The notes below the pieces were generated by a model. That model saw nothing but the letters and a program-made list of their open reading frames with translations, had not been told where the DNA came from and searched no databases. Source: Naegleria gruberi (taxonomy: Eukaryota). Taken from it: 64,000 nucleotides of DNA. Shown one piece after another: positions 1 to 64,000 of the stretch (within the stretch, counting starts at the first letter, position 1; each line of letters opens with the position of its first letter). The translations under genes and the position numbers were made by a program. Location of the stretch: NCBI GenBank assembly GCA_000004985.1, contig GG738853.1. One strand, 5' to 3'.

Positions 1-11
1 ATTTTAGCAGT

Positions 12-3000
12 TTGGAAATTGTGGCATGTGGTGCAGAACCTATCAGAGCAGAAACTATGGAAAGTTTCAGTACACTCTTCTCTGAATTTGGATTGAAAAA
101 ACAAGCCATGTATCCATGTTATGGATTGGCTGAGAGTACTCTCTATGTCACTGGTGTAAACTATATGAAAGGTTTCGACTTTACCACAATTGACAACAAG
201 AACCAATACATTATCAAGAATGGAACAGTCGAACAAACACAAACTCATCAAAAATTCGTTAATTGTGGTGTCAACTATGATGAAAATCAATCCATTAAAA
301 TTGTCGATCCAGAATCTTCTACAGAAATGGAGAATGGAAAGGTTGGTGAAGTTTGGTTGTCAAGTCCAAGTGTCGCTCAAGGTTATTGGGAGAAACCAGA
401 ACTTTCTCAAGAGGTTTTCCATGCACGAGTGGTTGGAGATGATAGGGAGTATCTCAGAAGTGGAGATTTGGGTTTCATGTTGAATGGAAACTTGTACATT
501 ACTGGTCGTCGTAAGGATGTCATTATTTTGAATGGTGTGAATTATTATCCTCAAGATGTAGAATTGGCATGTTCTAAATGTCATGCACAGATTAGAACTG
601 GGTGTGTGGTGGCTGTTAATATTGCTGATCGTGATGGACAGGATCGATTGGTGATAATTGCTGAAACTAAAGTTGTTTCGAATAGTGAGACACAAGTATT
701 GGAGAGTATTGTACAATCCATACGATCTGCAATTGCCGAATCGATGGGAATTCCAATGTATAATGCCCTATCGACCATCCTTCTCATGACTAAAGGAGGC
801 ATTCTCAAGACCACAAGTGGTAAACTGAGACGTCAACCAACTAAACAAGCATTTCTCAATAACAAACTTCCTCCAAAACTAATCGTTCACAGATGGGATC
901 AGGAGAAACTCTCAGATAGCGCTTCTCAACCAAGTACTCCAACAGAGATTGGATTGGCTAAAATTTGGAAAGAATTAACAGGAATTGATCCATCACTTTC
1001 GAATAACTTTTTCCTTTTGGGAGGAAGCTCTATGAGTTTGATTCAGCTAAAATCTAGAATCCAACATGTTTTCAATGTAATTATAAGTTTGACTGATTTG
1101 GTAATGTCGCCAACATTGCAATTGATGGCTAAATTGGTCGATCAACACAGCAATCAATGTAATACTAGCTCTGTACAAATTTCAAAGAGAGAAAGGACAA
1201 GTGACACTTTAGAATTATCAAACTCACAAACGAGATTCTGGTTCTTACATCACTTGATCGATAATCCTGCCATTCACAATGTTTTTGCAGGTGTTCGTTT
1301 GAAAGGTGACTTGGATAAACAAGCTTTAGAAAATTCCATTACCAAACTTGTAGAACGTCATGAAAGTTTACGTACAAGCTTTCAAGAAACAGAGATGTCA
1401 CCAATGCAACACATTCATTCTGAAATTTCTCTCAAATTAAATTCAATTAGTTTGAAACATCTCACTAGTGAAGAAGAAAAGAATTTGGAATTGAACAAGT
1501 TTCTCTTTGATGAGGTGAACGCACCATTCAACTTGAATGAAGCTCCTCTTCTCAGAGCTAACTTGATCGAAATGTCAGAGTGTGATCATGTTTTGGCCAT
1601 GACTTTCCATCATATCATAATCGATGGATGGTCCATGAATTTACTTGTTGAAGAGCTAGTTCAATACTATCTGGCTTTTAAGAATCATCAATCGCCAATT
1701 CTTCCACAAGTTCTTCAATATGGTGATTACACACTGTGGAGCAATCAACAACAATCAATGAATGAAACTCAATTAAAATATTGGGAAGAAAAACTCTCCA
1801 ATTTACCAGAATCTATCAAATTGCCAACAGAAGGCGAAAACTTATCCAAATCATTTGATGGATCTCATTTCTGGTTTGCAATCCCAGAAACTCTCGTTAA
1901 CTCCTTAAGAAAGATCGTTCAATCAAGAGGAGCCACACTCTACATGGGCATGTTAACTCTATTCAATATTTTACTGTACAGATATTCTGAACAGAATGAT
2001 ATTGCAATTGGAACACCTGTTGTGAATAGACAGCAACATGTTGAGTTGGAAGCACTGATTGGACTCTTGGTAAATACTCTGGTGATTAGAAATAATGTGA
2101 ATCCAGAGCATAATTTCATTGAAACTTTGATGGAAATCAAGTCAACTGTAATTGAAGCTTTTGAAAATCAAGATGTTCCTTTCCAGAAAGTTGTAGAAAG
2201 ATTGAAAGATTCACGTAATTCAATGGAGAATCCACTTTTTCAAGTCATGATGGCCATGCACAACCCACAACGGAAAATTGTCATGGATAATCTTGAAACT
2301 GAGCTAGTTAGAGTTGACAATGGATCATCCATGTTTAATTTAACACTTGAATTACAAGAAATAGAGGATGGAAGTTTACAATGTTGTTTCGAATATAGAA
2401 CTGATCTTTTCAAGAAGGAAACTATTGAAAGAATGGCTGGAAATCTTATTGAACTATTGAAATCAGCCACAACTGAATCGGATAACAAATCAATAAGCAA
2501 GTTGTCTTTCCTATCGAATTCTGAAGTTGAAACTTTGAATAATTTTGGAAATATCACCAATAATGATCTCAGTTCTTCAGTTTCGAATAGATTATTACAC
2601 GAACTCATTGAAGAGCAAGCTATCAAAACACCAGACAATACCGCCGTCTACTTCCAAGGTAAATCCTTCTCCTACCAACTTCTCGATCAAAAATCAGACC
2701 AATTAGCAAGGAGATTACGAGATATGAATCACTCCAAAAATCCCTTCATTGCCATTAGCATTGACAGAAGCTTTGAATTGATTGTGAGTTTAGTTGCCAT
2801 TCTCAAAGCTGGATTTGCCTATCTCCCTCTCGATCCAAGCTATCCACAAGAACGATTACTCTACGTGCTTGATGATTCACAAGCAGGTCTGTTAATAACT
2901 CAATCTAATTATTCTGAAAAATTCAAAGACTATCAAGGGAAAGTGTTGTCTATTGATAGATTCGTTTGGTCAGCAAGTAGCACTTCCACATCCTCCATTA

Positions 3001-4433
3001 GTATTGAGAAACCATTGACATCACCAAATGATTTGGCCTATCTCATTTACACTTCTGGCAGCACTGGAAATCCAAAAGGTGTCATGCTTTCTCACAGAAA
3101 TGTAAACAATACTCTCAATGGTCTAATTAAATTGTACGAAATGAAGCAAGATGACAAGTTTATTCATTACAGCTCCTATAGCTTTGATGTTTCATTGGAA
3201 GAGATTTTCCTTCCACTAATTACAGGTGCTTCGATTATTGTGGCCAATCCAAATATTCAATATCAGTTGGAGGAGCTTGTTGACTTGGTTGAGCAAACGA
3301 AGGCAACAATCATTGGTGTCACTCCAAGTTTGTGGCATGGTATAAGGTACCATGTTTTGAGGAATCCAAAATCAACTGAATCTTTAAGAATTGTCACTAT
3401 TGGAAATGAACCTGTTGATTCGAATGCAGTCAAAGAAATCCAACAAATGTGTCCCAATGCAACAGTATTCAATGTATGTGGAGGAACAGAGACTTGCATT
3501 GATTGGTCTCTCTTCAAGGTTCCAAAAGATTATGCACCTTTACAACAAGTAGTTCCTATTGGAAAACCAATTCCTGGTGTCAAATTGTATGTTTTGGATT
3601 CGAATAGAGAGTTAGTTCCAATTGGAGTACCTGGAGAACTCTACGTTGGAGGAAATGGTGTTGGAAATGGATATTGGAAAAATAGTGAGCTAACCTCCAA
3701 GAGCTTTATTGAAAATCCATTCCAAACTAAAGACGAAAAACAGAACAATGTTAATGGAAAACTATTCAAAACAGGAGATTTGGTTAAATGGTTACCTGAT
3801 GGAAATATGGTATTCATCTCCAGATTGGATCATCAAGTGAAATTAAGAGGATTCAGAGTTGAATTGGGTGAAATTCAAAATGTCATGAGGAAGAGTGGTC
3901 TCGTCAGGGAGGCAATTGTGATTCTCCAAGATGATGAGAATGTCAGTAACAAACAACTTGTTGGATACATTGTGTGTAATGAGGGAGAAACTAGACCGCA
4001 CTCAATCATCATACAGCTAGTCAATTCCTACTTGGAGAAACATCTGCCATACTATATGATTCCATCTCATATCATTTGCATTGAAAAAGTTCCAACAACC
4101 AATAATGGAAAATTGGATCGTAGAGCTTTACCAAGAGCAGTTGACCACCAGCAAACTAAAAGACTAGAAGAAAATATGGGAGAGGTCGATCCAGCTGATA
4201 TTCCAGAGAGTCATTGCAAGCTAAGACAAATTTGGTCCAAAGTACTCAAGATGAAGGAGGATTGCATTGGGTTGAGTGATAACTTTTTTGCAATTGGTGG
4301 AAATTCCATTCTCATTGCCCAATTGAGAAGCATGGTTCGTACAGAGTTGGGTATTCAGTTAGAGTTGAAGACTTTCTTTGAAAAATTAACAATCCAATCT
4401 ATGGCTACCCACATTGAAACTGTTAGCCAATAA
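12..4433 (+). CDS. Nonribosomal peptide synthetase-like megasynthase, 3' part only (5' end lies outside the window). Domain order: [C-terminal half of a FAAL-type adenylation domain]-T-C-A-T.
   Basis: Uninterrupted 1473-codon frame running from the window edge to a TAA stop at 4431-4433. FAAL/A-domain C-half motifs: PCYGLAEST and ITGRRKDVIILNGVNYYPQDVE. Carrier domain 1: LGGSSMSL (GGxS, around nt 1025-1045). Condensation domain: HHIIIDGWS (HHxxxDG, around nt 1609-1635). Second adenylation domain: LAYLIYTSGSTGNPKGV (A3, around nt 3040-3085), NVCGGTE, GELYVGGNGVGNGY, FKTGDL...RLDHQVKLRGFRVELGEIQ (A8) and PTTNNGKLDR (A10). Carrier domain 2: IGGNSILIAQL (around nt 4290-4315). No thioesterase or reductase domain lies between carrier domain 2 and the stop. 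Confidence 0.85.
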   Translation: MEIVACGAEPIRAETMESFSTLFSEFGLKKQAMYPCYGLAESTLYVTGVNYMKGFDFTTIDNKNQYIIKNGTVEQTQTHQKFVNCGVNYDENQSIKIVDPESSTEMENGKVGEVWLSSPSVAQGYWEKPELSQEVFHARVVGDDREYLRSGDLGFMLNGNLYITGRRKDVIILNGVNYYPQDVELACSKCHAQIRTGCVVAVNIADRDGQDRLVIIAETKVVSNSETQVLESIVQSIRSAIAESMGIPMYNALSTILLMTKGGILKTTSGKLRRQPTKQAFLNNKLPPKLIVHRWDQEKLSDSASQPSTPTEIGLAKIWKELTGIDPSLSNNFFLLGGSSMSLIQLKSRIQHVFNVIISLTDLVMSPTLQLMAKLVDQHSNQCNTSSVQISKRERTSDTLELSNSQTRFWFLHHLIDNPAIHNVFAGVRLKGDLDKQALENSITKLVERHESLRTSFQETEMSPMQHIHSEISLKLNSISLKHLTSEEEKNLELNKFLFDEVNAPFNLNEAPLLRANLIEMSECDHVLAMTFHHIIIDGWSMNLLVEELVQYYLAFKNHQSPILPQVLQYGDYTLWSNQQQSMNETQLKYWEEKLSNLPESIKLPTEGENLSKSFDGSHFWFAIPETLVNSLRKIVQSRGATLYMGMLTLFNILLYRYSEQNDIAIGTPVVNRQQHVELEALIGLLVNTLVIRNNVNPEHNFIETLMEIKSTVIEAFENQDVPFQKVVERLKDSRNSMENPLFQVMMAMHNPQRKIVMDNLETELVRVDNGSSMFNLTLELQEIEDGSLQCCFEYRTDLFKKETIERMAGNLIELLKSATTESDNKSISKLSFLSNSEVETLNNFGNITNNDLSSSVSNRLLHELIEEQAIKTPDNTAVYFQGKSFSYQLLDQKSDQLARRLRDMNHSKNPFIAISIDRSFELIVSLVAILKAGFAYLPLDPSYPQERLLYVLDDSQAGLLITQSNYSEKFKDYQGKVLSIDRFVWSASSTSTSSISIEKPLTSPNDLAYLIYTSGSTGNPKGVMLSHRNVNNTLNGLIKLYEMKQDDKFIHYSSYSFDVSLEEIFLPLITGASIIVANPNIQYQLEELVDLVEQTKATIIGVTPSLWHGIRYHVLRNPKSTESLRIVTIGNEPVDSNAVKEIQQMCPNATVFNVCGGTETCIDWSLFKVPKDYAPLQQVVPIGKPIPGVKLYVLDSNRELVPIGVPGELYVGGNGVGNGYWKNSELTSKSFIENPFQTKDEKQNNVNGKLFKTGDLVKWLPDGNMVFISRLDHQVKLRGFRVELGEIQNVMRKSGLVREAIVILQDDENVSNKQLVGYIVCNEGETRPHSIIIQLVNSYLEKHLPYYMIPSHIICIEKVPTTNNGKLDRRALPRAVDHQQTKRLEENMGEVDPADIPESHCKLRQIWSKVLKMKEDCIGLSDNFFAIGGNSILIAQLRSMVRTELGIQLELKTFFEKLTIQSMATHIETVSQ

Positions 4434-4558
4434 ATCCTAAAAATGTAAAATATAAGTTGTAATATCTTAAAATATTTATTATAACGTCTCGTGTATCGTA
4501 AAGGTAATGTAAAATAGATATTTCATATTGGCCGTGAAAAGTTTAAAAAGGAAAACAA

Positions 4559-4631
4559 CTCCCCCTGGTGGGCTCGAACCACCGACCTGCAGATTAACAG
4601 TCTGACGCTCTACCGACTGAGCTAAGGGGGA
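4559..4631 (-). tRNA. tRNA-Asn (anticodon GUU)
   Basis: The reverse complement folds as a 73-nt cloverleaf. Acceptor stem TCCCCCT/AGGGGGA; D-arm GCTC-AGTCGGTA-GAGC; anticodon loop CTGTTAA, giving GTT; T-arm GGTGG-TTCGAGC-CCACC. The downstream flank has T-runs, as expected for a Pol III terminator. One mismatch at the outer pair of the anticodon stem. Confidence 0.8.
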
Positions 4632-4702
4632 TACATTAATAAAAGAAAATATTCCTTATTCACAATTAAGGCTTGTTTTTCTTGTTAAGATTTTGGCAAT
4701 CA

Positions 4703-4791
4703 CCAGTACAAAAGGCGACTGAGGGAATTGAACCCTCGACCCTCAGTTATCTCAGCATTTCTGCCTACAAGACTGATGCACTGCCACTGTG
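4703..4791 (-). tRNA. Intron-containing tRNA, most likely tRNA-Thr (anticodon UGU), with a ~17-nt intron after position 37
   Basis: The reverse complement gives acceptor GGCGGCT/AGTCGCC (one G-U pair); D-arm GCAC-AGTGGCA-GTGC; anticodon stem TCAGT...ACTGA, which pairs perfectly only if 17 nt (GGCAGAAATGCTGAGAT) are removed; loop CTTGTAA (anticodon TGT); T-arm GAGGG-TTCAATT-CCCTC. The isotype call depends on exactly where the intron is placed. Confidence 0.6.
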
Positions 4792-4873
4792 CTAAGCCGC
4801 CTTACACTTTATCATCAAATTTAAAATTTTCGAAAAACATGTGCAAGGACAAAGAATAATTCATTTGCAGAGT

Positions 4874-7066
4874 TTATTCAGAAATTGAAATGGTTTGTGA
4901 GGTGTGACTTCTTGTAGACTGTGTGTCATTAGCAATATAAGCTTCTAATGGAATGGTTCTGTGATGTGAAACACCATTTTGTTGGCTCTTATCTACACTC
5001 GAAATGTTCGAATTATTGTTATTCGAATTATGATTAAACTTTTCAAAAAGACCTTGGAAGCTTTCATTTACCTTTCTTCCAATAATGGATAATCTACCAC
5101 TTGCTCTCGATCTAAATGATGAAGGAGCTGTCTGTGAAATTTTTCCACCATGAACTGTTCCCCGTCTTGTTGAAGCTGAAGAAGCATTTCCCACGTACGA
5201 AACCATCGAAGCTGACGAAACAATTTCCTCCTCATTCGTAATATTTCCCAAATTGACAGATTTTCTATTACTATTTGCATGATCAAATTCTGAAAATCTC
5301 TTCTTCATAATATGACTATACATTAGTGAGATTCCCATATCGAAAATGTGTAACGTATTGAACATGTTCTTCCTATCACAACATCCGAGGAATGCCTTGA
5401 AAACATTCAATTCTTGAGCTCGTTCAGTTGCCTGAATATATGAAACAAAATTCATATCAGCAACAGTGATCGTTCTCCTTCGTCCAATCTTGAATTTGTA
5501 CTTTTCCCTCAGATAGTGATCGACCTCATCTCGCTTCAATCCAATCATGGCAACAATGGATTGAGGAAAGTGTGTATTTCTCGTCTCGATAAACTTTTTA
5601 AAATAGGAATTCTCTTTGGAAGGTAATGAATCCTGATTGGTCATATCAAAACAGTACAGGAATAGATCAACCTTCTTTTTAGCATTCTTGAGAATTTTGG
5701 AATTTTCAGATAGTTTTTCATTCATTGTCTTTTCACTTTTGGATGATTTGAAATGATCCGGAATATTGTGTGGAATATCATGAACAACCAGATCGATCCT
5801 TTCACCATTCAACAAGTAATATGGATGACAGTAGGTTTGCATTTGTTCGGTTGGAATGTATCCATGTTCCTTTCCAACTGGCATGGCATTTCCAAAGATG
5901 GATTCTATAAAGGTTGTCTTGCCAACATTCTCTTCACCTACAATGACAATTCTAAATATTTTCCTTCTGGTCTTTCTCTTCACATTGGTCATTAATTTGG
6001 TAAATTGACTAACGTTATTATCAACTTGAACTTGCAGAGGTTCAATACCACAAGCATGTTGACCATCCGATAATCCAACATTAATTGGTGGAGAAACCAG
6101 AGAATGTTCAGAATTTACCGATTGTGCACTCAAAACTGAACTTGTTGATGAATTATGTATTGTATGAGCATTTTGAGAAAGGATTGAATTATCCAAACTC
6201 GACGATTTCACATGGTGATTTCTTTTTTGAGGTGAAGCATTCAAAATATTATCATAACTTGCACTATTAATAATGATACTTCTTCTGGCTAGTGTAGCTG
6301 AAGTGAGTGGTGCATTATCAGTCAATCGCCAACTATTTCTACAACTCCTTAAATCAAAACTTCCAGTTGACCTTGTTGAAGCAAACGAATCATTCAATGA
6401 ATTTCTACTATTCATTGAACCAGTTGTCTGTATTGAGCCACTACTAGTATTATTTGCACTATTGGTATTACTACTCGAAAATTTCATCATTAAAATAGCC
6501 ATAACATGATCCATTTGATCTTCAATCATGGCATTTGACAGTAAATTTGGAAATCTCTTCAAGTGAATTTCATTAATAATCCTCAAACACGTCCAAGATA
6601 TCGAAAGTTGATTCTTTGAAGTCAATCCCAATGATAACAAATCACTAACATTAAGAAATGGAAGAATTCCCTTCTCCACAATTTCACTTTCCATATTTTT
6701 CAATAATTCCACAGCTTGTTTATCCATGAAACAATAATCAGAGTCGGAGAAACTGGCTCTCGAATCGAATGATGGTTTATCTGTTGCTGGACTTGAATGG
6801 CTGGTCCTTCCTGTTGAAGTTGATGGAGAAGAAAGCAAATGATTTTCATACGAAAGTTGACTAATTTCCACAGAAGGACTAGACAAGGAATTTGTCGAAT
6901 ATCTTCCACTATTACTTCCTGTAGGACTTGTTTTCTTATTACTTGTTGATGATGGAATGATGAGTCTGTCTTCTCTTCGTTTACGAAGAATTGCTAATTG
7001 ACGTTGTTGAGAAATTGTCAATTCGTCCTCGTCGAGAGATTCATTGATGGAATTAAAGATTGGCAT
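4874..7066 (-). CDS. Ser/Asn-rich protein containing a Ras-superfamily-like P-loop GTPase domain
   Basis: Long minus-strand ORF. The six-frame track opens it at a TTG at 7237. The first ATG, reading MPIFNSINESLDEDEL, is at 7066-7064. G1 Walker A motif IVIVGEENVGKTTFIESIF at roughly nt 5925-5990. Downstream DxxG/NKxD-like elements (FDMTNQDSL and IGLKRDE). The flanking regions are low-complexity S/N/T-rich. It is possible that 5' exons further upstream exist. Confidence 0.55.
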   Translation of the reverse strand: MPIFNSINESLDEDELTISQQRQLAILRKRREDRLIIPSSTSNKKTSPTGSNSGRYSTNSLSSPSVEISQLSYENHLLSSPSTSTGRTSHSSPATDKPSFDSRASFSDSDYCFMDKQAVELLKNMESEIVEKGILPFLNVSDLLSLGLTSKNQLSISWTCLRIINEIHLKRFPNLLSNAMIEDQMDHVMAILMMKFSSSNTNSANNTSSGSIQTTGSMNSRNSLNDSFASTRSTGSFDLRSCRNSWRLTDNAPLTSATLARRSIIINSASYDNILNASPQKRNHHVKSSSLDNSILSQNAHTIHNSSTSSVLSAQSVNSEHSLVSPPINVGLSDGQHACGIEPLQVQVDNNVSQFTKLMTNVKRKTRRKIFRIVIVGEENVGKTTFIESIFGNAMPVGKEHGYIPTEQMQTYCHPYYLLNGERIDLVVHDIPHNIPDHFKSSKSEKTMNEKLSENSKILKNAKKKVDLFLYCFDMTNQDSLPSKENSYFKKFIETRNTHFPQSIVAMIGLKRDEVDHYLREKYKFKIGRRRTITVADMNFVSYIQATERAQELNVFKAFLGCCDRKNMFNTLHIFDMGISLMYSHIMKKRFSEFDHANSNRKSVNLGNITNEEEIVSSASMVSYVGNASSASTRRGTVHGGKISQTAPSSFRSRASGRLSIIGRKVNESFQGLFEKFNHNSNNNNSNISSVDKSQQNGVSHHRTIPLEAYIANDTQSTRSHTSQTISISE

Positions 7067-7956
7067 GATTATAAAAAGAGGGTTATGTTGTGATGATGAT
7101 GAATTATCATGTGTGTCTGTTGAGTGAGTATCTAACGGTTTGATTTTTTTAATTTGTTGATTCGAATAAAATGTGAGAGGGACTACGAAAGGAAAGAATG
7201 AGTTGCTAATTGAGATAAAATCAATTAAATATGACAACTATTCTTGGCGAGTAAGAAGAAAAGGTGATAATTAGAGATGATAACAATTACAACTGTTTAG
7301 TTTCAATTTTTTCTTTCGTCTTCTACAAATCGAAAGGTACATAAACCTTTCAGATTGCTACTACACTTCATCAATTGCACTAACATTTTTCATCCGTTCC
7401 ATGTAAAGAAACTTTCACCCTATCACTTGTCTTTCAATAAATGTCACCCTCAATCCAAATTTCAAAAAACATGTCCACACATCGCGCAAAAAGTTCACTT
7501 GGATGGAAGTTGAAAATTACGCCATTAGTGAAAAGTTTAAAAAAACTTGGAAAAATATAAAACTTGGATCCTCAACAGGCCAAGATTATGAAATGAGGTC
7601 ATGTTGAAAAGTGTCTTCGATTGAGTTGAATAATGGGTCGTTTTTAAGATAAATTAAAGAAATGGATGGTGTTTACAATGGGAAAGATGGATGAGATGGA
7701 AATTTGTGAATTTCCTTATTGGAATTATAATTGTATCATATTCAATTGTTTTCAAGTGAATTTCGAATAAAATGATATTAAAAACTTAAGTGATAATTGT
7801 CAATAATGTTTGAAAAAGACAAGATTATTACAATGACATGGACTTTTGGTGTATTTCTTACTAATTTGGACTGGACGAAAGGAAGCATTTCGACTGATGA
7901 TTAATTGATTGCTGTTCAAGATACTTCCAATTCAAATTACACACAAAAATCAAAAA
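7067..7956. promoter_or_regulatory. Divergent AT-rich intergenic region shared by the minus-strand GTPase gene and the plus-strand 7TM-RGS gene (putative bidirectional promoter)
   Basis: About 0.9 kb lying between two start codons in head-to-head orientation. It contains A/T homopolymer runs and no ORF. The function is inferred from position only. Confidence 0.3.
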
Positions 7957-10050
7957 ATGCATCCCTCTTCTCTCTTCATACTCTTTCTTTTTCTTTCTGC
8001 CAGTTTCGTCTATTCTCTCACAACCAACCAAACTCGTTTCTTCAATGATCTAGATCCTAATTCCTCCATATCCTTCGTCAATGACTATTTATCTGCCATA
8101 ATCTACCACAATCCTTCTCAGCCCTTCAATATTACCTCTAAAAATCAACTCTTTTCACAAAATTTAAAAATTGTTTCAATTTTACCAGAAGAAAATCTAA
8201 TGAAATTGTGGAAAACACTTCCCTTGAATAGAAATCAAGTAATTTTGAATAATTTCGAGAAGGGAGCTTGTCAGATTTATCATCCTTTGGAAGAATTTGA
8301 TGTGATTATTACGAGTAGGAGTTTATTCTTGCAAAAGTTTCGAATATTTAGAAAGGGAATGGGAATTCGAAAGTTGGAAGGAGAATATTTTGAGACGAGT
8401 GATTTTATATTTGTTGATTTGCTTCCTTATACTGTTTTGCAAGTTAACTCGAATGATGAATTGATACGGTTCAATGTTTCGAATGAAAAACCTTCATGTA
8501 AGGAAGTATTGCAGAATTTCGAATATGAACAAAATGTATTGACAGCCTATTCAATTTTGACACAAAATAATTCATCATCTACTATTAACAATGAAGATTT
8601 ACAATTCCTCAAACTGTGGAATTCATTTAACATCAATCTCATGAGTGTCACCAATCAACAGCTATTTAGAACATATCTATCTCAACAATTTAATCTTTCC
8701 AGCAACTCAACTATCCAACAATTGAACTCCCTTCTCTTACCTTCCAACTGTTCAGTTTGCAAGAGTGACATGTGTCTCACTGATTTAGAATTTAAAGAAG
8801 TTGAATATTGGGTCATTCCACAAATTTGTTTTGTCATCATTTACATGATTTTCTTGATATGTAGTGGAGCATTGACACAACCTTCACTGAAAAGAAGATT
8901 ACTGACACCTTACTTGCCATTATTAATGTTGTATTTCATGTTTGCTTTGGCTGATGTCTTTACTCCATGGTGCAGAAGTGTTTTGTTTATTACAGTTGGA
9001 TTTTTCTTGACATTCTGTTCATTGGTTAATGTGTTTACCTATTTGAGATTGTACTATTTGAGAAATTTGTATAGATTATTCTCAAATTCTGAAAAGATTA
9101 ATTCAATTTTGAGTGGAATAGTTCCAGGATTGTTATTTACAGGACTTTTACCATTTCTAATGTCATTTTTTGTTTCGTCTCACTACATTTCAATTCCTTT
9201 CGTATTGGATCGTCCTCTGGTATTTGCACTGAATATTAATGTTGGAGTAACAATTGGAATTTGTTGTTTAATTGGTTTCATTGTCATTATATGTGATATA
9301 TTAATTAATAGAAAGAAGTGGAAAGATAAGGGATTGAGATACATGTTATTCTTTGACGATCCGTTCATGATTCGTATAGATATGATACTACTTTCGTTTA
9401 ATTTAGTGATCCTCATATTGATGACTGCCTTTTCGTTTAACAGACATGCTATTTACTTTCTGAGAACAATTCTCTTCTTTTCATTTATTCTGACCTGTGG
9501 AGGACAATGTATTATAAAGTATCTATTCGAAAAGCTGAGAAGAAACAAAACTGAACAAGAATCGAGCTTTGAGGAGTTTATGAAAAATGATGATTTTAGG
9601 AGAATTCAAAGAGAATATTGTGTTAAAGAACTTTCCTTGGAAAATTACAATTTTTTCGTATATCTTAATGAATTGAAAAGTAAGGCAATGAAAAATTTGA
9701 CACTTTCACAAATGATTGAAGTGGAAAAGGAATATTTGACTGGAGTGTTTGAAGTGAACGTATCTGGAAGTTCGAAACGTGCATTTTACAAACTGAAAAA
9801 GCAAGTGGAAGGATCAAGTGCAGAGGCAAATGTTTCGTCCAGCTCAGTTTCAATTTCTTCCATGACTGGTGTCGGTTCTGCATCCTCTTCCATAGCTGAA
9901 CACCAATTCAAGGTCCAAGAATTAATTTCAATATTTGAAATGGAAGTTTTAACCAATCTCAAAGATACCTTTTCAAGAATGGAAAAAACTCTCGAATTCT
10001 TAACTTGGCAAAAAGTATACAAAATCCAAAAACAAAATGATATTTGCTAG
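7957..10050 (+). CDS. Seven-transmembrane protein with a C-terminal RGS (regulator of G-protein signalling) domain
   Basis: ATG at 7957. Signal-peptide-like N-terminus MHPSSLFILFLFLSASFVYS. An N-terminal region of ~280 aa with many N-glycosylation sequons (NxS/T). Seven hydrophobic helices at about nt 8800-9540 (VIPQICFVIIYMIFLICSG ... AIYFLRTILFFSFILTCGG). Then SFEEFMKNDDFRRIQREYCVKELSLENYNFFVYLNELK...EVNVSGSS, which fits the RGS-box pattern (F..FL..E.S.EN..F; eiNld). Single exon. Confidence 0.65.
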   Translation: MHPSSLFILFLFLSASFVYSLTTNQTRFFNDLDPNSSISFVNDYLSAIIYHNPSQPFNITSKNQLFSQNLKIVSILPEENLMKLWKTLPLNRNQVILNNFEKGACQIYHPLEEFDVIITSRSLFLQKFRIFRKGMGIRKLEGEYFETSDFIFVDLLPYTVLQVNSNDELIRFNVSNEKPSCKEVLQNFEYEQNVLTAYSILTQNNSSSTINNEDLQFLKLWNSFNINLMSVTNQQLFRTYLSQQFNLSSNSTIQQLNSLLLPSNCSVCKSDMCLTDLEFKEVEYWVIPQICFVIIYMIFLICSGALTQPSLKRRLLTPYLPLLMLYFMFALADVFTPWCRSVLFITVGFFLTFCSLVNVFTYLRLYYLRNLYRLFSNSEKINSILSGIVPGLLFTGLLPFLMSFFVSSHYISIPFVLDRPLVFALNINVGVTIGICCLIGFIVIICDILINRKKWKDKGLRYMLFFDDPFMIRIDMILLSFNLVILILMTAFSFNRHAIYFLRTILFFSFILTCGGQCIIKYLFEKLRRNKTEQESSFEEFMKNDDFRRIQREYCVKELSLENYNFFVYLNELKSKAMKNLTLSQMIEVEKEYLTGVFEVNVSGSSKRAFYKLKKQVEGSSAEANVSSSSVSISSMTGVGSASSSIAEHQFKVQELISIFEMEVLTNLKDTFSRMEKTLEFLTWQKVYKIQKQNDIC

Positions 10051-10124
10051 CTCACTTTCTCATTCCCTTACAAAGTTCGTTTTCAAATGTGAACTTTGCA
10101 TAAAAAGTTCCAAGTTGTTTTACA

Positions 10125-10933
10125 ATGAAAAATTTAAAATTACAATTAAAAAAAATGTCTCAACAAGAAACAAGTTCACCATCAGCGGAATCAACTGAAA
10201 AACAAGTTGTTTTGATGAAGGAAAGTAGGAATTATATGGGTCACAAACCAACAAATAAAAAGAGGATGGTTGAGGTGAAGAGGCCAGTTTATGATTTTCC
10301 TCTTGATGATTTTTCGATTTTTGGAAAGGTTTCGGATGAGGATTTGAAGCTCAATTCGACCTATGCTTTGCATACAGCTTTGTGTTACATTCCACCAGAG
10401 TCTATATGGGATCCTGTTCAAGATATAAGACAGGAAATTGATAAGGTATGTTTGAATACTGCTATTTGGTTTCGAACAAATAATAGGGAATGGAAAGATG
10501 GCCTCCTCATGTGAACTTGTTATTTCCTTTTATTCCAGAAACATGTTTTGATTCGGCTTTGAAATTATTGACTCAAGAATTGCAAGATTTCAAACCTTTC
10601 GAATGCTCATTCGATTCAATTTCATATTTTGAAAAAGGATCTTCTGTCTTGTGGGTCAACCAAAACGAAACTGCAAGAAATAACTTTATAGAATTACAAA
10701 AACGAGTTGCTTCCCTCTTTCCTTATTGTGCTAAGAAGAAAAACGAAACTGGAGAATTCATTCCACACATGACTGTTGGTTATGCACCAAAAACAATTGT
10801 GGAAAAAGTTCACAAACAATTGAGTGAGGATTGGAAAACTCAAACTGTAACAGTTGGAGAAATTTGCATGATTTACAGACCTGATGTGGATACTTGTTTC
10901 AAAATTATTCACAAAGTACCACTTGGAAAGTAA
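10125..10933 (+). CDS. 2H phosphoesterase superfamily protein (LigT/CPDase-like, two H-x-T/N-x motifs)
   Basis: Two track ORFs in different frames. They are joined by a 41-nt intron, GTATGT...AATAG, at 10446..10486. Exons are 10125..10445 and 10487..10933. The spliced product reads ...ALHTALCYIPPESIWDPVQDIRQEIDK|GMERWPPHVNLLFPFIPE...FIPHMTVGYAPK. That gives the two catalytic H-x-[TN]-x motifs (HVNL and HMTV) at the spacing typical of 2H enzymes. Confidence 0.6.
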
Positions 10934-11436
10934 ATCAGATTAGCAAGAATAAATATGCAATGTTCATTGACGATTGTTATTTTGTAATCGATTTAGATTT
11001 GTTCAACTTAATAATTATGTGAATAAGGATATGAACATATTCATCAAACAGTATCTGTCACTATTATTCCTAATTTCCTAACCGTGCTCTGTCCACATTA
11101 AATAATTGAATCAACATTAAGCTGACCAACATGATAAACAATCCACTTAAATTATAAGATTTTTTGATAGTGTCACCACGAGGCAGCACACAGAGAGTAC
11201 TATCTAAAATACTCCTCCCTAGATTTAAATATCTCCTCTGTATTTTTTCATCAGCAGCATCTATCTATTATCAAGTTTATTTTTGGTTCTCATAACTATC
11301 CATGTGCTGATCTTTCATCATCACCCAACGCGATAAAAGCTTCATCAAGAACCTTCGCTCATTTAAAATTTTAAATTTTCAATCAAAAAAACAATTTTTA
11401 ATAATTTATTTTTTTTTAATACAACACACAAGAAAA

Positions 11437-13205
<1,769 letters not shown>

Positions 13206-13362
13206 ATTAAATAACTTTATTTATTTTGAAATTGAAAACACACATTTTATTTCTTACAATTTCATCTTTCAAGAAATTAAATAACTCATCTTCCTTTGTA
13301 GAAACTGCTTACAAAGGAAAAGCTGCAGCAGTTTCAAGAATATCTGTCAAGTGTGACACAGA

Positions 13363-14562
13363 TCAATAAACAAAATGGTAAATTTCAGGATAGAAACTAT
13401 TGGAAGGTAATGTAAAAACCAATCTACATAATGGAATCGAGTCAATTGTGTAAAATCCTGTATCTATTCTTCCTCCATAACTAGTTCCATGATCATAACC
13501 TCGTGTCCAATACATTTCAGAGACTAAAATATCTCCACAATAGTCCTTGGAATTGTATCTCAGTACATGAGGATATTTACGTTCACAGCACGGATCGTGT
13601 GGATAAATCACTGAGCTATTTGAAGAAACATTTGTTGTGATGCAATGAAGGAAATTTCCAATGCAGAATCTGTAAATTCCAACTTCTTTACAATCGTGTT
13701 TCAGATTTGGTTTGCCACTTTTGTAAATCCTTTCTTTGAATGGTTCTGGTGTAAAGTGTTGATAAATTTGATTAATTTTCTTTAAATGTCTGTTTTGCTT
13801 GAAGGTTTCAGTCATGTTTAGAATAAAACATGAATCAGTTCCATCAATTTTACCCATCAAAAAGTAACAAGATGGATTATTAGACCTCTTTTCAATAAAT
13901 GACTTCAATCGAATAAAAACATGCTTTCTTTCATAATCAACATCAAGAATTTCCACAAATCGTGACAAGATTTCTTCCTCAACGCTCATTAGACTATTTG
14001 TATTATCTAAACTCAAATATTTTACAACTTCTGAAAATGATTTAAATCTCAAACCAATATCTATTTTCATTCTATTACTCAATGATCGATCAACATTCAC
14101 CATCGATTCAAATACACTACAAGAAATATCAGGTAATCCTTCATAATAACCTTCATAATAATCTTCGTAATTTCTTTGAAAAGCTAATCTCGATTTGTTG
14201 GCAGCTTCCAAATGATTAAATAAACATTTAAATTTAATTCTAAACACTGCATTTCTATTATCCAAATAATCTTGCTTAATATTTTCACAATCCTCATCAT
14301 CAATCAACTCAATACTTTGATTAGATTGCATCAAATATTCAAATCTTTGAATCATCCCTTCCTCCATCCCCAAATAATTCAAACCAACCTCCAAACCAAT
14401 TCCGAAACCCTGCAAAATTCCAATAATTGATTCATCCTCATAAATAATCCTCCGATCTTTCTGTGATTTGAATTCTTTAAAGGGCATTTTAGAAGATCGT
14501 GATGAGGTTTTATTTTTATTTTCATTGTGTGCAGCAATTGTTTTACGATGTTGTGGCTTCAT
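13363..14562 (-). CDS. Hypothetical protein, 399 aa, with a Cys/His-rich C-terminal region
   Basis: Single uninterrupted minus-strand ORF with an ATG start (MKPQHRK...). Codon usage matches the neighbouring genes. No domain recognised by eye. Confidence 0.5.
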   Translation of the reverse strand: MKPQHRKTIAAHNENKNKTSSRSSKMPFKEFKSQKDRRIIYEDESIIGILQGFGIGLEVGLNYLGMEEGMIQRFEYLMQSNQSIELIDDEDCENIKQDYLDNRNAVFRIKFKCLFNHLEAANKSRLAFQRNYEDYYEGYYEGLPDISCSVFESMVNVDRSLSNRMKIDIGLRFKSFSEVVKYLSLDNTNSLMSVEEEILSRFVEILDVDYERKHVFIRLKSFIEKRSNNPSCYFLMGKIDGTDSCFILNMTETFKQNRHLKKINQIYQHFTPEPFKERIYKSGKPNLKHDCKEVGIYRFCIGNFLHCITTNVSSNSSVIYPHDPCCERKYPHVLRYNSKDYCGDILVSEMYWTRGYDHGTSYGGRIDTGFYTIDSIPLCRLVFTLPSNSFYPEIYHFVY

Positions 14563-14884
14563 TTTTTTTAAAGTTCATGTAAATGTCGACTTTGAAATTG
14601 CAAGTCAATATATTTAATTTTAAATTGTAATCTTGCAAAATTAATATTGAATTAAATGTTGAGAGTTTTGTTCGAAATGGAAGATCAAAAAGTTCTGTGC
14701 AGTGAATTCAAGGCCTTTCCAAAAATATCCGAAAGTTGTCAGTGATAGACCATTTTTTATTACAAACATGAAAATCGTTGATTGAGTTGGGACGAAAAAG
14801 ATCTTTATCACTGATTAATTTAAAATAAAACCAGATTCCACTTTAAAAAAAACTAATCTAAACTAATCAACTATTCTAAACGAA

Positions 14885-15868
14885 ATGGTCCTTCTCAAAT
14901 CAGACAAAATCAAACTCACCATTCTCTCAGCCAATAACCTTCGTTCCATGGATCGAAATGGATTCTCAGATCCATACACAAAGATTTTCATCATTCCTGA
15001 ACAAAATGTTGAATTTAAAACAAGGAAAATTAAGAAAACTTTAAATCCAGTTTGGAATGAACAATTTACATTTTCACCAACTGCTCATTATTGTCAGGTT
15101 TCTTGTTATTTATACGATTGGGATATGATTGGAAAGGATGATGTGTTGGGGATGGTCAATTTTGAAATTTCAGAAGAAAGGTTTCGGATAAATCAAGAAC
15201 ATACAATTACAAAGAATGTGGATGATCAGGAGGATGGAAAATATGGAACTGTCACTTTTAAATTTACCATTGAAAGATCCCAACAAGAAATTGACAAGTG
15301 GCACGATTTGAAACTTCCAGCCAATTACAAATTTGTAATGGATTCAGATCCAACTTTTAAAGCAGCAATTCCATACTATTTCGAATACATTCCAGACCAG
15401 CTCACAAGTGAGAAACTCAAAAATCTAGTTGGCTGCACCAAAATGGAGTTTAAATACATGGAAAATGTCTTTACAATTATGAGATCGCAACACAACAAGT
15501 CAATTGAGGAAATTCTACTCATGCACACAAGACCTTTCGAAAATTCGACCAAGTCAGACGAAATTATTTGTAGAAAGTGTGATCACTTTACCAAAGGTGA
15601 TATTTTGATGGGAAAATTCAAACAAGTTGTCATTGCTGATTATTATGTTGGATATGGAAAGGACACGAATGGACACGACGTGTTTTCATTGAGTTTCTTT
15701 ATGGTTGGAATGTTGGAAGAGGGTCTCTATGAAATTTATCATTATTGCAGGGAGGAGGGAAGTCATGAGAGTGAGGAGTTGAATATTGAGGAAGATGTCC
15801 TGATTAATAATGTGATACAATATACACAGATGAGGAAATTCATTTCCAAAAAGTCGTGTTTGCCTTAA
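14885..15868 (+). CDS. C2 domain protein (N-terminal Ca2+/lipid-binding C2 domain)
   Basis: ATG at 14885. KLTILSANNLRSMDRNGFSDPYTKIFIIP...KTRKIKKTLNPVWNEQFTF...YLYDWDMIGKDDVLG carries the classic C2 motifs (SDPY, NP.WNE, D.D..GKDD). Single exon, 327 aa. Confidence 0.8.
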   Translation: MVLLKSDKIKLTILSANNLRSMDRNGFSDPYTKIFIIPEQNVEFKTRKIKKTLNPVWNEQFTFSPTAHYCQVSCYLYDWDMIGKDDVLGMVNFEISEERFRINQEHTITKNVDDQEDGKYGTVTFKFTIERSQQEIDKWHDLKLPANYKFVMDSDPTFKAAIPYYFEYIPDQLTSEKLKNLVGCTKMEFKYMENVFTIMRSQHNKSIEEILLMHTRPFENSTKSDEIICRKCDHFTKGDILMGKFKQVVIADYYVGYGKDTNGHDVFSLSFFMVGMLEEGLYEIYHYCREEGSHESEELNIEEDVLINNVIQYTQMRKFISKKSCLP

Positions 15869-15943
15869 ATAAATATGAAATTGCATGAATTAATTAGTAC
15901 ATCAACAATCCGGCTAATAACTCTTTTCAACAAATATACGTAA

Positions 15944-16016
15944 GCGGCAGTAGATCAGTGGTTAGATCGTCCGCCTCACACGCGGAAGGTCGCGGGTTCG
16001 AACCCCGTTTGCCGTA
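15944..16016 (+). tRNA. tRNA-Val (anticodon CAC)
   Basis: 73 nt. Acceptor GCGGCAG/TTGCCGT; D-arm GATC-AGTGGTTA-GATC; anticodon stem-loop TCCGC-CTCACAC-GCGGA; variable loop AGGTC; T-arm GCGGG-TTCGAAC-CCCGT. Close to the eukaryotic tRNA-Val-CAC consensus as I recall it. A T-run lies downstream. Confidence 0.8.
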
Positions 16017-16405
16017 AACAAATTTTAATCTTTTAGTGCTTCTACGGTTCTTTTTCATACCATATGTTTATCTACGTTGTTTCCCAATCTTTATTCAAGA
16101 AACGATTGAGACGAGCTGTTCCTTAATATTATTTGCCAAAACTGAAATTTTTCAAATGCCTCACCATAATTAAATATTGGTTGGATAAAGTGTGTTAAGC
16201 ATGTTTTCCAGAAATTATGAAATATCTCATCAAGGTAAATATAGTTCAATGTTTGTTGGAATTGAATGGTTTCCTGAATAGGTGTTTTTGCTTTTGAAAA
16301 TGCAAAAAGTACCCAACACAAATAATGTTTGAAACAAAATATCATCTTTACTAAATATCAATAATTGTATTATTGAAAATCATTAATTCATGCCCTATAA
16401 AATTT

Positions 16406-16478
16406 TACGCAAGGCGGGGTTTGAACCCGCGACCTTCCGCGTGTGAGGCGGACGATCTAACCACTGATCTACTTGCGC
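16406..16478 (-). tRNA. tRNA-Val (anticodon CAC), inverted relative to the copy at 15944
   Basis: The reverse complement gives GCGCAAG-TA-GATCAGTGGTTAGATC-G-TCCGCCTCACACGCGGA-AGGTC-GCGGGTTCAAACCCCGC-CTTGCGT-A. It is identical to the first copy in the D and anticodon arms. It differs in acceptor pairs 4-69 and 5-68, where the changes are compensatory, and at one T-loop position. Confidence 0.8.
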
Positions 16479-16598
16479 TTACATTCAATATCTAAAAAGT
16501 TCTGTTGTGCGCTTAACAACCTTCTCATTAAGGGAGATAAAGGCATAGGGTTCTTTACAGAATATTACAACCCAAAAAAATTGATACAAAAGCTCATC

Positions 16599-17255
16599 AT
16601 GGGATTTGGATATCAACACAGATTGCACGTAACCATTGAGGCAGGTGTTGATCTTGTTGGCGCTGATAGAAATGGTCTCTCCGATCCAGTAAGTTTCATG
16701 ATATTCAATTATTAATTAAATGTTCCTAGTATTGTAAAATAATCGTTAATGGAGCTCTTCCTAGAAAAACAAAAACCATTAAAAAGACTTTGAATCCTGT
16801 ATGGAATGAAACTTTTAAATTCTATGCAATTTATACAACCGTAAAGTTGAAATTAAAATTTGAGGGTGAGTTTTAAATCATTACTACGAGTTATTGAATA
16901 ATATTATTATTAATATCAAATGATCTTAAAGTATTTGATTGGGATTTTATTCTTAAAGATGTAAGTAAACTTGTATATTTAATATTTATATTATTTAAAT
17001 ATATTGATCATCATTATATATTAGGATTTTATCGGAAGAGCTTCCCTTGATATTGATTCCAACGATATTCAACTCGATAAGGAATACACCCAAATATTAA
17101 AACTTCAAGATACAAACAGTGGAAGTATCAAAATTAAATATGTCATCATGGAAGGCTTGGATCCATCTGTAAAACATACCATTACTCGTTCTGTAACACC
17201 ATCTCCAAGACAACAAGTAAAACCAACCATGTTTGAACCAACGAACCAACTGTAA
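16599..17255 (+). CDS. C2 domain protein, paralog of the gene at 14885
   Basis: Four exons: 16599..16688, 16730..16865, 16932..16960 and 17025..17255. The introns are GTAAGT/GTGAGT...AG, 41-66 nt long, and the phases are consistent. The product reads MGFGYQHRLHVTIEAGVDLVGADRNGLSDP|YCKIIVNGALPRKTKTIKKTLNPVWNETFKF...KFE|VFDWDFILKD|DFIGRASLDIDS...TNQL*. It aligns motif-for-motif with the upstream C2 gene (RNG[FL]SDP, KTLNPVWNE, [YF]DWD). Confidence 0.7.
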
Positions 17256-17266
17256 ATGAAAAACCA

Positions 17267-18070
17267 ATGGTTGAGAAGGAAGCCACTCCAGTGGTTGTAG
17301 AAAAGGCCATTCCTATAGCAAGGAAAGTTCCTGAAACACCATCTCCAATTACAATTTCAACATTTATGGAACCACTTGAAGAATTTGAAGATGAGGAGAC
17401 AAAACCAATAGACGATTTTGAAGTTGAGATGGAGAAACGAGCTATCGAACTTATGGAACCACTTGAAGATATTAAAACTGAGGAGCAAGAACCAGTCGAA
17501 GTTGTTAATAAGGAAGTGGACGAGAGAAAGGCTGAGGAAAATATAGTGAATGATGGAATGATTTATTGGAATGAGCTCAATGAAAATTTTGCTCCATATT
17601 TACCTTCAGAATTCACCATGTTGAGTACTCATGCTTCAAATTCTGAATTATTGGCTGCATTCTCCAGTTTATCTGATAATGATATAATCTATGTTTCATA
17701 TAAGGACATTAGAGGGTATGATTTCCAAGATGCTCATCATGCTTACATGGAAACCTATATCACAGGATCAACTGCAGCTGCTGAAGAAGCTGGTGATGAA
17801 ATGGAAATTCTATACAGAGAGAAGGATATTACAGATATTTGTGAGGAAAAGTACACTCACCTCTATGAAACTCGTTGTCAAACAGCTAATAAGGAAAGTG
17901 GAAAGATTGTTCAACAAATTTGCATTTCTGGTCTTGCCAAGTGTGAAGTTATGGTAGGGTTTGAACTTATTACCTCTCAAATTGAATCTATTGATGACAA
18001 GTATTTGATTTTAATGAGAATTATTCAAAATACAAAGGTTTCCAATACTGTCGAAGGACATTCAGAGTAA
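17267..18070 (+). CDS. Acidic 267-aa ORF. It is either a separate gene or the frameshifted C-terminal part of the preceding C2 gene.
   Basis: An ATG-initiated ORF, MVEKEATPVVVEK...EPLEEFEDEETKPIDDFEVE..., begins 12 nt after the C2 gene's stop. Its frame is already open from nt 17237, overlapping the end of the C2 gene. The C2 paralog at 14885 has a long extension after its C2 domain, which is encoded this way here only if the two ORFs are fused. Confidence 0.4.
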   Translation: MVEKEATPVVVEKAIPIARKVPETPSPITISTFMEPLEEFEDEETKPIDDFEVEMEKRAIELMEPLEDIKTEEQEPVEVVNKEVDERKAEENIVNDGMIYWNELNENFAPYLPSEFTMLSTHASNSELLAAFSSLSDNDIIYVSYKDIRGYDFQDAHHAYMETYITGSTAAAEEAGDEMEILYREKDITDICEEKYTHLYETRCQTANKESGKIVQQICISGLAKCEVMVGFELITSQIESIDDKYLILMRIIQNTKVSNTVEGHSE

Positions 18071-18140
18071 ATTCAATAAATTCAAAGCTTAATATGTGTA
18101 TTTTATAACTTCAATAAAAGTACTTGCCTTAATGCCAACA

Positions 18141-18229
18141 GGGTGGTTAGCTCAGCGGTAGAGCACCGGATTGCAAAGATATTTGCAGCAGACATCCGAT
18201 GGTCACGTGTTCGATCCACGTACCACCCT
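18141..18229 (+). tRNA. Intron-containing tRNA-Cys (anticodon GCA)
   Basis: Acceptor GGGTGGT/ACCACCC; D-arm GCTC-AGCGGTA-GAGC; anticodon stem CCGGA, loop TTGCAA(A), anticodon GCA. A ~17-nt insertion (GATATTTGCAGCAGACA) sits before the 3' stem strand TCCGA. The intron contains TGC, complementary to the anticodon. T-arm ACGTG-TTCGATC-CACGT. A downstream T-run (TTTTGTTTTTT) follows. Confidence 0.65.
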
Positions 18230-18334
18230 TCCTTTTGTTTTTTACTCCTTTTTACTAAGGAAATAATATTAATCTGGATGATAACTAAGCTGTTAGTATT
18301 TGGTTTAATAAGTAAAGTTTGACTTCGTGTGACT

Positions 18335-20092
18335 TTAATAATGTAATTGTTCAATTGCCTCAACCCATGAATCTCTCTCCTCTGCACTGTCTACACAACA
18401 GTTCAAATTTCTCGCTCCCGATATTACCACAAATGTGAAACCCTTCTTTGATTCATCTTCCACATTTCTGGCTCTTGTCTTTGGATCAATTACTACAATG
18501 CCCTTTGGTTTTTCGTTTGGTGCATCCTTGGAGAAATAAAAGAGGAATTCCTTAAATAACAAACAGTACCTCTTCTTCCATGATTTAAAGTTTGAGCCTT
18601 GCTTCTCCATATAGCCTGCCTTGACAGGTCTCATGTGTTTCAGTGTTTGTACAGTTGGGTTAGAACCAAATCGCATCTCTGCTAATGCAGCTCCAGCATT
18701 TTCACCACTATTCTTGAGCAATGTTTGGACATCATTCTTTGATTTTTCATGTTGTTCTTTCAGTGTCAGTAAGGCAGAGGCAAGTTGAAGATTCTCCTTT
18801 CTAGATTCATCCAATTTTTCTTCCACTTCTTGTTTATCCTTTGTGTATTGCTCCGCCAAAGTTTGTCTTTCCTGTGCAAGTTTTTCTTCCATTTCTTGTC
18901 TTTCCTTTTCCAAAGTTTCAGCCATTTCTTGCTTTTCTTTTATCATGTTTTCTTCCATCTCTTTCTTTTCCTTCTCAAGCTTTTCTTTTTCCAAATTTAG
19001 AGATTTTCCCTCGGTAAATTGTTTCACCCTCTCAATTTCAATCGCCAATCGTTGTTTGAGGTCTTGAACCTGACTCTTGTAGGTATCCAACTCGGAGAGT
19101 GTACTATCGAGTTGAGATTTAGTTTCTTGTAATTGAGTTGTGGCTAAAATTTGAGATTGTTCCAAGTGGGAAACTCTTTCTTGAAGAGTGATGATCTTGG
19201 TTTGTTGATTTTCATTCTCTCGCTGCAACTTATCATTTGTAGTCAATAGTGAAGTGTTATCGCTTTCTAGTTTTTCAATTTGTTTCCTCATGTGAATTTC
19301 TAATTTTTTGTACATGTCAGTTGTTTCAAAGTTGGAAACATTCTTTATGAGCGCCAAGAATGCTTTCATTTCAGGTCTTGTATTTACATCAGGTATTTCC
19401 TTTCCTAGAATAGCAATAGAATTTTCAAATATTTCATTCTTGAGAGTGTCGAGTGTCTCTTCTGACTGTTCCAAAACCAAATCGGAATGGTCACAACTAT
19501 AAAAAATGGATGAAATCAGAGACATTATCAAGTGCTTCTCACCATAGAGAATATCTTCAGGCTCCAGCATGATACTCTTCTTGTTCAAATCCAATCTGTC
19601 TATTACTTCCAAAAGGGCTTGGATTTTATCACTATCTGTTGGAGCCTCAGAGATCATTGCCTCATCTTCATCTGTAAAACCCTTAGAGACTGTCTTTACA
19701 AGTTGGTGGAAGAGATAACCGTTTCTCCATTCCTCTCCAAGATTTGTTACCTTAATGTTTTTAGATTCCAACCTATTATTGACCCATCTGAGCAAGAGCG
19801 AGAGAGGTTGTTGATTCATAAATTCCACAACTGTTTCATCTGCCCTCTTCAATGCAATTGCATCAAAGAAGTGAACAATATTCAGTGATTTAGTCAAATC
19901 CTCTCTAATCAATTGCCACAAGATGGAATTTAATGCTGTTGGTCTCCCCTCGGCACAATCCTCTGGAGAAATGTTGACTACTACAATACCAAGACCCTTG
20001 GCATATCCTAGAACCATTGTATGATTCAAAACTCGTTTAATCTTGTTCAATTCTTGTTCCTTCTTTGGTTTACATATTTTACTCCATTCCAC
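18335..20092 (-). CDS. Calponin-homology-like N-terminal domain / central coiled-coil / C-terminal PH domain protein
   Basis: 585-codon minus-strand ORF. The N-terminal ~200 aa (GLGIVVVNISPEDCAEGRPTALNSILWQLIREDL) are CH-like. About 250 aa of heptad-rich E/K/Q sequence follow (LQERVSHLEQSQ...). C-terminal PH domain: KAGYMEKQGSNFKSWKKRYCLLFKEFLFYFSK...EERDSWVEAIEQL. The track start is a GTG, not an ATG. The real 5' end is unresolved. Confidence 0.6.
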   Translation of the reverse strand: MEWSKICKPKKEQELNKIKRVLNHTMVLGYAKGLGIVVVNISPEDCAEGRPTALNSILWQLIREDLTKSLNIVHFFDAIALKRADETVVEFMNQQPLSLLLRWVNNRLESKNIKVTNLGEEWRNGYLFHQLVKTVSKGFTDEDEAMISEAPTDSDKIQALLEVIDRLDLNKKSIMLEPEDILYGEKHLIMSLISSIFYSCDHSDLVLEQSEETLDTLKNEIFENSIAILGKEIPDVNTRPEMKAFLALIKNVSNFETTDMYKKLEIHMRKQIEKLESDNTSLLTTNDKLQRENENQQTKIITLQERVSHLEQSQILATTQLQETKSQLDSTLSELDTYKSQVQDLKQRLAIEIERVKQFTEGKSLNLEKEKLEKEKKEMEENMIKEKQEMAETLEKERQEMEEKLAQERQTLAEQYTKDKQEVEEKLDESRKENLQLASALLTLKEQHEKSKNDVQTLLKNSGENAGAALAEMRFGSNPTVQTLKHMRPVKAGYMEKQGSNFKSWKKRYCLLFKEFLFYFSKDAPNEKPKGIVVIDPKTRARNVEDESKKGFTFVVISGARNLNCCVDSAEERDSWVEAIEQLHY

Positions 20093-20841
20093 AACTCCTT
20101 CTATTAAATTATCGATGAGATGACTATTTTACATTCCATTCATTCGTTGTTATTGTTGTTTATCAAATTTCAGAAGAATGATTAGTGAAAACCTACATGA
20201 ATATTAAACCATCACTTAATCGACCATATAACTCATTTGAAGTTTCCAAATTATCAACACTAATTGGTTGCCACTCACCAATCGTTTCCTCCACTCGTTG
20301 TGGCATCTCTCTCAATCTCTTACTCATAACGGAATTAATAAACATGATAAAACACCTCTTCTCTCTCTTTGAAATCGTCGAGACCGAACCTGTTGCACTC
20401 ACCGATTTAATTAGTGGCTCGACACTCCTGAGTGAGGCTCCTCTTAACTTGATAGCCTCTTCACCTTCGAGCGTTGTTGTTTGTTGCTGCGAATTGTCGT
20501 TATTAAGGTTGCGAGATGACAACATTTTTTCTACAAGTAATAATTTTTTTAAAAATTCCTTAAATCCTTAACGTCTCCCTTCAACAGCCCAAAGATTTGG
20601 CGGGAGAAATCTTGCTCAATAATGCACTGTAAAATAATGATCCCCTTAATGGTTCTATTCGAAAGGAAAATTAGTTTATTTAAGTATTTAAAAGTTTTCA
20701 AGTTTTTTATAAAATGTTAAATTTTTGTATCTTTTAAAAAGAATTCATACTTTCAGTTTCAAAATACGAAATGAAGATAAACTTACTTAAAGAACATCAA
20801 GAAATTACAATTTATTTAATGAAAAATCAAAATGTAAAAAA

Positions 20842-22071
20842 ATGCAAAGACAACAACAGAGAGCATCCTCATCACAAAATGTTTCTCAACATCAGCAATC
20901 TCTTGAACAACAACAAAATTCTCAAGAAGAGGATGATTTAGAATCGGTCAGATTATCACAAGCTGACGAATTATCGCCACCATCATCACCCGAACCTGAA
21001 ACTCCTTTTCAAAATCGAAGAAGGAGAGAACGAGAACGTTCTTTATCATCTAATGATGAAGAAGAACAATCAGTAGTAGATGAACAAGACAATACTTCAG
21101 TAACTCCCAACATAAATGCTCATCAAAGTCCCTATGTAACATCAAATGCTCGGAGGAGAGATTTAATGTACTCTAATCGATACTCTCCACAAACACCAGG
21201 ACAAAAGAAGAAGGCTTTGGAAAATAAATTGAAAAGGGATTTTCCAGAAGACTTTAGAGAAATGAATAGAAGAGAGGAGGAACGAAAAAAGAAACGAGAA
21301 TTTTGTCCAGATAGCTGTGGCTCGATTGCTGGATTTCAATTTACAAATCCTGGTTTACTCATGTTGGGACAGTCAGCACTACATAGATCGGGAGCAATCA
21401 GTTCATTGAGTACGATTGATCCTGCCTTCCTGGCACTGCATAGTCCCGAGAAGAGAATTGAAATTTTGAATAGTGTGGTTGCAAAACCTCCTCCACTTCC
21501 TCCAAAGGAACCAAAAACAGAGGCCGATATACTGAGGGAGTTTCTTAAAAAGAAGAGAACTGAATTGGCAAAACAGGACAAGGTTCAACCTAGATTGATC
21601 ATGGCAGATGATACTATCGATCTGATTGTCATGTGTAGAGAATCAATGTGTATGGGACATGAACTAGTTGAGAAAATTAAGGAAAAACATCAACAGACGA
21701 TTGTTAATTATGTACGAGCATTTGTGAAAAAGAAACATCAACAGCATGAAACTGCAGATGATAATGTAAATAGCAACCATTTAGATTTGAATGTCAATTC
21801 CTCTCACTTGAATGAAACGAGTCAATCAGCATGTTTGGAAAATAGTAACAACAATAACACATTGAATGAGATTTCCCAACTGAATCATTCTATTGCATCT
21901 TCAACATCTTCTCAAACTGTTGTTACAGAGCCAGTTACTCCTGCCAAACAAAGTGTTTCCTTAAAAACTCCAACAGCAAGTAATTCAAAGAAAACACCAG
22001 TTCAAAAAGAGGTTATCGAACTTGATTCTAGTGATTCTGATGATGATGATGGAATTATCCAAATTGATTAA
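20842..22071 (+). CDS. Hypothetical low-complexity (Ser/Gln/Glu-rich, acidic C-terminus) protein
   Basis: ATG at 20842, 409 codons, no intron detected. It has KR-rich patches, so it may be nuclear. No domain recognised. Confidence 0.45.
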   Translation: MQRQQQRASSSQNVSQHQQSLEQQQNSQEEDDLESVRLSQADELSPPSSPEPETPFQNRRRRERERSLSSNDEEEQSVVDEQDNTSVTPNINAHQSPYVTSNARRRDLMYSNRYSPQTPGQKKKALENKLKRDFPEDFREMNRREEERKKKREFCPDSCGSIAGFQFTNPGLLMLGQSALHRSGAISSLSTIDPAFLALHSPEKRIEILNSVVAKPPPLPPKEPKTEADILREFLKKKRTELAKQDKVQPRLIMADDTIDLIVMCRESMCMGHELVEKIKEKHQQTIVNYVRAFVKKKHQQHETADDNVNSNHLDLNVNSSHLNETSQSACLENSNNNNTLNEISQLNHSIASSTSSQTVVTEPVTPAKQSVSLKTPTASNSKKTPVQKEVIELDSSDSDDDDGIIQID

Positions 22072-22205
22072 CAGAATCAATATTTTATTAAATAATAACA
22101 ATCTGATATCTTCTTAATAAGAACACCTCAATCATCAAATATTACTGATAACACCCTTCACATGTCAGCCATCACCTGTTGATCTTCCAAACCATCATAA
22201 AAAAA

Positions 22206-25094
22206 ATGTTTAAAAAAGTCTTTGGAAATAATGGCAGTAAAAAACCAGAGCCAAACAACAATGTCATTGTTGAATCAGCCTCCTCCGACCAACCACCTCC
22301 ATCATCACCAACCACTCCCTCTGACGAACAACCAAGAAAACGAACACCCGTTGCGCCACAAATTCAAGAAGTGAGCGCCAAAGTAAATAATCAATATGTT
22401 CCCACCAAAAAAAACACCGAAGAACAGTACAGTGAGAGTGATAAGGGAGTCTCTGAGAGAAATAAACAAGCATCGGATGTGGTTCGTGTTGAGAGAAATC
22501 AGGGTGATGAAGCGTTGAAGGCTGTTAGAGGATTGTCTGATGGTTTGGAAGATCAACAGGATGATGATTTGGATGGAAAGAAGAAGAAGAAAAAGAAGAA
22601 GGATAAAGAAAGTATTGTTGTTAATACAACAGCTGGAAAGGGAAAGAAATCAACAATTTTGGGTGATTTGATGGGAATTGCTGCTAGAAAGGGATATCTG
22701 AGTAAGAGAGGTGGTTCTATCAAGACTTGGCACAAGAGATTTTTCATTGTTGTTGGTCATCGTCTCTATTATTACAAAGACGATAGTTCAAAGAATGAAC
22801 CATTGGGTTCTGTTAAATGTAAAGGACCAGAAAGTGTTCAACCTGTTGCAGACACATCTCGTCCTAACTGTTTTAGAATTATCTCTGAAGAGAGAACATT
22901 ATACTGTCAAGCTGAAAATGAAAATGACATGAATTCTTGGATGAATTTTTTGAAGGAACACACTTCAAAATTGAATTTACGTAAAGTGAAAGAACTTTCC
23001 AATCTTCAAGGATACATGACATTGTTGGATAATCAAACAAAGAAAAAGAAACGTGATGTTTATTGTTTGTGTATGGATGGTAAATTTTACATTTTGAATA
23101 ATTTTGAGGATGTATTACCGGATAGAATTGTAGAATTGGCTGGTGCCAGTGTAAGCAAAGTTAGTATTTCAGGTACATCAACAAATAATTTATTGGAAAC
23201 ACCTGCAACTCCTTCAAGTCCTAGAAAGATCAACAATACTGAAATTCAAGATTTTGCATTCCAAATCACAGAAAGTTTGCAAGCCGGATACATCCCAGAA
23301 GATGTTGCACCAGAAAAGGAAAAGTCTGGTAGATCTTCACGTTCCAGCTCTACTTTCCGTCAATCTAAAATGTTCAGTAGAAAATCAATGAAGGTCAATG
23401 ATAGCAGTCAATCAGGAAGTGGACAAGGCGATACTACAGCTCGTTTGAGAAAGGGAACTCAATTTTTCCAAAACTTGATCACTAGTGTTGAAGGACTCAA
23501 TCAAGTTACACTAACATCAATTGATCCATTTTTGGCTGATGCTGAAATTTGGTGTGAAATGGTTCGTCACGAATCTGAATTGGCCTCAACCAGTTGGTAT
23601 GTTCGTAACTCTCAAATGCGTGGTTGGATCAAGATTTTAATGAACAACGATGAAGTCAACAAGGCCATTCTTCAAGATAAGAAGAAACCAGAATCATTAT
23701 ATTGGATTGAAAGATATGCCTGTCTTGTTCGTGGTACCTTGTTCTACTTTTCCGAAGAGAATTCTCCAACTCCAGATGGTAGTATTGTCCTCACTACAGG
23801 TTCTCGTCTCGTAACCTCAGCTGTTCGTGAATTGAACTGTCCATATGCATTCAAGATTTCTTCACTTTCATCCAATTTTTATGTTTGCGTAAATTCGGAT
23901 GATGAAAAGGATTGTTGGGTTGAAGAATTAAAGGAAGCAACCTACTCTCAAGCCAATCTCGACTATAACAAGTATGGTTGGTTGACCAAGCAAGGTGGTT
24001 CCTACAAGTCTTGGAAGGAACGTTTCTGTATCTTGAAGGGTACCAATTTGTACTATTTCTCTGATCCAAATGACTCTGAACCTAAGGGTAAAGTCAATCT
24101 TAAGGGTCAAATGATTCGTCACCTTACTCCAGTCGAGGCCTACAATGAAGTTCAAAAGGATAACGTTATCAAGATTTACACTAGTCAACGTACTTGGTAT
24201 TTCTTTGCAGATACCATGCAAGAAGCTGTCGAATGGTCTATTGTATTGAGAAAGGCAGCCCTTCTCTATCGTGGTAGAACTTGGATTGTTGATGACAAGT
24301 TGGATGGCATGGATGCAAAGAATTCCTTGAGATGTAAGAGTATTTCCCAAGCTGTTGCCAAAGCAGCAGAATTGGATCGTATCATTGTCTATTCTGGTGT
24401 ATATTCTGAAACTGTAGTTGTAAACAAATCTGTAATTATAGAATGTGTAGGTGATGTGGTATTAAAGAAGGATTCTGGAGCTCCACTCATTGTGGATTGT
24501 ATTGGTGCCGTAAAGGTCACTGGTATGGAATTAAGACAAGAAGGAGCTCCTAAAGAGCTCAGAGGTGACAAACATGCAGCTGAAGTTAAACGTGGTAACA
24601 TTATGTTTGAACATTGTCAAATTACCAGCAGAGATGGTAATGGTGTTGTCATTACCGAAGAAGGTGGTGTCACTATGAGCAAGTGTCGTGTATTCGACTG
24701 CAACCACTATGGCGTTTGGTTGAACGGAAGAGCTAGTGCCATTTTGGAAAATGTGGAAATTTGTGGATGTCAATGGGATGGTGTCATGCTCATGGCTAAT
24801 ACTGACTGTATCATTCGTCAATCTGATATTTTCAACAATTCTTACAATGGTATTGCCGTCTCTTCAAAGGGTCGTCTCAATGTAGAAAATTGTAGAATAA
24901 GTGGAAACTTGTGGGATGGTATCTCTATCAATACTGACAAGGGTGCTGCCAGATTATTCGATAACTTTATTTTTGACAACCAAGGATTTGGTATTTATTA
25001 TGCTAAAGATAATGTCAGTGGTATCAACGTTGACAATGAAGTGTATTCCAATAAGAAGGGTCAAATCTACACTCTCAGTGGTAGACTTGAATAA
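22206..25094 (+). CDS. Multi-PH-domain protein with a C-terminal right-handed parallel beta-helix (PbH1-repeat) region
   Basis: ATG at 22206; the track ORF opens earlier at a TTG. Four PH-like modules: KGYLSKRGGSIKTWHKRFFIV...NSWMNFLK; LQGYMTLLDNQTKKKKRDVYCL...; LYWIERYACLVRGTLFYFSEE...CWVEELK; and KYGWLTKQGGSYKSWKERFCILKGTNLYYF...AVEWSIVLRKA. The C-terminal ~250 aa have periodic N..GI/W.DG beta-helix repeats (CQITSRDGNGVVI..., NHYGVWLNG..., QWDGVMLMAN..., SYNGIAVSS..., LWDGISINTD..., QGFGIYYA). Confidence 0.65.
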   Translation: MFKKVFGNNGSKKPEPNNNVIVESASSDQPPPSSPTTPSDEQPRKRTPVAPQIQEVSAKVNNQYVPTKKNTEEQYSESDKGVSERNKQASDVVRVERNQGDEALKAVRGLSDGLEDQQDDDLDGKKKKKKKKDKESIVVNTTAGKGKKSTILGDLMGIAARKGYLSKRGGSIKTWHKRFFIVVGHRLYYYKDDSSKNEPLGSVKCKGPESVQPVADTSRPNCFRIISEERTLYCQAENENDMNSWMNFLKEHTSKLNLRKVKELSNLQGYMTLLDNQTKKKKRDVYCLCMDGKFYILNNFEDVLPDRIVELAGASVSKVSISGTSTNNLLETPATPSSPRKINNTEIQDFAFQITESLQAGYIPEDVAPEKEKSGRSSRSSSTFRQSKMFSRKSMKVNDSSQSGSGQGDTTARLRKGTQFFQNLITSVEGLNQVTLTSIDPFLADAEIWCEMVRHESELASTSWYVRNSQMRGWIKILMNNDEVNKAILQDKKKPESLYWIERYACLVRGTLFYFSEENSPTPDGSIVLTTGSRLVTSAVRELNCPYAFKISSLSSNFYVCVNSDDEKDCWVEELKEATYSQANLDYNKYGWLTKQGGSYKSWKERFCILKGTNLYYFSDPNDSEPKGKVNLKGQMIRHLTPVEAYNEVQKDNVIKIYTSQRTWYFFADTMQEAVEWSIVLRKAALLYRGRTWIVDDKLDGMDAKNSLRCKSISQAVAKAAELDRIIVYSGVYSETVVVNKSVIIECVGDVVLKKDSGAPLIVDCIGAVKVTGMELRQEGAPKELRGDKHAAEVKRGNIMFEHCQITSRDGNGVVITEEGGVTMSKCRVFDCNHYGVWLNGRASAILENVEICGCQWDGVMLMANTDCIIRQSDIFNNSYNGIAVSSKGRLNVENCRISGNLWDGISINTDKGAARLFDNFIFDNQGFGIYYAKDNVSGINVDNEVYSNKKGQIYTLSGRLE

Positions 25095-25220
25095 ATTTAA
25101 CAGCCCAAACATTTGCAAAAATCAAAAATTCAAAAATTCTTATTATGCAGATGTAAACGCAACAATAGAAAAGATTATTGAGGGATGTCTGTATTGCAGC
25201 TGAATGCCATATTTATTTTG

Positions 25221-26953
25221 TTACAAATAAAGGAAGGACAAGATGATCAAAACTAAAACAATTAAAACGTTTGGAAGACGAACCAATTGAGCATCATTGA
25301 CATTTCTTGAAATATTAGCATCAGGAGTAGCAGTGGAATTTGTGTTGGAGTTTGAATTAGAATTGGAAGAAACTGCTGGTTTTGGTGAAGAAGTAACTGC
25401 GCTAGGTACTTCAACCTTTAACATTTGAACTGAAACAGTTGATTCCTGATTGACTCCACTAATTGCTGAAATACTTCCCCAACATGAAGAAGATGGCCAA
25501 GTAAATACGAAACTTTGTCCATTATTCAAATTTCCACTATCAATATTTGAAAGATTCCTACAAGCCAAATTCAAAAACAATCTAAACTGTCCTCCTCCAG
25601 TAGTAAGAGCTGTAACATTATACAATTGACCAGCAACTGTTTTAGCCCATGAAACTGGTGAATATCCATTTCCATTTGCATTATTCTGAACTGTTTTCAC
25701 AGTTCTACTGGAAAAGATTACTGCTTGTCTCCATGTATCGAAATATCCAGCAGGTCCTCCAGAACTTACAGTCCAAAGACCTCTCATGGAAAGTAAATTT
25801 TGATTTCTATTAAAATCAATCACCTTATCCTCACCATTCAAATATCCTGAACAAGATTTGAGAGGTCTGAGAGCAGCTCTAATGAGTTGCAATTCATATG
25901 CTGCTTGATTACTCCAACCACCTGGATGCAATGTGTAATTACTGCCAATTTCAACGAAAATGCCATAAGGTGTACCAGTATTACGATCAGTGACATAACC
26001 TCCATAAGTTTTCAAAGTTTCTGCAACTTTTCTCAATTTTGGAATGGTAAGTTGAGCAGTGACATTGAAAGTGGAAGGAAGCATCAATAAACTACCTTCA
26101 GGAATAGTTCCATAATTGCTCTGATAATCAGTATCAGATGCAGTGGCTGGCCAAACATATGGTGGATTATTAGACAAACCATTGTGAGTCATGGATACAG
26201 TCAATGCATGTCTATATTGAGTATCGCCATCATCTACTTCATGTTTTCTAATCAATCCTGCAGAACTCACAACTCCTGTGGCTCTGGCTCCTTGATAGAA
26301 TTGAGCTGGATTTCCCCATCCAGAACCATCGAGAGCTGTCCATGAATAGAGAGTAGTACACCAGGTGCCATTAATTTTGACCATTTGCCAGAATGAGTGA
26401 ATAACATTTGAGATTGGATCATAAATTTCACAGTGACCTATTTTCCAAAAATATCAAATTTTGACACACATGTCATTTTAAAAAACTAATTACATTGACA
26501 AGTATGCAAACAAACTTACCATCACTTCCACTAGCTGGTAAAGTATTAGCTGGCCATCTTGGAATTGTAATATTTGGAGCAAATCCACCAATATCTGGCA
26601 CGCCAATTCCCTTACTAGATGAACCATAAACTGTGAGTGGAGAATCAGTTTTTGAGGCAACGAAAACTCCAGTAGAATAAATTCCTTCACCAACTGTTGG
26701 ATAAAAGTTCATTGTTGATAGTGGAATAGTTTTGGTATCGTCTAAAACTGGGTTGACTGGACGACAATTCCAAGGAGAGCTTGCAGAGAATGGTCTGTAA
26801 ATGCTTCCAAAGGGATAATCAGATTGGAGGCATGTTACATGTTGAGAAAACATGTCTGTTAAAAACAATGTCAATTGTCAAAGTGCATGAAAACTTACAA
26901 ATTACTGACAGCAAAAGCATGACAGATAATTTAACTGTGAATAGGTTATTCAT
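25221..26953 (-). CDS. Secreted Ser/Thr-rich cell-surface protein, probably GPI-anchored
   Basis: Three exons on the minus strand: 26953..26899, 26855..26520 and 26437..25221. The introns are GTAAGT...AG, 43 nt and 82 nt long, with consistent phase (1 then 1). Signal peptide MNNLFTVKLSVMLLLSVI. The C-terminus is an S/N/T-rich linker followed by a hydrophobic tail, VRLPNVLIVLVLIILSFLYL, typical of a GPI-attachment signal. The central domain is unassigned. Confidence 0.55.
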
Positions 26954-27468
26954 AGTTTTATGTTTGTTTTTTTGGATGATGTTTTTTAGTGGAGGTAAAA
27001 TGCTGTCAAATATCGTTTGCTTACTGGACGAATCTTGACTATGCATGGTTACACTGTTACGTGCACTTCTCGCGAATTTCTTTTGTTGTTTTTCGAATAG
27101 GTCATTTAACAAGATTATGTGTAACACAGTTGTGATGAATTTGTTGAAGGAAATACAAGTTTAGTTTGTTGAGGTTTCGGATAGGATATACCACGATGAA
27201 TTGAGGGTTCCAACTGGAAGAAAGAACTGAACTGGAATGGGCAGCAATCGTTTGATCACATAATTTGAAGTTTCGAATAGTAAGTTTCTAATCATGCCAA
27301 TCAAAAATCAACAAAAATCTTTAATACATTGTAATCAGCAACATATCTCTTGTTTCAATATGTTGAATTTTAATAATTTACAGTTTTTCGAAAGGTTTAC
27401 AATAAAGTTATTTGAAATGTAATGAAAGGCACTTTTCAAAATATTTCAGCAACAAAAAGTTGTAAAAA

Positions 27469-28734
27469 ATGTTCAAACTGAAAGTACCAGTTTCGGTTTT
27501 GTTTTTGCTGTTGTGTGTTGTATGTTTGGGAGGAGATTTTGCTCATTCTACAACAAAAACTAAAGTTTCGTCATTATGGAAAGTTCCAAAATCTGTATCC
27601 GAAACTCAACAAACTTTTATCAAATCTTTTAAAATAGTTAAGGAACGTCAATTAGTGAGCAAAGCATTTAAGAAATTGAATGGAATGGCTCACAAAATGA
27701 ATCTTCATACCAACAAACCACCCATCAAATCAGCACTTTCTAATAAGAAAGTAAATACGAAAGGAATCAAGAAGAAATTAGAAGGTCCTTTCTTTAAGGG
27801 TGCTCAATCTCAATGGATGAAATATTCTTTTAGAAAAATTAAGAACAAACCGTTGAATTCTCTTCTCATTCCTGGAACTCATAATTCCTTTGCAAAATCG
27901 TTGAAAAGTGAAAAATCACCAAAAAAAGCAAAAATCAACAAAATTTTCAAAGGTTATCCGAAAAAATTGATTCGTTTGATACTTTCTCAATGGAAAGAAA
28001 CACAAACGAATGGACCAGTTGAACAATTGATGGATGGCGTTAGATATTTTGATTTGAAAATTTGTCAGGACTCTTCAGAATTTTCCAAAATTAGAAAATT
28101 GAAGATTTGTAATTCACTTTATGCTGGAATTTTGGAAAAATCTTTACAAGGTTTGGCAAATTTTGTAAAATTTGTTGGAAAGAAGGAAGTTCTAATAATT
28201 AATTTTAGAGAATTTACCTCAGTTGATGAAAAGAGTCATCAGTACTTGTTCAATACTTTACAATCCAAGTTTGGAAAGTTATTAGCAGATTCCAACAAAC
28301 TTTCACCAAAATCCAAATTCAAAGATTTCATTCGTTTGAATCAGAGAGTGATTATCTTGTATGGAAACTCTGATACGGTATCCAATTCAAAGGGTTTATT
28401 ATGGTCGAGTGATGTAATTCGCTCACCATCTTTCAAAGTTCAAGATTCCATTTCACTTTATTCGAAAATCAAAGCTCAACTCGCAGAAAGATCTAAAACT
28501 GATGAAAAACTATTCATCACTCCAGCATTTATCACTCCAAACATTCAAATGATAATCAAGGGATTACTATCTCAACCAACTTGTCTCCAACAACAATCCT
28601 CACAAGTCAACCCAACCATAGTCAACTGGATCAGTTCCAACAACTTGCCAATATCGAAAATGAACGTCATCTTGCTCAATCATGAAAGTAAACACCTCCT
28701 CTCTGCACTAATTGTAAAAAATCTGGAACACTAA
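27469..28734 (+). CDS. Secreted PI-PLC X-domain-like (PLC-like phosphodiesterase TIM-barrel) protein
   Basis: ATG at 27469, signal peptide MFKLKVPVSVLFLLLCVVCLGG. LLIPGTHNSFA (catalytic His motif of the PI-PLC X-box) and GVRYFDLKI (G.R.[FL]D[LI][RK]) sit at the spacing seen in PLCXD and bacterial PI-PLC proteins. 421 aa, single exon. Confidence 0.55.
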   Translation: MFKLKVPVSVLFLLLCVVCLGGDFAHSTTKTKVSSLWKVPKSVSETQQTFIKSFKIVKERQLVSKAFKKLNGMAHKMNLHTNKPPIKSALSNKKVNTKGIKKKLEGPFFKGAQSQWMKYSFRKIKNKPLNSLLIPGTHNSFAKSLKSEKSPKKAKINKIFKGYPKKLIRLILSQWKETQTNGPVEQLMDGVRYFDLKICQDSSEFSKIRKLKICNSLYAGILEKSLQGLANFVKFVGKKEVLIINFREFTSVDEKSHQYLFNTLQSKFGKLLADSNKLSPKSKFKDFIRLNQRVIILYGNSDTVSNSKGLLWSSDVIRSPSFKVQDSISLYSKIKAQLAERSKTDEKLFITPAFITPNIQMIIKGLLSQPTCLQQQSSQVNPTIVNWISSNNLPISKMNVILLNHESKHLLSALIVKNLEH

Positions 28735-29465
28735 CTGTAAAGCGAACTTCAAATAAAGCAATTTGTGTACCACATCCGAACTTTGTAAAATCCATTCCAA
28801 ATACGGTCAAGAGATAGGACACAATAAGCGAATATCCCAAGTATTTCTTCTTGTGGATGTTTCCAACAACAGATCTTGGTTCTAATCTGTTCTTTCATGT
28901 ATTATCTATAAAATTAAAACAATGTTAATTAAATTAATTGCCAATAACTATTGAGTGATTCGGAAAGTAAAAATTCGGAATAAAGCAACGACCATCTATT
29001 GTAATTTTCCCATCATCCTGATGATGATGATTACTAACTGAATAGATGAAAAAAGTCTCATAGGCATTAAAGGTTAAAAGCAAATTAATGGTGAGGATGA
29101 AGGGCAAACAATTTAATATTTTAAAATTCAAAAAAAAAAAAGTTTTTTCCAATTTCAAAAAAAAATATCAAACTCTGCTCGCTTGCGATTGCTATTAAAA
29201 TAATCGTAACGGTTTTATATATTGTTGTTAGTGTTTTTATTATAATCATCACCATCATCACTGCTACTCTGTAGAAAGGAAGAAAAGCAACACCCTATTA
29301 TACGCTCAGTAGTGTATTATCATCATCATTGTACAATTTTTCTTCTTGCGATTTTAACCTCCTTTTTATTTGCACTAAATCAGATTTTCATACTAGACAC
29401 AATACGTATTGGAAATCTACACTATCTTCATCATCTAAACAACAATCAAACAAAATATATAGAAA

Positions 29466-30794
29466 ATGCATCCCTTTGAAGGTTACGCAAAATTATGTGG
29501 GCAAGATGTTGAATATTACTTACAAAAGCTAAATGTCTCTCTCGGAAGAACACGGGTGCCTGATCCACAAGTTATAGATCCTAAATCTTTGGCAGAAGAA
29601 CAGACAGTTGATGCTAATCAAAGTTTAAATTCCACATTATCTACTACAGGTCATTTACAACCTTCTATTGAAACACTTCAAAGAGTGCTCTGGGAACAAG
29701 ATGTAGATATTCCTCTAGGTACCAACAAGAATATTTCACGTCTCCATGCCAAAATAATTTATAATGCTATAACAAAATTCTTTGAATTACACGTGATATC
29801 AAAGAATGGTGTAAAAGTTAATGGAATTTACTATCCTCCACAACCACACTCTCAACCAATCCCACTTCATAACGGTTATGAATTACAATTAGGTGATTGT
29901 TTCTTGACCTTTATGCTTCCAATTAAAAAGATAACCCAAAGCGAAATGTATCAAATGGTAAACCTGAAAAAGAGAGATATGCAAAATGCAGATAGAGCTG
30001 ACAGAGACAATTCTTCAACAAATGATCAAGATAGACAAGGAAATGATATGATGATGACTGACGAGAGTCACACAAGTACTATGAATGATGAAGTTTCTGA
30101 TGCTCTTTCAAAAAACTTTCTTAGAGAAATTGAACCAATGGACGACCCCAATGGAGAGTATGGTTCTTTTTTTCTAAATGAAGGAAAGAAGAATATTTTT
30201 TTTAGGAACCTCGGAAATGGTCTAGCTGGGGGAACACCAATTAGTAGTGAACAAGCAAATGTACTTGCAAGATCATTGACAACAAGTATTGGCCCTTCTC
30301 TCACTGCAGCAGTAACACAAACTTTATCTGGAATTTATTTAGAAAATCACTCTGATTTTATCAAATCATTTCTTTCTAAATCAAATGCACCAAGTCCTCA
30401 TACGGAAATGGTTCTGGAGTATCTTTACAACTCTCCTGATATTGAAAATGCAGAATCACCTGAGGCAGTTAGTATGTTAGCGCGATTAATGACAGATATG
30501 GATAATAATATCGGATCAAACTTTTCCAACATGTCCAAGAATACTAAAAAGCTGTTGCATATAGTACTGAATGCTGCTTTGGCAACAGAACAACAAGAGT
30601 TAGCCTCTCTACTTTTCAAGACAAAGCAAGAAAACGAAATTACTGTAAGAAATGGTATTGCTACTTTTGTGCTTGATTGGAACGAAAAGAAGCAGAAACA
30701 ACAAGATATGGAAGCTGCTGTAAATACAAGTGCTACAACACCTCTTGTAGATCCACAAGCCTCCTCTCTTTCATCTCATCCAACAGTGAGATAG
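29466..30794 (+). CDS. FHA-domain protein. This is the likely 5' portion of a FoxK/Fkh1-type FHA-forkhead transcription factor gene.
   Basis: ATG at 29466. AKLCGQDVEYYLQKLNVSLGRT...ISRLHAKIIYNAITKFFELHVISKNGVKVNGIYY...LQLGDCFLTFMLP matches the FoxK/Fkh FHA pattern (AKLEG.EFEY...GR......SR.H....f.l...GKNGV.V.G). The stop is a TAG at 30792. The forkhead ORF starts 98 nt downstream on the same strand. Confidence 0.6.
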   Translation: MHPFEGYAKLCGQDVEYYLQKLNVSLGRTRVPDPQVIDPKSLAEEQTVDANQSLNSTLSTTGHLQPSIETLQRVLWEQDVDIPLGTNKNISRLHAKIIYNAITKFFELHVISKNGVKVNGIYYPPQPHSQPIPLHNGYELQLGDCFLTFMLPIKKITQSEMYQMVNLKKRDMQNADRADRDNSSTNDQDRQGNDMMMTDESHTSTMNDEVSDALSKNFLREIEPMDDPNGEYGSFFLNEGKKNIFFRNLGNGLAGGTPISSEQANVLARSLTTSIGPSLTAAVTQTLSGIYLENHSDFIKSFLSKSNAPSPHTEMVLEYLYNSPDIENAESPEAVSMLARLMTDMDNNIGSNFSNMSKNTKKLLHIVLNAALATEQQELASLLFKTKQENEITVRNGIATFVLDWNEKKQKQQDMEAAVNTSATTPLVDPQASSLSSHPTVR

Positions 30795-30891
30795 TATCTT
30801 TTCATCACGAGTTAATCTTCCTTCAATTGATTCACAACCTCCACCAGCCAACAATTTTACTGCAATTACCTCATCTTCACAACCTCTACAA

Positions 30892-33087
30892 ATGGCCACC
30901 ACAACATCATCATTAACTTCTCTAATTCCTCCTCCAATATTATCATCCTCTCAACAACAACAAACACAATTGACGGATGTACCTCCATCATCGCAGAGTA
31001 CAACACAATTACCACCCGATGATGATTTGGATGCTTTGGACGAATTTGATGAATTGATGGCTTTCGTCAATGCTCCTATGGATACAAATTCTGAACAATG
31101 GCGTTTATTGAATCAAAATTCAAATGTTCCACCAGTGACAACAACAACTTCCTCTATTCCTCCTAATGATACAACAGTAAACAGTAGTGCTACTACATCA
31201 AATGTAACTGCACCAACTACTGAAAAGAAGAAAAAGACTACAAAAAAGAAGAAGGATGAAAAGGAAACCACCACTAAAAAGAAGGAAACAAAGAAGAAGA
31301 AGGATGATAAAAAAGAGGACAAGAAGGAAGATAAAAAGGAAGAAAAGAAAGAAGAAAAGGAAAAGAAGAAGAAAAAGAAGAAGGAGGAGCCATCTACTCC
31401 AAAGGATACTGTCAAACAAGAAGAGCCTGCTGTTTCCACACCAAAAGATCCCAATCTTAAGAAACCTGATATTTCATATTCTACAATGATTGCTCATGCA
31501 CTCATGTCAGCAGCTAATAACATGATGCCTCTCAAATCAATTTATTCTTGGATTTCCACAACTTATCCATTCTACGATCTTGCAGAGACTGGTTGGAAGA
31601 GTAGTGTGAGACATAATTTGAGCACAAATTCTAAATATTTCCGAAGAGTATCACCTGAAGAATGGAGACAATTAACTGGAGAAGAGAAAAAGTCAAAATC
31701 TAAAAAACAAGGCTCCTCAGATAAGAAGATGGCATTCTCTGTCTATGCACTTGTGACTGAGCATTGTGATGAAGTTTTGGGAACAAAGAAAGCCAAATCA
31801 GACAAGAAGGCATCCTCTTCTACTTCTTCTTTAACAACGCTTAGTAATGCTACTACAGCACCAGTTAGTTCATCATCTACATTACCTGCCAATAGTACTC
31901 TTTCTTCTTCTACTAATGCAACCACTGACCAAACAGCAATAACCTCAGAAGTGAAAGAAGTTAAGGAAAAAGAAACCAAGAAGAAGAAATCATCCACCAG
32001 TAGTGCAACAAAGAAGAGAAGTAGAAAAAAGTCCGAATCTACAGACTTGGATTTAAATGATGGCTTGTTGAACTTTGATGAAATTGCACCATCAATGAGT
32101 TTGGATAAACCAGAAAAGAAAAAGAAGAAGAAGACTTCTAAAAAATCAGAAACTCCTACAGCTAGTACAACTCCAGCTGCTGAATCTTCAACACCTGTGA
32201 CTCAAACCAATAACAACAATAATACCAATGTAACTACTCCCCAATTGTCACATTCCAGTTCCAATCAAAACTTCCAACACAGTACTCCAACTAATCAAAT
32301 TTCTATCACCCAAAATATTATGCCAAATACATCTCAACCATTGGCTCCAAAACAACCATTCCCTTTGTCAAATCAAATTCCTAATCAAATTCCACCAAAC
32401 CAAATGCCAAATCAAATGCCAAACCAAATGCCAAATCAGATGCCAAATCAAATACCTAATCAAATCCCTCGTCAAAGTACTAATAACTTGTTGGAAATGT
32501 TTGTTCAGAATGGAATGCTAAATGCCCAAGAACCTTCTTTTCTTAAAATTTTATTGGATGGAAATGGAGATTCATCAGCCAACAATCCATTATCAGCGCT
32601 CATGGGTCAAGGAGGTCAGAATATGAATCCAAACCAAGGACTCAATACAGCACCACTTGGTAATATGGTTGATTCACAGGGAAAGCAAATTGACCTTATT
32701 AATTTACTTTCAATGGTAACTGGAATGCCTCAACAACAAAACATGTCTCAATCTGGTATGTCTCAACCACCAATGCACCAAAACTTTTTAGATCCAAATA
32801 ACAGACTTGTTACACAAGGAAGACCTCCTAATTGGCCACCTGGTGCAGGCTTACCAAATCAACTTCAAGGAGGAAGGCCTTCTATGGGATCAGTTGTTGG
32901 TATGCAAAATCCTGGTCAATTCCCTGTACAAAATCCAAATATGAATCCATTAGGTCATCCAGGATTTAATCAATTCCCATTTCCCATGATGAACTACTCT
33001 CAAACACTTCTCAACTTTGATCCATCATCAATACTGCAGCAACAAGGTAATGGTGGTATTCCTCCCAATAATAACAATAATAAATAG
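30892..33087 (+). CDS. Forkhead (winged-helix) DNA-binding domain protein. This is the likely 3' portion of the same FHA-forkhead gene.
   Basis: Forkhead box at about nt 31462-31640: KPDISYSTMIAHALMSAANNMMPLKSIYSWISTTYPFYDLAETGWKSSVRHNLSTNSKYFRRV. It carries the invariant features KP..SY..LI..AI, F.YY, GW.NS[IV]RHNLS. The flanks are a K/E-rich block and Q/N/P-rich tandem repeats (NQMP)n. The reading frame is open upstream to nt 30790, overlapping the end of the FHA ORF. Confidence 0.7.
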   Translation: MATTTSSLTSLIPPPILSSSQQQQTQLTDVPPSSQSTTQLPPDDDLDALDEFDELMAFVNAPMDTNSEQWRLLNQNSNVPPVTTTTSSIPPNDTTVNSSATTSNVTAPTTEKKKKTTKKKKDEKETTTKKKETKKKKDDKKEDKKEDKKEEKKEEKEKKKKKKKEEPSTPKDTVKQEEPAVSTPKDPNLKKPDISYSTMIAHALMSAANNMMPLKSIYSWISTTYPFYDLAETGWKSSVRHNLSTNSKYFRRVSPEEWRQLTGEEKKSKSKKQGSSDKKMAFSVYALVTEHCDEVLGTKKAKSDKKASSSTSSLTTLSNATTAPVSSSSTLPANSTLSSSTNATTDQTAITSEVKEVKEKETKKKKSSTSSATKKRSRKKSESTDLDLNDGLLNFDEIAPSMSLDKPEKKKKKKTSKKSETPTASTTPAAESSTPVTQTNNNNNTNVTTPQLSHSSSNQNFQHSTPTNQISITQNIMPNTSQPLAPKQPFPLSNQIPNQIPPNQMPNQMPNQMPNQMPNQIPNQIPRQSTNNLLEMFVQNGMLNAQEPSFLKILLDGNGDSSANNPLSALMGQGGQNMNPNQGLNTAPLGNMVDSQGKQIDLINLLSMVTGMPQQQNMSQSGMSQPPMHQNFLDPNNRLVTQGRPPNWPPGAGLPNQLQGGRPSMGSVVGMQNPGQFPVQNPNMNPLGHPGFNQFPFPMMNYSQTLLNFDPSSILQQQGNGGIPPNNNNNK

Positions 33088-33280
33088 TATGCCACTATTT
33101 TGACTTCCACTTGAAAATCAAAGATGTAGATTTGCAATTTGATTTTGGAATCAAATTAGAAGTAACAAAGAACACAACGTGCTTTTCAATCTTTTTTAAT
33201 TTTTAAAAATTAATTAAAAAATTGCTCCAACAACAAATCTTCGTCGCTACTAGCCTACTTTTAGTGTTTTGAATATTAAA

Positions 33281-34430
33281 ATGAGCAACAATAGCAACAA
33301 TAATTCAGATGATGCTTCAATCAGGAAGCAACTGTGGGAAGGTTCAATACCAAGTGTAATCAACATTAAATCTGAACACATAACGTCTTTTCAACAGCCT
33401 TTCCCATATTTTGTAAGTGTTTTCATTCCGATCATTAATTGTTTGGGGCAATAATTATCTAGACAATGATTCCTAGACATTCATATTTATCTTTACTGAT
33501 CGATAAAGTCAAATCGCATTATTCTGAATTTTCAGGATTTGATAGTGATCAATTATGGTTTAGTTTCAATACTATTGCTATGCAATGGCACGTACCAGCT
33601 GGAGTTTTATATGATTTGATGTATATCTTGGATCCGAATAGTATGTATTTGATTGGAAATAATAATAACAATAATTATATAACTAATAATTTGATGATGG
33701 TGAAATTATAATATTTAAATAATATAACAACAATGATATGTTGTGCATTTACTAAATGTTGATTGATCAAATTATATTAATATAATTTTAATAATATTTA
33801 ACAAAACATGAAAACTAAATAGCACTTAAATTACCTTGGTCATTAACAGCAAATTTTGGAGCTTTTCCAGCAGATACTGTCATTCGTTGTAGTAATGAAG
33901 AGGATGCTCAGTGGAATTATCTCAACAATATTAAAGAGTGCATGTATATTCGTTTCAACTCTACATCAGCCATGATGACTTTTAGTAATGAGGATCAAAA
34001 GGAATTATGGTCAGCTGTAAAGAGTCAAAACGAACAAGTATTTTGCAAACTTTTCGAAAAGATTAAACTTGGAGCTAAAATTGCTTCCATTGATGATATG
34101 GTTTATGCCATTAGAATTTACACACCACTCAAAAAGGATTCTAATAGCTCTGTAAATTTAACAGATGATTCAAAGAAGAAGGATGTATTAAAATATAAGA
34201 AGAATATGATATGTTTAAAGAGAGACCAAGCTAAACAACTTGATTTACAAACATTCTTAAACAATCATGTTATTCCTCAATTAACCAAAGGTGGATATTT
34301 TGGAGATTGTGAAACCAAGATTGACCGAGTTGTCATTCAAGGTGTCGAACCTTCCAAGGAAACTGAAATGTTATGGCTCTTTGAAAATTGTGCTCATCCA
34401 GATGGTTTCTTATACATGTGTTGTAAATAA
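33281..34430 (+). CDS. atg5: Autophagy protein 5 (ATG5)
   Basis: Exons 33281..33412, 33463..33640 and 33850..34430. Intron 1 is GTAAGT...CTAG, 50 nt. Intron 2 is GTATGT...AACAG, 209 nt and AT-rich; its acceptor is the only one that fits the phase. The product reads MSNNSNNNSDDASIRKQLWEGSIPSVINIKSEHITSFQQPFPYF|TMIPRHSYLSLLIDKVKSHY...QLWFSFNTIAMQWHVPAGVLYDL...|TNFGAFPADTVIRC...ELWSAV...VVIQGVEPSKETEMLWL...FLYMCCK. These parallel the conserved ATG5 blocks (VWFGRIP, PRVSYLTLVTDKVKKHF, EIWFEY..LKWHYPIGLLFDL, IHGIEP). Confidence 0.8.
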
Positions 34431-34751
34431 AAATGTAACAATTATTTTGTAAAAACTATTTTCCATATACAGCAACATACCCAAATATTTAATTTCAAAA
34501 ATTTCTAAAATTTAAAATGATAAGCAAAATCCAAAGGTCGCTCCTTTAGATCATCATTACAACCCAATTTTTGAGTCAAAAATTATATCACACCTTTGCA
34601 TCTTTGCATCTTTCTAATTGAAAAAAACAATCCAACCACCACCGACACAGTTGTGTGTGAACCATTCATCATTTTAGCATTATCTGGACATCGAATTGAT
34701 AACTTTCAATTTTCATCATCCACAGTTTTACAACAATAAGAAGAAAAAAAA

Positions 34752-37073
34752 ATGTCAACATCCTTGTTATTGTTGGTGGATCAATTGACAACATTTTACG
34801 GAAAGAAACTTTTAAACGATCATTATGCTCTCACCTATTTAGATAATAATTACTATTCATTGGCTTTCATTGGAGTCATGTTATGTTTGGTGTGGGGAGT
34901 TTTAATTACTGCGCCAATTCATATCATTTCTTGGGTTTTGTATTTTGTGGGTGCTAGGAAATCATCATCATTAAATTCATCATCTTTTGGAATTGATGAT
35001 GATGATGAGGAGGATGTTGTTGGAAGTTCTGGTTTTGGTGGTCAGAAACAACCTTCCCTAAAGAAACAAATTGAAAAGAGTAGAAAATTCGGAAAGGTTT
35101 TTAATGTCTTGACAAGTGTTTCATCATTTGTTTGGTGTTTGTTTGCTTCTTACTTTTTGGTGCTTGTTTCTACATTTTCTAGAGCTCATTATATTTTGAC
35201 AGCTTTGGTGATTACTATTATGTGGTCTGTTTGGTTGATTAATAGTTTTGTTTTGGATTTAAAGTGGATTATTGTTATGATTTATTATAGACTTGTCAAG
35301 AAGGTTGATTTGACAAGTGTCAGCACATCATCTAGTCAAATGATTCAAGAATCACAAGAATTGGCTGATGATGGTGAAGCACTTTTGGAAGATAACTCTT
35401 CTGGTTTACAAAGAAGACCACAATCTTCATCAAAATTAGATCCAAAGAAAGCAGTTACTGTTACTCGTTCCTTGCTTTTGGATTCATCAAAACCATACAT
35501 TTCTAGAAAGCCAATTCTTGCTGTCATTTTGATTGTTATTGCTACTACAATTATTCTCATTGTTTCTGTCATGACAACTTTCATCTTTGCTGATATTTGT
35601 ATTGCCTATGATCCTATTGAAATTTCTACACATTTCACTCGTACTGTCTTGTCAAATGGCAAGTGTGAAAGAGATACTGTCTGTTATTCTTATTTGACAG
35701 TTCCAGAAAAGATGGATCATCAAATGATTGTCAATTTCCAACTCTATACTTATGAATTCTATAAGGGCTTTGTTGAATATAAGAGATTCGATCCAGCTGA
35801 TGAAGATTTTGATCCAAAAGATGTTGAATTCAATGAATATCATCAAGCCAGTTGCTTTAAATTGGATAATATTGAAGAAGAAAGCAGATATCAATGTTTT
35901 GCTGAATTGACTGATTTGAAACCTGGTTCTTCTTATATTCTTCGTGCTGGTTATTCTGCATCTGAAAGTACTGATGCTCATGATTTCCACTACGATAATG
36001 AATATCTCAAATTTAGAACAATTCCATCAGAGGATGATTCCTCCAAGATTGTTTCATTCATTAATGGAGGTGATTTGGCATGGAGAGGACCAACCTATGC
36101 TCTCTCCAAAGCTGTCAATACTTTGGGATATGGAAATGTAGATAATGCTCCATATTTCGCTATTGTTGGTGGTGATATTGCCTATGAAAATGGATGTGCC
36201 TACTGTTATAGAAGATGGGACGATTGGTTCTTGAATTGGAATAAGTTTATGAAGACAACTGTTCAATACGATTCTGATAATTCTACCATTCATCAATATA
36301 CACTTCCAATTTTGACAACTGTTGGTAATCATGAAGGTGGTAATTTCAAGAGACCTAGATCAGATGATGCATTCTATATTAGATTATTCCCAATGTCAAT
36401 TAGTGGAGCAACTGAAAAGATTGTTTCTGATCCACAAACTACAAGAAAATTGCAACACGTCCACTATCTCTCCAAGCATACCATGATTGTTGCATTGGAC
36501 AGTTGGGTTCACGAATCTCCACAAGACCAAATTGAATACTTGACCAATCTCTTTGAAAAATCAGTCACTGCAGGAACCTACAAGAATCGTTTCATTATTA
36601 TTCACCATCCAATGTATACTTCAGGTAGTGTTGGAGACATTGATAAGGAAATGATTGCCAAATGGGAATCCCTCTTCCAAAAGTATGGTATTACAGCAGT
36701 TTTTGAAAATCACGTTCATACCTACAAGCAAACTTATCCAATTCGTGATGGTAAGGTTGTAACAAAGACCAGTGAACAAACTGATTCAACATCTGTTGCA
36801 TTCAGTTACAAGAGAGAATCTGCTGACAATAGCAAGGACGGAATTATGTATTTCGGAGATGGAAGTTGGGGAGTTACCTATTGGAATGCTTCCTTGAGAA
36901 AGAGCAGTGGACTCTTCAGACAAATTGGAGTTTTGAGTCATGTCTATCATGTCAAATGTAGATCATTATCGAATGCTATTTCATTCACTGAATTGTATGC
37001 TCTTGGATATAATTCTACAACTGGAGCTGTTTCTGAATTTGGTAAATCTCGTGTCAGAATTGAAGTTCACTAA
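34752..37073 (+). CDS. Membrane-anchored purple-acid-phosphatase-like metallophosphoesterase
   Basis: ATG at 34752. Several N-terminal hydrophobic helices (nt ~34830-35620). An FN3-like segment follows (QCFAELTDLKPGSSYILRAGYSA). Then the calcineurin-like motif set: INGGDLAW, GGDIAYENG (GDxxY), TTVGNHEGG (GNHE), IIIHHPMYTS and FENHVHTYKQ (GHxH). 773 aa, single exon. Confidence 0.7.
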   Translation: MSTSLLLLVDQLTTFYGKKLLNDHYALTYLDNNYYSLAFIGVMLCLVWGVLITAPIHIISWVLYFVGARKSSSLNSSSFGIDDDDEEDVVGSSGFGGQKQPSLKKQIEKSRKFGKVFNVLTSVSSFVWCLFASYFLVLVSTFSRAHYILTALVITIMWSVWLINSFVLDLKWIIVMIYYRLVKKVDLTSVSTSSSQMIQESQELADDGEALLEDNSSGLQRRPQSSSKLDPKKAVTVTRSLLLDSSKPYISRKPILAVILIVIATTIILIVSVMTTFIFADICIAYDPIEISTHFTRTVLSNGKCERDTVCYSYLTVPEKMDHQMIVNFQLYTYEFYKGFVEYKRFDPADEDFDPKDVEFNEYHQASCFKLDNIEEESRYQCFAELTDLKPGSSYILRAGYSASESTDAHDFHYDNEYLKFRTIPSEDDSSKIVSFINGGDLAWRGPTYALSKAVNTLGYGNVDNAPYFAIVGGDIAYENGCAYCYRRWDDWFLNWNKFMKTTVQYDSDNSTIHQYTLPILTTVGNHEGGNFKRPRSDDAFYIRLFPMSISGATEKIVSDPQTTRKLQHVHYLSKHTMIVALDSWVHESPQDQIEYLTNLFEKSVTAGTYKNRFIIIHHPMYTSGSVGDIDKEMIAKWESLFQKYGITAVFENHVHTYKQTYPIRDGKVVTKTSEQTDSTSVAFSYKRESADNSKDGIMYFGDGSWGVTYWNASLRKSSGLFRQIGVLSHVYHVKCRSLSNAISFTELYALGYNSTTGAVSEFGKSRVRIEVH

Positions 37074-37290
37074 ACATAATCTGAATTGTACATATTATTT
37101 AATTATACAATTATTATTAATTAATACAATTAATACACACATTATTTATTAGAATTGTTTCACATTGGATATTTTTGTAAATTGGATAAATTTGGTAATT
37201 GGAAAATTTTTAATTTTTGGAAAATTACTCGATTAAATAATTCACTCTGGAAGAATCTGATTCGTTTCCATCTCTTTCCAATATTAAAAA

Positions 37291-37776
37291 ATGTTATCAA
37301 GATCTTCATTAATCCATCAAATTAAACCTTTCAACAAGTTTCGTTTCTTCTCTTTGAAACTAAATCAAACTCTTCAACAAGACGAAGTTGATTCTCCACT
37401 CAAAAAACCAGGTTCAACTAATGCTAGACCTGCTGGGGATGCTCTCAAATATGGAAATGTTCATACCTTCTCAGATACGAATGATAAACCGAATCCTCCC
37501 GAAAACAAAGCAGATCCAAAAATTTCATTCTTTCATGTGGATGGAAAGGAGAAAACTCGAGATCAAGTTAAGGCTCAACAAGTAAACGAGTTTCCATTCG
37601 AAAAAGAACATCTTTCTGTGAATCCTTTCGAAGAAGAAAGAAAACTAATTCATGAAATTGAAGAAGGAGCAGATGAAGGCGTTATTGAGGGAAAGACAAA
37701 AGGAGAAAAGCAAACTCTTGGACAACACTTGGAACAGAAAGGTTATCATCCAAAAGATTCACCTTGGGCTGAATAA
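37291..37776 (+). CDS. Hypothetical small protein (161 aa) with an N-terminal presequence-like region
   Basis: ATG ORF MLSRSSLIHQIKPFNKFRFFSLKLNQTL. The rest is charged, with an E/K-rich C-terminus. No domain recognised. Confidence 0.35.
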   Translation: MLSRSSLIHQIKPFNKFRFFSLKLNQTLQQDEVDSPLKKPGSTNARPAGDALKYGNVHTFSDTNDKPNPPENKADPKISFFHVDGKEKTRDQVKAQQVNEFPFEKEHLSVNPFEEERKLIHEIEEGADEGVIEGKTKGEKQTLGQHLEQKGYHPKDSPWAE

Positions 37777-37826
37777 ACTTGCACACCTTCGTCTACATTC
37801 TCAATAACATTATTTTACTTTCTTCT

Positions 37827-38765
37827 TTACAAAATTGAATAAATAATCAAAATACAAATCAACAATCCATAACTCAACACTCCAATCGATTCAACTCCAC
37901 TAGTAGCTGGCATTTTCTTTGTAAAAATCGAAACTGGCAATGGATCACCAAAAACTTTCATATAACAATTCACACATTCCTTATGATCATTCATCCAACT
38001 GTACACATCAATAGCATCGAATAGAATAGCATGTACTTGTTTAGTTTCTGCAAATGAAAACATTGCATTCATTGTAGAGCCAGGATATTTCTGGACTAAA
38101 GATAAACTGTTGTTCATGACTTGATCGAATAAAGTTCCTTTCCACCAAGCAACTTTGACATCTGCTCTGTTGAGTTGATCTAAAGTGGTAATTCCAGTTA
38201 TGGTTGTGTTATCGAGGTCAGTTCTCATGAATGTGAAATAGGTAGTTCCATAAGAGCATGTAGTAAACGAAACTTGTTCACTTCTGGCAGTTGACAAGGC
38301 AGTATCAGAAACTACAATATCACATGCACCAGAATTAATCCCACCCAACAAGGAAGGAAAATATCCACTGGTTGTATTAATCGAAAGATATTCGATTCCT
38401 AACGAAAGTGAATACTTCTTATTTAGATTAGCAACTAAACCCTTTGCAACCAATTTATAAACAGTCAACCACAAATTAGTTGAACTTGTTTGAAGCTCTG
38501 AACAAATCGTTAATTTCGTGATATTAGAAGGTAAAGGATTTTTCGTTGGATAATTTGCAGTTTCTTTACAATATGGAACGACGAAAGGAACACCCAATGA
38601 TGTAACTTGTTTCTGGAAGGTTGTATCTTGTGCTAATTCTGTCATGGCTGCGTCTACTGCGCTAGTCCAAGCAGCAGAAGCAACTGATGGGTCTGAAGTG
38701 ACAACTGTCAGGTGGCAGATAATACAAATGACAAGGAAAATGAGGGTTGATTTGAGTTCTGGCAT
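37827..38765 (-). CDS. Secreted solute-binding-protein family 3 (SBP_bac_3, iGluR ligand-binding-like) domain protein with a C-terminal hydrophobic (GPI-type) tail
   Basis: Probable start MPELKSTLIFLVICIICHLTVVTS, with the ATG at 38765. The track ORF begins further upstream. GACDIVVSDTALSTARSEQVSFTTCSYGTTYF matches the SBP_bac_3 signature (G.aDia.agltiT.eR...vdFs.pY). C-terminal tail GVLSYGLLICILIIYSIL. Confidence 0.55.
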   Translation of the reverse strand: MPELKSTLIFLVICIICHLTVVTSDPSVASAAWTSAVDAAMTELAQDTTFQKQVTSLGVPFVVPYCKETANYPTKNPLPSNITKLTICSELQTSSTNLWLTVYKLVAKGLVANLNKKYSLSLGIEYLSINTTSGYFPSLLGGINSGACDIVVSDTALSTARSEQVSFTTCSYGTTYFTFMRTDLDNTTITGITTLDQLNRADVKVAWWKGTLFDQVMNNSLSLVQKYPGSTMNAMFSFAETKQVHAILFDAIDVYSWMNDHKECVNCYMKVFGDPLPVSIFTKKMPATSGVESIGVLSYGLLICILIIYSIL

Positions 38766-39450
38766 TTTTTTTTGTATGGTGTTTATTTTTGGTGATACCA
38801 TGAAGTGAATTATTTCAACTCTATTCATCCCTGTCAAACATCAAAATTTAGAAATAGAAAAGCAGGTCTATCAATGGTACTGATTAACAAACACAATTAC
38901 CAATATCTTTCCATATTTTATACAAATCTCTTGTCCTTTCCTTGAAATCTGAAATAAGAATGTGTTATTGTGGGTCGAGTGGCCTTTGTTCGTTTATTCG
39001 AAACTTACCTATACCTGCATTTCAAGAACTGTCTTTCCACTAATGTCAAGATGCAATCTCTCTTGATTGTGTTAAGTCTATTGTATATCGAAGAGATCAA
39101 CAGTTTCTAATAATTTCAATTAGGAAATAAGGATAATAGCTGCCATGAAATTCTAATTATTCTAAATGCACTATTAGCATGAAATATACGGCGAAATCTT
39201 TTTGTCATCATTCAATTTAAGTGAGAACTCATTCGAGTTTACAAACTTTTACAACTTTGTTTTTTACAATTTTCTTGTTGATGAAAAAAGAAAAACCAAA
39301 ACTTTATTTCAATATCATTGTGAGTTTGAATTTTGAATGAAACTCTGGAAACTCTATAATATCTTTCAAGCCAAAACACATAATAATGAACAACTTTAGA
39401 TAATAATAAATATGTGGTGTGATAATTTTATATTAATACACACGCACATA

Positions 39451-40995
39451 TTAAACTTGCATGATGGGAGGAGTAGACGAATCTTCCATTGTTGATTTTA
39501 ATTCTTTTGAATCCAAATTCGAATCAGAAACATTCAATTCAGAAATTTGATTTTCCAATTCCTTAATTGCATTAGTTTGTTCCTTCATACAGCTTTCTAA
39601 TTGCAAGAGTTGATGCTTTGATTGAGTTAATTCATTGATTAGTCTAGTTTCCTTCTCAACATAAACTTTCTGAAATTCGAATTGTTCCAAATCCAATATG
39701 TTTTTCAATTCTTCCACTTGTTTTCTGTATTGTTCCAACTCTAAATCCTGAACTAGCTCTTCTGTCTGAATGTCAATATTTTTTCTTGACACTTCTCTTG
39801 ATCGAATAAAATTCAATAAACCAAAGAAGAGTTTCTTCTGAATTCTAATAGTCTTGTTCAATTCTTCTTGTTTCACTCTAAATTCAACAGTATTTTGTTT
39901 CATCTTACTTTCCACATTCGAAACTAAATTTTGCATATCACTGTACATTTTCGTACTTTCTCTTTCCATTCTATTCTTCAAATCTTCCTTCTCATCCATC
40001 AATTCTTTAATCTTTTCGTTTAATTCGTCCACTTTCTCGTTATACTTTTTAAGGAAGGCATCACGACACTTAATTTGTACAGATGCGCATTTCTCTTCGA
40101 ATTCCTTCATGCACAATTCTATTTTTTCAGTCTTTTCTTGATCCATCTTTTCGTAATGTTTCTTCATCATTCGTTCTCTTTCTTTAAACTCCCTTCTTGT
40201 GTTGGCATACTTGTGCATGATATCTTCTACTTGACGTTTCACATAGTCCATTCTCACATAGACAATTCCACCTACTACCATTGTATATTTCGAATCATCC
40301 CATTGTTGTGTATTTGCCTCTAATTGACTAGTTGGTGATGGAATTAATTGTTGTGAATCTTGAACTGTTGCAAGGAATGAACTAATTTTGGAGGTGGATG
40401 ATAATGGAGAAATACCTGCAAACAATGGAGAACTGGTAGTAGTAGGTGTGCTTGGAGTGGAAATATTAATTAAAGGTGATTGAATACTAATAGTTTCAGT
40501 ATTATTATTATTCCTTTCTGGTGAATTTTGTGGAGAAATTGGAGGTGAAATTGATATGGAAGTGGAAGGAGTGGATGGATCATTGATAGTAGGAAGAATG
40601 GAGAGAGTTGGAATTGGAATAGTAGTAGTAGCAGAGGTATTAGTAGCAGAAGCAGCAGAAATTGAAGTTGGTGGAGCATAAACTAGAGCAGAAGCTGATT
40701 GTACTTTTTGCAATCTTCTTCTCCTCATGGATAAACTCGAGACTTTTTCTCTCATTTGGTCCATGCTCATGGCACTCAATGTTCTACCACGAGGTGATGT
40801 TGTTGTTTGTTGATTCTCATCACCACATGTTGATGAATTTGAGAGTGAGGATGGTGAAGGTGGAAGGAGTAAGGATGTTGAACGTGTTGGTGCATATTCC
40901 TTAACAGAGAGATGAGGATCCGAACTCGATTCGAAGGAAGCAATGGTGGACGAGGTATTCTGATCGTGAGAGAGCAATGCTTCAAGTTTGTTCAT
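39451..40995 (-). CDS. Coiled-coil protein with a Ser/Thr/Pro-rich N-terminal half
   Basis: ATG at 40995, 514 codons. The C-terminal ~250 aa are heptad-rich E/K/L sequence (ELNEKIKELMDEKEDLKNRMERE...). No catalytic motif. Confidence 0.5.
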   Translation of the reverse strand: MNKLEALLSHDQNTSSTIASFESSSDPHLSVKEYAPTRSTSLLLPPSPSSLSNSSTCGDENQQTTTSPRGRTLSAMSMDQMREKVSSLSMRRRRLQKVQSASALVYAPPTSISAASATNTSATTTIPIPTLSILPTINDPSTPSTSISISPPISPQNSPERNNNNTETISIQSPLINISTPSTPTTTSSPLFAGISPLSSTSKISSFLATVQDSQQLIPSPTSQLEANTQQWDDSKYTMVVGGIVYVRMDYVKRQVEDIMHKYANTRREFKERERMMKKHYEKMDQEKTEKIELCMKEFEEKCASVQIKCRDAFLKKYNEKVDELNEKIKELMDEKEDLKNRMERESTKMYSDMQNLVSNVESKMKQNTVEFRVKQEELNKTIRIQKKLFFGLLNFIRSREVSRKNIDIQTEELVQDLELEQYRKQVEELKNILDLEQFEFQKVYVEKETRLINELTQSKHQLLQLESCMKEQTNAIKELENQISELNVSDSNLDSKELKSTMEDSSTPPIMQV

Positions 40996-41384
40996 ATTCT
41001 ATAATATATATCAACTATTATATGATGAGTGTGTATTACTACAATTTTTTGATGTTAGTGATGATATTAAGGCAGATGCAACAAGCCTAAGAATGGTCGA
41101 ATATGGATTGATGGTAATGATGATTGTTGAATCTCGTGAGTGGGGTTATGATGTTGAGGCTCTTTTTGATTAATCTCTTCGTTCCCATTTACAATACTTG
41201 AAGTGGCACTATTTTGTCCATAATTGGTTCATCTTCCAAATTGGTTTCAAGGAATAAATCTGAAAACATCAGTTGGGTTCAGTTAGAATAGAACCAAATT
41301 CCGTGGTTAATTTGAAGGATCTACAACATTACTCATACAGTTTTCCATATATTCCAAAATAATTCAAATTGGGTGGGGTAGTAG

Positions 41385-43944
41385 TTAGTTATTTTTCTCA
41401 TCATTGGGTGGAGTGCTCAATTCTACTGGAATATTGGATTCAAGGGAAGATTTGGACATGTGCATTCGTGGTGAGTTTGAGCCAACTGGTGATTGACCAC
41501 TGTTTGATTGAGGAGATCCAACACTGCTTGTATTGGATTGACTAGTTGATGGCATGAAAGTTCTAGCTCTCTTTTTAGTTTGTTGATAATATTGAGAGGA
41601 GCTTCCAGTGTCCAATCTTCCAAAGGTTACTTGTTCCAAATTGGGTTCTTCCTGTTGTTGTTGTAATTGTTGATGATGAATGATGGTGTTGAATGCTGAA
41701 TTGTACGGAGTTGGTCTCATGGTTCCGGATCGGAGTTTGCTTGTGGAGGAGCTATTGGTATTCAAACTCTTATTGAGATAATCTCTTGGGGAAGGTGTTG
41801 ATTCATTTGGAGAGGAATATGCTTGGTCAACCAGAGAAGATGTAGAGTTTGATTGCTTAATAACACTTCCAGATCTCAATTGATTGTAATGTTCGTGAGC
41901 TAGTAAATTATCAGTGGATGGTTCTACAATGAGTGCTTGGAAATTTCTGTAATTATTTGGATCATCCATTAATAGAGATTGAGATAATTGTTGATTCTTG
42001 AATTGATCAATCCTCTTCTTATAACAGCAATATCCGCAACAAATGATATACTTTACAAAGGATCTAATTTCAGAAGATCCCAATAAGAATGCAACTGTTC
42101 CAATTCAATTCATTAAAATGTTTAAATATTGTAATACTATTAATTACATACTTCCAAAGAAAAATCCTCTCAAAGGAACGAGTCCATTAAAAAAGAAATT
42201 GTAAAATACCAAAATAAAAGTATCATCCTCAGAATTAGTTAACATGGCTATTATATTGTAATACCAATAAGCAACTTCAAATACGCCACAAATGACATAT
42301 GGCAGAATTAAGAGAGAAAGTCGCAATATTACAGAAATTTGCCTTCTTTTGGTTTCCTTCTTGGGAATGACTTGAAGTTGAGTGGAATTTAAATATTTTC
42401 CAACATATCTCCAAATAATTATTAATAATATAAAGTTTACAATGACAGTCTTTTGATATTTCAAAAAATTATTTTAAAATTCGTTCACATTAGTTAAAAT
42501 TTTCATAAAACTCCTTCAAAACTAAACCTACCAAAGTAAAATAAATATTCCATGAAATGTAAATTGCTGTAACAAATCCAGTTTTGACAGTTTTCGAAGT
42601 ATCCACCAAAGTAGTAATAAATCTGAATATGAACAACAATAAAAACACAAATAATCCAACTCCCCAAGCAACCACATGGAATGAAATTTCATATCTCATG
42701 AATGGTGACATTTTCTTCAACTTGTTCATATTTTCACTGAACATGGAATTTCTTTTTGGAGCAGTACTATCCAAATCCATCGATTGATCCAATAATCTTC
42801 TTTGATCATTTCTAAAACTAGAAATATCATGGAAATTATGTTGATGCAATTGACTAGTTTGAATAACAGCCGATTGATTACTTTGTCTCAAATCAATCGA
42901 AACTAAATGTTCACTCATTGTTGAAGATTCTTGATTATTTTCATTCATTTCACTATTTTCAGTTGTGCAATCATTGTCAATTTCCTTAAAATTTGAATTT
43001 GTGAATGAATTTTTTGAAGTATTATTCGAATTGGGCGGAGAAATTTCAGAAAGTTGTTTTTCCATCCATTTCACATTGGTAGTTGTTGCATAAATGGCAA
43101 ATGCTACAACGACACACCAAGTGGCAGTTGCTAATGATGCTGAAAAGTTGATGTGTGCAAAAAGTCGATTAATGATTGTGGCACCTGCTTTGAGTTCATA
43201 TCTAGCGATCCAAGTTGTAATATTTGAGCTATTGTCAGTTGTCAAATTTTGATCTATTGACATTATGAGGAATGGTAGTGGAATTGAGTCAATTTGAATT
43301 GGATTGAAAGAATCAATTTGAAATCCAACACGATTTTGAGCCAAGTTCATTCCAATACTTGAAGTGACATTTGGTGTGACAGCTGGTACCAAATTCCTAC
43401 TAAACATAACATCTGGAGCAACTCTAGAACACACCCACCACCACAAAATAAACAAAATTCTCGAAACTGATGAAATCAAGTCAGCAATCAACAAAGCCAA
43501 CATGCATCTCCTAATAAATTGACGTTTCTTCTTATTCACAACTTGTCTCTTCTGCTGCACACGATTTCCAACTTGTAAAACTGAAAAATTTGAAAAAATT
43601 TCTTTTTTTGTTTTTGAAATTAATTTAATTTCATTTCCAAAAACCCAAGATTGCTCCAAATAGAAAATTATTAAAATGGTAAAAGTTGAAAAAACAGAAA
43701 GTGTGGAAAAGATGAGGGCGATGATATCACTGGCGAAATCTGCATCTTGGTCATGAACACCATTGTCAATTATTTTGATTGTGGAATTGACATTTTGATT
43801 GCTGACTGATGGTGTCAATAAGAGATTTGTTTGATCCGATGTTGTTTTTTGATATGTAGTGAGATGTATTCTAGCTGTCACCAGAGTAATTTGAAAAAGT
43901 ACTATCAAAATCACAGAAGAGAAGCAAATTGTGGCGTTTGACAT
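41385..43944 (-). CDS. Polytopic (7TM-receptor-like) membrane protein, three exons
   Basis: Minus-strand exons 43944..42532, 42449..42152 and 42094..41385. The introns are GTAGGT...AAAAG (82 nt) and GTATGT...AACAG (57 nt). The phases fit and link the three track ORFs. Signal/TM N-terminus MSNATICFSSVILIVLFQITLV. At least seven hydrophobic helices. A long Asn/Ser-rich loop. A Ser-rich cytoplasmic tail in exon 3. The acceptor of intron 1 was chosen from several in-frame candidates. Confidence 0.45.
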
Positions 43945-44270
43945 TTTTTTCTAGATGGAAAAGTCGTCAATTCAAAGTGTCTTCTCATGAGTTCAGATCT
44001 AATATGACAATAATTTTCCTTTCTACCATTCTACCGAAATGTTGTTGTAATCGAACATTTAAATATTAAATACATGTTGTAAAAATGGAAATTAAAATTG
44101 TGGTCAAAAAGTTGCGACTTTGTGTGGACACACATGGATATTGAGCGATTATAATGATAATAGCGGAACGAATCTGAAGATTTTTCATGTTACATTCATC
44201 TCTAAACATTATCCGAAAGCAAACTAAAAAAAATCCGAAACTGATGACCTAGTTTCTTCTTATCATCATC

Positions 44271-47200
44271 ATGAAATTAATTTATTATATACTATTCCTA
44301 CTTTTTCTACTAACTTTCTCTAATTGTTCTTCTTCCTTCGACTTTCGAATATTTTCTCTTCCGAAAATTCAAAAGTATAATACCAAAGATATCCAACAAC
44401 AAGTAACGAATACAACAAGACGAATAGATAATCTAGCTTCGGAACTATTCGAATACTGTCCATTTCCTTTCGGGACGAATACTTTAGGTTGTTCGATGGT
44501 TCAGAAGAAATTTATTCTAAACTCTTCAATGACACTTCCCGAAATTTTAGCAAATATTACGAAAACTATTAATGAAACGATTAGTTTTCCATTAGTTTCG
44601 GATATTATCTTCCTTGTGGATGTTCATATTGAAAGAAATATTTCTCGTTCGGACTGTGCTTCGTTTCTGCAAGTTGAATTATTCGAAAGTAAGAATAATT
44701 TGCAATATTTGCAATTGTATTTAAGATTTATTGGAAACGGCAATGGAATTGATTGTGATAACCAAGGATTCTTTGCATTTACTATTAATTCATCAAAAGT
44801 TACAAGATTAGTCCAATTTCAAAATGTCACCTTTCAATCGGTTCAATTATTTGGTGAATTACTTATATTTAGAGATGTTAACTTTGATGGTGGAGTTACT
44901 GTTTATGAAAATGCAATAGTTATGTGGAAAGTAAATGGTGAACTACCTATTGGAAAGATTTCAATAGAAGAAAGTCGATGGAGATCAATTCTATTGGTGG
45001 ATTCGAATTTTGCAGTCGAATCTTTGAATTATTTGGAGAAGGTAACTTCATTGTGGATTATTAGAGTGGCATTTAAATTGAATAACGTATTCCAATTGGT
45101 GAATATTGATGATTTGATATTGGAACATGTTAAATTCATGCCAGAAATTTATGATAATCGAATTTACAAATCTCCATTTGTATCCTTACGATTTATCAAA
45201 TATGTAGTATTATTTAGAACTGAAATTGATGGATTTTCATATCAAACTGCTTTGAGTATTGAATATTCTGTTAATGTATTGATTTCATACTCATCCTTTT
45301 CGAATAATCATGTAAATTCCAAAGATTCCAATACGAATATACTCCTAGCAAAGGGACTCAATCAATTACATGTTCTCTATTGTAACTTTTTCAATAATAT
45401 TGCAGAGTATGGTTCTGTTTTTGAAATTACTGGAATAAGTTCTCTATTAATTAGTATGAATTCATTTCACAATAATACTATTGCTAATAGTGCTTTATAT
45501 TTGGGAAGATATGTCGATACGCATTATAGCTATGTGAGGATTCAGAATTCGATATTTACCGATAACAAAAGTTATTCGAAGGGAGGTGCTCTAACCATTG
45601 ACAAGTTATCCTCAGAACCTAATTTAAGCATTGAAGTTTATGGATGTTCCTTTTCTGAAAATAGTGGTGAATTTGGTGGTGCTATTCATTCATTTTCCAA
45701 ATTATTGGTCACTGGAGGAATGTTTTATTCCAATACAGCAGTTCAACAGGGAGGTGCTATCTTTGCCAAGGATGGCCTCTCTCTTAGAAGCACATATTTT
45801 ATTAATAATTCAGTAATTGATACAAGTCTAACCTATTGTACAGATAATAATTGTATTGGTAGTGGAGGAGCTGTTTCGTTTCTCGTTGAAAATGGATCAG
45901 ATTCATCCCTAGTGATATTCAGAAGCTCTTTCGATGGTAATACAGCCACTAGAGGAGGTGGTATTAGTATTAGCAGACCCGATGAGTTGAGTATTGAAGG
46001 TAATACTTTTAAAGATTGCAAAGCTGATTTTGCTGGAGGAGCACTTTTCATTAGCTCAATACTTAATCAAACATTTTCTAGCTCGCTAATTGAAAGTAAC
46101 GAATTTTCAAATAATCAAGGATTGACTTATGGGGATGATATGAGTTCAATAGTTTACACAGTCAATTGGAAATACTCAATTGATGGAAAACAGTATAATT
46201 ATTTAGATTCGAATGGAATCAAAATTTATCCTGGGCAGGTATTCTCACTTTTTCCTGAAGCTTTTGACATTTTTGACCAATACATTCCAGTATTGAAGGA
46301 AACAAGTGAATTAGGCATCAAAAATAGTGATAAATTCCAATTAGAAAGACAAGGTTATTCATTCGGTAACATATTCATTTCCGTTATCAATCAAACAGAT
46401 TTTGACTCAACAAAATTGACATTGGTGAGCGCGTTTAGTGTTACCATTTCTGAAATTCCAATTATTGTTGAACCATGCCCTTCTGATACAAGTTTAAAAC
46501 CAGCCAATTATGGAAAATCTTATGATTTCATTTGTCAGCAAAAGCCATCCTATGATTATGTTATTGCTGTGGCTGTAACTCTAACCGTACTCACATTATC
46601 ATTCTCTGTGGGAATGGTAGCAGTTTGTACCTATTTATGTGTTAAAATAACTCGAAAAGTTAATTATTGGGTTAAAAGAGATAAAGCAGAAAAGGACATT
46701 GAGAAGAGATTGTTGGAAAACGAAATAACCTACATGGAGGATCATTCTCTACAAACTGTCAACAGTACAGGATCTGGTAAGAGACAACAAGTGTCCTTCA
46801 TCATTAGTATCGATCAGATATTTCCAGAAAAGAAGATTGGAGAAGGTGGATCAGGAGTTGTCTATTTGGGAAAGTGGCATCACCATCCTGTTGCTATCAA
46901 ATGTTTGAAAATTGAAGACACTGCCAATTCTGATGAAATTGAAAAGGAAGCTGCAATGTTATGTCGATTGAGACATCCTAATATTGTGCTATTTTATGGT
47001 GTTTCACTAACACAACACAAGCAATACCTCGTAGTTGAATATTTGGAAAGAGGAAGCTTGGAAAAGTATATTCAAGATATGAAACGTCAAGAAATATCAG
47101 TAACCTTCTCTGAAAAGTTGAAACTCTTAATTGACATTGCATGTGGAATGGTTTATTTACACAGTTTGAAAATAATTCATAGGTAAGTGTGTTCATATTA

Positions 47201-47961
47201 AGAATATTAGAATTTTACCAATGAAAATTAGAGATTTGAAACCTGCCAATATTTTGATGGATGCCAACTGGACTGCCAAAGTTTGTGATTTTGGAATTTC
47301 AAAAATTATGGAAAGCACTGCTCATACGACAACTCTCTATGCAGGAACACTCTTCTACTTGGCTCCTGAATTATTACAATCGGAACATGATGAAAAAAAC
47401 AAAATTACAATCTCTGTGGATGTTTTCAGTTTTAGTATTATAATGTGGCAATTATTCTTTGAGGATAGTCCTTATATTAATACGAAATCTCCCAAACTTC
47501 ATCTATTTCAATCGGTCAACTTGAATGAAAATGGTCAACAAAAGAAAACTTCTGAACATTTGACACCATTTTCAGTATTGGCAAGAGTTTTGAAAGGTGA
47601 AAGACCTTACATTCCATGGCAAGGATTTAACAATGAAGCAGATTCTGAAATCATGATGGAATGGCTCGAAGAATACATGCCAGAATTTTCAAACTATTAT
47701 CCTCATCAAAAAGAACATGTTGTCAGTCTCGTATCAGATTATATGGAGCTAATGAAAGCTTGCTGGTGTGAAAACTATCAAAACAGACCAAATTTTGAAA
47801 CCATTCTCGGTTGTCTAATGATTTTGAAACAACACATTGATAGTTTACAGACTAATAATGTAAACAGCCCACAACATGATGGCTCCACTCCATCCAGTGA
47901 TAGGATTTTACTCCAATCAAGCACAGATATCCAACAAATCCTATCTACTAGTAGAAAATAA
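44271..47961 (+). CDS. Receptor-like TKL-type protein kinase with an extracellular Pmp-like (GGA[IL]/FxxN) beta-helix repeat domain
   Basis: Exons 44271..47182 and 47232..47961. The intron is a 49-nt GTAAGT...TTAG that splits the catalytic loop: IIHR|DLKPANIL. Signal peptide MKLIYYILFLLFLLTFSNCSS. At least six GGA[IL]/GGG motifs are each preceded by FxxN (FSENSGEFGGAIHSF, FYSNTAVQQGGAIFA, FDGNTATRGGGISI, FKDCKADFAGGALFI, ...). TM helix VIAVAVTLTVLTLSFSVGMVAVCTYLCV. Kinase motifs IGEGGSGVVYLGKW, VAIK, HRDLKPAN, CDFGISK. Confidence 0.75.
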
Positions 47962-48625
47962 CGTTGCAACCATCAATTCCGCCAAAACCTGACAGTCTTA
48001 TTCATGATTCACAAAAGGACATTTCAACAATTTATGAAATTTTCAAGGAAAATAGTTTTGAATCAGATGAATGGCTATACGAATTGGAACAACAAAAGAA
48101 GAATTTGAAATATAAGGACTTTGAAAGATCTTTCCAAGTATTTGACTGGGTAAGAGAAAGCAAAATTGACCAATCAGAAGTTATGGAAAAATTGTTAGAG
48201 TATATGAACATGTTGAACTAATCCAGAAGATAGTTTAATCATTTGTTGCAAGTTTTTGATTGTTTCACAAGGGAAGGAAGTTCAGAATATGATACATTCC
48301 AAATGATTCTCAATTATCACACAACAGTCAATCAGAATATTAGATCATTTGCAACAGATTTTGAGATTAGCAATATTGCATTACAAAATTATTAAACTAA
48401 TTCTTTTATCAAGAAGTTCAACAAACGAGGAGCTTTGTTGTATCTCATCTTTATTTGTCATTTATTGATTTTACTAATGGTTAAGCTGTTCCATTCTATC
48501 TCTGATATTATCATTGGTTATCGTAAACGATTTGATTGAGATAGACAAATTTGGACAGGTGTTGATTGAAGAGATCAAACAAGTTTCTAATGATTATTAA
48601 ATTGGCAAATGAAACAAACAGAAAA

Positions 48626-49787
48626 ATGTCTCAACCAACAACACTTATTGACCTGGGTATGCCAGGATTACTGACAGTGCAAGCGATAGATTACTCAAAT
48701 ATGACTGCTGCCAACATAACTTCTAAATATCTTCCTACCTTCATTACCAACTCGACATCGGTTGCCAATTCCGCCTTCTTTCTGGTTTACCTGTCATTTG
48801 TCCTTGTCTATTCCATCATACAAATGATAAGAGCAAGAAAACAATTGGTTAGGAATCAAGCAATTCTTTACATCTTACTTTCCCTATTTATCTTGATGTA
48901 TTTGTTCGCTTTGGTATTCAGACTAATTTATAATGGTATAGGATTGTATGCGAATTTGAATAGCAACAAAATTGATAAGGCATCCATTTTAGTGTATCAA
49001 CAAGTAATGTGGGCTAGTGGATTCATTGAGAATTTTATCTCCTTCTTTCAAATGATTCCTTTTGGAATATTTGTAATGGGTTTCATTCAATATGTATTGT
49101 AAGTTGAATTATCAATCTATTTTCCTCAATGAGATGATGAACAGCTTGTCAACTGTTCGAAAGGCAAGAGCAATGAATCAAATTGTCTATCGAGTTGTTC
49201 TTGGATTCGTTATTGGAGCTACCATTATTTCATTTGTAATTTGTACGGGATTGTGTATCTCTAATGCGCTGGTCAATCTACTCAAAAAGACAGGCGATCT
49301 CAAATTCGATGTTACTCCAATCTATGCCTCATTATTTATCGTTTACATTTCCATTTCCATATTTCAAGTTGTAATATTCACATCTAGTGGCATTCGTCTA
49401 ATCCAAACAATCAAAAAGAACAAAATCAAGGCCAACAATACCTCCTCTCAATCATTCATTCAATTAATGAATAGTCCATACACTAAAATCCTGCTACTCG
49501 TCACTGGAATCCTCCTCTGTATGGGAATTTTAATGTTATCAGTTGCCATGTCCATCGTGACTTCTCTCTATTTACCAAATTATCATATTATTGATTATTT
49601 CCTTCATGGCTTTGGAGTATCTGTATTTGCTGGTATTGTACTCTTTACATATAGTCCCATTTGGGCTAACAAGGCTAATTCTTGTAGAAGACAATCGATG
49701 GTTTCAGCTGTTTCTCCACTAGACTTTCCTACTACCGATGATTTTACATCTCCTACAACACCAACAACAGATTTATCTAGATTGTAA
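48626..49787 (+). CDS. Multi-pass (7-8 TM) membrane protein with an N-glycosylated extracellular N-terminus
   Basis: Exons 48626..49098 and 49145..49787. The intron is a 46-nt GTAAGT...AACAG. With phase 2 it yields ...FIQYV-F-LSTVRK..., and it is the only acceptor with the correct phase. The first ATG, MSQPTTLIDLG, is at 48626; the track ORF opens at a TTG. Helices include AFFLVYLSFVLVYSIIQMI, AILYILLSLFILMYLFALVF, IVYRVVLGFVIGATIISFVICTGLCI and ILLLVTGILLCMGILMLSVAMSIV. Confidence 0.5.
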
Positions 49788-50109
49788 ATGTTAGAGTGTT
49801 CTCTAGGAAAATGAATATTTCTTTTCTTTCCTTGCACAGTGATGATGAGAATTGCTACATTGATGAAGATTTTGCTTTTGATGATAAAGGAAGATGTGAT
49901 ATTGATTTATTTTTTTATTTTAAACCCTAATGACGGAAATAAGTGGTAGTTTGCAAAAAATCGAGGGGTAAAATCAGGTACCACTATCTGAACAGTGGTT
50001 TTTATCAAATCCAGACCTGGCTTTTTGAAAAAGTGAGGGGTTGATTTGCAATAAATTGAGGACTTGAATTTTTTACAATCATAACCTAAACTTTTATTAA
50101 GAGTCAACT

Positions 50110-50950
50110 TAGCAGAATGGAATGGTTGGAAAAATGACCAAGACCAAATGAATCAACAAATGAAAATGCGAGGTCTTTGAGGTTAGTAATTGGCTCCGTG
50201 AAAGTGTGAGTAAATTTCCCATCCACGTAATTATCCAAAATAGCAGATACAGTATTGTTCTTCTCAATAAAACTTGTGATTATTACACGTCTAAAATATT
50301 AGTTGCAATTTAGTTATGAAACCACTTACTTTCCACTGCTAGTAAAAGCATATTGAGATTGATTTAAGTGAAAAATCCATTGATTTGACACTAACAATGT
50401 TCCCTGAAACAGTCTTGACCACCAAATCTGAAAGGGATGTATTAATACGGAAATCCTAAAGATATCAATAAATTAATTAATTTAAATACTTACATGATTC
50501 TTATCGATTAGTCGTAGAATTAAATACCTTTGCCATTTTGCCAAAGTTGAGCACATATTTCAACAGAGCATCTTTAGTTTTACATAATAAATGATCTTTG
50601 GGAAGCAATTCTCCTAATAATTTCAATAACAATCCAATCTTTGATGTTGCAATCTCGAAAAATACAATAATAAAGAGAATAATTGTTATTGCTGTAACAA
50701 CATTCACCGCTTACCCCTTATACAATGATTCGTCAACAATACTACTACTATTGTCATTTAAATCAAATCCTCCCAATTCTCCAAAACTGAAACTCTCTTG
50801 CTCATGAAAAATTACTTCTTGTTGTCCAGATTTCAAATTTGATTCATCTATTTCCAATTTCAAATTTCCAGTTAATAATTGTTCCTTTGTTACATTTTTG
50901 CTAATATCTTCATAGTCTCTTTTACAACCTTCTTGATACGTTTTCGTTCT
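50110..50950 (-). other. Probable multi-intron minus-strand gene encoding a small TM protein. Its structure is unresolved.
   Basis: At least three minus-strand GTAAG donors are read on the plus strand as cttac, at ~50323, ~50489 and ~50710. Coding-like exon pieces include ...AITIILFIIVFFEIATSKIGLLLKLLGELLPKDHLLCKTKDALLKYVLNFGKMAK and ...GELGGFDLNDNSSSIVDESLYKG. No initiator ATG found and no homology recognised. Confidence 0.3.
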
Positions 50951-52595
50951 CTGTATGTTTTTGTGTATTGAATGTTTTTCTTCTTAACGCTTTTTGATTC
51001 ATTTTTAATGTTTCATAAATGATAGACTTCTTAATTTAGAAATTCTTCTTTCCAATAAAAGTGCTTTCTGTAGATGGTGTTGGAGCCAAGATTAGATTTG
51101 AAGAGGTTGTTATTTCAGATAAAATCAATGAAGGAGAACACCTTGACATTCAGTTGGTAGAGGATATTTGCTTGACTTTTCAAAATGAGTGTCTCTTCAG
51201 TGAAATCAAGGACAAGATCAAAGACTATTTGAGTTCAGCTTTGAAAAAGAGAAGTCGAATTGAAGTTGAATAGTGTTTGTGACTTGTAAATTGGTGTGAT
51301 GAGTGTGATGTGACAATTCTAAAAATTGAATAAACCAAATTTGTGTGCTATGGTGTGTTAGCCATTTAGGAATTGAATTTTGGTGGTCTGTTGTTTTTCG
51401 GAATGAGGTAGTTGTTTTTCAAAAGTAGCCGCCCTCTATTCTTTTTTCGAAAAATCAACTCCCGAATTTAATAAAACTTAATAGTTAAATACAGGGTACA
51501 ATTTATGAAAAACACCAACCCTGTTGTTTAGCTGTGTGATTCTGATGAAATGTGGTTTTTTGCGGTTCAGGGGTAAATCCCGTCATTAGGGAAATATTTT
51601 TTAATTTTTATTATGTCGATGAAGGACAGAAGAAGCAATGTAAGAGATGAAGTCATGAAAGTGGATGGAGAGGTAGACGGTATGATAGAGTTGTGTTTAT
51701 TGTTGTTGTTGGGAGGAATGACAAAGCAGATGAAGAATAGCTATGGTTCGGATGACAGTGATAAAAATTACAAGTAACCTACCACTTCGATATTTGAAAC
51801 ATGGAAAGTGGTAAAACAATATTAAGCCACATGATGATTGTCAACCACTTGGTGTTGTTGGGTGGTACTCAACTTGTTGTTAGTGATCCCGAAAATATTA
51901 AAATTAATATTTTGATGAAAATTAAGTTTACTTGCATCTTCTCCAACTTTGTAAGTGGTTGAAGGCAGGTTTAATAACTTTCTGGCGTTATGTTAGTGAT
52001 GAATTAGAACAAGGCTATGGTGTTCTACTTGTTCTACATGTTGAGCATCATGATGAAATATTAACAATTTGATAGAAACAATCTTGAATTAAAACATTCG
52101 CACACATTACATTGTTAACCTATGGTTGATGTCAACAAGTAATACGTATTACTTTTAGTTCTTCAATTCATCAATTGTTTTTTGAAAATTAACACTTGCC
52201 TTCTAAAATCCGTAACTGTCAATAAATTTTCTCCAAAATAATTGTGTGTAGTTCCCATAGTCCTATCCTGTTGTACATTGAATGGTTTTTAATATGATGA
52301 AGAATTGTCGAAAACAATTAGATAAGAACATGTTGATGAAAAACTGGAGTATTTTTTTATTCAAAATTATTGAAAATAGGAAAATCCAGTCGTCACAGAA
52401 AAATATTTTGCTATTCGATCCACATCTAAAATCCACTGAAGACCGTTTGTAGAAAATATTTTTTTTCACCTGATAACAAAATATCGCCATTTCCGTACAA
52501 TTAGATGATTAAGGACTCTTCCCAACACAAATAAAGGTTTTCAGTGTCGCCTAATCTGGAGGTTTGCTTGTCCTAATAGAAACAGTCCTTAAAAA

Positions 52596-54805
52596 ATGTC
52601 CAATACGCAAACAGCTGCTGCTGTGGCGTTGCCTTCCAAGGCATCACACGCTACCAGTACTCTTACAAGTCCACAAACAACAATAGAATCTTCTTCAACA
52701 TCATCATCACAAAAACAAATCGGAGAAGAACACCATCACTTTAAAGAGGAATTATCATCAACCATGTTCAAACCACCTACATCACCTGCTAAAGGTACTT
52801 CCCATTTCACCCAAACTAGCACCACCACAAACCCTAAAAGTACCTCCTCCTCCGATGAATTTAATTTAGATGCCAGGTTGAGAGAGAGATGTAATAATAA
52901 TTTAGAAAAAGTAATGTTGTTCATTGTTGCCAATAGAATCAACGTGATGGTCGTCTTTTTAACTACCTATATTCTAGCAATACTGTATGGTCGATTACAT
53001 ATTTCATGGCAGGGAAATTTGCTTAATATAAGTGTAATGCTATTACAAATATTAATCAATAGGAAAAACATTAATTCTGCAATGTCGTATGGAGATTCTT
53101 TTGCCAGTAGTGACGGTTATGAAAAGGTGAGAATGATCTTGTCCTTTACAATATTCACTGTTAGGTTTTTCCTTCATCCAACTCACAAAATTATTTTCAT
53201 TCCTCTTACTTTTATGTGGTTTACTGGCTCGAATAATGTTTACTTGAAATCAACTTTTTGGGGATTGTTTCCAACTTATTATATGACTGCTCTGTTTGTT
53301 GGGAGTTTGGGATACTTTGGTGTGATTGAATTTATTAATAATGGATTTTCGCCCGAGTTGGTAAACATGTTAATTGAATACTTGGGAATTACTTGTTGTG
53401 TTTGGATATTTTCATATTATATGGTAAATGTGACTGGCTATCTAAAATATAAGGTGGATAAATTACAGGAAACTAGGCTGGCACTGGAACATGCCTTAGA
53501 GGCAAGAAGTCGTTTCATGGCCCACATTTCACACGAGTTCAGATGTCCTATCATGTCCAGTATTGGATGTTTAGAATTGTTGAAAGAAACACCACTGAAT
53601 GAAAAGCAGAATGACTTAGTCGATACCATTGTTTCATCAAATAGTGTCTTGTTACTTTTAATAGAAGATATTTTACAAATTGTAAAAATTGAGCATGAAA
53701 TTGCTGAGGTGCCAAATTCTCAAAATGTGAGAAGTTTTAATCTCTATGAGTCACTCTTATCAATGAGAGGAATAATTTCTGGATATGCATCAATTTTCAA
53801 AGTCAAGTTAACATTTCAACTTGACGAACAAATTAAGAATAAGCTTGTATTGTCAAACGCTTCAAAGCTTCATCAAATACTTTCGAATCTCCTCACAAAT
53901 GCAGTGAAAGCATCAAAACCGGATGGAGAGGTGGTATTGTCATGTCAAGTTATTAACAGAAAGGATGACAATCTATTAGTGAGATTTAACTGTATTGATC
54001 ATGGAAATGGTATTCCACCACACTTAATTGAATCAATATTTGAACCATTTGTTCAACTTCAAAATAACCTTCAATCAAAAGTACCAAGGTAAGTGAAAAC
54101 CATTTCAAATAATCATTTACTAACTCTCTCAGTTCTGGATTGGGTTTAACAACCGTTTCTCATCTTGTCAAATCTATGGAAGGAAGGATTGACGTCTTTT
54201 CTGAAGTTGGAAAGGGTAGTAATTTCGTAATTGATTTACCGTTTAAATTGTCAGATAATCAACTGATCAATGAAGTTGACTCAATTATGGAAGCAGAAAA
54301 TAAGAGAATTGAAATGCATCTCAATGTTCACCAAAATTATCTTTCCTTAATGTCAAATCTTGAACAACGAGAAAAGACAGTTGAAGAGTCTCAATTCAGT
54401 TCAGAGATTATTATTGCAGAGGATAATCCAATTAATAGAAAGGTTATTGTAAAAATGATTAATGGTCTAGGATACAAAACTGATTTCGTTGCAGATGGAG
54501 CTGAATTGGTTAAGAGTTTTAACCCTAAAACGCACAAAGTAGTAATAACAGATATGGTATGTAATTTCAAAGTTCAATAATTAATTTAATATTCTACGTA
54601 GAATATGCCAAATATGAATGGGTTGGAAGCTGCAAAAGAGCTACGACAAAAATATGGTTCAGACTTTAGTATTTATCTTCTTACAGGAAATGTAACTATT
54701 TCCTTATCAAAAATTGATGATATTGGTTTAATTGATGGTATTCTAACCAAGCCATGTTCTAAAAGAGATTTGGAAAAATATATTTCATTAAGGTGTACTA
54801 AATAA
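52596..54805 (+). CDS. Membrane-bound hybrid sensor histidine kinase (HisKA + HATPase_c + receiver)
   Basis: Exons 52596..54088, 54133..54556 and 54602..54805. The introns are GTAAGT...CTCAG (44 nt) and GTATGT...CGTAG (45 nt). Their phases restore the G2 box (KVPS|SGLGL) and the receiver motif (VITDM|NMPNMNGLEA). An S/T-rich N-terminus is followed by about 6 TM helices. H-box SRFMAHISHEFRCP; N-box LLTNAVKAS; G1 DHGNGI; receiver aspartate in IIIAEDNPINRKV...DM. Confidence 0.8.
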
Positions 54806-55010
54806 GTGGACGTAGAGGATTGGAATTAAAATATTTTTTACATGGAAGACAACTTTCACATTTAAGGAACCTAGCAATGTAATACTTATTTTTTAAGCAC
54901 AATTGCCACTGCTCCAATATTTATGGAAAAGAAAGGATCAGTATAACAGAAATGAACCATATTGACATTAATAATGATTGGTAATTCTACATTTATTTGA
55001 GAATCATTCA

Positions 55011-57515
55011 CTAATTTTCTAAAGCATTTATATTCTTAAAGGGTGGTGTAGTAGCCAATTTTGAAACATTTTGAAATAAAAATCCCTTGTAGTATGGCAA
55101 CAAGTTGCAAGGAAAGTACTCTTCACTTGCAACATCTTGATGACTTATTAAAATAACCTTGTCATAATGTTTGTGTTGTTCCAATTTCTTCATTTCTTCA
55201 TCATGTATTCTAGTTGTTGTAATCATGACGAAATATACTTCAACATTCTCGAACTCTTTGAGTGCAACATCTGAAAACTGATTCTTATCCAACCACTGTA
55301 CAATACTCAAATTAGATTCCAGTGAATAATTTTTGTAATGGATGAGGAATAGAGATTCTTTAGGTTTACAAATATTTAACCAAAAATGTGCATCAACGCA
55401 GGGATGCGTATCAGAAGTGTATGAATAAATTTCTGAGGGATTGTTCATACATTTGGAGCTGTCAATTTTAACAATATTATTCTCTTTGTCTTTAGAAATG
55501 AACGTGACATGAGATACAATCTTGTACTCATTTTCATCCAATTCAAATAACTTGTTAGAATCATCACCAGTCTTACAGGATGGAAACAATTCCTTAATAG
55601 TGATAAGAGGTTTTGTGAGTTGTCTAAGAATTCCAATCCTATAACAAATACATTTCAAATCAATTCTCTCAAAATCTCTGGGATGAATTTCTTGTTCTTT
55701 TAGTATCTTACTTGAAATGTAAGGATCTTTCTTGACTAGTTGTCTAAAGTATCGTGGTGCTATATACAGGCGACCTGTTGGAGTTTTATAAATCAATCCT
55801 TTCAAGAAGAGATCCTTTTCTTCTCTTGTCAGTGAAACATTCAATCCACACAATAAACGTGGTAATAATTCGGATTGAACTGATGGGTCGTTGAATGATT
55901 CTTGCTTAACAAGATACCCTTTAATTACTTTATCGATATTCTTTTTCAATTCTGGAAATAGAACATCAGACTGATTTTTCCATTCTTGAAATGTCACCTT
56001 TGTTAAAAAGGACGCAATTCCTCTCAAAGTAAGGTTCAACACTTCAGGTATTATTAAGGCCTCAAATAGCAAAACTCCCATTCTTCGTATAGTTACATTG
56101 TTGGTAATGCTCATCATATTAATCATTGTAGTTGAACATTTAAAATAACTATTACTTAAATATTCCTTTAAAATTGTACCCAATTGTGATGGGCAAAGAG
56201 GTGGTAATGTTAATTCTTGATATCCAAACTCTGTTTCATCAAATCGTAGATCAGAGATGTGGTCAAGACCTGATAGAATTGGAATCAAACAAACTCTACT
56301 TAAATTTAAATTGACAGTGTCAGTGTTCACCATATAATATCCAATGGCGTATAAAGGACGTTGCCATGGAGTAAGTGTTGAATCATCCTTAATAGTTCCA
56401 AACATTTGGTATAGGAATTGAACCTCATCCAGAGAAATGGTCATGAGTAAAATTTCATCGTTGTTAATAAATTGTTCCAATTTTCTTGTAATGTTTTGTA
56501 ATGTGAAGAAATTGGTGGTATAATAAAGAGTTTTAAAGTAAGGATTTAGCAATTCCACTAAATAACTGACTGGACACCCCATTAATCTTGCTAAAATTCG
56601 TAATCCAAACATTTTCCCTTCAGTTTCTTGTTTGGAATAACCGTTAATCTCATCACTTGTTAAGGTGTTTCCAGTGTCTAAGGAAAGATTACAATGTAAT
56701 TTTCTATATTTATGTTCAGAATCCATGTTCATTGTAAGAACAATGTTTCGAATTTCCTTACAAGCTCTTGACTTTCCACTACCTGTACCATTGGATAGAA
56801 TTCCATACTTAAAATATCCTTTTCTTTCAATTGGTTTCGTTTTGTTTGTATGAAAAATGTTCAAATCATGTCGCACTAATTCTTCCACATCATGGGCAAA
56901 TGTCTCTCGATTATAAAATCCTTGAATTGTTCCTTCCTCAGGAGTGTAGGATTTATCGACATTATTAAGGAAACATTCTTTCAAGTTAACCTTAACAAGA
57001 GATTCGAACCAATCAAATGGAGAATCATCAAATTCTTTCGGGAGTTTTAAACTGTCTGAAACAATGTTTGTCTTCAATGTTTCCATCTCAATTAACCAAT
57101 TAGCAATTGTTCGGGCAATATCTTTTGATGGAATTTTATCATCTTCCATCAAATCTTCAACCATTAATCGTTTGGCTTCTTCTGGTGTTTTCTTGGATTC
57201 GATGGCTGTTTTATATTGTTCAATAGCCAAGATTAAATGACTTCCACAAAGAGCATTCAATGGAATTTTATCATTTACTTTTTCCTTCTTCAAAACATCA
57301 ATTTCATCTTGGTCGAGTGATAACAAAAGATCTTCACTAACAAGTTTCAATACTTCCGAATGTGATAAATGCTTAAATGAATTATAATAATTTGGTTTTG
57401 CTCTTTTTGAAGAAGAGTTATCATCAAATAAGGAATATTTATATTTTCTTTTTAATTCTTCGGTTGGTTCTGCTTCTAGTTGTGGTGGTGAAGTGATGGT
57501 AGGTGGATGGTACAT
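55011..57515 (-). CDS. Large (834 aa) single-exon protein with a Walker A P-loop (GTGSGKS). Function unknown.
   Basis: ATG at 57515 (MYHPPTITSPPQ). GILSNGTGSGKSRACKEIRNIV lies about 235 aa from the N-terminus. No clear Walker B motif or other signature found by eye. It is convergent with the histidine kinase gene. It is the last long ORF before the gene-poor terminal region. Confidence 0.5.
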   Translation of the reverse strand: MYHPPTITSPPQLEAEPTEELKRKYKYSLFDDNSSSKRAKPNYYNSFKHLSHSEVLKLVSEDLLLSLDQDEIDVLKKEKVNDKIPLNALCGSHLILAIEQYKTAIESKKTPEEAKRLMVEDLMEDDKIPSKDIARTIANWLIEMETLKTNIVSDSLKLPKEFDDSPFDWFESLVKVNLKECFLNNVDKSYTPEEGTIQGFYNRETFAHDVEELVRHDLNIFHTNKTKPIERKGYFKYGILSNGTGSGKSRACKEIRNIVLTMNMDSEHKYRKLHCNLSLDTGNTLTSDEINGYSKQETEGKMFGLRILARLMGCPVSYLVELLNPYFKTLYYTTNFFTLQNITRKLEQFINNDEILLMTISLDEVQFLYQMFGTIKDDSTLTPWQRPLYAIGYYMVNTDTVNLNLSRVCLIPILSGLDHISDLRFDETEFGYQELTLPPLCPSQLGTILKEYLSNSYFKCSTTMINMMSITNNVTIRRMGVLLFEALIIPEVLNLTLRGIASFLTKVTFQEWKNQSDVLFPELKKNIDKVIKGYLVKQESFNDPSVQSELLPRLLCGLNVSLTREEKDLFLKGLIYKTPTGRLYIAPRYFRQLVKKDPYISSKILKEQEIHPRDFERIDLKCICYRIGILRQLTKPLITIKELFPSCKTGDDSNKLFELDENEYKIVSHVTFISKDKENNIVKIDSSKCMNNPSEIYSYTSDTHPCVDAHFWLNICKPKESLFLIHYKNYSLESNLSIVQWLDKNQFSDVALKEFENVEVYFVMITTTRIHDEEMKKLEQHKHYDKVILISHQDVASEEYFPCNLLPYYKGFLFQNVSKLATTPPFKNINALEN

Positions 57516-59697
57516 TTTTTTTGATTTATATAAACAAAAAGTAATAAGGCAATTAAATTCGAATAAAATTCATCCAATACTATGCCTCTGTGGGAATGAT
57601 GAATTACTTGTAGAAGAGAAAATTGGTTGTTGGCATTATTCACTTTGGCAATCACTGACTTCTGGAAATCTAAATATTTTTAACTAAGGTTGTACACGTT
57701 TTTCTTAAAGACATTATCTGGAAAATTAATTTAAGGCAATTATATTCGCAATTTAGGCGAGAGATTATTCACATCATTATTTTCAGTTTTGACAGATTTT
57801 CTAATTTGTGCACCAGAAGAAGAACCAGCAGTCTTAGGTTGGAATACCAATATACCTATTTAGCAGGGTGATGAAATCAATGAAATGGTTAGACACTGTG
57901 TTGATAAATGTGTTGAAGAACCAAAAGGAGACAAGTTAGATGATGTTGAAAAGGCTTGCACAATATGCGTGTTACGGAACGATTCCAAGCTGGTATTTTG
58001 GTGACTTTAGTAATGGTTGGCGTGGAAGGAAGCAAAGGGAGAACTCTCCTCATGGAATGGACCTTCATTAAAATTGGAATGCTTCATTAAGATCTGTCCT
58101 TTCCAAAAGTACTTTTTCTTCTGCTTCTTGACGAAGCCTCTGTAATCAAAACAGTTACTATCAATAACAATAGAACTCGATAAATTCCAATTTATTCCTT
58201 TCAGAATGTACTGCCTCTCATCGATAAAGACGTTGTTTTTCAACAAACTAATCGAAAGGTTGTGGACTAACAATTTGGATATAAGAGCGTGGAGGACACC
58301 TAACAGGACCGTGACCTTCGACACCCAAACGAACATGAGCACCATGTTTTGTGTATTCTTGTGTGGTCTGGTCAACGAAATAGACTGTAGCATTCACGGT
58401 ACGCAAAACTGGAGGATTTGAGTGAATTGTTTGCACTATTTCAATACAGCTTCCATTGTCGAAAAAAGTGTGTGCATATTCCCCACTAATTCTGTAGGGT
58501 TTGGTTAGGATTCAGAGTTGATTTATTTGGGTTATTTAAGAGATTACTTAGTGAAGATTCATATCATTGATTATATTTCTTATCATCTATTAATGATGTA
58601 AATTTGATTGTTTCATTTCTTGTATTGATAGATATTTAAAGGTCAGGTCAGAACTAACTTTTGTATTATGGACTTTGAGAAGTCAAATGTTTGGGACGTG
58701 AATATACTCATTGGGTTTGGATCCCATGTCAACCCCTATTTATTAAGCTTTTCTCCTTAAATACATTAACAATATATATCACAAATGATGTCAAAAGATG
58801 GTGATTGTAATGGGGCACAATATTCGGCTGATGTGAAATTGTTAAATATTTATATATATCAAGTTATGATGGTGGCTAGTGGCAATAAAATCACTTGATC
58901 AAAATTATTTTTGCCGCTTGATCAAACCGAAAAACGCGCGGAAAAGTTAAAAATAGATTCAAGTTGATGTGAAAATGGCTCAGAATCGAAAGGATTAACA
59001 AAGCTTACTACTATATTGGAAGTGAATGTGCCATTTGGCACTCACTTCCATCAACTTTATCATAGAAATCACTCTTGAAACATGAATTGTACTATAATGT
59101 GTGAGTAACATACTGGTGTTGGAATTGATCAATAACTCTTTGAAATGATTGAGATGGAATGTAAACTATATTCTAAGGTATATTGGTTGACTGTAAGATA
59201 CAGAGCCATCAATGTGAAACTTTGTCAGATTGTTCTCCTTATCAAGAGGAGTGTATTCATATTTGATACTTGTATGATATTTTGTAAAATGAATGAGATG
59301 GAGTATATTCTATATGTTGAAATCTGACAATTTGACAGATTGATATTATTATCATACTGAATTCAATTCTAAAACATTAAAATTGATTCCAGATGTATAT
59401 CAGTGTGATTAAATGTATCTGGTAAAGTTACATGACGGTTGGATGTACTTTCGCTGAGATAGAGTGTACACTTGGATATAATCACTATTGACATTGAACA
59501 TTTACTGATTGACTGAATGTAAGTTTTATGAATTGTTTCAAAACGTATATAGATGTATATAAATGATGTATAGAATGTGTGTAATCAATTCTAGACTAGT
59601 TTCATATAAAATAAGTGATTTGGAGCATAATCCTTGATTTTATGTCAAAGTTCTATAGTAAAATGATAGAGTGACAACTCAATATCTAATGAGCCAA

Positions 59698-59747
59698 NNN
59701 NNNNNNNNNNNNNNNNNNNNNNNNNNNNNNNNNNNNNNNNNNNNNNN
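59698..59747. other. Assembly gap (50 N)
   Basis: Run of N characters. Confidence 1.
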
Positions 59748-60391
59748 AGTCAACATTTACATTCCCATGGTACCATTTCTGATTACTAGGACATGAAATT
59801 AAATTCTATATCATTATAGATCATCTACATTATGATGGTAAAGTTTCAATAGGTGGTCCTTTTTCCAGATTTCCACATATTCATACAAGTTCATACAAGT
59901 TGACCCTATGATGGTTGAGGGAAGAAATCTTTAAATATGAAAGTTAAAATAAATTTGATATTCGATGTTTACTCATCAAATGGAACATTTTCATGTCAGG
60001 ATTCAATATGTTTTCATGAGAAACTCAAAAGTTATTGTTGACCTATTGTACCTCACAACTTCCCTTTTCACTTGATACTTTTATACCTACAGACATGAAC
60101 TTTTGAAATTTTATATGAAAGTGATTATGAATGTTGTTAATGATGATATAGACTATATAATCTCATTAAAGGATTTTGAAACTATCATCCTTCCTATGGT
60201 TTCATTTTACAATTTTTAATCTGACATTATTTACAAGGTTGATATTTTATAAATTGAAAAACTAAATATACCACATTGTTCTACTCATCATTTACAATCG
60301 AATGATATAAAATTTAATGATATTTGAATAAGTTTATATATTTGGGCTAGGGTTTGAACGTTGGGTTTAGAAGAATTCTATTTTTAGAATT

Positions 60392-60808
60392 GGGTTTGGG
60401 TTTGGGTTTGGGTTTGGGTTTGGGTTTGGGTTTGGGTTTGGGTTTGGGTTTGGGTTTGGGTTTGGGTTTGGGTTTGGGTTTGGGTTTGGGTTTGGGTTTG
60501 GGTTTGGGTTTGGGTTTGGGTTTGGGTTTGGGTTTGGGTTTGGGTTTGGGTTTGGGTTTGGGTTTGGGTTTGGGTTTGGGTTTGGGTTTGGGTTTGGGTT
60601 TGGGTTTGGGTTTGGGTTTGGGTTTGGGTTTGGGTTTGGGTTTGGGTTTGGGTTTGGGTTTGGGTTTGGGTTTGGGTTTGGGTTTGGGTTTGGGTTTGGG
60701 TTTGGGTTTGGGTTTGGGTTTGGGTTTGGGTTTGGGTTTGGGTTTGGGTTTGGGTTTGGGTTTGGGTTTGGGTTTGGGTTTGGGTTTGGGTTTGGGTTTG
60801 GGTTTGGG
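60392..60808 (+). repeat. (GGGTTT)n telomere-like hexamer array, about 70 units. It is preceded by degenerate variants and truncated by a 50-N gap at 60809-60858.
   Basis: Perfect 6-nt periodicity can be read directly. The lead-in at 60340-60391 carries degenerate copies (GGGCTAGGGTTTGAACGTTGGGTTTAG...). Confidence 0.95.
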
Positions 60809-60984
60809 NNNNNNNNNNNNNNNNNNNNNNNNNNNNNNNNNNNNNNNNNNNNNNNNNNTCTCATTGATACATGTCTAATTATCATGTTTTATGATATATA
60901 ATTGAAATAATTGAAATTTATCATATATATAGGGAGATAACCAATTAGGATGAGAGAAGGGGAAGTTACGCTCACAATTTACCA

Positions 60985-62986
60985 NNNNNNNNNNNNNNNN
61001 NNNNNNNNNNNNNNNNNNNNNNNNNNNNNNNNNNNNNNNNNNNNNNNNNNNNNNNNNNNNNNNNNNNNNNNNNNNNNNNNNNNNNNNNNNNNNNNNNNNN
61101 NNNNNNNNNNNNNNNNNNNNNNNNNNNNNNNNNNNNNNNNNNNNNNNNNNNNNNNNNNNNNNNNNNNNNNNNNNNNNNNNNNNNNNNNNNNNNNNNNNNN
61201 NNNNNNNNNNNNNNNNNNNNNNNNNNNNNNNNNNNNNNNNNNNNNNNNNNNNNNNNNNNNNNNNNNNNNNNNNNNNNNNNNNNNNNNNNNNNNNNNNNNN
61301 NNNNNNNNNNNNNNNNNNNNNNNNNNNNNNNNNNNNNNNNNNNNNNNNNNNNNNNNNNNNNNNNNNNNNNNNNNNNNNNNNNNNNNNNNNNNNNNNNNNN
61401 NNNNNNNNNNNNNNNNNNNNNNNNNNNNNNNNNNNNNNNNNNNNNNNNNNNNNNNNNNNNNNNNNNNNNNNNNNNNNNNNNNNNNNNNNNNNNNNNNNNN
61501 NNNNNNNNNNNNNNNNNNNNNNNNNNNNNNNNNNNNNNNNNNNNNNNNNNNNNNNNNNNNNNNNNNNNNNNNNNNNNNNNNNNNNNNNNNNNNNNNNNNN
61601 NNNNNNNNNNNNNNNNNNNNNNNNNNNNNNNNNNNNNNNNNNNNNNNNNNNNNNNNNNNNNNNNNNNNNNNNNNNNNNNNNNNNNNNNNNNNNNNNNNNN
61701 NNNNNNNNNNNNNNNNNNNNNNNNNNNNNNNNNNNNNNNNNNNNNNNNNNNNNNNNNNNNNNNNNNNNNNNNNNNNNNNNNNNNNNNNNNNNNNNNNNNN
61801 NNNNNNNNNNNNNNNNNNNNNNNNNNNNNNNNNNNNNNNNNNNNNNNNNNNNNNNNNNNNNNNNNNNNNNNNNNNNNNNNNNNNNNNNNNNNNNNNNNNN
61901 NNNNNNNNNNNNNNNNNNNNNNNNNNNNNNNNNNNNNNNNNNNNNNNNNNNNNNNNNNNNNNNNNNNNNNNNNNNNNNNNNNNNNNNNNNNNNNNNNNNN
62001 NNNNNNNNNNNNNNNNNNNNNNNNNNNNNNNNNNNNNNNNNNNNNNNNNNNNNNNNNNNNNNNNNNNNNNNNNNNNNNNNNNNNNNNNNNNNNNNNNNNN
62101 NNNNNNNNNNNNNNNNNNNNNNNNNNNNNNNNNNNNNNNNNNNNNNNNNNNNNNNNNNNNNNNNNNNNNNNNNNNNNNNNNNNNNNNNNNNNNNNNNNNN
62201 NNNNNNNNNNNNNNNNNNNNNNNNNNNNNNNNNNNNNNNNNNNNNNNNNNNNNNNNNNNNNNNNNNNNNNNNNNNNNNNNNNNNNNNNNNNNNNNNNNNN
62301 NNNNNNNNNNNNNNNNNNNNNNNNNNNNNNNNNNNNNNNNNNNNNNNNNNNNNNNNNNNNNNNNNNNNNNNNNNNNNNNNNNNNNNNNNNNNNNNNNNNN
62401 NNNNNNNNNNNNNNNNNNNNNNNNNNNNNNNNNNNNNNNNNNNNNNNNNNNNNNNNNNNNNNNNNNNNNNNNNNNNNNNNNNNNNNNNNNNNNNNNNNNN
62501 NNNNNNNNNNNNNNNNNNNNNNNNNNNNNNNNNNNNNNNNNNNNNNNNNNNNNNNNNNNNNNNNNNNNNNNNNNNNNNNNNNNNNNNNNNNNNNNNNNNN
62601 NNNNNNNNNNNNNNNNNNNNNNNNNNNNNNNNNNNNNNNNNNNNNNNNNNNNNNNNNNNNNNNNNNNNNNNNNNNNNNNNNNNNNNNNNNNNNNNNNNNN
62701 NNNNNNNNNNNNNNNNNNNNNNNNNNNNNNNNNNNNNNNNNNNNNNNNNNNNNNNNNNNNNNNNNNNNNNNNNNNNNNNNNNNNNNNNNNNNNNNNNNNN
62801 NNNNNNNNNNNNNNNNNNNNNNNNNNNNNNNNNNNNNNNNNNNNNNNNNNNNNNNNNNNNNNNNNNNNNNNNNNNNNNNNNNNNNNNNNNNNNNNNNNNN
62901 NNNNNNNNNNNNNNNNNNNNNNNNNNNNNNNNNNNNNNNNNNNNNNNNNNNNNNNNNNNNNNNNNNNNNNNNNNNNNNNNNNNNNN
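60985..62986. other. Assembly gap (2002 N)
   Basis: Run of N characters. The six-frame ORFs crossing it are artefacts. Confidence 1.
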
Positions 62987-63572
62987 CTGACATGTTGAAT
63001 GATTTCAAATTGTCATGAAACTGATACAGTGGTGTTTATTCACCATTAGTAAGGTACTGTATCAATTTCATAATGATCTGTATAGTAGATGTCATTGTCA
63101 CATCCCTGTAGGTATCAAGTGCATCAGCCATGTACCATGTATGATATGGATGAATGTCAAAGTGATATTAATGTATTTAATTATCATGTACAGATGTATT
63201 GGAAGTGCATTGAAGTGGAACAGAATTCTCTCTTCAATGTTAGAATAGGTCAGTTGACAAGTTGAATAGTTAATTTCCTGAAATGATACCAAAGTATTTG
63301 AAATTGATATATATTGTTATTAACATGATATATAAGGTGATATATTGATTTGAATTGAATTTGAAATGTTTTCATTGATATTCTAATTGTCTAATCTATT
63401 ATATGAAATTAACTTATATAAATCATTATAATGATGTAATATTATGTTATATTGTGATTATATATTCAATTTGGAGTATATTGATATATAATATATTGAT
63501 TTATAATGAGTATTTATTGAGATAATCAATTAAGATGAATAAAAGTCAAAATATTGGGTCTGGCTTTGGCGT

Positions 63573-64000
63573 GGGTTTGGGTTTGGGTTTGGGTTTGGGT
63601 TTGGGTTTGGGTTTGGGTTTGGGTTTGGGTTTGGGTTTGGGTTTGGGTTTGGGTTTGGGTTTGGGTTTGGGTTTGGGTTTGGGTTTGGGTTTGGGTTTGG
63701 GTTTGGGTTTGGGTTTGGGTTTGGGTTTGGGTTTGGGTTTGGGTTTGGGTTTGGGTTTGGGTTTGGGTTTGGGTTTGGGTTTGGGTTTGGGTTTGGGTTT
63801 GGGTTTGGGTTTGGGTTTGGGTTTGGGTTTGGGTTTGGGTTTGGGTTTGGGTTTGGGTTTGGGTTTGGGTTTGGGTTTGGGTTTGGGTTTGGGTTTGGGT
63901 TTGGGTTTGGGTTTGGGTTTGGGTTTGGGTTTGGGTTTGGGTTTGGGTTTGGGTTTGGGTTTGGGTTTGGGTTTGGGTTTGGGTTTGGGTTTGGGTTTGA
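63573..64000 (+). repeat. (GGGTTT)n telomere-like array, about 71 units, running to the window end with the G-rich strand 5'->3' toward the terminus
   Basis: Perfect hexamer repeat from 63573 to the last base. A degenerate lead-in GGGTCTGGCTTTGGCGTGGGTTT lies at 63556-63572. The repeat has the same orientation as the block at 60392. Confidence 0.9.

Follow-up and report, generated by a model that had tools for sequence, protein, structure and literature searches.

Several known synthetases come close to the one described here. SwrW (serrawettin W1 synthetase) is a single-module lipo-amino-acid nonribosomal peptide synthetase (NRPS) of the order C-A-T-TE, with a starter condensation (C) domain fed by the acyl carrier protein (ACP) of fatty acid synthase and a thioesterase (TE) in cis. 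In the isonitrile lipopeptide systems of mycobacteria and Streptomyces, an ACP and a FadD10-type acyl-ACP ligase work as separate proteins alongside an NRPS of the order C-A-T-R that acts on lysine; these systems need an enzyme that forms the isonitrile, and they release the product reductively. The pyoverdine synthetase PvdL begins with an acyl-adenylating domain and a carrier followed by C-A-T, continues into further modules, and is part of a multi-protein siderophore line. A cis release domain is typical of a terminal module and is not defining for membership of the NRPS family.

Like SwrW, the Naegleria synthetase would use one module to make an acylated amino acid and no peptide, but its C domain is not of the starter type and it lacks a TE. 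With the isonitrile systems it would share fatty acyl-AMP ligase (FAAL)-type activation, carriage on an ACP, condensation on a basic amino acid and a single C-A-T unit, a likeness that serves as a lead only, whereas their separate proteins, isonitrile-forming enzyme and reductive release are not seen in Naegleria. The initiation region of PvdL is laid out like the Naegleria protein, and PvdL structures (PDB 9lcq and related) align with Naegleria residues 747-1807 (E 1.6e-125), although the PvdL C domain ranks only moderately against the Naegleria C domain (E 4.7e-34). Two uncharacterised bacterial proteins, P0116 (Trichocoleus sp. FACHB-262) and P0089, share all five domains and their order at about the same size (1765-1800 aa), likewise with no cis release domain; such bacterial FAAL-PCP-C-A-PCP subunits are 34-36% identical over 99-100% of the Naegleria query. 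The Naegleria gene is probably a nuclear, five-domain, single-module lipo-initiation NRPS, acquired from bacteria by an ancestor of N. gruberi and N. lovaniensis, kept functional, and releasing its product in trans.

The Gene Encodes FAAL-PCP-C-A-PCP and Ends at the Second Carrier

The window analysed here is a 64,000-nucleotide stretch of N. gruberi contig GG738853.1 (assembly GCA_000004985.1). Translation of its positions 1-4433 (+) is 100% identical to XP_002680530.1 (P0001; N. gruberi, 1809 aa), of which the window holds the last 1473 codons, in agreement with the amoeba host proposed in the preliminary description. The gene has no introns, and an open frame of 1473 codons has a chance probability of about 3e-48 given the base composition. 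Because the frame is already open at base 3, where ttt agc agt ttg encodes FSSL (P0001 residues 334-337), the coding sequence crosses the 5′ edge of the window. The 336 P0001 residues upstream complete the FAAL domain and nothing more, the alignment starting at position 3 of the 578-position FAAL profile, so the polyketide synthase (PKS) portion once thought possible upstream does not exist. At the other end, the stop codon lies 41 residues past the second phosphopantetheine serine, and a tRNA gene on the opposite strand begins 125 bp beyond it, which leaves no room for a further exon. GenBank already names the gene "non-ribosomal peptide synthetase [Naegleria gruberi]". It is annotated yet unstudied: our literature search found no paper characterising an NRPS from Naegleria or another heterolobosean. 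Among the best 120 protein matches, N. gruberi and N. lovaniensis are the only Naegleria species with the synthetase, apparently the same two in which a 2026 survey noted FAALs (PMC12820801).

In the full P0001, Pfam finds five domains, FAAL-PCP1-C-A-PCP2, and nothing besides. In the 1473-aa translation it places Condensation (PF00668) at residues 398-842 (E 2.8e-99, covering 3-455 of the 456 profile positions), AMP-binding at 867-1222 (E 1.1e-95) and again nearer the N-terminus, AMP-binding_C at 1287-1367, a DIP2-like AMP C-subdomain at 169-287, and two PP-binding stretches (E 1.2e-27). The order read earlier by eye, the C-terminal half of a FAAL followed by PCP-C-A-PCP and the stop, is thus borne out in both the partial and the full protein; the strings quoted for it (PCYGLAEST and ITGRRKD...YYPQDVE) are both in the translation, and the HMM check suggested for the C and A domains recovers PF00668 as well as PF00501 and PF13193. 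The adenylation (A) domain scores 460 bits against TIGR01733, above the 317-bit cutoff. Both adenylating domains carry motifs A3, A5, A7, A8 and A10, and the protein has the features expected of an NRPS: A-domain core motifs A3-A10, with a pocket code starting in D and NGKLDR at A10 for the Asp235 and Lys517 of alpha-amino-acid activation, the HHxxxDG motif of the C domain, and two GGxS carrier serines (Table 1).

Table 1. Features of the synthetase gene and its 3′ flank in window coordinates
Feature	Position	Strand	Basis or motif
Open reading frame	12..4433	+	
FAAL domain, C-terminal ~290 residues	1..872	+	A5 YGLAEST, FAAL-type insertion, A8 ITGRRKD, A10 SGKLRR
Carrier domain 1 (ACP/PCP, acyl chain)	936..1148, borders approximate	+	Pfam PP-binding; LGGSSM motif
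PCP1 phosphopantetheine Ser	about 1029-1031		P0001 Ser676; GGSS at residue 673 (motif scan)
Condensation domain	1203..2537	+	PF00668; HHIIIDG at 1608-1628 (P0001 residue 869)
Amino-acid adenylation domain	2610..4112	+	PF00501 + PF13193; TIGR01733
A-domain motifs			A3 YTSGSTGNPKG; A4 FDVS (~3183); A5 NVCGGTE (3471-3491); A7 FKTGD; A10 NGKLDR
Carrier domain 2 (PCP)	4218..4415	+	PF00550, residues 1403-1468; IGGNS motif
PCP2 phosphopantetheine Ser	4305-4307		GGNS at P0001 residue 1765
Stop codon TAA, directly after PCP2	4431..4433	+	
tRNA-Asn(GUU)	4559-4631	-	ARAGORN, Rfam RF00005; chromosomal context, 3′ of synthetase
tRNA-Thr(UGU), 89-91 nt, probable intron	4712-4802	-	ARAGORN, Rfam RF00005

The N-terminal domain is closer to FAALs than to acyl-CoA ligases. 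Fatty acyl-AMP ligase models of NCBIfam rank first on this part of the protein at 325-359 bits, scores that lie under the curated naming cutoffs of 600-975 bits (359 versus 775 bits); the best classical CoA-ligase model reaches 148 bits, and PRK07768, which is labelled a CoA ligase, 295 bits. The nearest PDB matches are FAALs (7r7e, 3kxw, FadD32, FadD23 and 3pbk). The A5-to-A6 spacing is 75 aa in N. gruberi and 84 aa in N. lovaniensis, whereas the amino-acid A domain measures 51 and 49 aa over that interval in the respective proteins. As estimated from spacing, this gives a FAAL-type insertion of 24-35 aa, where FAALs have a specific insertion of some 20 residues in their N-terminal subdomain. 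A carrier domain follows directly in cis, which fits the predicted transfer of the acyl group to a carrier rather than to CoA. Among C domains in the PDB, elongation-type ones (Txo1, Txo2 and TycC6) come nearest, with the starter C domain of RzmA matching only at 1e-12, so that the Naegleria C domain is, by these matches, not of the starter type.

From the known workings of these domain families, the FAAL domain would adenylate a free fatty acid and load it onto PCP1, and the A domain would adenylate one alpha-amino acid and load it onto PCP2. The C domain would then form the amide, leaving an N-fatty-acyl-aminoacyl thioester on PCP2. The N-acyl amino acid would presumably leave in trans, through a free-standing hydrolase, water, or attack by the substrate's own side chain.

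Bacterial Ancestry and Integration into the Naegleria Genome

Apart from the two Naegleria orthologs, the top matches comprise 118 proteins, and those with a name are all bacterial. In a neighbor-joining tree of the C-A region, the two orthologs group together (100/100 bootstrap) and are joined by P0010 (again 100/100), a protein of an uncultured 33% GC bacterium (Logan SRR12417983) whose contig also encodes GerE, response-regulator and histidine-kinase proteins. P0010 shares the FAAL-PCP-C-A-PCP order, although its contig lacks the 5′ portion of the FAAL or has it disrupted, and is 44-48% identical across PCP1, C and A. Unlike the Naegleria synthetase, it continues with a thioester reductase (R; PF07993) and a TE (PF00975), an ending in which its R domain recalls that of the isonitrile systems.

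The bacterial character of all close relatives outside Naegleria, together with the absence of introns, could also be expected if the N. gruberi assembly contained bacterial contamination or a chimeric scaffold. This reading is refuted for practical purposes by four lines of evidence. First, the flanks are ordinary eukaryotic genes (GTPase, C2, CH-PH, Forkhead, FHA and kinase genes) and tRNA genes with probable introns, contiguous with the synthetase and with no assembly gap until 59.7 kb. An intron in tRNA-Thr(UGU), for instance, is suggested by its sequence and by its length, since the other tRNA genes of the window measure 73 nt. Second, the GC3 of the synthetase (0.32) is within the range of neighbouring ORFs (0.25-0.36). 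Third, N. lovaniensis, assembled independently, has an ortholog that lies between genes for DnaJ/ZUO1 and a protein kinase and starts about 500 bp from the divergently transcribed DnaJ gene. Fourth, nothing above ~35% identity to the A4-A5 segment was found in the bacterial genomes and metagenomes searched. Nested among bacterial homologs, integrated in eukaryotic DNA, host-like in composition and present in two host species, the synthetase is most likely a horizontally acquired bacterial gene.

The Synthetase Is under Purifying Selection

At 55% identity, the ortholog of N. lovaniensis is likewise intronless and has the same five domains with a PCP as the C-terminal domain. Between the two species pS is 0.75 (saturated) and pN is 0.29, and the synthetase is therefore under purifying selection; all domains are constrained, PCP2 included, with the A domain the most conserved (65% identity).

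These data bear on whether the gene might be functionless today, the inert remains of an incomplete transfer that left an initiation module severed from its partners for elongation and release. Such a history would account for the absence of the R and TE domains found in P0010, for the lack of a partner nearby and for the loss of the conserved Tyr of motif A5, which reads NVCGGTE where P0010 has the canonical NMYGPTE and where 113 of 118 relatives have the Tyr. Adenylation could be altered by this change. However, the frames remain uninterrupted over 1809 and 1837 codons in the two species despite saturated synonymous divergence, with all catalytic motifs intact and the strongest conservation in the A domain. 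Given the selection signal, this explanation is close to refuted, and we regard it as very improbable.

Release from the Second Carrier

As the preliminary description had noted, no cis TE or R domain follows PCP2; Pfam detects no TE, R or terminal C family in either P0001 or P0002. It had left release in trans and a downstream partner side by side. Both options still stand, and the comparison with bacterial proteins narrows the choice between them rather than deciding it. Six bacterial TE-less look-alikes extend 61-78 residues past the last phosphopantetheine serine, and their 20-35 aa C-terminal tails resemble docking tails, whereas the Naegleria proteins extend only 41-44 residues and stop at the edge of the PCP fold. 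Because the protein has neither a cis TE, R or terminal C domain nor a C-terminal docking tail, release in trans is the most likely route, and hand-off by a docked assembly line of the bacterial style is less likely. The sister protein P0010 ends in R-TE, and reductive release may thus have applied in the ancestor, in which case a replacement would have been needed in Naegleria.

The alternative is that the protein is the first subunit of a split line, passing the PCP2-bound intermediate to a distant PKS or NRPS with a release domain, in which case the end product would be either a lipopeptide of larger size or a lipopeptide-polyketide hybrid. In the bacterial cases seen, the same architecture is always a first subunit: the P0116 gene is followed directly by a PKS gene and further NRPS genes, and the P0089 gene directly by one for C-A-PCP-TE. 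Genes of a eukaryotic pathway need no clustering, and a pangenome study of Naegleria counts 16 polyketide synthases, of which 5 are core (PMC9928731). Against it, no docking tail is present, and no PKS or NRPS gene adjoins the synthetase at the loci examined, which cover 60 kb downstream of the gene in N. gruberi and 10 kb to each side of it in N. lovaniensis; nor does any Naegleria protein other than the two orthologs occur among the best 120 NRPS matches. We therefore consider a split line rather unlikely, though it deserves more weight than the other alternatives.

Product and Amino-Acid Pocket

Heterologous expression should be practical, since the synthetase is one intronless module, under selection and conserved in two species. 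Its study would name a Naegleria lipid metabolite, give an orphan A-domain code its substrate, and establish how a eukaryote uses an assembly-line fragment with neither release domain nor docking tail. Should N. fowleri, a pathogen, prove to lack the gene, it would be a marker dividing non-pathogenic from pathogenic lineages.

The specificity code of the A domain, which the preliminary description had proposed to predict, could be read out as DVEGTGVIDK and is identical in N. gruberi and N. lovaniensis. The same extraction recovered the canonical Ser, Gly, Orn, Gln, Glu and Val codes in controls. The two acidic residues in the code tentatively suggest a substrate with a cationic side chain, of the Orn, Lys or Arg type. 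A more specific possibility, which we hold to be unlikely, is that DVEGTGVIDK selects a substrate as yet assigned to no A domain and that the protein is a self-sufficient initiation module needing no release domain, with the substrate's own cationic side chain closing an N-acyl lactam, or with transfer to a cellular acceptor, so that a lineage-specific lipid signal or defence compound would result, one that N. fowleri may not make. No match to the code was found in the papers searched or in any other A domain among the 1014 compared, where the closest codes have 6 of 9 positions in common. P0116 and P0089 carry the different codes DVENMGAVT and DILQLGMVW, and the code of P0010, DVEGSGMVD, is nearly that of Naegleria.

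A FAAL-Initiated Synthetase Gene at the Edge of the Window

The preliminary description had read a truncated synthetase gene at the 5′ edge of the window. The finding is real and was correctly read, as the ORF and the Pfam and NCBIfam domains confirm. The ORF (12..4433, + strand) comprises 1473 codons without a stop in translation, and the window begins inside the gene; base 3 is already in the open frame (F-S-S-L, residues 334-337 of the full protein). Along its entire length, the window translation is 100% identical to P0001, the non-ribosomal peptide synthetase of Naegleria gruberi (XP_002680530.1, EFC47786.1, UniProt D2V677; 1809 aa), and GenBank already annotates the gene as an NRPS. The motif strings reported previously (PCYGLAEST; ITGRRKD..YYPQDVE) are present. 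The best NCBIfam matches of the first 290 residues of the window translation are fatty acyl-AMP ligase (FAAL) models, and the amino-acid adenylation model is passed at 460 bits against a cutoff of 317 bits. The 336 residues of P0001 absent from the window are the rest of the first domain, and the P0001 N-terminus aligns from position 3 of the FAAL profile (578 positions). Full-length P0001 consists, by Pfam, of FAAL, PCP, C (Condensation), A (adenylation) and PCP only, so that the PKS portion considered possible upstream does not exist. The upstream side of the gene was covered through the P0001 sequence and the N. lovaniensis locus.

Features of the window and of the translated synthetase ORF
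Feature	Position	Strand	Source or remark
DIP2-like AMP C-subdomain	residues 169-287 of window translation	+	Pfam
Condensation	residues 398-842 of window translation	+	Pfam, E 2.8e-99
AMP-binding	residues 867-1222 of window translation	+	Pfam
AMP-binding_C	residues 1287-1367 of window translation	+	Pfam
PP-binding	two stretches in window translation	+	Pfam
tRNA-Asn	125 bp past synthetase stop codon	-	first of two tRNA genes there
tRNA-Thr(UGU), 89-91 nt	4712-4802	-	downstream of synthetase; probable intron just 3′ of anticodon
N run (assembly gap)	59698-59747
N run (assembly gap)	60809-60858
N run (assembly gap)	60985-62986

The Catalytic Motifs Are Present and the Gene Is Constrained

In a motif scan of P0001, A3, A5, A7, A8 and A10 were each found in both adenylating domains, HHIIIDG in the C domain and a GGxS serine in each of the two carriers. 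The A5-A6 spacing is 75 residues in the first adenylating domain versus 51 in the second, and this long spacing fits the FAAL-specific insertion. The nearest solved structures of the first domain are FAALs (7r7e, 3kxw, FadD32, FadD23 and 3pbk). The C domain is far closer to elongation-type C domains (Txo1, Txo2, TycC6) than to the starter C of RzmA, which fits a donor brought in cis on a carrier.

The ortholog in N. lovaniensis, P0002, has 1837 aa, 55% identity and the same five domains; its gene is intronless and is flanked by a DnaJ/ZUO1 gene on one side and a protein kinase gene on the other. In a codon alignment of the two genes, pS is 0.75 (saturated) and pN is 0.29. All domains are constrained between the two species, the A domain most so (65% identity), and an open frame of 1473 codons would arise by chance with a probability of about 3e-48 at this composition. 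The synthetase gene is predicted from these comparisons to be functional in both species. We looked for synteny between the flanks of the N. lovaniensis locus and the window and found none. Two further genes, one for a small 2OG-Fe(II) oxygenase and one for an ABC transporter, are found 5-8 kb downstream of the ortholog (locus L001, 20751-21559); no counterparts were seen in the N. gruberi window, and they therefore probably have no connection with the synthetase.

At A5 of the amino-acid A domain (window 3471-3491), both Naegleria species have NVCGGTE instead of the near-universal NxYGPTE. The A5 Tyr normally stacks on the ATP adenine. Among 118 relatives, this Tyr (third position) is present in 113 and the Pro in 104, and P0010, the sister protein from an uncultured low-GC bacterium (Logan SRR12417983), has NMYGPTE. 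The A domain with this atypical motif is nevertheless the most conserved portion of the protein.

The Pocket Code Tentatively Suggests a Cationic Amino Acid

Pocket codes were read by aligning the A4-A5 segment to a GrsA reference segment, which itself yields the canonical DAWTIAAIC at the standard positions. As controls, other matches gave the canonical codes for Ser, Gly, Orn, Gln, Glu and Val. The code reads DVEGTGVIDK in the two Naegleria proteins and DVEGSGMVDK in P0010, and a literature search for these strings gave no match. Compared with 1014 A domains of relatives, the Naegleria code shares at most 6 of 9 positions, and it has five positions in common with the canonical Orn code DVGEIGSID. 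Asp235 and Lys517 indicate that the predicted substrate is an alpha-amino acid. Of the 1014 A domains, just 8 have both Glu239 and Asp331, three of these being from the Naegleria/P0010 clade, and this combination tentatively suggests a cationic side chain.

Product Release

From the known workings of such domains, the FAAL would charge PCP1 with a fatty acid and the A domain would charge PCP2 with an amino acid, after which condensation by the C domain would yield N-acyl-aminoacyl-S-PCP2. No TE (thioesterase), R (thioester reductase) or terminal C domain was found by Pfam in either Naegleria protein. Bacterial TE-less proteins of the order FAAL-PCP-C-A-PCP are first subunits: that of Trichocoleus sp. 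FACHB-262 (P0116) is followed by a PKS gene and additional NRPS genes, in a cluster that resembles those for siderophores, and another (P0089) by a C-A-PCP-TE gene. Six such bacterial look-alikes extend 61-78 residues past the last serine, with charged tails of 20-35 residues that look like docking elements, whereas the Naegleria proteins extend only 41-44 residues (44 in P0002). Furthermore, no biosynthetic genes were found near the synthetase, within 60 kb downstream in N. gruberi or 10 kb on each side in N. lovaniensis, and a homolog search for a trans partner with the R-TE part of P0010 as query returned no Naegleria protein. Its best match, P0121, was rejected as an unrelated A-T-R protein that has a different pocket and belongs to a trans-AT PKS cluster. 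Since a release domain in cis, a docking tail, a nearby biosynthetic gene and an R-TE match are all lacking, we favour the reading that the enzyme stands alone and that release of its N-acyl amino acid occurs in trans. The main rival is that a partner encoded elsewhere in the Naegleria genome takes over the PCP2 product, and it stays alive because a pangenome study (PMC9928731) counts 16 polyketide synthases for the genus. With the favoured stand-alone enzyme, an Orn- or Lys-like substrate would make self-release through the side chain possible.

Our literature search found no paper on the protein, its accessions, architecture or product. The synthetase is an uncharacterised member of the well-known FAAL-initiated NRPS modules, with three modest peculiarities: a eukaryotic host, a release domain and docking tail both lost or absent, and a pocket code without assignment together with an atypical A5 motif. 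Its worth lies in a tractable way into Naegleria lipid natural products and not in a new principle.

A Naegleria Gene with Bacterial Relatives

The 55 kb downstream of the synthetase gene and its tRNA neighbours carry GTPase, 2′-5′ RNA ligase, disulphide oxidoreductase, C2, CH-PH, FHA, Forkhead and kinase genes, and the GC3 of the synthetase (0.32) is within the 0.25-0.36 spanned by nine neighbouring ORFs. Given these eukaryotic neighbours, the tRNA genes and the neighbour-like GC3, contamination is excluded for practical purposes. Among the best 120 database matches, the two Naegleria proteins aside, all named ones are bacterial (27-43% identity). One sentence of a 2026 FAAL survey reports FAALs from two Naegleria species and suggests that they were transferred horizontally (PMC12820801).

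A neighbour-joining tree computed from 918 columns of the C-A region in 118 sequences supports the Naegleria pair at 100/100, and likewise its grouping with P0010, which is the nearest relative for each domain it keeps (PCP1 44%, C 44%, A 48%). The P0010 contig (10.5 kb, 33% GC) is bacterial, because it carries GerE, response-regulator and histidine-kinase genes. Beyond PCP2, P0010 continues with a thioester reductase and then a thioesterase. Going upstream from the called start, its FAAL frame (contig L002, 1-544) stays open for only ~45 codons before stops appear, and the other strand holds an unrelated 113-aa ORF; the gene is therefore 5′-truncated, disrupted or mis-assembled there. P0010 had no match in GTDB (185,579 species genomes), and an A4-A5 segment alignment retrieved 64 loci from GTDB and 71 from JGI metagenomes, every one at ≤35% identity; neither collection yielded further clade members or a donor lineage. 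When 1.84 billion representatives were searched exhaustively by HMMER with C-A-PCP2, giant multimodular NRPSs dominated the ranking through summed scores; the matches listed had ≤37% identity and added nothing useful on the clade. The response regulator next to P0010 has one named match, a 'Gammaproteobacteria bacterium' MAG (31% identity), which would be a weak donor link to that class.

Other Features of the Window

A 17% GC, strongly GC-skewed block at 59698-64000 was rejected as a biological feature; it is caused by N runs, and the long 'ORFs' seen there on both strands (60950-63008) are translated N. Perfect or near-perfect (TTGGGT)n arrays of ~70 and 75 copies flank the gaps (60390-60808 and 63554-63999). 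These arrays look telomere-like, and the synthetase gene may therefore have a chromosome end, or else a scaffold join, ~56 kb away.

Besides the tRNA-Thr gene, a second tRNA of 89-91 nt with a probable intron 3′ of the anticodon reads as Cys(GCA) (18141-18229, + strand); it was found by Rfam and missed by ARAGORN in bacterial mode. Two convergent tRNA-Val(CAC) genes (15944-16016, + strand; 16406-16478, - strand) are separated by ~390 bp. Finally, an ORF of 971 aa (22179-25094, + strand) encodes three PH domains and, at its C-terminus, a right-handed beta-helix (NosD-like) region; such a pairing is unusual in eukaryotic signalling proteins.

What the first reader, a model, noticed from the sequence alone, without database searches (positions are those of the whole stretch)
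7957..10050. Single-exon gene fusing a seven-transmembrane core to a C-terminal RGS box (plant RGS1-like architecture)
An N-terminal signal peptide and a glycosylated ectodomain are followed by seven hydrophobic helices. After the last helix comes a segment with the RGS-box hallmarks (SFEEFMKNDDFRRI...ELSLENYNFF...EVNVSGSS). 7TM-RGS proteins are best known from plants (AtRGS1), where the receptor-like protein is itself the GAP for G-alpha. One in an amoebozoan-like genome would be a receptor-GAP candidate worth characterising. The RGS assignment rests on motif spacing read by eye.
Basis: partly seen in the sequence, partly recalled or inferred. Interest (0 to 1): 0.7.

Follow-up and report, generated by a model that had tools for sequence, protein, structure and literature searches.

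The report
Divergent Naegleria 7TM-RGS receptor-GAP gene
This Naegleria gruberi gene encodes a membrane protein with a signal peptide, an extracellular domain, seven membrane helices and a divergent internal RGS domain; it belongs to a receptor-GAP family already described in Naegleria, so it is a missed annotation rather than a new kind of system.

The parts
7957..10050 (+). Complete single-exon ORF, 697 aa plus stop; identical to a Naegleria gruberi 'predicted protein' (P0001)
7957..8025 (+). Signal-peptide-like hydrophobic N-terminus (aa 1-23)
   Evidence: Hydropathy peak at aa 5-23. Other family members also have hydrophobic N-termini. No dedicated signal-peptide predictor was run.
8026..8811 (+). 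Extracellular domain (aa 24-285) with 9 N-X-S/T sequons and a Cys-x2-Cys-x4-Cys cluster (C265, C268, C273) just before TM1. Fold unknown; the domain is specific to one subfamily.
   Evidence: Sequons and Cys positions. The domain is shared by 35 of 152 proteins that carry the same 7TM core. There is no Pfam hit and no credible PDB profile hit. AlphaFold confidence is low here.
8812..9516 (+). Seven-transmembrane core (aa 286-520). Family-conserved cytoplasmic motifs are KRRLLxPY (ICL1), RxYYLRNLY (after TM3), FFDDPFxxRID (ICL3 into TM6) and GG in TM7.
   Evidence: Foldseek hits are exclusively GPCRs but weak (best E=0.045). No Pfam GPCR family matches.
9517..9564 (+). Short basic juxtamembrane linker (aa 521-536, 5 K+R) between TM7 and the RGS domain
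9565..10035 (+). Divergent RGS domain (aa 537-693), predicted to be cytoplasmic
9628..9645 (+). E558-L-S560-L-E562-N563, which aligns to RGS4 E83-Y-S85-E-E87-N88 (alpha3-alpha4 loop, part of the G-alpha switch-I pocket)
   Evidence: hhalign; numbering check; at least 90% conserved in 54 relatives
9751..9759 (+). E599-V-N601, which aligns to RGS4 E126-V-N128 (the Asn that contacts the G-alpha catalytic Gln and switch regions)
   Evidence: N601 is at least 90% conserved
9808..9909 (+). Ser-rich insertion (aa 618-651, 13 Ser of 34), predicted disordered, between RGS helices alpha6 and alpha7. This loop varies in length across the family.
   Evidence: Alignment gaps; pLDDT below 50; composition
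9955..9978 (+). N667-L668-K-D670-T671-F-S-R674, which aligns to RGS4 N158-L159-..-D163-S164-..-R167 (the alpha7-alpha8 side of the G-alpha pocket)
   Evidence: Relaxed and global hhalign; N667, D670 and R674 are at least 90% conserved

Best explanation
The gene encodes a type-I-oriented membrane protein with four parts: a cleavable signal peptide, an N-glycosylatable ectodomain of about 260 aa, a GPCR-like seven-helix bundle, and an RGS domain about 16 residues after TM7 on the cytoplasmic face. It is a divergent paralogue within the heterolobosean 7TM-RGS family.

The most likely mechanism is a receptor-GAP. The membrane-tethered RGS domain binds the switch regions of GTP-bound Naegleria G-alpha subunits and accelerates GTP hydrolysis. 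This keeps fast-exchanging ('self-activating') G-alpha subunits off. An extracellular cue sensed by the ectodomain or 7TM bundle would then alter that GAP activity or the protein's localisation.

Shown here: the domain architecture, the topology, RGS homology at family level, the predicted RGS fold, and conservation of the G-alpha-contact residues.

Inferred: GAP activity (by analogy with N. fowleri 7TM RGS2-4 and AtRGS1), ligand regulation, and any regulatory role for the Ser-rich alpha6-alpha7 insertion.
For: - Architecture and topology.
- The tail profile hits 30 PDB chains, all RGS, with best E=1.1e-7.
- 4 of 9 close relatives and 32 of 54 wider relatives hit Pfam RGS, with best E=2.2e-11.
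- RGS4 S85, E87, N88, N128, L159, D163, S164 and R167 align to S560, E562, N563, N601, L668, D670, T671 and R674. E558, S560, E562, N563, N601, N667, D670 and R674 are among the few columns at least 90% conserved across 54 diverse relatives.
- 113 of 152 proteins with this 7TM core carry the tail directly after it.
- Relatives carry EGF and GPS ectodomains, as described for the Nf 7TM-RGS proteins.
- Literature: N. fowleri 7TM RGS2-4 RGS domains are GAPs for Nf G-alpha 2, 3, 5 and 7, and some Nf G-alpha subunits self-activate (PMC9283941). N. gruberi has about 44 G-alpha and 229 Pfam-detected RGS proteins (PMC8584482, PMC3971589).
Against: - The query's own sequence fails Pfam RGS: no hit on the whole protein, and 11.9 bits against a 23.9-bit cutoff on the tail.
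- hhalign to RGS4 gives only 43.5% probability, and Foldseek E-values are weak (0.039 or higher).
- The structural evidence rests on a predicted model built from an 8-sequence alignment.
- A 34-residue insertion interrupts the domain.
- No biochemical data exist for this protein or its subfamily. No ligand is known for any Naegleria 7TM-RGS protein.
- Expression was not checked.
Confidence: 0.75

Rival explanations
1. The tail is an RGS-homology domain that has lost GAP activity. It would act as a scaffold or G-alpha-binding effector module, as in axin, sorting nexins, GRKs or the rgRGS domains of RhoGEFs.
Against: All eight RGS4 pocket and catalytic-Asn positions are retained, and most of those columns are at least 90% conserved across 54 relatives. 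To my knowledge, non-GAP RGS-homology domains typically lose these residues; this was not tested here. Sequence-profile hits go to R4/RZ/R7 GAP-type RGS proteins and not to axin or SNX.
Confidence: 0.15
2. The 7TM bundle is a conventional GEF-type GPCR that activates G-alpha on ligand binding. The fused RGS domain would then provide built-in rapid signal termination rather than tonic repression.
For: Foldseek hits of the whole model are all GPCRs, many of them G-protein-coupled complexes. Conserved basic and aromatic cytoplasmic motifs after TM3 and in ICL3 occupy the positions where GPCRs contact G proteins. De Mendoza et al. argue that GAP and GEF receptor modes can coexist.
Against: No sequence match to any Pfam GPCR family. 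The fold matches are not significant (E of 0.045 or higher; TM-score normalised to the matched structure 0.13-0.53, mostly about 0.4) on a model with 7TM pLDDT of 60-78. Some Naegleria G-alpha subunits self-activate without a GEF.
Confidence: 0.1
3. The RGS resemblance is a chance similarity in an unrelated helical C-terminal tail.
For: The single-sequence Pfam hit is not significant (E=0.3) and covers only 68 of 117 model positions.
Confidence: 0.02

Closest known systems
Naegleria fowleri 7TM RGS proteins (Bosch, Jeck and Siderovski, J Biol Chem 2022; PMC9283941)
   Same: Same genus-level lineage and same order of parts: extracellular N-terminus, 7TM, C-terminal RGS. The query's 7TM-core profile retrieves N. 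fowleri, N. lovaniensis, N. gruberi and Willaertia proteins, including members with EGF arrays and a GPS motif like those described in the paper. The G-alpha-contact residues are conserved, which fits the canonical RGS/G-alpha interface shown there.
   Different: The query's ectodomain has no EGF, lectin or GPS domain and no detectable homologue outside its own subfamily. Its RGS domain is too divergent for Pfam and carries a 34-aa Ser-rich insertion. It has no close N. fowleri orthologue; the best match is 29% identical. Whether its N. fowleri relative is among the published 28 was not mapped.
Arabidopsis thaliana AtRGS1 (plant 7TM-RGS receptor-GAP)
   Same: Both have a 7TM domain followed by a cytoplasmic RGS box. 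Both are proposed to restrain self-activating G-alpha subunits (PMC9283941 and PMC8584482).
   Different: From my own knowledge, AtRGS1 has no signal peptide or large ectodomain and has a longer linker between TM7 and the RGS box. No sequence link between the two 7TM domains was found: none of the 30 family members looked up by name is from a plant. The fusions may be independent. No direct comparison was run.
Mammalian R4/RZ-type RGS domains (RGS4, RGS3, RGS16, RGS17, RGS10)
   Different: Sequence identity is only 12-18%. The first helix is absent or merged with the TM7 linker. There is an insertion between alpha6 and alpha7. The domain is tethered to a 7TM bundle rather than soluble or palmitoylated.
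Adhesion and secretin (class B) GPCRs
   Same: A large N-terminal ectodomain precedes the 7TM bundle. The top Foldseek hits for the 7TM bundle are class B receptors. One relative has a GPS motif.
   Different: There is no 7tm_2, GPS or GAIN match in the query, and the fold matches are not significant. Membership is not supported.

Membership tests
RGS domain (Pfam PF00615) | Match to the Pfam RGS HMM at or above the gathering score (23.9 bits) | tested here: not met
   The whole protein gives no hit at E<=10. The isolated tail gives 11.9 bits, E=0.3, covering model positions 1-68 of 117. The tail with the insertion removed gives no hit at E<=0.01. Relatives do match: 4 of 9 and 32 of 54 at E<=1e-3.
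RGS domain (Pfam PF00615) | All-helical, two-lobed RGS fold | tested here: met
RGS domain (Pfam PF00615) | G-alpha switch-binding residues: RGS4 S85, E87, N88, N128, L159, D163, S164, R167 (residue list from my knowledge of the RGS4/Gi-alpha-1 structure) | tested here: met
   They align to S560, E562, N563, N601, L668, D670, T671 and R674. The RGS4 sequence was verified against 1agr_E. Most of these columns are at least 90% conserved in 54 relatives. The C-terminal half of the alignment has low hhalign confidence.
RGS domain (Pfam PF00615) | GTPase-accelerating activity on G-alpha-GTP | not testable with these tools
   Needs biochemistry. It was shown only for N. fowleri 7TM RGS2-4 (PMC9283941).
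Heterolobosean 7TM-RGS family (Bosch et al. 2022) | Seven TM helices with a C-terminal cytoplasmic RGS domain | tested here: met
   topology; RGS
Heterolobosean 7TM-RGS family (Bosch et al. 2022) | 7TM core homologous to other Naegleria 7TM-RGS proteins | tested here: met
   The core profile finds 150 cluster representatives at E<=1e-3 and 60 at E<=1e-30. 113 of 152 have the RGS tail. Named members are N. gruberi, N. lovaniensis, N. fowleri and Willaertia magna. EGF- and GPS-bearing members are included.
Heterolobosean 7TM-RGS family (Bosch et al. 2022) | Correspondence to one of the 28 published N. fowleri genes | not tested
   The paper uses AmoebaDB identifiers in a supplement. They were not mapped to P0003 (FDP41_008785).
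Plant AtRGS1-type 7TM-RGS | 7TM domain followed by a C-terminal RGS box | tested here: met
Plant AtRGS1-type 7TM-RGS | 7TM domain homologous to the AtRGS1 7TM domain | tested here: inconclusive
   No plant protein is among the 30 family representatives looked up by name or among the word-indexed hits.
Plant AtRGS1-type 7TM-RGS | Short N-terminus without a signal peptide or ectodomain (from my own knowledge of AtRGS1) | tested here: not met
   The query has a signal-peptide-like N-terminus and a 262-aa ectodomain.
Named GPCR classes (rhodopsin, secretin/adhesion, glutamate, Frizzled, cAR) | Match to a Pfam 7TM receptor family, or a GPS/GAIN domain for adhesion GPCRs | tested here: not met
   No Pfam hit for the query or for any of 10 cores at E<=5. 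A GPS motif occurs in only 1 of 54 relatives.
Named GPCR classes (rhodopsin, secretin/adhesion, glutamate, Frizzled, cAR) | GPCR-type seven-helix bundle fold | tested here: inconclusive
   All 50 listed Foldseek hits are GPCRs or GPCR-like 7TM proteins, but the best E is 0.045 and the TM-score normalised to the matched structure is 0.13-0.53 (mostly about 0.4). The model's 7TM pLDDT is 60-78.

The most novel reading that the evidence does not exclude
The ectodomain of about 260 aa, shared by about 35 family clusters and without any detectable sequence homologue in Pfam or PDB, could be a new heterolobosean ligand-binding fold. The Ser-rich disordered insertion inside the RGS domain (aa 618-651) could be a phosphorylation-controlled switch that turns the GAP off or triggers endocytosis. 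That would be a built-in counterpart of the phosphorylation-dependent regulation of AtRGS1. More broadly, the same 7TM-RGS chassis is combined with enzyme-like (alpha/beta-hydrolase) ectodomains in paralogues, which hints at a modular receptor-GAP sensing system.
Probability: 0.15. Interest if true: 0.5.

Novelty: new member of a known kind. Interest (0 to 1): 0.3.

Why it matters
The practical value is in annotation and cataloguing. This protein is listed as a domain-less "predicted protein", and Pfam gathering thresholds miss its RGS domain. Censuses built on those thresholds, such as the count of 229 RGS proteins in N. gruberi, therefore undercount 7TM-RGS receptors.

The 7TM-core profile built here (A4) recovers about 150 clusters. 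It shows that 7TM core plus RGS is the conserved unit and that ectodomains are swapped (own type, EGF, GPS, alpha/beta-hydrolase). That could help in choosing candidates for ligand discovery in Naegleria, including the pathogen N. fowleri.

It does not open a new question. Receptor-GAP signalling in Naegleria is already established biochemically at the level of isolated RGS domains.

Tried and rejected
- Pfam was run on the whole protein, the ectodomain, the 7TM core, the tail, and the tail without the insertion. The only relevant result was a sub-threshold RGS hit (E=0.3), alongside a chance-level DUF6848 hit.
- phmmer of the whole protein against PDB gave only chance hits: LPP20 and pilin, E of 0.59 or higher.
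- Foldseek of the whole-protein model was dominated by weak GPCR matches and did not show the RGS domain. The tail was therefore folded and searched separately.
- Pfam scans of ten 7TM cores at E<=5 gave no GPCR family.
- The ectodomain profile (14 sequences) against PDB gave only ribosomal eS10 (E=0.007) and CENP-S, judged to be chance. The ectodomain part of the AlphaFold model is too uncertain to search (pLDDT 30-65).
- The afdb50 fold library was unavailable, so no structural comparison with AtRGS1 or AlphaFold-database paralogues was possible.
- Anantharaman et al. 2011 (PMC3396428) and Bradford et al. 2013 (PMC4871593) are not held in the library.
- A GPS-like reading of the C-x2-C-x4-C cluster before TM1 was considered and rejected. 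The query gives no Pfam GPS hit, and there is no conserved H-L-T/S cleavage motif in the alignment.
- The low-GC, high-skew stretch at 60-64 kb was checked. It is an artefact of assembly-gap Ns.

Full report
**Observation.** The + strand carries an uninterrupted ORF. Its first ATG is at 7957 and its stop codon ends at 10050, giving 697 aa. The mechanical ORF list starts 16 codons earlier at a TTG, but an in-frame stop lies shortly upstream, and the public gene model begins at the ATG. The protein is 100% identical over 100% of its length to a "predicted protein" of Naegleria gruberi on a 695,587-bp contig (P0001). The window therefore comes from a heterolobosean (Discoba), not an amoebozoan, and the annotated gene is single-exon.

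**Topology.** Kyte-Doolittle analysis with a 19-residue window finds a hydrophobic N-terminus (aa 5-23) and exactly seven further hydrophobic segments: 286-304, 316-334, 342-360, 388-406, 432-450, 476-494 and 502-520. Nine N-X-S/T sequons lie between residues 24 and 264. The AlphaFold model has long helices at the same places. The loops predicted to be cytoplasmic hold 19 K+R, against 3 in the short extracellular loops. This fits an N-out/C-in orientation with the tail in the cytoplasm. No dedicated signal-peptide or TM predictor was available, and glycosylation is only inferred.

**The RGS claim: the proposed test fails.** The whole protein gives no Pfam hit at E<=10. The isolated tail gives RGS at E=0.3 and 11.9 bits, against a gathering score of 23.9, covering model positions 1-68 of 117. 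Excising the Ser-rich insertion does not bring the tail to E<=0.01. phmmer against PDB finds nothing relevant.

**The RGS claim: family-level and structural evidence supports it.**
- Homologues at 24-30% identity exist in N. lovaniensis, N. fowleri, N. gruberi and Willaertia magna. They align end to end with the query, and 4 of 9 hit Pfam RGS, with best E=8.5e-7.
- A profile of eight tails (A2) hits 30 distinct PDB sequences at E<=0.01. All are RGS domains, led by RGS17 (1.1e-7) and RGS10 (2e-7).
- The tail folded alone gives mean pLDDT 80.7 and pTM 0.70. Only residues 97-120 of the tail, the insertion, are of low confidence.
- The top 42 Foldseek hits are RGS domains. The TM-score normalised to the matched structure reaches 0.83 at 2.0-2.1 A rmsd (RGS16, RGS8), although E-values are weak at 0.039 or higher.

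**Functional residues.** hhalign of the tail profile to RGS4 gives E=2.4e-4 and 43.5% probability. It aligns S560, E562 and N563 with S85, E87 and N88, and N601 with N128. Relaxed and global settings extend the alignment so that L668, D670, T671 and R674 fall on L159, D163, S164 and R167, though with low per-column confidence. From my knowledge of the RGS4/Gi-alpha-1-AlF4 structure, these positions form the pocket for switch-I Thr182 and include the Asn that contacts the catalytic Gln. In a 54-member alignment with a mean column identity of 9%, the few columns at least 90% conserved include E558, S560, E562, N563, N601, N667, D670 and R674. That conservation pattern is what a G-alpha-binding, GAP-competent RGS domain would show. 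It is the main argument against a degenerate scaffold domain.

**The 7TM core and the family.**
- A profile of the 7TM core alone (A4) was searched exhaustively against 1.84 billion cluster representatives. It finds 150 proteins at E<=1e-3, 96 at E<=1e-10 and 60 at E<=1e-30.
- Local HMM searches show that 113 of 152 proteins carry the RGS-like tail directly after the core. Most of those without it are fragments that end inside the core. Only 35 share the query's ectodomain.
- I looked up names for 30 representatives. Every named one is from N. gruberi, N. lovaniensis, N. fowleri or W. magna. The rest are unnamed metagenome, Logan or EukProt sequences. None is from a plant.
- The closest relative is an N. 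gruberi paralogue, NAEGRDRAFT_66373, at 49% identity.
- A Pfam census of 54 members gives RGS in 32 (best 2.2e-11), alpha/beta-hydrolase folds in 6, EGF arrays in 2, and GPS and NMT1/THI5 in 1 each.
- The core matches no Pfam GPCR family. The whole-protein model retrieves only GPCRs of classes B, A, C and D, at non-significant scores: best E=0.045, with TM-score normalised to the matched structure of 0.13-0.53, mostly about 0.4.
- Conserved cytoplasmic motifs are KRRLLxPY, RxYYLRNLY, FFDDPFxxRID and GG in TM7. They define the family but have no known function.

**Ectodomain.** It has no Pfam hit. A 14-sequence profile finds nothing credible in PDB. The AlphaFold model is unreliable here, with pLDDT of 30-65. 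Its fold and ligand remain unknown.

**Comparison with what is known.**
- Bosch, Jeck and Siderovski (PMC9283941) report 28 7TM proteins with C-terminal RGS domains in N. fowleri, some with EGF, lectin and GPS ectodomains. Isolated RGS domains of Nf 7TM RGS2-4 accelerate GTP hydrolysis on Nf G-alpha 2, 3, 5 and 7 through a canonical interface. Nf G-alpha 5 and 7 self-activate.
- De Mendoza et al. (PMC3971589) count 229 RGS proteins in N. gruberi using Pfam gathering thresholds, which would miss this protein. They also note that many bikonts have 7TM-RGS architectures.
- The query's family contains EGF- and GPS-bearing Naegleria members, so it fits the family Bosch et al. described; its N. fowleri relative was not mapped to their 28 genes.
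- The resemblance to plant AtRGS1 is one of domain order and presumed logic. Common descent of the 7TM part is untested.

**Mechanism.** The best-supported model is a receptor-GAP (confidence about 0.75 for the whole statement). A membrane-anchored RGS domain sits about 16 residues from TM7 and deactivates GTP-bound G-alpha subunits. Ectodomain or 7TM-mediated sensing would modulate that activity. The architecture, RGS homology, predicted fold and residue conservation are shown here. GAP activity, ligand control and any role for the Ser-rich insertion (13 Ser in 34 residues) are inferred. The rivals are a non-GAP scaffold domain (0.15), a GEF-type GPCR with a self-limiting RGS (0.10, and not exclusive of the main model), and chance resemblance (0.02).

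**Verdict.** This is a new, divergent and currently unannotated member of a known kind. Interest is 0.3.

Noticed in passing
window 60390-60808 and 63554-63999 (gaps from 60809 and from 60985): Two perfect (TTGGGT)n arrays of about 70 and 75 copies flank runs of N, which are assembly gaps. The apparent 17-18% GC, the extreme GC skew and the roughly 680-aa 'ORFs' on both strands at 60950-63008 are artefacts of the Ns. The hexamer arrays look telomere-like. They may mark a scaffold join at chromosome ends or an interstitial telomeric repeat.
   Followed up: partly
window 12-4430 (+), runs off the window start: A large ORF encodes a non-ribosomal-peptide-synthetase-like module: Condensation (2.8e-99), AMP-binding (1.1e-95) and PP-binding domains. 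This is an NRPS-type enzyme in a heterolobosean amoeba. Its origin, for example horizontal transfer, was not examined.
   Followed up: no
window 30892-33084 (+): A 731-aa ORF has a clear Forkhead DNA-binding domain (Pfam E=1.1e-21). Forkhead factors are usually discussed as opisthokont and amoebozoan proteins.
   Followed up: no
window 4874-7237 (-): The divergently transcribed neighbour of the 7TM-RGS gene is separated from it by about 720 bp. It is a Ser/Asn-rich 787-aa protein with a weak small-GTPase-like domain (MMR_HSR1 2.8e-5, Ras 8e-4). No link to the 7TM-RGS gene was tested.
   Followed up: no
window 10125-10933 (+): Two ORFs in different frames (129 aa and 147 aa) overlap by 25 bp immediately downstream of the 7TM-RGS gene. 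They are probably one gene split by a short intron or a frameshift.
   Followed up: no
related proteins in alignment A5 (for example the P0145 cluster): Six of 54 proteins with the same 7TM-RGS chassis have an alpha/beta-hydrolase-fold ectodomain (Abhydrolase_1, best 3.6e-6). One cluster member is named 'pimeloyl-ACP methyl ester carboxylesterase' by its source. An enzyme-like ectodomain on a receptor-GAP is unusual.
   Followed up: partly
window 22179-25091 (+): A 971-aa ORF combines three PH domains with a C-terminal right-handed beta-helix/NosD-like region. This is an unusual domain pairing.
   Followed up: no

What the first reader, a model, noticed from the sequence alone, without database searches (positions are those of the whole stretch)
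14885..17255. Inverted pair of tRNA-Val(CAC) genes with compensatory acceptor-stem substitutions, sandwiched between two paralogous C2-domain genes
The two tRNA-Val copies (15944-16016 on the plus strand, 16406-16478 on the minus strand) face each other across a ~390-bp AT-rich spacer. They differ at acceptor pairs 4-69 (G-C vs C-G) and 5-68 (C-G vs A-T). Both changes preserve base pairing, which indicates that both copies are under selection. Both also share an apparent G1-U72 wobble. The flanking protein genes are paralogs in tandem orientation. One is a single exon. The other is split by three short introns. Together this looks like an old local duplication with later intron gain or loss.
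Basis: seen in the sequence. Interest (0 to 1): 0.5.

Follow-up and report, generated by a model that had tools for sequence, protein, structure and literature searches.

The report
Convergent tRNA-Val gene pair in Naegleria
Two intact valine tRNA genes of the amoeba Naegleria gruberi sit tail to tail between two calcium/lipid-binding (C2) domain genes; this is an ordinary arrangement, and the two flanking genes share only the common C2 domain.

Summary
The window is Naegleria gruberi nuclear DNA. The tRNA observation is correct. Two tRNA-Val(CAC) genes lie at 15944-16016 (+) and 16406-16478 (-). They are convergent and separated by a 389-bp spacer with 27.5% GC. Both score far above the Rfam tRNA threshold (65.6 and 70.9 bits against 29).

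The copies differ at seven positions, not four. Pairs 4-69 and 5-68 are changed on both sides, pairs 7-66 and 49-65 switch between G-U and G-C, and R57 is G or A. All 21 cloverleaf pairs stay intact in both copies, which is unlikely for random change (P about 4e-4 for six stem changes). G1-U72 is present in both. The flanks show no similarity, so any duplication is old.

The C2 gene interpretation is weak. Similarity is confined to the C2 domain (37% identity, 79 bits) and is no higher than to nematode, Balamuthia or vertebrate C2 domains. The C-terminal halves are unrelated orphans. The second gene has four introns and ends at 18070, not 17255, according to the NCBI model.

A 2010 survey already counted four such same-amino-acid +/- tRNA pairs in this genome. 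Verdict: real but ordinary.

The parts
15944..16016 (+). tRNA-Val(CAC) copy 1, 73 nt. Acceptor stem GCGGCAG/UUGCCGU. Three G-U pairs (1-72, 7-66, 49-65). G57.
   Evidence: ARAGORN; Rfam RF00005 at 65.6 bits against a gathering score of 29, full-length match with no non-standard pair flagged; 21 of 21 pairs standard.
16406..16478 (-). tRNA-Val(CAC) copy 2, 73 nt. Acceptor stem GCGCAAG/CUUGCGU. One G-U pair (1-72). A57.
   Evidence: ARAGORN; Rfam RF00005 at 70.9 bits; 21 of 21 pairs standard.
16023..16026 (+). TTTT run 7 nt after copy 1. Presumed RNA polymerase III terminator.
   Evidence: Read directly from the sequence. The function is inferred from general Pol III biology.
16399..16402 (-). 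TTTT run (on the minus strand) 4 nt after copy 2. Presumed RNA polymerase III terminator.
   Evidence: Read directly from the sequence. The function is inferred.
16017..16405 (.). 389-bp spacer between the two 3' ends, 27.5% GC, with no recognisable element.
   Evidence: The Rfam E-value scan finds nothing but the tRNAs. The two 3' flanks are no more similar than shuffled sequence: score 15 against 14.3 +/- 2.5.
15940..15943 (+). GTAA directly abutting the 5' end of copy 1. This leader motif is shared with other tRNA genes in the window.
   Evidence: Thr, Val1 and Val2 end their 5' flank in GTAA, and Asn ends in TGTA.
16479..16482 (-). GTAA (on the minus strand) directly abutting the 5' end of copy 2.
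14885..15868 (+). Single-exon gene of 327 aa. N-terminal C2 domain (aa 8-102) followed by an orphan C-terminal half. Its stop codon lies 76 nt before tRNA copy 1.
   Evidence: 100% identical to NCBI 'predicted protein [Naegleria gruberi]' P0001; Pfam C2 at 1.5e-24; only the C2 part has homologs among 1.84e9 representatives.
16599..18070 (+). Five-exon gene of 412 aa. Exons: 16599-16688, 16730-16865, 16932-16960, 17025-17216, 17279-18070. Introns of 41, 66, 64 and 62 nt. N-terminal C2 domain (aa 7-109) followed by an acidic, repeat-containing orphan C-terminal region. It is transcribed divergently from tRNA copy 2, with 120 bp between them.
   Evidence: Splice sites. The spliced product equals NCBI model P0013. 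Pfam C2 at 1.8e-25. Exon 5 is conserved, with an in-frame 3-nt indel, in a 97.6%-identical environmental strain.

Best explanation
These are two ordinary, intact nuclear genes for cytosolic elongator tRNA-Val(CAC) of Naegleria gruberi. Each is transcribed by RNA polymerase III from its internal A and B boxes and terminated at its own T4 run. They lie tail to tail in the 730-bp gap between two RNA polymerase II genes.

The two copies are isodecoders: they share the anticodon and the body from position 6 to 56, and have different acceptor-stem sequences. They most likely descend from one gene by an old inverted local duplication. Both have stayed under purifying selection, because every difference that accumulated keeps the cloverleaf intact. 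Both would decode GUG.

What is shown: the sequence, the fold and the pattern of substitutions. What is inferred: transcription, processing, charging and the mode of duplication.

The two flanking genes each carry one Ca2+/lipid-binding C2 domain fused to unrelated lineage-specific sequence. They are not demonstrably tandem duplicates.
For: - Organism: gene 1 is 100% identical to an N. gruberi protein on a 695,587-bp contig. TTTGGG arrays at the window end match the candidate N. gruberi telomere repeat (PMC3622300).
- tRNA calls: at 65.6 and 70.9 bits against a gathering score of 29.
- Structure: 42 of 42 cells are paired. Two pairs changed on both sides and two on one side. Slid controls give only 31-53% pairing.
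- Simulation: seven random substitutions keep all 21 pairs in only 1.2-1.4% of trials. Six substitutions placed in stems do so in 3-5e-4 of trials.
- The valine identity elements A73, A35, C36 and G45 (PMC9976931) are present in both copies.
- B box: GGTTCGAACCC in copy 1 and GGTTCAAACCC in copy 2. TTTT lies 4-7 nt downstream of each gene.
- The shared GTAA leader is also found at the Thr gene in the window, with TGTA at the Asn gene.
- There is no flank similarity, so the divergence is old. For comparison, a 97.6%-identical strain already shows 10-22% change in the intergenic DNA next to an invariant tRNA-Cys.
- Such pairs are a counted class in this genome: 4 observed against 0.51 expected.
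Against: - No expression, processing or aminoacylation data were available.
- tRNAscan-SE with its isotype-specific and pseudogene tests could not be run.
- No other Naegleria tRNA-Val sequence could be retrieved. I therefore cannot say whether each acceptor-stem variant also exists elsewhere in the genome, or whether G1-U72 is the species norm.
- With no flank homology, in-place inverted duplication is not distinguishable from independent arrival of two dispersed family members.
- Copy 1 has three G-U pairs and the lower score, so a slightly weakened copy cannot be excluded.
Confidence: 0.85

Rival explanations
1. The whole block is the product of one old local duplication: a C2 gene plus a tRNA-Val gene was duplicated, and the C2 copies later diverged by intron gain or loss.
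For: - Two C2-domain genes are immediate neighbours on the same strand, which is unlikely by chance for a domain family of modest size (inference).
- BLASTP between the C2 domains is significant: 37% identity over 126 aa, 79 bits.
- A 56-nt stretch encoding KKTLNPVWNE is 77% identical at DNA level (D1).
Against: - The tRNAs are inverted while the C2 genes are direct, so one simple duplication cannot give both.
- The C-terminal 60% of each protein is unrelated: best 12.7 bits, E = 7.
- Gene 1's C-terminal half has no homolog anywhere.
- The C2 domains are not each other's nearest relatives. For gene 1, an ENA protein (80.5 bits) and a Haemonchus protein (79.7 bits) score above gene 2 (79.0 bits). 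For gene 2, gene 1 ranks about 24th, behind Balamuthia tricalbin-2 and vertebrate MCTP1.
- KKTLNPVWNE is the most conserved C2 motif in all eukaryotes, as the hits show.
Confidence: 0.25
2. The two tRNA genes did not duplicate in place. They are members of two different dispersed tRNA-Val(CAC) isodecoder families that came to lie next to each other, or were partly homogenised by gene conversion.
For: - There is no similarity in the 5' or 3' flanks beyond a generic GTAA leader.
- Positions 6-56 are identical while the acceptor stem carries 5 of the 7 differences. A mosaic pattern like this is compatible with conversion of the body.
- N. gruberi has about 900 tRNA genes, so multiple Val(CAC) families are likely.
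Against: - Same-amino-acid pairs within 1 kb are about 8-fold over-represented in this genome. The usual explanation for that is local duplication.
- The invariant core can equally be explained by stronger selection on the D and anticodon arms.
- No other copy could be examined.
Confidence: 0.3
3. One copy, most likely copy 1 with three G-U pairs, is a decaying or non-functional duplicate.
For: Copy 1 scores 5 bits lower than copy 2 and has G-U at 7-66 and 49-65 where copy 2 has G-C.
Against: - 65.6 bits is more than twice the gathering score and higher than the Thr (58.5) and Cys (54.7) genes of the same window.
- There are no mismatches or indels, and the anticodon loop, T loop and terminator are intact.
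- The B box of copy 1 is the closer of the two to consensus.
Confidence: 0.07
4. The inverted pair works as a unit beyond supplying tRNA. It might act as a chromatin boundary between the two Pol II genes, or as a source of hairpin RNA if Pol III reads through copy 1 into the antisense of copy 2.
For: - The geometry fits: 73-nt arms at 90% complementarity, 389 nt apart, placed between a gene's 3' end and the next gene's promoter.
Against: - Each gene has its own T4 terminator within 7 nt, so read-through should be rare.
- The pattern of selection is fully explained by tRNA function.
- No evidence of any kind was obtained for a boundary or small-RNA role.
Confidence: 0.04

Closest known systems
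Eukaryotic cytosolic tRNA-Val(CAC) genes (Rfam RF00005; Pol III type 2 genes)
   Same: - 73-nt cloverleaf with a 5-nt variable loop AGGUC.
- Anticodon loop CUCACAC and discriminator A73.
- Internal A and B boxes and a T-run terminator.
- The anticodon arm and variable loop are nearly the same as I recall for human tRNA-Val-CAC (from memory, not tested).
   Different: - G1-U72 instead of the G1-C72 that I recall for yeast and human tRNA-Val.
- A11-U24 in the D stem instead of the usual pyrimidine-11/purine-24.
- Both features are shared by the two copies, so they are probably lineage traits rather than damage. This could not be checked in other Naegleria genes.
Clustered same-amino-acid tRNA gene pairs surveyed across eukaryotes (Bermudez-Santana et al. 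2010, PMC2888827)
   Same: Two tRNA genes for the same amino acid less than 1 kb apart in + then - orientation. For N. gruberi that survey lists 77 pairs in all, 12 of them same-amino-acid (8 ++, 4 +-, 0 -+), against 1.0, 0.5 and 0.5 expected.
   Different: Nothing essential. By definition this pair should be one of the four +- pairs already counted. The survey did not describe individual pairs or their sequence differences.
Single-C2-domain Ca2+-dependent lipid-binding proteins; C2A domains of MCTP1, synaptotagmins and tricalbins
   Same: Both flanking proteins have a full-length Pfam C2 domain (E = 1e-24 to 1e-25) with the SDPY and DWD..KDD loop motifs. They are 37-45% identical to MCTP1, synaptotagmin and tricalbin C2 domains.
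   Different: Each has only one C2 domain. There is no MCTP transmembrane region (PF08372) and no SMP or other partner domain. The C-terminal 170-280 residues have no detectable homolog.

Membership tests
tRNA (Rfam RF00005) | Full-length match to the covariance model above the gathering score | tested here: met
   70.9 and 65.6 bits against 29, model positions 1-71 of 71, not truncated.
tRNA (Rfam RF00005) | Cloverleaf with all four helices formed by standard pairs | tested here: met
   21 of 21 pairs standard in both copies. Slid controls give 31-53%.
tRNA-Val, elongator | Valine anticodon with A35 and C36, discriminator A73, G45 | tested here: met
   The anticodon is CAC by ARAGORN. A73 and G45 are read from the sequence. 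The determinants are as listed in PMC9976931.
tRNA-Val, elongator | Isotype-specific score and pseudogene test of tRNAscan-SE 2.0 | not testable with these tools
   tRNAscan-SE is not among the tools. The Infernal score with the general model is used as a proxy.
Active Pol III type 2 gene | Internal A and B boxes and a downstream run of at least four T | tested here: met
   - A box: TAGATCAGTGG, one departure from TRGCNNAGTGG at position 11.
- B box: GGTTCGAACCC in copy 1 and GGTTCAAACCC in copy 2.
- TTTT lies 7 and 4 nt downstream.
- The consensus sequences are taken from general knowledge.
Active Pol III type 2 gene | Mature, CCA-tailed, aminoacylated transcript | not testable with these tools
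   No RNA data were available.
C2 domain (Pfam PF00168) | Match above the Pfam gathering score | tested here: met
   86.6 and 89.6 bits against 22.
Tandem-duplicated paralogous gene pair | Similarity along the gene, not only in a widespread shared domain | tested here: not met
   The alignment is confined to aa 8-129 of gene 1 and 8-126 of gene 2. The C-terminal parts give 12.7 bits, E = 7.
Tandem-duplicated paralogous gene pair | The two members are each other's closest relatives | tested here: not met
   Among 283 retrieved C2 proteins, gene 2 is third for gene 1 and gene 1 is about 24th for gene 2. Closer or equal matches come from Haemonchus, Balamuthia and vertebrates. Caveat: the other N. 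gruberi C2 proteins were not sampled systematically.
MCTP / synaptotagmin / tricalbin | Multiple C2 domains plus a transmembrane or SMP region | tested here: not met
   Pfam finds a single C2 domain and nothing else in either protein.

The most novel reading that the evidence does not exclude
The two features shared by both copies, a G1-U72 wobble at the top of the acceptor stem and a purine-11/pyrimidine-24 (A11-U24) pair in the D stem, could be fixed lineage-specific traits of Naegleria tRNA-Val(CAC). In that case they would have co-evolved with its ValRS, RNase P or CCA-adding enzyme, and the acceptor-stem isodecoders would differ functionally, for example in charging efficiency or fragment production. 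The evidence shows only that both copies carry these features and are constrained. It does not show that they matter.
Probability: 0.1. Interest if true: 0.3.

Novelty: already known. Interest (0 to 1): 0.08.

Why it matters
It matters little. The locus is a textbook example of two isodecoder tRNA genes kept intact by compensatory change, in a published and annotated genome whose tRNA gene pairs have already been tallied.

Its practical value is as a correction.

The shared G1-U72 and A11-U24 features could be a small lead for anyone cataloguing tRNA identity elements in Heterolobosea.

Tried and rejected
1. **Relatives of the tRNA in public collections.**
   - A 41-nt and then a 31-nt core pattern gave 0 matches in metagenome contigs.
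   - The 31-nt pattern gave 0 matches in viral contigs and 0 in genome contigs.
2. **Synteny in other Naegleria.**
   - The look-up of encoding contigs has no record of the two N. gruberi proteins.
   - It also has no record of the short ORFs that overlap the tRNAs.
3. **Last homolog search.** I used a chimeric query (CH-PH protein plus dihydrolipoamide dehydrogenase) with too strict an E-value. Coiled-coil words swamped the candidate list. It returned only one protein, on a 3.2-kb ENA contig that stops 870 nt short of the tRNA pair. It served only as a yardstick for strain-level divergence.
4. **Extended inverted repeat.** The repeat finder reported 96 nt at 84%. I rejected this as evidence for a larger duplication. 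Beyond the tRNAs only a GTAA leader shared with other tRNA genes matches, and the flank alignments score no better than shuffles.
5. **Hidden element in the spacer.** The Rfam E-value scan found nothing. The sub-threshold Plastid-ycf2 and Tymo tRNA-like hits are just the tRNAs themselves.
6. **Fold-level rescue of whole-gene paralogy.** Single-sequence AlphaFold2 models of both proteins were unusable (pLDDT 30.5 and 31.4), so no fold search was run. PDB sequence searches of the C-terminal halves gave nothing meaningful.
7. **Minimum-free-energy folding of single tRNAs.** It gives a non-cloverleaf D arm and weak z-scores. I disregarded this as uninformative for tRNAs.
8. **Shuffle control in the count of structure pairs.** It has no power with two sequences (128 of 500). 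My substitution simulation replaces it.
Full report
**Source of the window.** The single-exon gene at 14885-15868 is 100% identical over 327 residues to an NCBI 'predicted protein [Naegleria gruberi]' on a 695,587-bp contig. The spliced second gene equals another N. gruberi model. The window has about 33% GC and short GT..AG introns. It ends in (TTTGGG)n arrays, which is the candidate telomere repeat reported for N. gruberi (PMC3622300). The window is therefore nuclear DNA of this heterolobosean amoeba.

**The observation.** The scores are 65.6 and 70.9 bits against a gathering score of 29. These are higher than the Thr (58.5 bits) and Cys (54.7 bits) genes in the same window. The two genes are convergent. 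Their 3' ends face each other across 389 bp of 27.5% GC DNA.

A direct comparison shows seven differences, not four:

| Position(s) | Copy 1 | Copy 2 | Kind of change |
|---|---|---|---|
| 4-69 | G-C | C-G | both sides |
| 5-68 | C-G | A-U | both sides |
| 7-66 | G-U | G-C | one side |
| 49-65 | G-U | G-C | one side |
| 57 | G | A | purine in the T loop |

G1-U72 is present in both copies. Positions 6-56 are identical.

**Is this more than chance?** On the cloverleaf, 42 of 42 cells are standard pairs, while sliding the partners by 1-3 columns gives 31-53%. In a simulation, seven random substitutions leave all 21 pairs intact in 1.2-1.4% of trials. Six substitutions placed in stems, as observed, do so in 3-5 of 10,000 trials. 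The differences are therefore filtered by selection for the fold.

**Gene anatomy.**
- Both copies carry the valine determinants A73, A35, C36 and G45 listed in PMC9976931.
- The B box is GGTTCGAACCC in copy 1 and GGTTCAAACCC in copy 2.
- The A box is TAGATCAGTGG in both.
- A TTTT run lies 7 nt after copy 1 and 4 nt after copy 2.
- Immediately 5' of both genes is GTAA. The same four bases abut the Thr gene, and TGTA abuts the Asn gene.

The 96-nt inverted repeat reported by the repeat finder is therefore the tRNA body plus a generic leader motif. It is not a trace of a larger duplicated segment.

Alignments of 50-200 nt of the 5' flanks and 194 nt of the 3' flanks score no better than shuffled sequence. 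The Rfam E-value scan finds nothing else in the spacer.

For scale, I compared the window with an environmental contig that is 97.6% identical to window 17348-20567. It has zero changes in the neighbouring tRNA-Cys gene but 10% and 22% differences in the adjoining intergenic DNA. Flank homology in this genome is lost quickly. The seven constrained differences therefore point to an old split.

**Mechanism.** Each gene is an independent RNA polymerase III unit producing an elongator tRNA that reads GUG. The pair most likely arose by an old inverted local duplication. I cannot exclude that two members of dispersed isodecoder families ended up side by side, or that gene conversion keeps the body identical. 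No expression or charging data exist here, so function is inferred.

**Context in the literature.** A 2010 survey of eukaryotic tRNA gene organisation lists the following for N. gruberi (PMC2888827, supplement 2):
- 924 tRNA loci
- 77 pairs closer than 1 kb, against 39 expected
- among same-amino-acid pairs, 8 ++, 4 +- and 0 -+, against 1.0, 0.5 and 0.5 expected

The present pair is + then - and 389 bp apart, so by definition it is one of those four. The arrangement is uncommon but already catalogued.

**The flanking genes.** Both proteins have one full Pfam C2 domain. They align at 37% identity over 126 residues (79 bits), entirely within that domain. The remaining 60% or so of each protein shows no similarity: best 12.7 bits, E = 7.

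An exhaustive HMMER search of gene 1 against 1.84 billion representatives returns 6,052 hits. The best-matching stretch of each of the 150 listed lies within residues 3-157. Its C-terminal half is therefore an orphan.

I also compared single-domain BLASTP scores over 283 retrieved proteins. Gene 2 ranks behind an ENA protein and a Haemonchus protein as a match for gene 1. Gene 1 ranks about 24th for gene 2, behind Balamuthia tricalbin-2 and vertebrate MCTP1 C2A domains (names). The two domains are thus no closer to each other than to C2 domains of animals.

Adjacency alone still leaves some room for a very old tandem origin; I put it at about 0.25.

The gene structure also needs correcting. 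The NCBI model (412 aa) uses a fourth intron, 17217-17278, and continues to 18070. Without that intron, an 804-nt ORF would start 12 nt after the stop codon, which is implausible. The downstream exon is conserved, with an in-frame 3-nt indel, in the environmental strain.

**What failed.**
- No other Naegleria tRNA-Val sequence or syntenic locus could be retrieved.
- Single-sequence structure models of both proteins were unusable.
- PDB sequence searches of the C-terminal halves were empty.

**Verdict.** The tRNA observation is real and correctly read, but it describes an ordinary, already catalogued kind of tRNA gene pair in an annotated genome. The claim of C2 paralogs from a local duplication with intron turnover is not supported. 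The only mildly unusual points are the G1-U72 and A11-U24 pairs shared by both copies. Their generality in Naegleria could not be tested.

Noticed in passing
window 12-4433 (+): A 1,473-aa open frame with Condensation, AMP-binding and PP-binding domains (E = 1e-99, 1e-95 and 1e-27). This is a non-ribosomal peptide synthetase module in an amoeba genome and may have been acquired horizontally.
   Followed up: no
window 60390-60808 and 63554-63999: Two perfect or near-perfect (TTTGGG)n arrays of about 70 units, in the same orientation. They are separated by N gaps (60809-60858 and 60985-62986), with another gap at 59698-59747. TTTGGG is the candidate N. gruberi telomere repeat (PMC3622300). Two arrays inside one scaffold suggest either scaffolded chromosome ends or an interstitial array.
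   Followed up: partly
window 4632-4635, 4802-4805, 15940-15943, 16479-16482: Four of the five tRNA genes in the window have (T/C)GTA(A) directly abutting the mature 5' end. Exact GTAA is seen at Thr, Val1 and Val2. At this base composition about 0.6% per site would be expected. It may be a Naegleria Pol III start-site or leader motif.
   Followed up: partly
window 18141-18229 (+): An intron-containing tRNA with anticodon GCA (Cys) and discriminator U73. Rfam finds it (54.7 bits) but ARAGORN misses it. It is identical in a 97.6%-related environmental strain, while its flanks differ by 10% and 22%.
   Followed up: partly
window 4559-4631 (-) and 4713-4801 (-): A tandem pair on the same strand, 81 bp apart: tRNA-Thr(TGT), with an intron of about 17-19 nt, followed by tRNA-Asn(GTT). 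The Thr gene is followed by only TTT, so co-transcription is conceivable.
   Followed up: no
L001 1-3198 = window 20567-17348: An ENA metagenome contig (sample ERZ929261, project PRJEB11402) is 97.6% identical to this N. gruberi locus and encodes a 99%-identical CH-PH protein. A close relative of strain NEG-M is therefore present in that environmental sample.
   Followed up: partly
window 15953-15956 with 15965-15968, and the same positions in the copy at 16406-16478: The D stem of both tRNA-Val copies is GAUC/GAUC. This gives an A11-U24 pair (purine-11/pyrimidine-24). From memory, that pair is typical of initiator rather than elongator tRNAs.
   Followed up: no
window 17364-17419 and 17451-17506: A 56-nt direct repeat (77% identical, 87 nt apart) inside exon 5 of the second C2 gene. 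It encodes a repeated acidic motif: MEPLEEFEDEE in one copy and MEPLEDIKTEE in the other (D2).
   Followed up: no
window about 11650-13205 (+): A dihydrolipoamide dehydrogenase gene (Pyr_redox_2 and Pyr_redox_dim). Its first exon encodes [13 protein letters not shown]...GGTCLNVGC and is separated from the rest by a short intron. It would make a good synteny anchor for this locus.
   Followed up: no

What the first reader, a model, noticed from the sequence alone, without database searches (positions are those of the whole stretch)
22206..25094. Cytosolic protein combining four PH domains with a C-terminal parallel beta-helix
Four separate PH-like modules, each with the GWL.K..G..K.W..R+F.L motif and a C-terminal W, are followed by ~250 aa of PbH1-type repeats (N..GI, W.DG). 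PH domains target membranes and phosphoinositides. Beta-helix repeats are usually carbohydrate-binding or lyase folds. The combination is not a textbook architecture and may mark a novel membrane-associated scaffold or enzyme.
Basis: partly seen in the sequence, partly recalled or inferred. Interest (0 to 1): 0.5.

Follow-up and report, generated by a model that had tools for sequence, protein, structure and literature searches.

The report
Naegleria AM14: PH-domain array plus beta-helix
This is a real, intron-free Naegleria gruberi gene, already in databases as the uncharacterised protein AM14, that joins four membrane-lipid-binding-type PH domains (one degenerate) to a beta-helix binding module; the design is shared by related amoebae, but its function has never been studied.

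Summary
Window 22206-25094 (+) is one 962-codon ORF. It is 100% identical to Naegleria gruberi NAEGRDRAFT_57266 (XP_002680537.1, UniProt D2V687, "Uncharacterized protein AM14").

- **PH domains:** Pfam finds three significant PH domains (E 5e-21, 3e-11, 4e-19). The claimed second PH domain is a degenerate, split PH with a disordered insert of about 115 aa. It fails Pfam on its own, but it is collinear with canonical PH domains in homologues.
- **Location:** there is no signal peptide and no TM segment.
- **Conservation:** the fusion is conserved in N. lovaniensis, Willaertia magna, Heterolobosea sp. BB2 and several environmental protists. PH4 and the helix are the best-conserved parts.
- **Lipid motif:** only the PH next to the helix keeps the 3-phosphoinositide-binding motif in every member.
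- **Catalysis:** the AlgG DPHD catalytic motif is absent.
- **Nearest helix relatives:** these are fused to kinase, caspase, CHAT, TIR, AAA, Hsp70 or F-box (FBXO11-like) domains, so this helix type is an intracellular recognition module.

Most likely this is a phosphoinositide-recruited adaptor. That mechanism is inferred, not shown. Interest is modest.

The parts
22206..25094 (+). Complete single-exon CDS (962 aa plus stop) of N. gruberi AM14 / NAEGRDRAFT_57266
   Evidence: ORF list. It is 962/962 identical to XP_002680537.1.
22206..22670 (+). N-terminal region of about 155 aa, predicted disordered, with a conserved acidic 'DEALKAV.GLSDGLE' patch
   Evidence: pLDDT is about 25 over aa 1-160. 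There is no Pfam hit. Identity is 54-63% to the Willaertia and N. lovaniensis orthologues, and the patch is visible in A1.
22578..22607 (+). Polybasic run KKKKKKKKDK (aa 125-134), just upstream of PH1
   Evidence: Read from the sequence. A lysine run is also present in N. lovaniensis and Willaertia. Its role, as an electrostatic membrane contact or an NLS, is only inferred.
22686..22970 (+). PH1 (aa 161-255)
   Evidence: PF00169 E 4.7e-21. The best PDB sequence matches are myosin X PH, DAPP1, TAPP1 and GRP1/cytohesin PH domains. In the basic motif the first K/R is replaced by His (WHKRFF).
22989..23603 (+). PH2 (aa 262-466): degenerate split PH domain. The strands lie at aa 267-355, a low-complexity disordered insert at aa 323-437 (nt 23172-23516), and the C-terminal helix with W449 at aa 441-460
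   Evidence: There is no Pfam hit; the spliced version gives E 0.15. It is collinear with Pfam-significant PH domains of P0017, P0161 and P0158. hhalign gives P 0.014. Secondary structure comes from the AF2 model. The insert is only 24% identical to Willaertia.
23613..23945 (+). PH3 (aa 470-580), with an extended beta1-beta2 loop
   Evidence: PF00169 E 2.7e-11. AF2 secondary structure. 65% identical to Willaertia.
23967..24269 (+). PH4 (aa 588-688), the best-conserved PH. It is joined directly to the helix through the conserved linker 'VLRKAALLYRGRTWIVD'
   Evidence: PF00169 E 3.6e-19. 80% identical to Willaertia and 93-95% to other Naegleria. The linker is conserved in A1, A2 and P0096.
23988..24029 (+). 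KQGGSYKSWKERFC (aa 595-608): a K-x-small-x6-K-x-R-hyd-hyd motif of the type found in 3-phosphoinositide-binding PH domains
   Evidence: This is the only regex hit in the protein. The same motif is present in the helix-adjacent PH of all 9 family members tested. The meaning of the motif comes from established PH-domain literature (own knowledge).
24270..25070 (+). Right-handed parallel beta-helix (aa 689-955): an N-terminal cap plus about 10 rungs, the last five with an exact 23-24 aa PbH1 period

Best explanation
Shown:
- The feature is the N. gruberi gene AM14.
- It encodes a soluble cytosolic protein with a disordered N-terminus carrying a polylysine run, four tandem PH domains (PH2 degenerate and interrupted by a disordered loop), and a compact right-handed beta-helix of the PF13229/CASH sequence class.
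- PH4 and the helix are joined by a short invariant linker and are the most conserved parts.
- This PH-plus-helix unit is the constant core of a small protist family. All named members are Heterolobosea.

Inferred:
- The protein works as a membrane-recruited adaptor.
- PH4 (full K...K-x-R motif), possibly helped by PH1 and the polybasic run, docks the protein on membrane patches rich in PI(3,4,5)P3 or PI(3,4)P2, such as pseudopods or phagocytic and macropinocytic cups.
- The rigidly attached beta-helix then presents a flat recognition surface that binds a partner. The partner is most likely a protein, as in the CASH domains of the F-box protein FBXO11.
- The helix is not expected to catalyse a carbohydrate reaction.
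- PH2 and PH3, which lack the lipid motif, more probably add avidity, bind proteins or regulate the molecule.
For: - Identity and gene model.
- Domains.
- No TM segment or signal peptide.
- The fusion is conserved in N. lovaniensis, Willaertia magna, Heterolobosea sp. BB2 and environmental eukaryotic contigs.
- Domain-wise conservation to Willaertia is PH4 80% and helix 74%, against PH2 core 56% and insert 24%.
- The lipid motif is kept in the helix-adjacent PH of all 9 members, while other PH positions lose it.
- The best PDB sequence matches of PH1 and PH4 are 3-phosphoinositide-binding PH domains (myosin X, DAPP1, TAPP1, GRP1, pleckstrin C-PH).
- The closest helix relatives outside the family are intracellular fusions with Pkinase, Peptidase_C14, CHAT, TIR, AAA, HSP70 and F-box.
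- The AlgG catalytic YGIDPHD aligns to HYGVWLN, so the DPHD motif is absent.
- FBXO11 CASH domains are right-handed beta-helices in a nucleo-cytoplasmic protein and were modelled on the same AlgG template: PMC8825234. Their substrate-recognition role is taken from abstracts listed and from my own knowledge.
- The 'AM' label marks genes that Fritz-Laylin et al. 2010 associated with amoeboid motility by phylogenetic profiling (own knowledge; the paper is not held).
Against: - No lipid binding, localisation, partner or phenotype is known. Everything about mechanism is inferred from sequence.
- Sequence motifs predict PH lipid specificity imperfectly, and many PH domains bind proteins.
- PH1 has His in place of the first basic residue, and PH2 and PH3 lack the motif.
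- Structural neighbours of the helix are overwhelmingly carbohydrate-active enzymes and phage tailspikes. Only one catalytic motif was checked.
- The presence of class I PI3K in Naegleria was not tested here.
- The polylysine run could be a nuclear localisation signal.
- The full-length model is poor (pLDDT 54), so the rigid PH4-helix coupling is deduced from linker conservation only.
Confidence: 0.45

Rival explanations
1. Membrane-targeted enzyme. The beta-helix is catalytic (a lyase, hydrolase, epimerase or esterase acting on a cytosolic or membrane-face glycoconjugate or other polymer), and the PH array only delivers it to the membrane.
For: - All top structural neighbours are carbohydrate-active enzymes or depolymerases: Pel9A, AlgE4, PL31 alginate lyase and pectin methylesterases.
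- Weak sequence similarity to AlgG (E 5e-4).
- Acidic and amide residues (D858, N881, D904) are invariant in the family.
Against: - The invariant residues are the generic PbH1 repeat positions, recurring every 23 aa, not a single active-site cluster.
- The AlgG DPHD motif is replaced by VWLN.
- The nearest sequence relatives are recognition modules fused to signalling or effector domains.
- The protein is cytosolic.
Confidence: 0.15
2. Lipid-independent scaffold. The PH domains act mainly as protein-binding or autoregulatory modules (for example for small GTPases, actin regulators or phosphoproteins), and the helix is a second protein-docking or oligomerisation platform. Membrane phosphoinositides play no essential role.
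For: - Three of the four PH domains in N. gruberi lack the complete basic motif.
- PH2 is degenerate, with a long Ser/Thr-rich insert that could be a phosphorylation target.
- Most PH domains in any proteome do not bind lipids specifically (own knowledge).
Against: - The helix-adjacent PH keeps the full K-x-G-x6-K-x-R motif in every family member over deep divergence (about 35% identity in the helix).
- PH1 and PH4 are net basic (+6 and +4) and are preceded by a polylysine run.
Confidence: 0.25
3. Nuclear or other non-membrane role, driven by the polylysine stretch acting as a nuclear localisation signal.
For: The KKKKKKKKDK run at aa 125-134 is conserved as a K-run in three genera. FBXO11, the closest named eukaryotic helix relative, has an annotated putative NLS whose variants exclude the protein from the nucleus (PMC8825234).
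Against: The more distant family members P0017, P0161 and P0012 start directly with PH domains and show no long K-run in the sequences printed. The conserved core is PH plus helix, not the N-terminus.
Confidence: 0.05
4. Artefact: two adjacent genes (a multi-PH gene and a beta-helix gene) merged by an assembly or annotation error.
For: In one environmental contig the gene caller split the helix into two calls (L001 4181-6358 and 6392-6697).
Against: - The window has an uninterrupted 971-codon reading frame.
- The same continuous architecture appears in independent assemblies of at least four named species and several metagenomes.
- The PH4-helix linker is invariant.
Confidence: 0.01

Closest known systems
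FBXO11 / FBXO10 (DRE-1), F-box proteins with CASH beta-helix domains
   Same: - Both are intracellular eukaryotic proteins with a PF13229-type right-handed beta-helix.
- In both, the helix is coupled to a separate targeting or effector module.
- An F-box plus Beta_helix protein (P0086) is among the sequence relatives of the AM14 helix (E 7.9e-23, about 25% identity).
- The FBXO11 CASH domains were modelled on AlgG, the same best enzyme template found here.
   Different: - AM14 has no F-box and no zf-UBR domain.
- It has one helix unit instead of three CASH units.
- The partner module is a PH array, pointing to membrane recruitment rather than SCF ubiquitin ligase assembly.
3-phosphoinositide-binding PH adaptors (DAPP1, TAPP1, GRP1/cytohesins, myosin X PH, pleckstrin C-PH)
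   Same: These are the best PDB sequence matches of PH1 and PH4 (E 7e-13 to 1e-8). PH4 carries the same K-x-G-x6-K-x-R-hyd-hyd motif.
   Different: None of these carries a beta-helix. AM14 has four tandem PH domains, of which only one has the complete motif. Lipid binding is untested.
Intracellular proteins, probably prokaryotic, that fuse a signalling or effector domain to PF13229 beta-helices (Ser/Thr kinase, caspase/CHAT, TIR, AAA, Hsp70 plus Beta_helix)
   Same: They are the closest sequence relatives of the helix outside the PH-helix family (E 1e-43 to 1e-20, 25-32% identity). They follow the same logic of an N-terminal signalling module plus C-terminal helix, and share the N-terminal cap motif (DRI..G.Y.E...K).
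   Different: Most have several tandem helix units and no PH domains. Their organisms were not determined here.
Secreted or periplasmic beta-helix enzymes (AlgG/AlgE4 mannuronan epimerases, PL9/PL31/PL6 lyases, pectin methylesterases) and phage tailspikes
   Different: - Identity is only 8-18%.
- AM14 has no signal peptide.
- The AlgG DPHD catalytic motif is not conserved.
- The domain context is different.

Membership tests
PH domain (Pfam PF00169) | Significant match to the family profile above the gathering score (25.1 bits) | tested here: met
   PH1 scores 75.7 bits, PH3 44.3 bits and PH4 69.7 bits. PH2 does not reach the threshold (13.1 bits, E 0.15) and counts only as a degenerate member, through collinearity with canonical PH2 domains of homologues.
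PH domain (Pfam PF00169) | Seven-stranded beta-sandwich capped by a C-terminal helix carrying a conserved Trp | tested here: met
   AF2 secondary structure shows strand sets followed by a helix for all four modules. Confidence for PH1-PH3 is only pLDDT about 50-75. W245, W449, W571 and W677 are invariant in the orthologues.
3-phosphoinositide-binding PH subclass (DAPP1/TAPP1/GRP1/PKB type) | Basic motif K-x-small-x(6-11)-R/K-x-R-hyd-hyd across strands beta1-beta2 | tested here: met
   The motif is met for PH4 only (KQGGSYKSWKERFC, aa 595-608). PH1 has H-K-R, and PH2 and PH3 lack the motif.
3-phosphoinositide-binding PH subclass (DAPP1/TAPP1/GRP1/PKB type) | Specific, measurable binding to PI(3,4,5)P3 or PI(3,4)P2 | not testable with these tools
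   This needs lipid-binding assays.
Right-handed parallel beta-helix, PF13229 (Beta_helix) / CASH-PbH1 class | Significant profile match and 22-24-residue PbH1 periodicity | tested here: met
   PF13229 scores 110.4 bits, E 8.6e-32. The HYG/WDG/YNG/WDG motifs are spaced exactly 23 aa apart.
Right-handed parallel beta-helix, PF13229 (Beta_helix) / CASH-PbH1 class | Three-stranded right-handed beta-helix fold | tested here: met
Mannuronan C5-epimerase / alginate-lyase-type beta-helix enzymes (AlgG, AlgE4) | Catalytic DPHD (AlgG) / YG(F/I)DPH(D/E) motif on the PB1 face | tested here: not met
   In the profile alignment, AlgG 'YGIDPHDRS' aligns with the family consensus 'QYGIYLSEKS', which is 'HYGVWLNGR' in AM14. 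No D-P-H-D is present.
Mannuronan C5-epimerase / alginate-lyase-type beta-helix enzymes (AlgG, AlgE4) | Export signal (periplasmic or secreted location) | tested here: not met
   The N-terminus is hydrophilic (mean KD -0.77 over the first 25 residues) and there is no TM-grade segment.
FBXO11/FBXO10 family | N-terminal F-box that binds SKP1 | tested here: not met
   There is no F-box or F-box-like hit in the Pfam scan at E up to 1.
FBXO11/FBXO10 family | Three tandem CASH units followed by a zf-UBR domain | tested here: not met
   AM14 has a single helix unit of about 270 aa at the C-terminus and no zf-UBR hit.
SHCBP1 / Nessun Dorma family (cytosolic PbH1 proteins) | Sequence relationship of the helix, and the family-specific N-terminal region | not tested
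It was considered only from memory and from PMC12469403.
N. gruberi 'AM' (amoeboid-motility-associated) gene set of Fritz-Laylin et al. 2010 | Being the gene that carries the AM label | tested here: met
   The cluster member P0288 is EFC47793.1 / XP_002680537.1 / D2V687, 'Uncharacterized protein AM14', and is 962/962 identical.
N. gruberi 'AM' (amoeboid-motility-associated) gene set of Fritz-Laylin et al. 2010 | Orthologues present in other amoeboid lineages and absent from non-amoeboid ones | tested here: inconclusive
   All named members of the full architecture are Heterolobosea. The environmental members could not be placed: PEPCK on contig L002 gave only 63-67% matches. The source paper is not held.

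The most novel reading that the evidence does not exclude
The PH4-helix unit may be a previously unrecognised type of phosphoinositide effector specific to heterolobosean amoebae (and perhaps a few other protists). In this reading, a PIP3-recruited beta-helix acts at the inner face of the plasma membrane. It would either be a receptor for a non-protein ligand (a cytosolic glycoconjugate or a polyanionic polymer) or an enzyme with a new active site, and it would be required for pseudopod or feeding-cup dynamics, as the 2010 'amoeboid motility' label hinted.
Probability: 0.1. Interest if true: 0.6.

Novelty: new variant of a known kind. Interest (0 to 1): 0.3.

Why it matters
- If the inferred mechanism is right, AM14 would be a lineage-specific read-out of phosphoinositide signalling in Naegleria. 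That genus includes the lethal pathogen N. fowleri, and its crawling and feeding machinery is poorly characterised at the molecular level.
- It would also extend the idea, known from FBXO11/FBXO10, that CASH-type beta-helices serve as intracellular recognition modules. Here the helix would be coupled to membranes rather than to a ubiquitin ligase.
- The gene was flagged as amoeboid-motility-associated in 2010, and no paper on it was found in the searchable library. A clear, testable domain-level hypothesis is therefore useful.
- The combination uses common domains, and protist genomes are full of unusual domain shuffles, so a specialist would not be greatly surprised.

Tried and rejected
1. 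**AlphaFold-database fold search.** Foldseek against afdb50 would have shown annotated eukaryotic relatives, but the library was not available.
2. **Taxonomic placement of environmental family members.** I searched with the PEPCK gene next to P0016 on contig L002. The best named matches were only 63-67% identical (an unlabelled EukProt entry, Acanthamoeba, chlamydiae), so this was not informative.
3. **Word-index homologue search with the helix family profile (A2).** It returned only five further proteins. The exhaustive representative search was far more useful.
4. **Retrieving the N. gruberi genome paper to read how AM14 was defined.** The paper is not held. Searches for the locus tag or 'AM14' found nothing. 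Two later papers citing it gave no detail on the AM set.
5. **Direct profile evidence for PH2.** Using only Naegleria and Willaertia sequences, the evidence is weak (hhalign P 0.014, probability 3%). PH2 is accepted only on collinearity and predicted secondary structure.
6. **Enzyme reading via the AlgG motif.** Rejected for that motif. Other possible active sites could not be assessed without coordinates.
7. **Gene-fusion artefact.** Rejected.
8. **Genomic context.** The neighbours are a C2 protein, a CH+PH protein, an FHA protein, a Forkhead protein and several ORFs with no Pfam match. This is an ordinary eukaryotic gene neighbourhood, and I did not treat it as functionally informative.
Full report
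**What is at the coordinates**

Window 22206-25094 (+) is one uninterrupted reading frame. It runs from ATG 22206 to the stop at 25092-25094 and encodes 962 aa.

The window is AT-rich (about 31-37% G+C outside the gap-containing last 4 kb) and its genes look eukaryotic. The protein is 962/962 identical to Naegleria gruberi NAEGRDRAFT_57266 (EFC47793.1, XP_002680537.1, UniProt D2V687, "Uncharacterized protein AM14"). The window is therefore N. gruberi nuclear DNA, and the gene is a known but uncharacterised annotation.

"AM" is, to my knowledge, the label that Fritz-Laylin et al. (Cell 2010) gave to gene families associated with amoeboid motility by phylogenetic profiling. That paper is not in the held library. 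No held paper mentions the locus tag or AM14.

**Check of the observation**

Pfam finds three PH domains well above the gathering score:

| Domain | Residues | E-value vs PF00169 |
|---|---|---|
| PH1 | 161-252 | 4.7e-21 |
| PH3 | about 491-579 | 2.7e-11 |
| PH4 | 589-685 | 3.6e-19 |

Pfam also finds a C-terminal Beta_helix domain (PF13229, E 8.6e-32) and a NosD match (4.5e-13).

- Even with its inserts spliced out it reaches only E 0.15.
- A profile built from the Naegleria and Willaertia sequences alone aligns to the DAPP1 PH in the correct register, but weakly (P 0.014).
- However, homologues have a canonical PH at exactly this position: P0017 E 3.4e-17, P0158 2.4e-10, P0096 7e-5. The N. 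gruberi segment aligns collinearly with them, strand by strand.
- The full-length AF2 model shows six strands (aa 267-355), a disordered stretch (aa 356-440) and a helix (aa 441-460) carrying W449.

So there are three robust PH domains and one degenerate, split PH domain.

The beta-helix repeats are real. HYG/WDG/YNG/WDG recur at exactly 23-residue spacing. The N-terminal 160 residues are predicted disordered and contain a KKKKKKKKDK run.

No segment approaches transmembrane hydrophobicity (maximum 19-residue Kyte-Doolittle mean 1.31), and the N-terminus is hydrophilic. This fits a cytosolic protein.

**Structure of the C-terminal domain**

I modelled aa 680-962 using a nine-sequence family alignment (A2). 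The model has pLDDT 90.8 and pTM 0.89 and consists of regular three-strand rungs.
- Foldseek against the PDB gives Pel9A (E 3.9e-6, TM 0.65), AlgE4 and pectin methylesterases.

The fold is therefore unambiguous, but no particular enzyme family is singled out.

By sequence profile, the best solved relatives are a phage receptor-binding protein (E 9.7e-9) and AlgG (E 5e-4). In that alignment the AlgG catalytic stretch YGIDPHD lies opposite HYGVWLN in AM14, so the DPHD motif is absent. The residues invariant across the family are the generic repeat positions (aromatic-D/N-G, Asn ladder) plus an N-terminal cap motif (DRI..G.Y.E...K). They do not form one cluster that looks like an active site.

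**Is the fusion conserved?**

Yes. Full-length orthologues with the same order of domains exist in N. lovaniensis (79-80% identity), in an unnamed Naegleria-like environmental sequence, and in Willaertia magna (59-62%).

An exhaustive HMMER search of 1.84 billion representatives with the helix alone found 2946 hits. Most of the best single-stretch hits (34-39% identity) are again multi-PH plus C-terminal helix proteins:

| Protein | PH domains found by Pfam | Source |
|---|---|---|
| P0012 | 2 | Logan assembly of a public sequencing run |
| P0014 / P0158 | 4 | JGI metagenome |
| P0016 | 2 | Logan assembly of a public sequencing run |
| P0017 | 4 | Logan assembly of a public sequencing run |
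| P0051 / P0161 | 4 | Heterolobosea sp. BB2 |
| P0096 | 3 | JGI metagenome |
| P0286 | 3 | Logan assembly of a public sequencing run |

The contigs carrying P0096 and P0016 are eukaryotic (BTB, PTPLA, PEPCK and Rad52 neighbours). All named members are Heterolobosea. I could not place the environmental ones.

Within the Naegleria/Willaertia group the conservation is uneven. Identity to Willaertia is 80% for PH4, 74% for the helix, 70% for PH1, 65% for PH3, 56% for the PH2 core and 24% for the PH2 insert. The linker between PH4 and the helix (AALL.RG.T..VD) is short and conserved. The minimal family members are simply two PH domains plus the helix. PH4 plus helix is therefore the functional core.

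**Clues to mechanism**

The motif K-x-small-x6-11-K/R-x-R-hyd-hyd is characteristic of 3-phosphoinositide-binding PH domains (established literature, own knowledge).
- It occurs once in AM14, in PH4 (KQGGSYKSWKERFC).
- It is retained in the helix-adjacent PH of all nine family members examined.
- At other PH positions it is variably lost: PH1 has H-K-R, and PH2 and PH3 have none.

The best PDB sequence matches of PH1 and PH4 are myosin X, DAPP1, TAPP1, GRP1/cytohesin and the pleckstrin C-PH. PH1 and PH4 are net basic and are preceded by the polylysine run.

Outside the family, the closest helix relatives (25-32% identity, E 1e-43 to 1e-20) carry Pkinase, Peptidase_C14, CHAT, TIR, AAA, Hsp70 or F-box domains in front of one or several helix units. 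This sequence class of beta-helix is thus typically an intracellular module attached to a signalling or effector domain.

The named eukaryotic example is FBXO11. Its CASH domains are right-handed beta-helices and were modelled on AlgG (PMC8825234). [quoted passage not shown]

**Best explanation and rivals**

- **Adaptor (confidence 0.45).** I consider it most likely that AM14 is a phosphoinositide-recruited adaptor. PH4, perhaps with PH1 and the polybasic stretch, docks on PI(3,4,5)P3- or PI(3,4)P2-rich membrane. The rigidly linked helix then binds a partner, probably a protein. The architecture, fold, conservation and motif are shown. Lipid binding, localisation and the ligand are inferred.
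- **Membrane-targeted enzyme (0.15).** This is favoured by the structural neighbours. Against it stand the missing motif, the generic nature of the conserved residues and the relatives' domain contexts.
- **Lipid-independent protein scaffold (0.25).**
- **Nuclear role via the K-run (0.05).**
- **Fusion artefact (0.01).** This is effectively excluded.

**Comparison with what is known, and novelty**

The protein passes membership tests for the PH family (three domains) and for the PF13229 beta-helix class. It fails the defining features of the FBXO11 family (no F-box, no zf-UBR) and of the AlgG-type epimerases (no DPHD, no export signal). It works most like a CASH-domain recognition protein whose targeting module has been exchanged for a PH array.

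The sequence itself is already public and labelled AM14. The PH-plus-helix architecture is not described in any paper I could search. I rate it a new variant of a known kind, with modest interest (0.3). It is a real, conserved and testable lineage-specific architecture, but it is built from common domains and has no experimental data.

**Limits**
- The full-length model is poor (pLDDT 54, four-sequence alignment).
- The AFDB fold library was unavailable.
- The taxonomy of the environmental members is unresolved.
- The presence of class I PI3K in Naegleria was not verified here.
- The meaning of the AM label rests on my memory of a paper I could not read.

Noticed in passing
window 60390-60808 and 63554-63999 (gaps at 59698-59747, 60809-60858 and 60985-62986): There are two perfect or near-perfect (TTTGGG)n arrays, about 70 and 75 copies, in the same orientation. 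They are separated by assembly gaps and about 570 bp of AT-rich sequence at the end of the window. They look like telomere-type repeats at a scaffold end. The apparent 17-18% G+C and the extreme GC skew of the last 4 kb are largely an effect of the N runs and these repeats.
   Followed up: partly
window 18335-20092 (-): Two genes upstream lies a 585-aa ORF with a calponin-homology (CH) domain (E 1.2e-15) and a C-terminal PH domain (E 3.8e-16). It is a candidate actin- and membrane-linked protein near AM14. Proximity in a eukaryotic genome is probably coincidental.
   Followed up: no
window 25221-26384 (-) and 26473-26874 (-): Immediately downstream on the opposite strand is a 387-aa ORF with no Pfam match. 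It has a Ser/Asn-rich stretch and a strongly hydrophobic C-terminal tail (…NVLIVLVLIILSFLYL), which suggests a surface or GPI-anchored protein. The adjacent 133-aa ORF may be an upstream exon of the same gene.
   Followed up: no
window 20842-22071 (+): The gene directly upstream of AM14 encodes a 409-aa Gln/Ser/Asn/Glu-rich low-complexity protein with no Pfam match.
   Followed up: no
window 14885-15868 (+), 29466-30794 (+), 30892-33087 (+): Other neighbours are a C2-domain protein, an FHA-domain protein and a Forkhead-domain protein of 731 aa (E 1.1e-21). The Forkhead hit may deserve a closer look in this non-animal, non-fungal organism.
   Followed up: no
related proteins P0139, P0146, P0056, P0075, P0019, P0010/P0011 (representative search): The same sequence class of beta-helix is fused to Hsp70, TIR, caspase (Peptidase_C14), CHAT, AAA-ATPase and Ser/Thr-kinase domains in other, probably prokaryotic, proteins. 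This recurring 'effector plus beta-helix' design is reminiscent of defence or signalling systems. JGI labels one kinase fusion 'F-box protein 11', which is a mis-annotation by helix similarity.
   Followed up: partly
L001 4181-6358 and 6392-6697: In the environmental homologue P0096 the gene caller split the beta-helix into two adjacent calls. The first ends in a poly-Ser read-through (…SSSSSSSSNSSILTQR). This is probably a short intron or a frameshift rather than two genes.
   Followed up: no
P0008 (Willaertia magna ABK040_015956, 366 aa): A second Willaertia protein matches only the last 100 or so residues of the AM14 helix at 61% identity. Its N-terminal part has weak DMAP1-like and alpha-amylase-C hits below the Pfam cut-offs. 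It may be a partial duplicate, a pseudogene or a chimeric gene model.
   Followed up: no

What the first reader, a model, noticed from the sequence alone, without database searches (positions are those of the whole stretch)
29466..33087. FHA-domain ORF and forkhead-domain ORF 98 nt apart in different frames. Probably one FoxK/Fkh1-like transcription factor gene broken by a frameshift or a non-AT-rich intron.
The upstream ORF carries an FHA domain of the FoxK/Fkh type (AKLCGQDVEY...GKNGVKVNG...). The downstream ORF carries a canonical forkhead box. In yeast Fkh1/Fkh2 and metazoan FoxK this FHA-forkhead order occurs in a single polypeptide. The stop of ORF1 (TAG 30792) and the opening of ORF2's frame (30790) overlap. 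A GT...AG excision of 64 or 91 nt (donor GTAGAT at 30747 or GTAAAT at 30720, acceptor CACGAG at 30810) would fuse them in phase. Neither candidate intron is AT-rich like the other introns here, so a sequencing indel or a real pseudogenising frameshift is equally possible. Forkhead genes are sparse outside opisthokonts, so an intact FHA-forkhead factor here is of evolutionary interest.
Basis: partly seen in the sequence, partly recalled or inferred. Interest (0 to 1): 0.7.

Follow-up and report, generated by a model that had tools for sequence, protein, structure and literature searches.

The report
Frameshifted FHA–forkhead gene in Naegleria
The two reading frames are the two halves of one FHA–forkhead transcription-factor gene of the amoeba Naegleria gruberi, split in this reference assembly by a point frameshift rather than an intron; the gene is already in public databases, so the result is a gene-model correction and a clear case of a forkhead factor outside animals and fungi.

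Summary
The window is Naegleria gruberi NEG-M. ORF1 (29466-30794) carries an FHA domain and ORF2 (frame open 30790-33087) a forkhead domain.

They are one gene. The orthologues in N. lovaniensis (1244 aa) and Willaertia magna (952 aa) are single intronless ORFs with both domains. They align collinearly with both window ORFs, and ATG5 lies downstream in N. lovaniensis as here.

The break is not an intron. The other in-phase GT..AG pairs near the junction lack the GTAAGT/GTATGT donors and low GC (0.19-0.30) of six likely introns in this window. Codon usage is coding-like on both sides and switches frame at about 30788.

A point indel therefore lies within 30787-30794. I could not tell consensus error from a real mutation.

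The public N. gruberi model already holds this forkhead hit (PMC10530576). Its position fits a predicted 196-nt intron that would delete conserved residues. Interest is moderate to low.

The parts
29466..30794 (+). ORF1, the N-terminal part of the gene (442 aa). It starts MHPFEGYAKLCGQD, matching the N. lovaniensis start MHPYEGYAKLCGQD.
   Evidence: 58% identity to P0002 aa 1-426, E = 3e-171; tblastn P0002 aa 1-440 onto 29466-30731.
29487..29915 (+). FHA domain. The beta-sandwich spans aa 8-150, with a 45-residue low-confidence loop at aa 31-75. The phosphothreonine-binding set is present: G27-R28 (29538-29555), S91-R92-x-H94 (29733-29753) and N114-G115 (29799-29825).
   Evidence: Pfam PF00498 at 29.6 bits. 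G27, R28, S91 and H94 are invariant, and N114 and G115 nearly invariant, in 15 homologues. AlphaFold2 gives pLDDT 80.4 with 11 strands. All 50 listed Foldseek PDB matches are to structures containing an FHA domain, at probability 1.00.
30153..30668 (+). Lineage-specific conserved middle region (ORF1 aa 230-401, from GEYGSFFLN through SIGPSLTAAVTQTLSGIYLEN to VLNAALATEQQELASLL). It has no Pfam match and unknown function.
   Evidence: Alignment with N. lovaniensis. The W. magna tblastn match extends to 30740. No Pfam family passes its curated cut-off here; the only other listing, UPF0302, scores 13.1 against a cut-off of 27.
30787..30794 (+). Frame-break site TGAGATAG: TGA in the ORF2 frame (30787-89) and TAG in the ORF1 frame (30792-94). 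Removing any single base in this interval gives one open frame by hand reading; two such repairs (A30789, T30792) and adding GA after 30791 were translated and give an uninterrupted 1206-1207-aa ORF.
   Evidence: The codon-usage change point, computed ignoring stops, is at 30788, with 2-bit support over 30779-30803.
30790..33087 (+). ORF2 frame, the C-terminal part of the gene (765 codons plus stop). The 34 codons before the first ATG (30892) score as coding.
   Evidence: 30790-30891 scores 0.38 bits/codon against an in-frame mean of 0.33; no out-of-frame segment and 0.8% of intergenic-like segments reach it. P0002 aa 462-1220 aligns to 30895-32916.
31018..31068 (+). Acidic/hydrophobic motif DDDLDALDEFDELMAFV, matched in N. 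lovaniensis by DSLDDFDELLEELV. A second motif, LLNFDEIAPS (32065-32094), matches LLDFDEIGPS. Both are inferred activation or partner-binding motifs.
   Evidence: Sequences; the second motif is aligned, while the first correspondence is by eye, since pairs DSLDDFDEL only with the second window motif; coordinates. The function is inference only.
31222..31389 (+). Lysine-rich stretch (ORF2 aa 145-200), an inferred nuclear-localisation or linker region just upstream of the forkhead domain.
   Evidence: N. lovaniensis has a comparable K-rich stretch. The function is inferred.
31462..31755 (+). Forkhead (winged-helix) DNA-binding domain. It runs from KPDISYS through helix 3, GWKSSVRHNLS (31591-31623), and a 24-26-aa wing-1 insertion (31651-31728) to the strand MAFSVYALV (31729-31755).
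   Evidence: Pfam PF00250 at 77.1 bits, profile positions 1-68 of 88. PDB matches FoxN3 at 1.9e-13 and FoxK1 at 7e-13. Alignment.
32371..33084 (+). Low-complexity Q/N/P-rich C-terminal tail, including the PNQ(M/I) repeats at 32371-32469.

Best explanation
ORF1 and ORF2 are the two parts of a single, ancestrally intronless gene of Naegleria gruberi. It encodes a transcription factor of about 1,206 aa with an N-terminal FHA domain and a forkhead DNA-binding domain.

In this reference assembly the reading frame is broken by a point indel within 30787-30794. That indel is a net +1 base, for example one inserted base or loss of one GA unit from GTGAGAGATAGT. There is no intron and no intergenic spacer at the break.

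I judge it most likely that the cell still has an intact copy. On that view the break is either a consensus error in the draft assembly or a lesion on one allele of a heterozygous diploid.

Shown here: one gene by orthology and synteny, both domains, the position and nature of the break, and the failure of the intron candidates.

Inferred: that the FHA domain docks phosphothreonine-marked partners while helix 3 of the forkhead domain reads DNA, as in yeast Fkh1/Fkh2 and animal FoxK. The cause of the indel is also inferred.
For: Organism: an ORF in the window is exactly XP_002680534.1 of N. gruberi.

Domains: FHA at 29.6 bits and Forkhead at 77.1 bits, both above the Pfam cut-offs. The FHA fold and its phosphothreonine-binding residues are supported.

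One gene:
- N. lovaniensis XP_044548457.1 (1244 aa) has both domains in one 3735-nt ORF.
- It aligns collinearly with the window: aa 1-440 onto 29466-30731 in the ORF1 frame, and aa 462-1220 onto 30895-32916 in the ORF2 frame.
- ATG5 lies downstream in both species.
- W. magna KAL9650008.1 (952 aa) is likewise one 2859-nt ORF with both domains.
- Of the top 50 matches to ORF1 among 1.84 billion representatives, 25 also carry a forkhead domain.

No spacer at the break:
- 30732-30791 in the ORF1 frame scores 0.46 bits/codon and 30790-30891 in the ORF2 frame scores 0.38.
- The in-frame mean is about 0.34. Out-of-frame segments never reach these scores, and only about 1% of intergenic-like segments do.
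- The change point is at 30788.
- The 30790-30891 stretch, which covers almost all of the ~97-nt gap, has GC 0.37, against 0.26-0.33 for most intergenic-like blocks (range 0.26-0.37).

Repair: two one-base deletions in the site (A30789, T30792) and a GA insertion after 30791 each translate to an uninterrupted 1206-1207-aa ORF.

Intact halves: 442 and 765 stop-free codons fit an artefact or a very recent lesion.

Allele possibility: PMC9928731 describes Naegleria as mainly a heterozygous diploid.
Against: - No reads, transcripts or second N. gruberi assembly could be reached for 30787-30794, so consensus error versus real mutation is untested.
- The site is not a homopolymer, the usual place for base-calling indels.
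- The two flanking stops sit unusually close together. Only 1.3% of simulated random one-base insertions in this window's ORFs leave a stop-to-stop gap of 2 nt or less. A plain random indel is therefore a somewhat unlikely way to reach exactly this configuration.
- The public gene model seems to bridge the break with an intron, and I could not see whether any EST supports it.
Confidence: 0.5

Rival explanations
1. The same point indel is real and fixed in NEG-M. The gene would then be a very young pseudogene, or it would have just split so that a 442-aa FHA protein is made and a 731-aa forkhead protein perhaps arises by initiation at ATG 30892.
For: - The break is a point frameshift with coding sequence on both sides.
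- The site GTGAGATAGT could arise from (GA)3 by loss of one GA unit, a mutation-like event.
- It is not a homopolymer.
- My own knowledge, not tested here: NEG-M is a long-cultured axenic laboratory line in which loss of a regulator could be tolerated.
- ATG 30892 sits in an A(-3)/G(+4) context.
Against: - There is no second lesion in 1,207 codons.
- The Met at 30892 is an internal residue conserved in N. lovaniensis (NMTATTT against QMATTT), so it is not evidence for a start.
- The 34 codons upstream of it are coding-like.
- There is no AT-rich promoter-like spacer.
Confidence: 0.3
2. A spliceosomal intron joins the two frames. Candidates are 30730-30811 (82 nt), 30786-30996 (211 nt), and 30599-30794 (196 nt), the last being the one the public model appears to use.
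For: - These pairs are GT..AG and in phase.
- With 30599-30794 removed, KPDISY falls at residue 601. This is exactly where the public model EP00686_Naegleria_gruberi_P012610 has its Fox hit, at 601-667.
- Removing 82 nt would bring the linker length closer to that of N. lovaniensis.
Against: - Six likely introns in this window, inferred from ORF structure and splice signals rather than transcripts, are 44-82 nt long, have GC 0.19-0.30, use GTAAGT or GTATGT donors and end in TAG or CAG.
- The candidates have donors GTGCTA, GTGAGA and GTTAGC and GC 0.39-0.44. The 82-nt candidate ends in GAG.
- Their interiors score as in-frame coding: 0.46, 0.31 and 0.45 bits/codon.
- The 196-nt candidate would delete ELASLLFKTKQENEITVRNGIATF, which is conserved in N. 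lovaniensis.
- Both orthologues are intronless.
- A U12-like GTATCTTTT at 30794 has no matching branch site by eye, and the same coding-like interior.
Confidence: 0.08
3. Programmed +1 ribosomal frameshifting at GUG AGA UAG U. The ribosome stalls at the in-frame UAG and resumes at AGU, making the full-length protein from the sequence as it stands.
For: - The 0-frame stop sits exactly where the +1 frame opens.
- This tight arrangement is rare for random indels, at 1.3%.
- Both frames are coding right up to the site.
Against: - The P-site codon AGA cannot re-pair in the +1 frame (GAU).
- By inspection I saw no stimulatory structure or slippery motif.
- The N. lovaniensis and W. magna orthologues need no frameshift.
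- I know of no +1 frameshifting system in Heterolobosea (my own knowledge).
Confidence: 0.03
4. Two long-standing independent genes that merely lie next to each other.
For: There are two ORFs, each with its own ATG and stop.
Against: - Orthologues in two genera are single ORFs.
- The 30790-30891 stretch, nearly all of the ~97-nt gap, is coding-like with GC 0.37.
- The FHA domain of ORF1 is of the kind found fused to forkhead domains.
Confidence: 0.03

Closest known systems
Naegleria lovaniensis C9374_004745 (XP_044548457.1) and Willaertia magna ABK040_003126 (KAL9650008.1), both annotated as hypothetical proteins
   Same: These are the orthologues.
- Same domain order: FHA, conserved middle region, K-rich linker, forkhead.
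- Same helix 3 (GWKSSVRHNLS in N. lovaniensis, GWKSSIRHNLS in W. magna) and the same wing-1 insertion.
- ATG5 lies downstream in N. lovaniensis as in the window.
   Different: They are single uninterrupted ORFs, whereas the N. gruberi reference has a +1 frame break at 30787-30794. The linkers are poorly conserved and differ in length.
Yeast Fkh1/Fkh2 and animal FoxK1/FoxK2 (FHA domain N-terminal to a forkhead domain)
   Same: - Same two domains in the same order.
- The FHA domain keeps the Gly-Arg, Ser-x-x-His and Asn-Gly residues.
- Its nearest sequence relatives are FHA domains of forkhead proteins, including Wickerhamomyces Fkh and Pigoraptor.
- The forkhead domain matches FoxK1 (7e-13), FoxK2 and Fkh1 in the PDB.
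   Different: - The organism is a heterolobosean, not an opisthokont.
- About 510 residues separate the two domains, against roughly 60-170 in the opisthokont (Pigoraptor, yeast) homologues.
- The conserved helix-3 Asn is Ser.
- Wing 1 carries a 24-aa insertion, so the Pfam match stops at profile position 68 of 88.
- The FHA domain has a 45-residue loop insertion.
- The forkhead domain is no closer to FoxK than to FoxN3 or FoxM1.
Public N. gruberi gene model EP00686_Naegleria_gruberi_P012610. By numbering it is the model just before XP_002680540.1, so presumably EFC47795.1; I did not verify that accession.
   Same: It appears to be the same locus. The numbering places it immediately before P012611, which is window 34752-37073. 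Its Fox hit lies at residues 601-667. It is the only N. gruberi Fox hit in that supplementary file.
   Different: I could not retrieve its sequence. The position 601 fits a fused model that removes 30599-30794 as an intron. That would delete 65 coding-like residues, about 30 of them in a block conserved with N. lovaniensis. A point repair would instead put KPDISY at residue 666.

Membership tests
Forkhead (Fox) DNA-binding domain, Pfam PF00250 | Sequence match to the family profile above the curated threshold | tested here: met
   77.1 bits against a cut-off of 27, ORF2 aa 224-291. There are 46 PDB forkhead chains at E <= 1e-3, the best being FoxN3 at 1.9e-13.
Forkhead (Fox) DNA-binding domain, Pfam PF00250 | Helix-3 DNA-contact residues (Asn, Arg, His, Ser of W-x-N-S-I-R-H-N-L-S) | tested here: inconclusive
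   The window has GWKSSVRHNLS. Arg, His and Ser are kept but the Asn is Ser. The same change occurs in N. lovaniensis, W. magna and four metagenome relatives. The effect on DNA specificity is unknown.
Forkhead (Fox) DNA-binding domain, Pfam PF00250 | Complete winged-helix fold, including strands and wing 1 | tested here: inconclusive
   The Pfam match covers profile positions 1-68 of 88. A 24-26-aa insertion lies between FRRV and SVYAL. No structure of this domain was predicted.
FHA domain, Pfam PF00498 | Profile match above threshold and an 11-strand beta-sandwich fold | tested here: met
   29.6 bits against a cut-off of 20.7. The AlphaFold2 model has pLDDT 80.4. All 50 listed Foldseek PDB matches are to structures containing an FHA domain, at probability 1.00.
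FHA domain, Pfam PF00498 | Phosphothreonine-binding residues Gly-Arg, Ser-x-x-His and Asn-Gly | tested here: met
   G27, R28, S91 and H94 are invariant, and N114 and G115 nearly invariant, in the alignment of 15 homologues.
Fkh1/Fkh2/FoxK-type factors | FHA and forkhead domains in that order in one polypeptide | tested here: inconclusive
   Not one ORF in this assembly: there is a frame break at 30787-30794. It is one ORF in the N. lovaniensis and W. magna orthologues.
Fkh1/Fkh2/FoxK-type factors | FHA domain of the forkhead-linked type | tested here: met
   25 of the top 50 representatives matched by ORF1 also carry PF00250. Nine of the ten best hits tested do.
Fkh1/Fkh2/FoxK-type factors | Forkhead domain groups with the FoxK/Fkh clade in a phylogeny | not tested
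   No tree was built. PDB scores are nearly equal for FoxN3 (53.9), FoxK1 (52.1), FoxK2 (50.5), FoxM1 (50.0) and Fkh1 (47.7).
Fkh1/Fkh2/FoxK-type factors | Phospho-dependent partner recruitment and cell-cycle or metabolic gene control | not testable with these tools
   This needs experiments.
N. gruberi spliceosomal intron (as seen in this window) | GT..AG ends and removal that leaves the exons in phase | tested here: not met
Other in-phase pairs do exist.
N. gruberi spliceosomal intron (as seen in this window) | GTAAGT or GTATGT donor, TAG or CAG acceptor, 44-82 nt, GC 0.19-0.30, non-coding interior | tested here: not met
   Six likely introns, inferred from ORF structure and splice signals, set the pattern. 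The in-phase candidates have GTGCTA, GTGAGA or GTTAGC donors, GC 0.39-0.44 and coding-like interiors.
Programmed +1 ribosomal frameshift site | 0-frame stop or hungry codon at the shift site | tested here: met
   The sequence is AGA UAG U, with the +1 frame open from 30790.
Programmed +1 ribosomal frameshift site | Conservation of the shift site in orthologues, and a P-site codon able to re-pair | tested here: not met
   The orthologues are single ORFs. AGA to GAU gives no re-pairing, as read directly from the sequence.

The most novel reading that the evidence does not exclude
The frame break is genuine in the genome, and Naegleria still makes the full-length FHA-forkhead factor by +1 ribosomal frameshifting at AGA-UAG-U. 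To my knowledge this would be the first programmed +1 frameshift described in a heterolobosean, and it would sit in the organism's only detected forkhead gene.
Probability: 0.03. Interest if true: 0.75.

Novelty: new member of a known kind. Interest (0 to 1): 0.35.

Why it matters
Fox transcription factors are treated as nearly confined to opisthokonts. PMC10530576 notes Fox hits in 4 of 8 heteroloboseans. It attributes the rare Fox hits outside opisthokonts, these included, to horizontal transfer, convergence or possibly contamination.

This locus bears on that view in three ways:
- **Not contamination.** The gene sits inside a 695-kb Naegleria scaffold, has ATG5 downstream as in N. lovaniensis, and has a single-ORF orthologue in Willaertia.
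- **Full architecture.** It has the complete FHA-then-forkhead layout of Fkh1/Fkh2/FoxK, with shared lineage-specific changes: Ser for Asn in helix 3 and an enlarged wing 1.
- **Breadth.** Its relatives across Heterolobosea point to presence in the heterolobosean ancestor, whether by old vertical descent or old transfer.

In practice, the public N. gruberi model of what appears to be its only forkhead gene probably contains a spurious 196-nt intron.

The frameshift itself is most likely an ordinary assembly or allelic lesion.

Tried and rejected
30747 or 30720 to 30811 are out of phase.

**Other GT..AG pairs.** I enumerated all in-phase pairs of 20-600 nt; there are 106.
- None near the junction has a GTAAGT or GTATGT donor.
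- The two with GTATGT or GTAAGA donors are 340-376 nt and would remove conserved coding sequence.
- GC-AG donors nearby, checked by eye in the sequence, do not resemble a consensus.
- A U12-like GTATCTTTT donor at 30794 (205-nt in-phase intron) has no TCCTTAAC-like branch site by eye, and its interior is coding-like.

**Searches that returned nothing useful.**
- The search for homologous proteins with ORF1 typed as letters and with a junction-spanning fusion found nothing, although P0002 is 58-70% identical. I treat this as a tool limitation. As a result, no N. fowleri orthologue and no N. gruberi model were retrieved.
- Exact look-ups of ORF1 and ORF2 found no record. The N. gruberi scaffold is not in the contig index.
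- The JGI metagenome scan with ORF1 peptides found no relative. A 20-mer next to the junction gave one chance match with no further similarity.
- phmmer of the FHA region against PDB sequences found nothing; the fold search did.

**Independent strain not reached.** ENA ERZ929261 / Logan ERR1078381 holds contigs 98.4-99.7% identical to this scaffold. I could not reach the contig over the junction, because only exact-protein look-up is offered.

**Linker lengths.** Comparison with N. lovaniensis was not decisive, because the linker is low-complexity and poorly conserved.

Full report
**Source and observation**

An ORF in the window (14885-15865) is identical to N. gruberi XP_002680534.1 on a 695,587-bp scaffold. 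Two more ORFs match XP_002680536.1 and XP_002680540.1. The window is therefore Naegleria gruberi NEG-M nuclear DNA, with about 34% GC, dense genes and few introns.

ORF1 runs 29466-30794 and encodes 442 aa. The ORF2 frame is open from 30790 to 33087, with its first ATG at 30892. Pfam gives FHA at 29.6 bits (cut-off 20.7) in ORF1 and Forkhead at 77.1 bits (cut-off 27) in ORF2. The ORF2 frame is ORF1 +1. TGA at 30787-89 closes the ORF2 frame upstream, and TAG at 30792-94 closes ORF1.

The descriptive part of the finding is correct. The splice arithmetic is not. Introns from 30747 or 30720 to the AG at 30810-30811 are 65 and 92 nt and out of phase. The 64- and 91-nt versions end in GA.

**One gene or two**

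A search with ORF2 returned N. lovaniensis C9374_004745 (P0002, 1244 aa), which has both Pfam domains.
- It matches ORF1 over aa 1-408 at 58% identity (E = 3e-171). It matches ORF2 over the forkhead region at 44%.
- In the N. lovaniensis genome it is one uninterrupted 3735-nt ORF, followed after a small 137-aa ORF by ATG5. The window also has ATG5 just downstream.
- tblastn places its aa 1-440 on 29466-30731 in the ORF1 frame and aa 462-1220 on 30895-32916 in the ORF2 frame, which is collinear.

An exhaustive HMMER search with ORF1 found Willaertia magna KAL9650008.1 (952 aa) as the next relative. It also has FHA plus forkhead, in one 2859-nt ORF. Of the top 50 representatives, 25 carry a forkhead domain as well. 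The two window ORFs are therefore parts of one ancestrally intronless gene.

**Intron or point frameshift**

Six likely introns were recognised in this window, from ORF structure and splice signals rather than transcripts: 47183-47231, 54089-54132, 49099-49144, 42151-42095(-), 26519-26438(-) and 33415-33464. They are 44-82 nt long, have GC 0.19-0.30, use GTAAGT or GTATGT donors and end in TAG or CAG.

The shorter in-phase GT..AG pairs at the junction compare poorly:

| Candidate | Length | Donor | Acceptor end | GC |
|---|---|---|---|---|
| 30730-30811 | 82 nt | GTGCTA | GAG | 0.44 |
| 30786-30996 | 211 nt | GTGAGA | CAG | 0.39 |
| 30599-30794 | 196 nt | GTTAGC | TAG | 0.39 |
| 30655-30847 | 193 nt | GTATTG | CAG | 0.40 |

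I trained a codon-usage log-odds score on 17 other ORFs of the window. In-frame coding segments average about 0.34 bits/codon. No out-of-frame segment, and only about 1% of intergenic-like segments, reach the scores below.

| Segment | Frame | Score (bits/codon) |
|---|---|---|
| 30732-30791 | ORF1 | 0.46 |
| 30600-30791 | ORF1 | 0.45 |
| 30790-30891 | ORF2 | 0.38 |
| 30790-30996 | ORF2 | 0.31 |

- A maximum-likelihood change point computed while ignoring stop codons falls at 30788, with 2-bit support over 30779-30803.
- Coding sequence in the ORF1 frame therefore abuts coding sequence in the ORF2 frame with nothing between them.
- This is the signature of a point indel.
- The two stops confine a single-base change to 30787-30794.
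- Two such single-base deletions (A30789, T30792), and adding GA to give (GA)3, were translated; each gives an uninterrupted 1206-1207-aa ORF.

**What I could not settle**

I could not determine whether the indel is a consensus error, one allele, or fixed.
- The site is not a homopolymer.
- Random one-base insertions simulated in this window's ORFs leave the flanking stops this close only 1.3% of the time.
- Naegleria is described as mainly a heterozygous diploid (PMC9928731).
- An independent, 98.4-99.7% identical Naegleria is present in ERR1078381, but its contig over the junction was out of reach.

The absence of any second lesion in 1,207 codons points to an artefact or a very recent event. 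I lean towards an intact functional copy existing (0.5), against a fixed real lesion (0.3). I give an intron 0.08, +1 frameshifting 0.03 and long-standing separate genes 0.03.

**The public model**

The supplement of PMC10530576 lists EP00686_Naegleria_gruberi_P012610 with a Fox hit at residues 601-667. P012611 is the next gene in the window, so numbering makes P012610 the model at this locus. It is the only N. gruberi entry in that file.

Removing 30599-30794 puts KPDISY exactly at residue 601, whereas a point repair puts it at 666. The public model therefore very probably bridges the frameshift with a 196-nt predicted intron that ends on the G of ORF1's TAG. That would delete ORF1 aa 378-442, including ELASLLFKTKQENEITVRNGIATF, which is conserved in N. 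lovaniensis. This is an inference from the numbering, because I could not fetch the model.

**The protein and how it probably works**

The FHA domain:
- It keeps Gly27-Arg28, Ser91-x-x-His94 and Asn114-Gly115.
- It folds as an 11-strand sandwich in AlphaFold2, at pLDDT 80.4, with a disordered 45-residue loop.
- In a Foldseek search of the PDB, all 50 listed matches are to structures containing an FHA domain.

The forkhead domain:
- It matches FoxN3, FoxK1/K2, FoxM1 and Fkh1 at nearly equal scores.
- Helix 3 reads GWKSSVRHNLS, with Ser replacing the usual Asn.
- Wing 1 carries a 24-aa insertion, which is about 60 aa in Willaertia.
- Both features are shared with the orthologues. The Ser is also shared with single-ORF FHA-forkhead genes on compact metagenome contigs, which are as close to N. 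gruberi as Willaertia is.

Between the two domains lie a Naegleria/Willaertia-specific conserved region, an acidic DEFDEL motif and a K-rich stretch.

By analogy with Fkh1/Fkh2 and FoxK (established knowledge), the likely mechanism has two parts. The forkhead domain binds DNA sequence-specifically. The FHA domain recruits phosphothreonine-marked partners. This is inference and was not tested here.

**Novelty**

The literature I could search treats Fox factors as nearly confined to opisthokonts. It notes Fox hits in 4 of 8 heteroloboseans and reads the rare Fox hits outside opisthokonts as possibly transfer, convergence or contamination. I found no paper describing the FHA-forkhead architecture in Heterolobosea.

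The gene, its orthologues and the N. gruberi Fox hit are already in public databases. This is therefore a new, somewhat divergent member of a known kind, plus a correction to a gene model. It is not a new kind of system.

Noticed in passing
window 12-4433 (+): A 1473-aa ORF running off the 5' end of the window carries Condensation, AMP-binding and phosphopantetheine-binding domains. This is an NRPS-like gene in a heterolobosean amoeba.
   Followed up: no
L002, L003, L004 (ENA ERZ929261 / Logan ERR1078381, PRJEB11402), matching window 44292-48345 and 20471-25326: A public 'metagenome' run contains genomic contigs 98.4-99.7% identical to this N. gruberi scaffold, with the window's 35-36-nt spacing at the 47183-47231 putative intron preserved. 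It is an independent near-conspecific Naegleria whose reads could settle the frameshift.
   Followed up: partly
L005 3001-4284 (JGI Ga0401357_00056, 253 kb) and L007 3001-4218 (JGI Ga0606064_0003, 321 kb): Compact metagenome contigs of GC 0.36-0.38 carry single-ORF FHA+forkhead genes (P0016, P0014). These are as similar to the N. gruberi gene as Willaertia's is: FHA 43-46% and forkhead 55-61% identity. They share the GW[KR]SSVRHNLS helix 3. They are probably uncultured heteroloboseans; their taxonomy was not established.
   Followed up: partly
window 30599-30794: The public N. gruberi model (EukProt EP00686_P012610) has its Fox hit at residue 601. That position fits only a fused model which removes these 196 nt as an intron (GTTAGC...GATAG), deleting 65 coding-like residues, about 30 of them in a block conserved with N. 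lovaniensis. The model itself could not be retrieved.
   Followed up: partly
window about 61000-63000: There is an assembly gap: GC is 0.000-0.005, read as a run of Ns. The two long 'ORFs' listed at 60950-63008 on both strands are artefacts of that gap.
   Followed up: no
window 47183-47231, 54089-54132, 49099-49144, 42151-42095 (-), 26519-26438 (-), 33415-33464: Six short likely introns (44-82 nt, GC 0.19-0.30), inferred from ORF structure and splice signals, have GTAAGT or GTATGT donors. Two begin GTAAGTGT, and one has a TACTAAC branch site. They make a useful local splice-signal reference.
   Followed up: partly
window 30153-30668 (ORF1 aa 230-401): A region of about 170 residues between the FHA and forkhead domains is well conserved in N. 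lovaniensis and recognisable in W. magna (SIGPSLTAAVTQTLSGIYLEN, VLNAALATEQQELASLL). No Pfam family passes its curated cut-off there, so it may be a lineage-specific domain.
   Followed up: no
window 47961-47964 (L002 3672-3675): The kinase-domain ORF 47221-47961 is followed at once by another called ORF. This suggests a further intron or frame change in that gene.
   Followed up: no
The search for homologous proteins returned no hits for two plain-letter queries, although a 58-70% identical protein (P0002) is in its database and was found with a window-reference query. These negative results should not be read as absence.
   Followed up: yes
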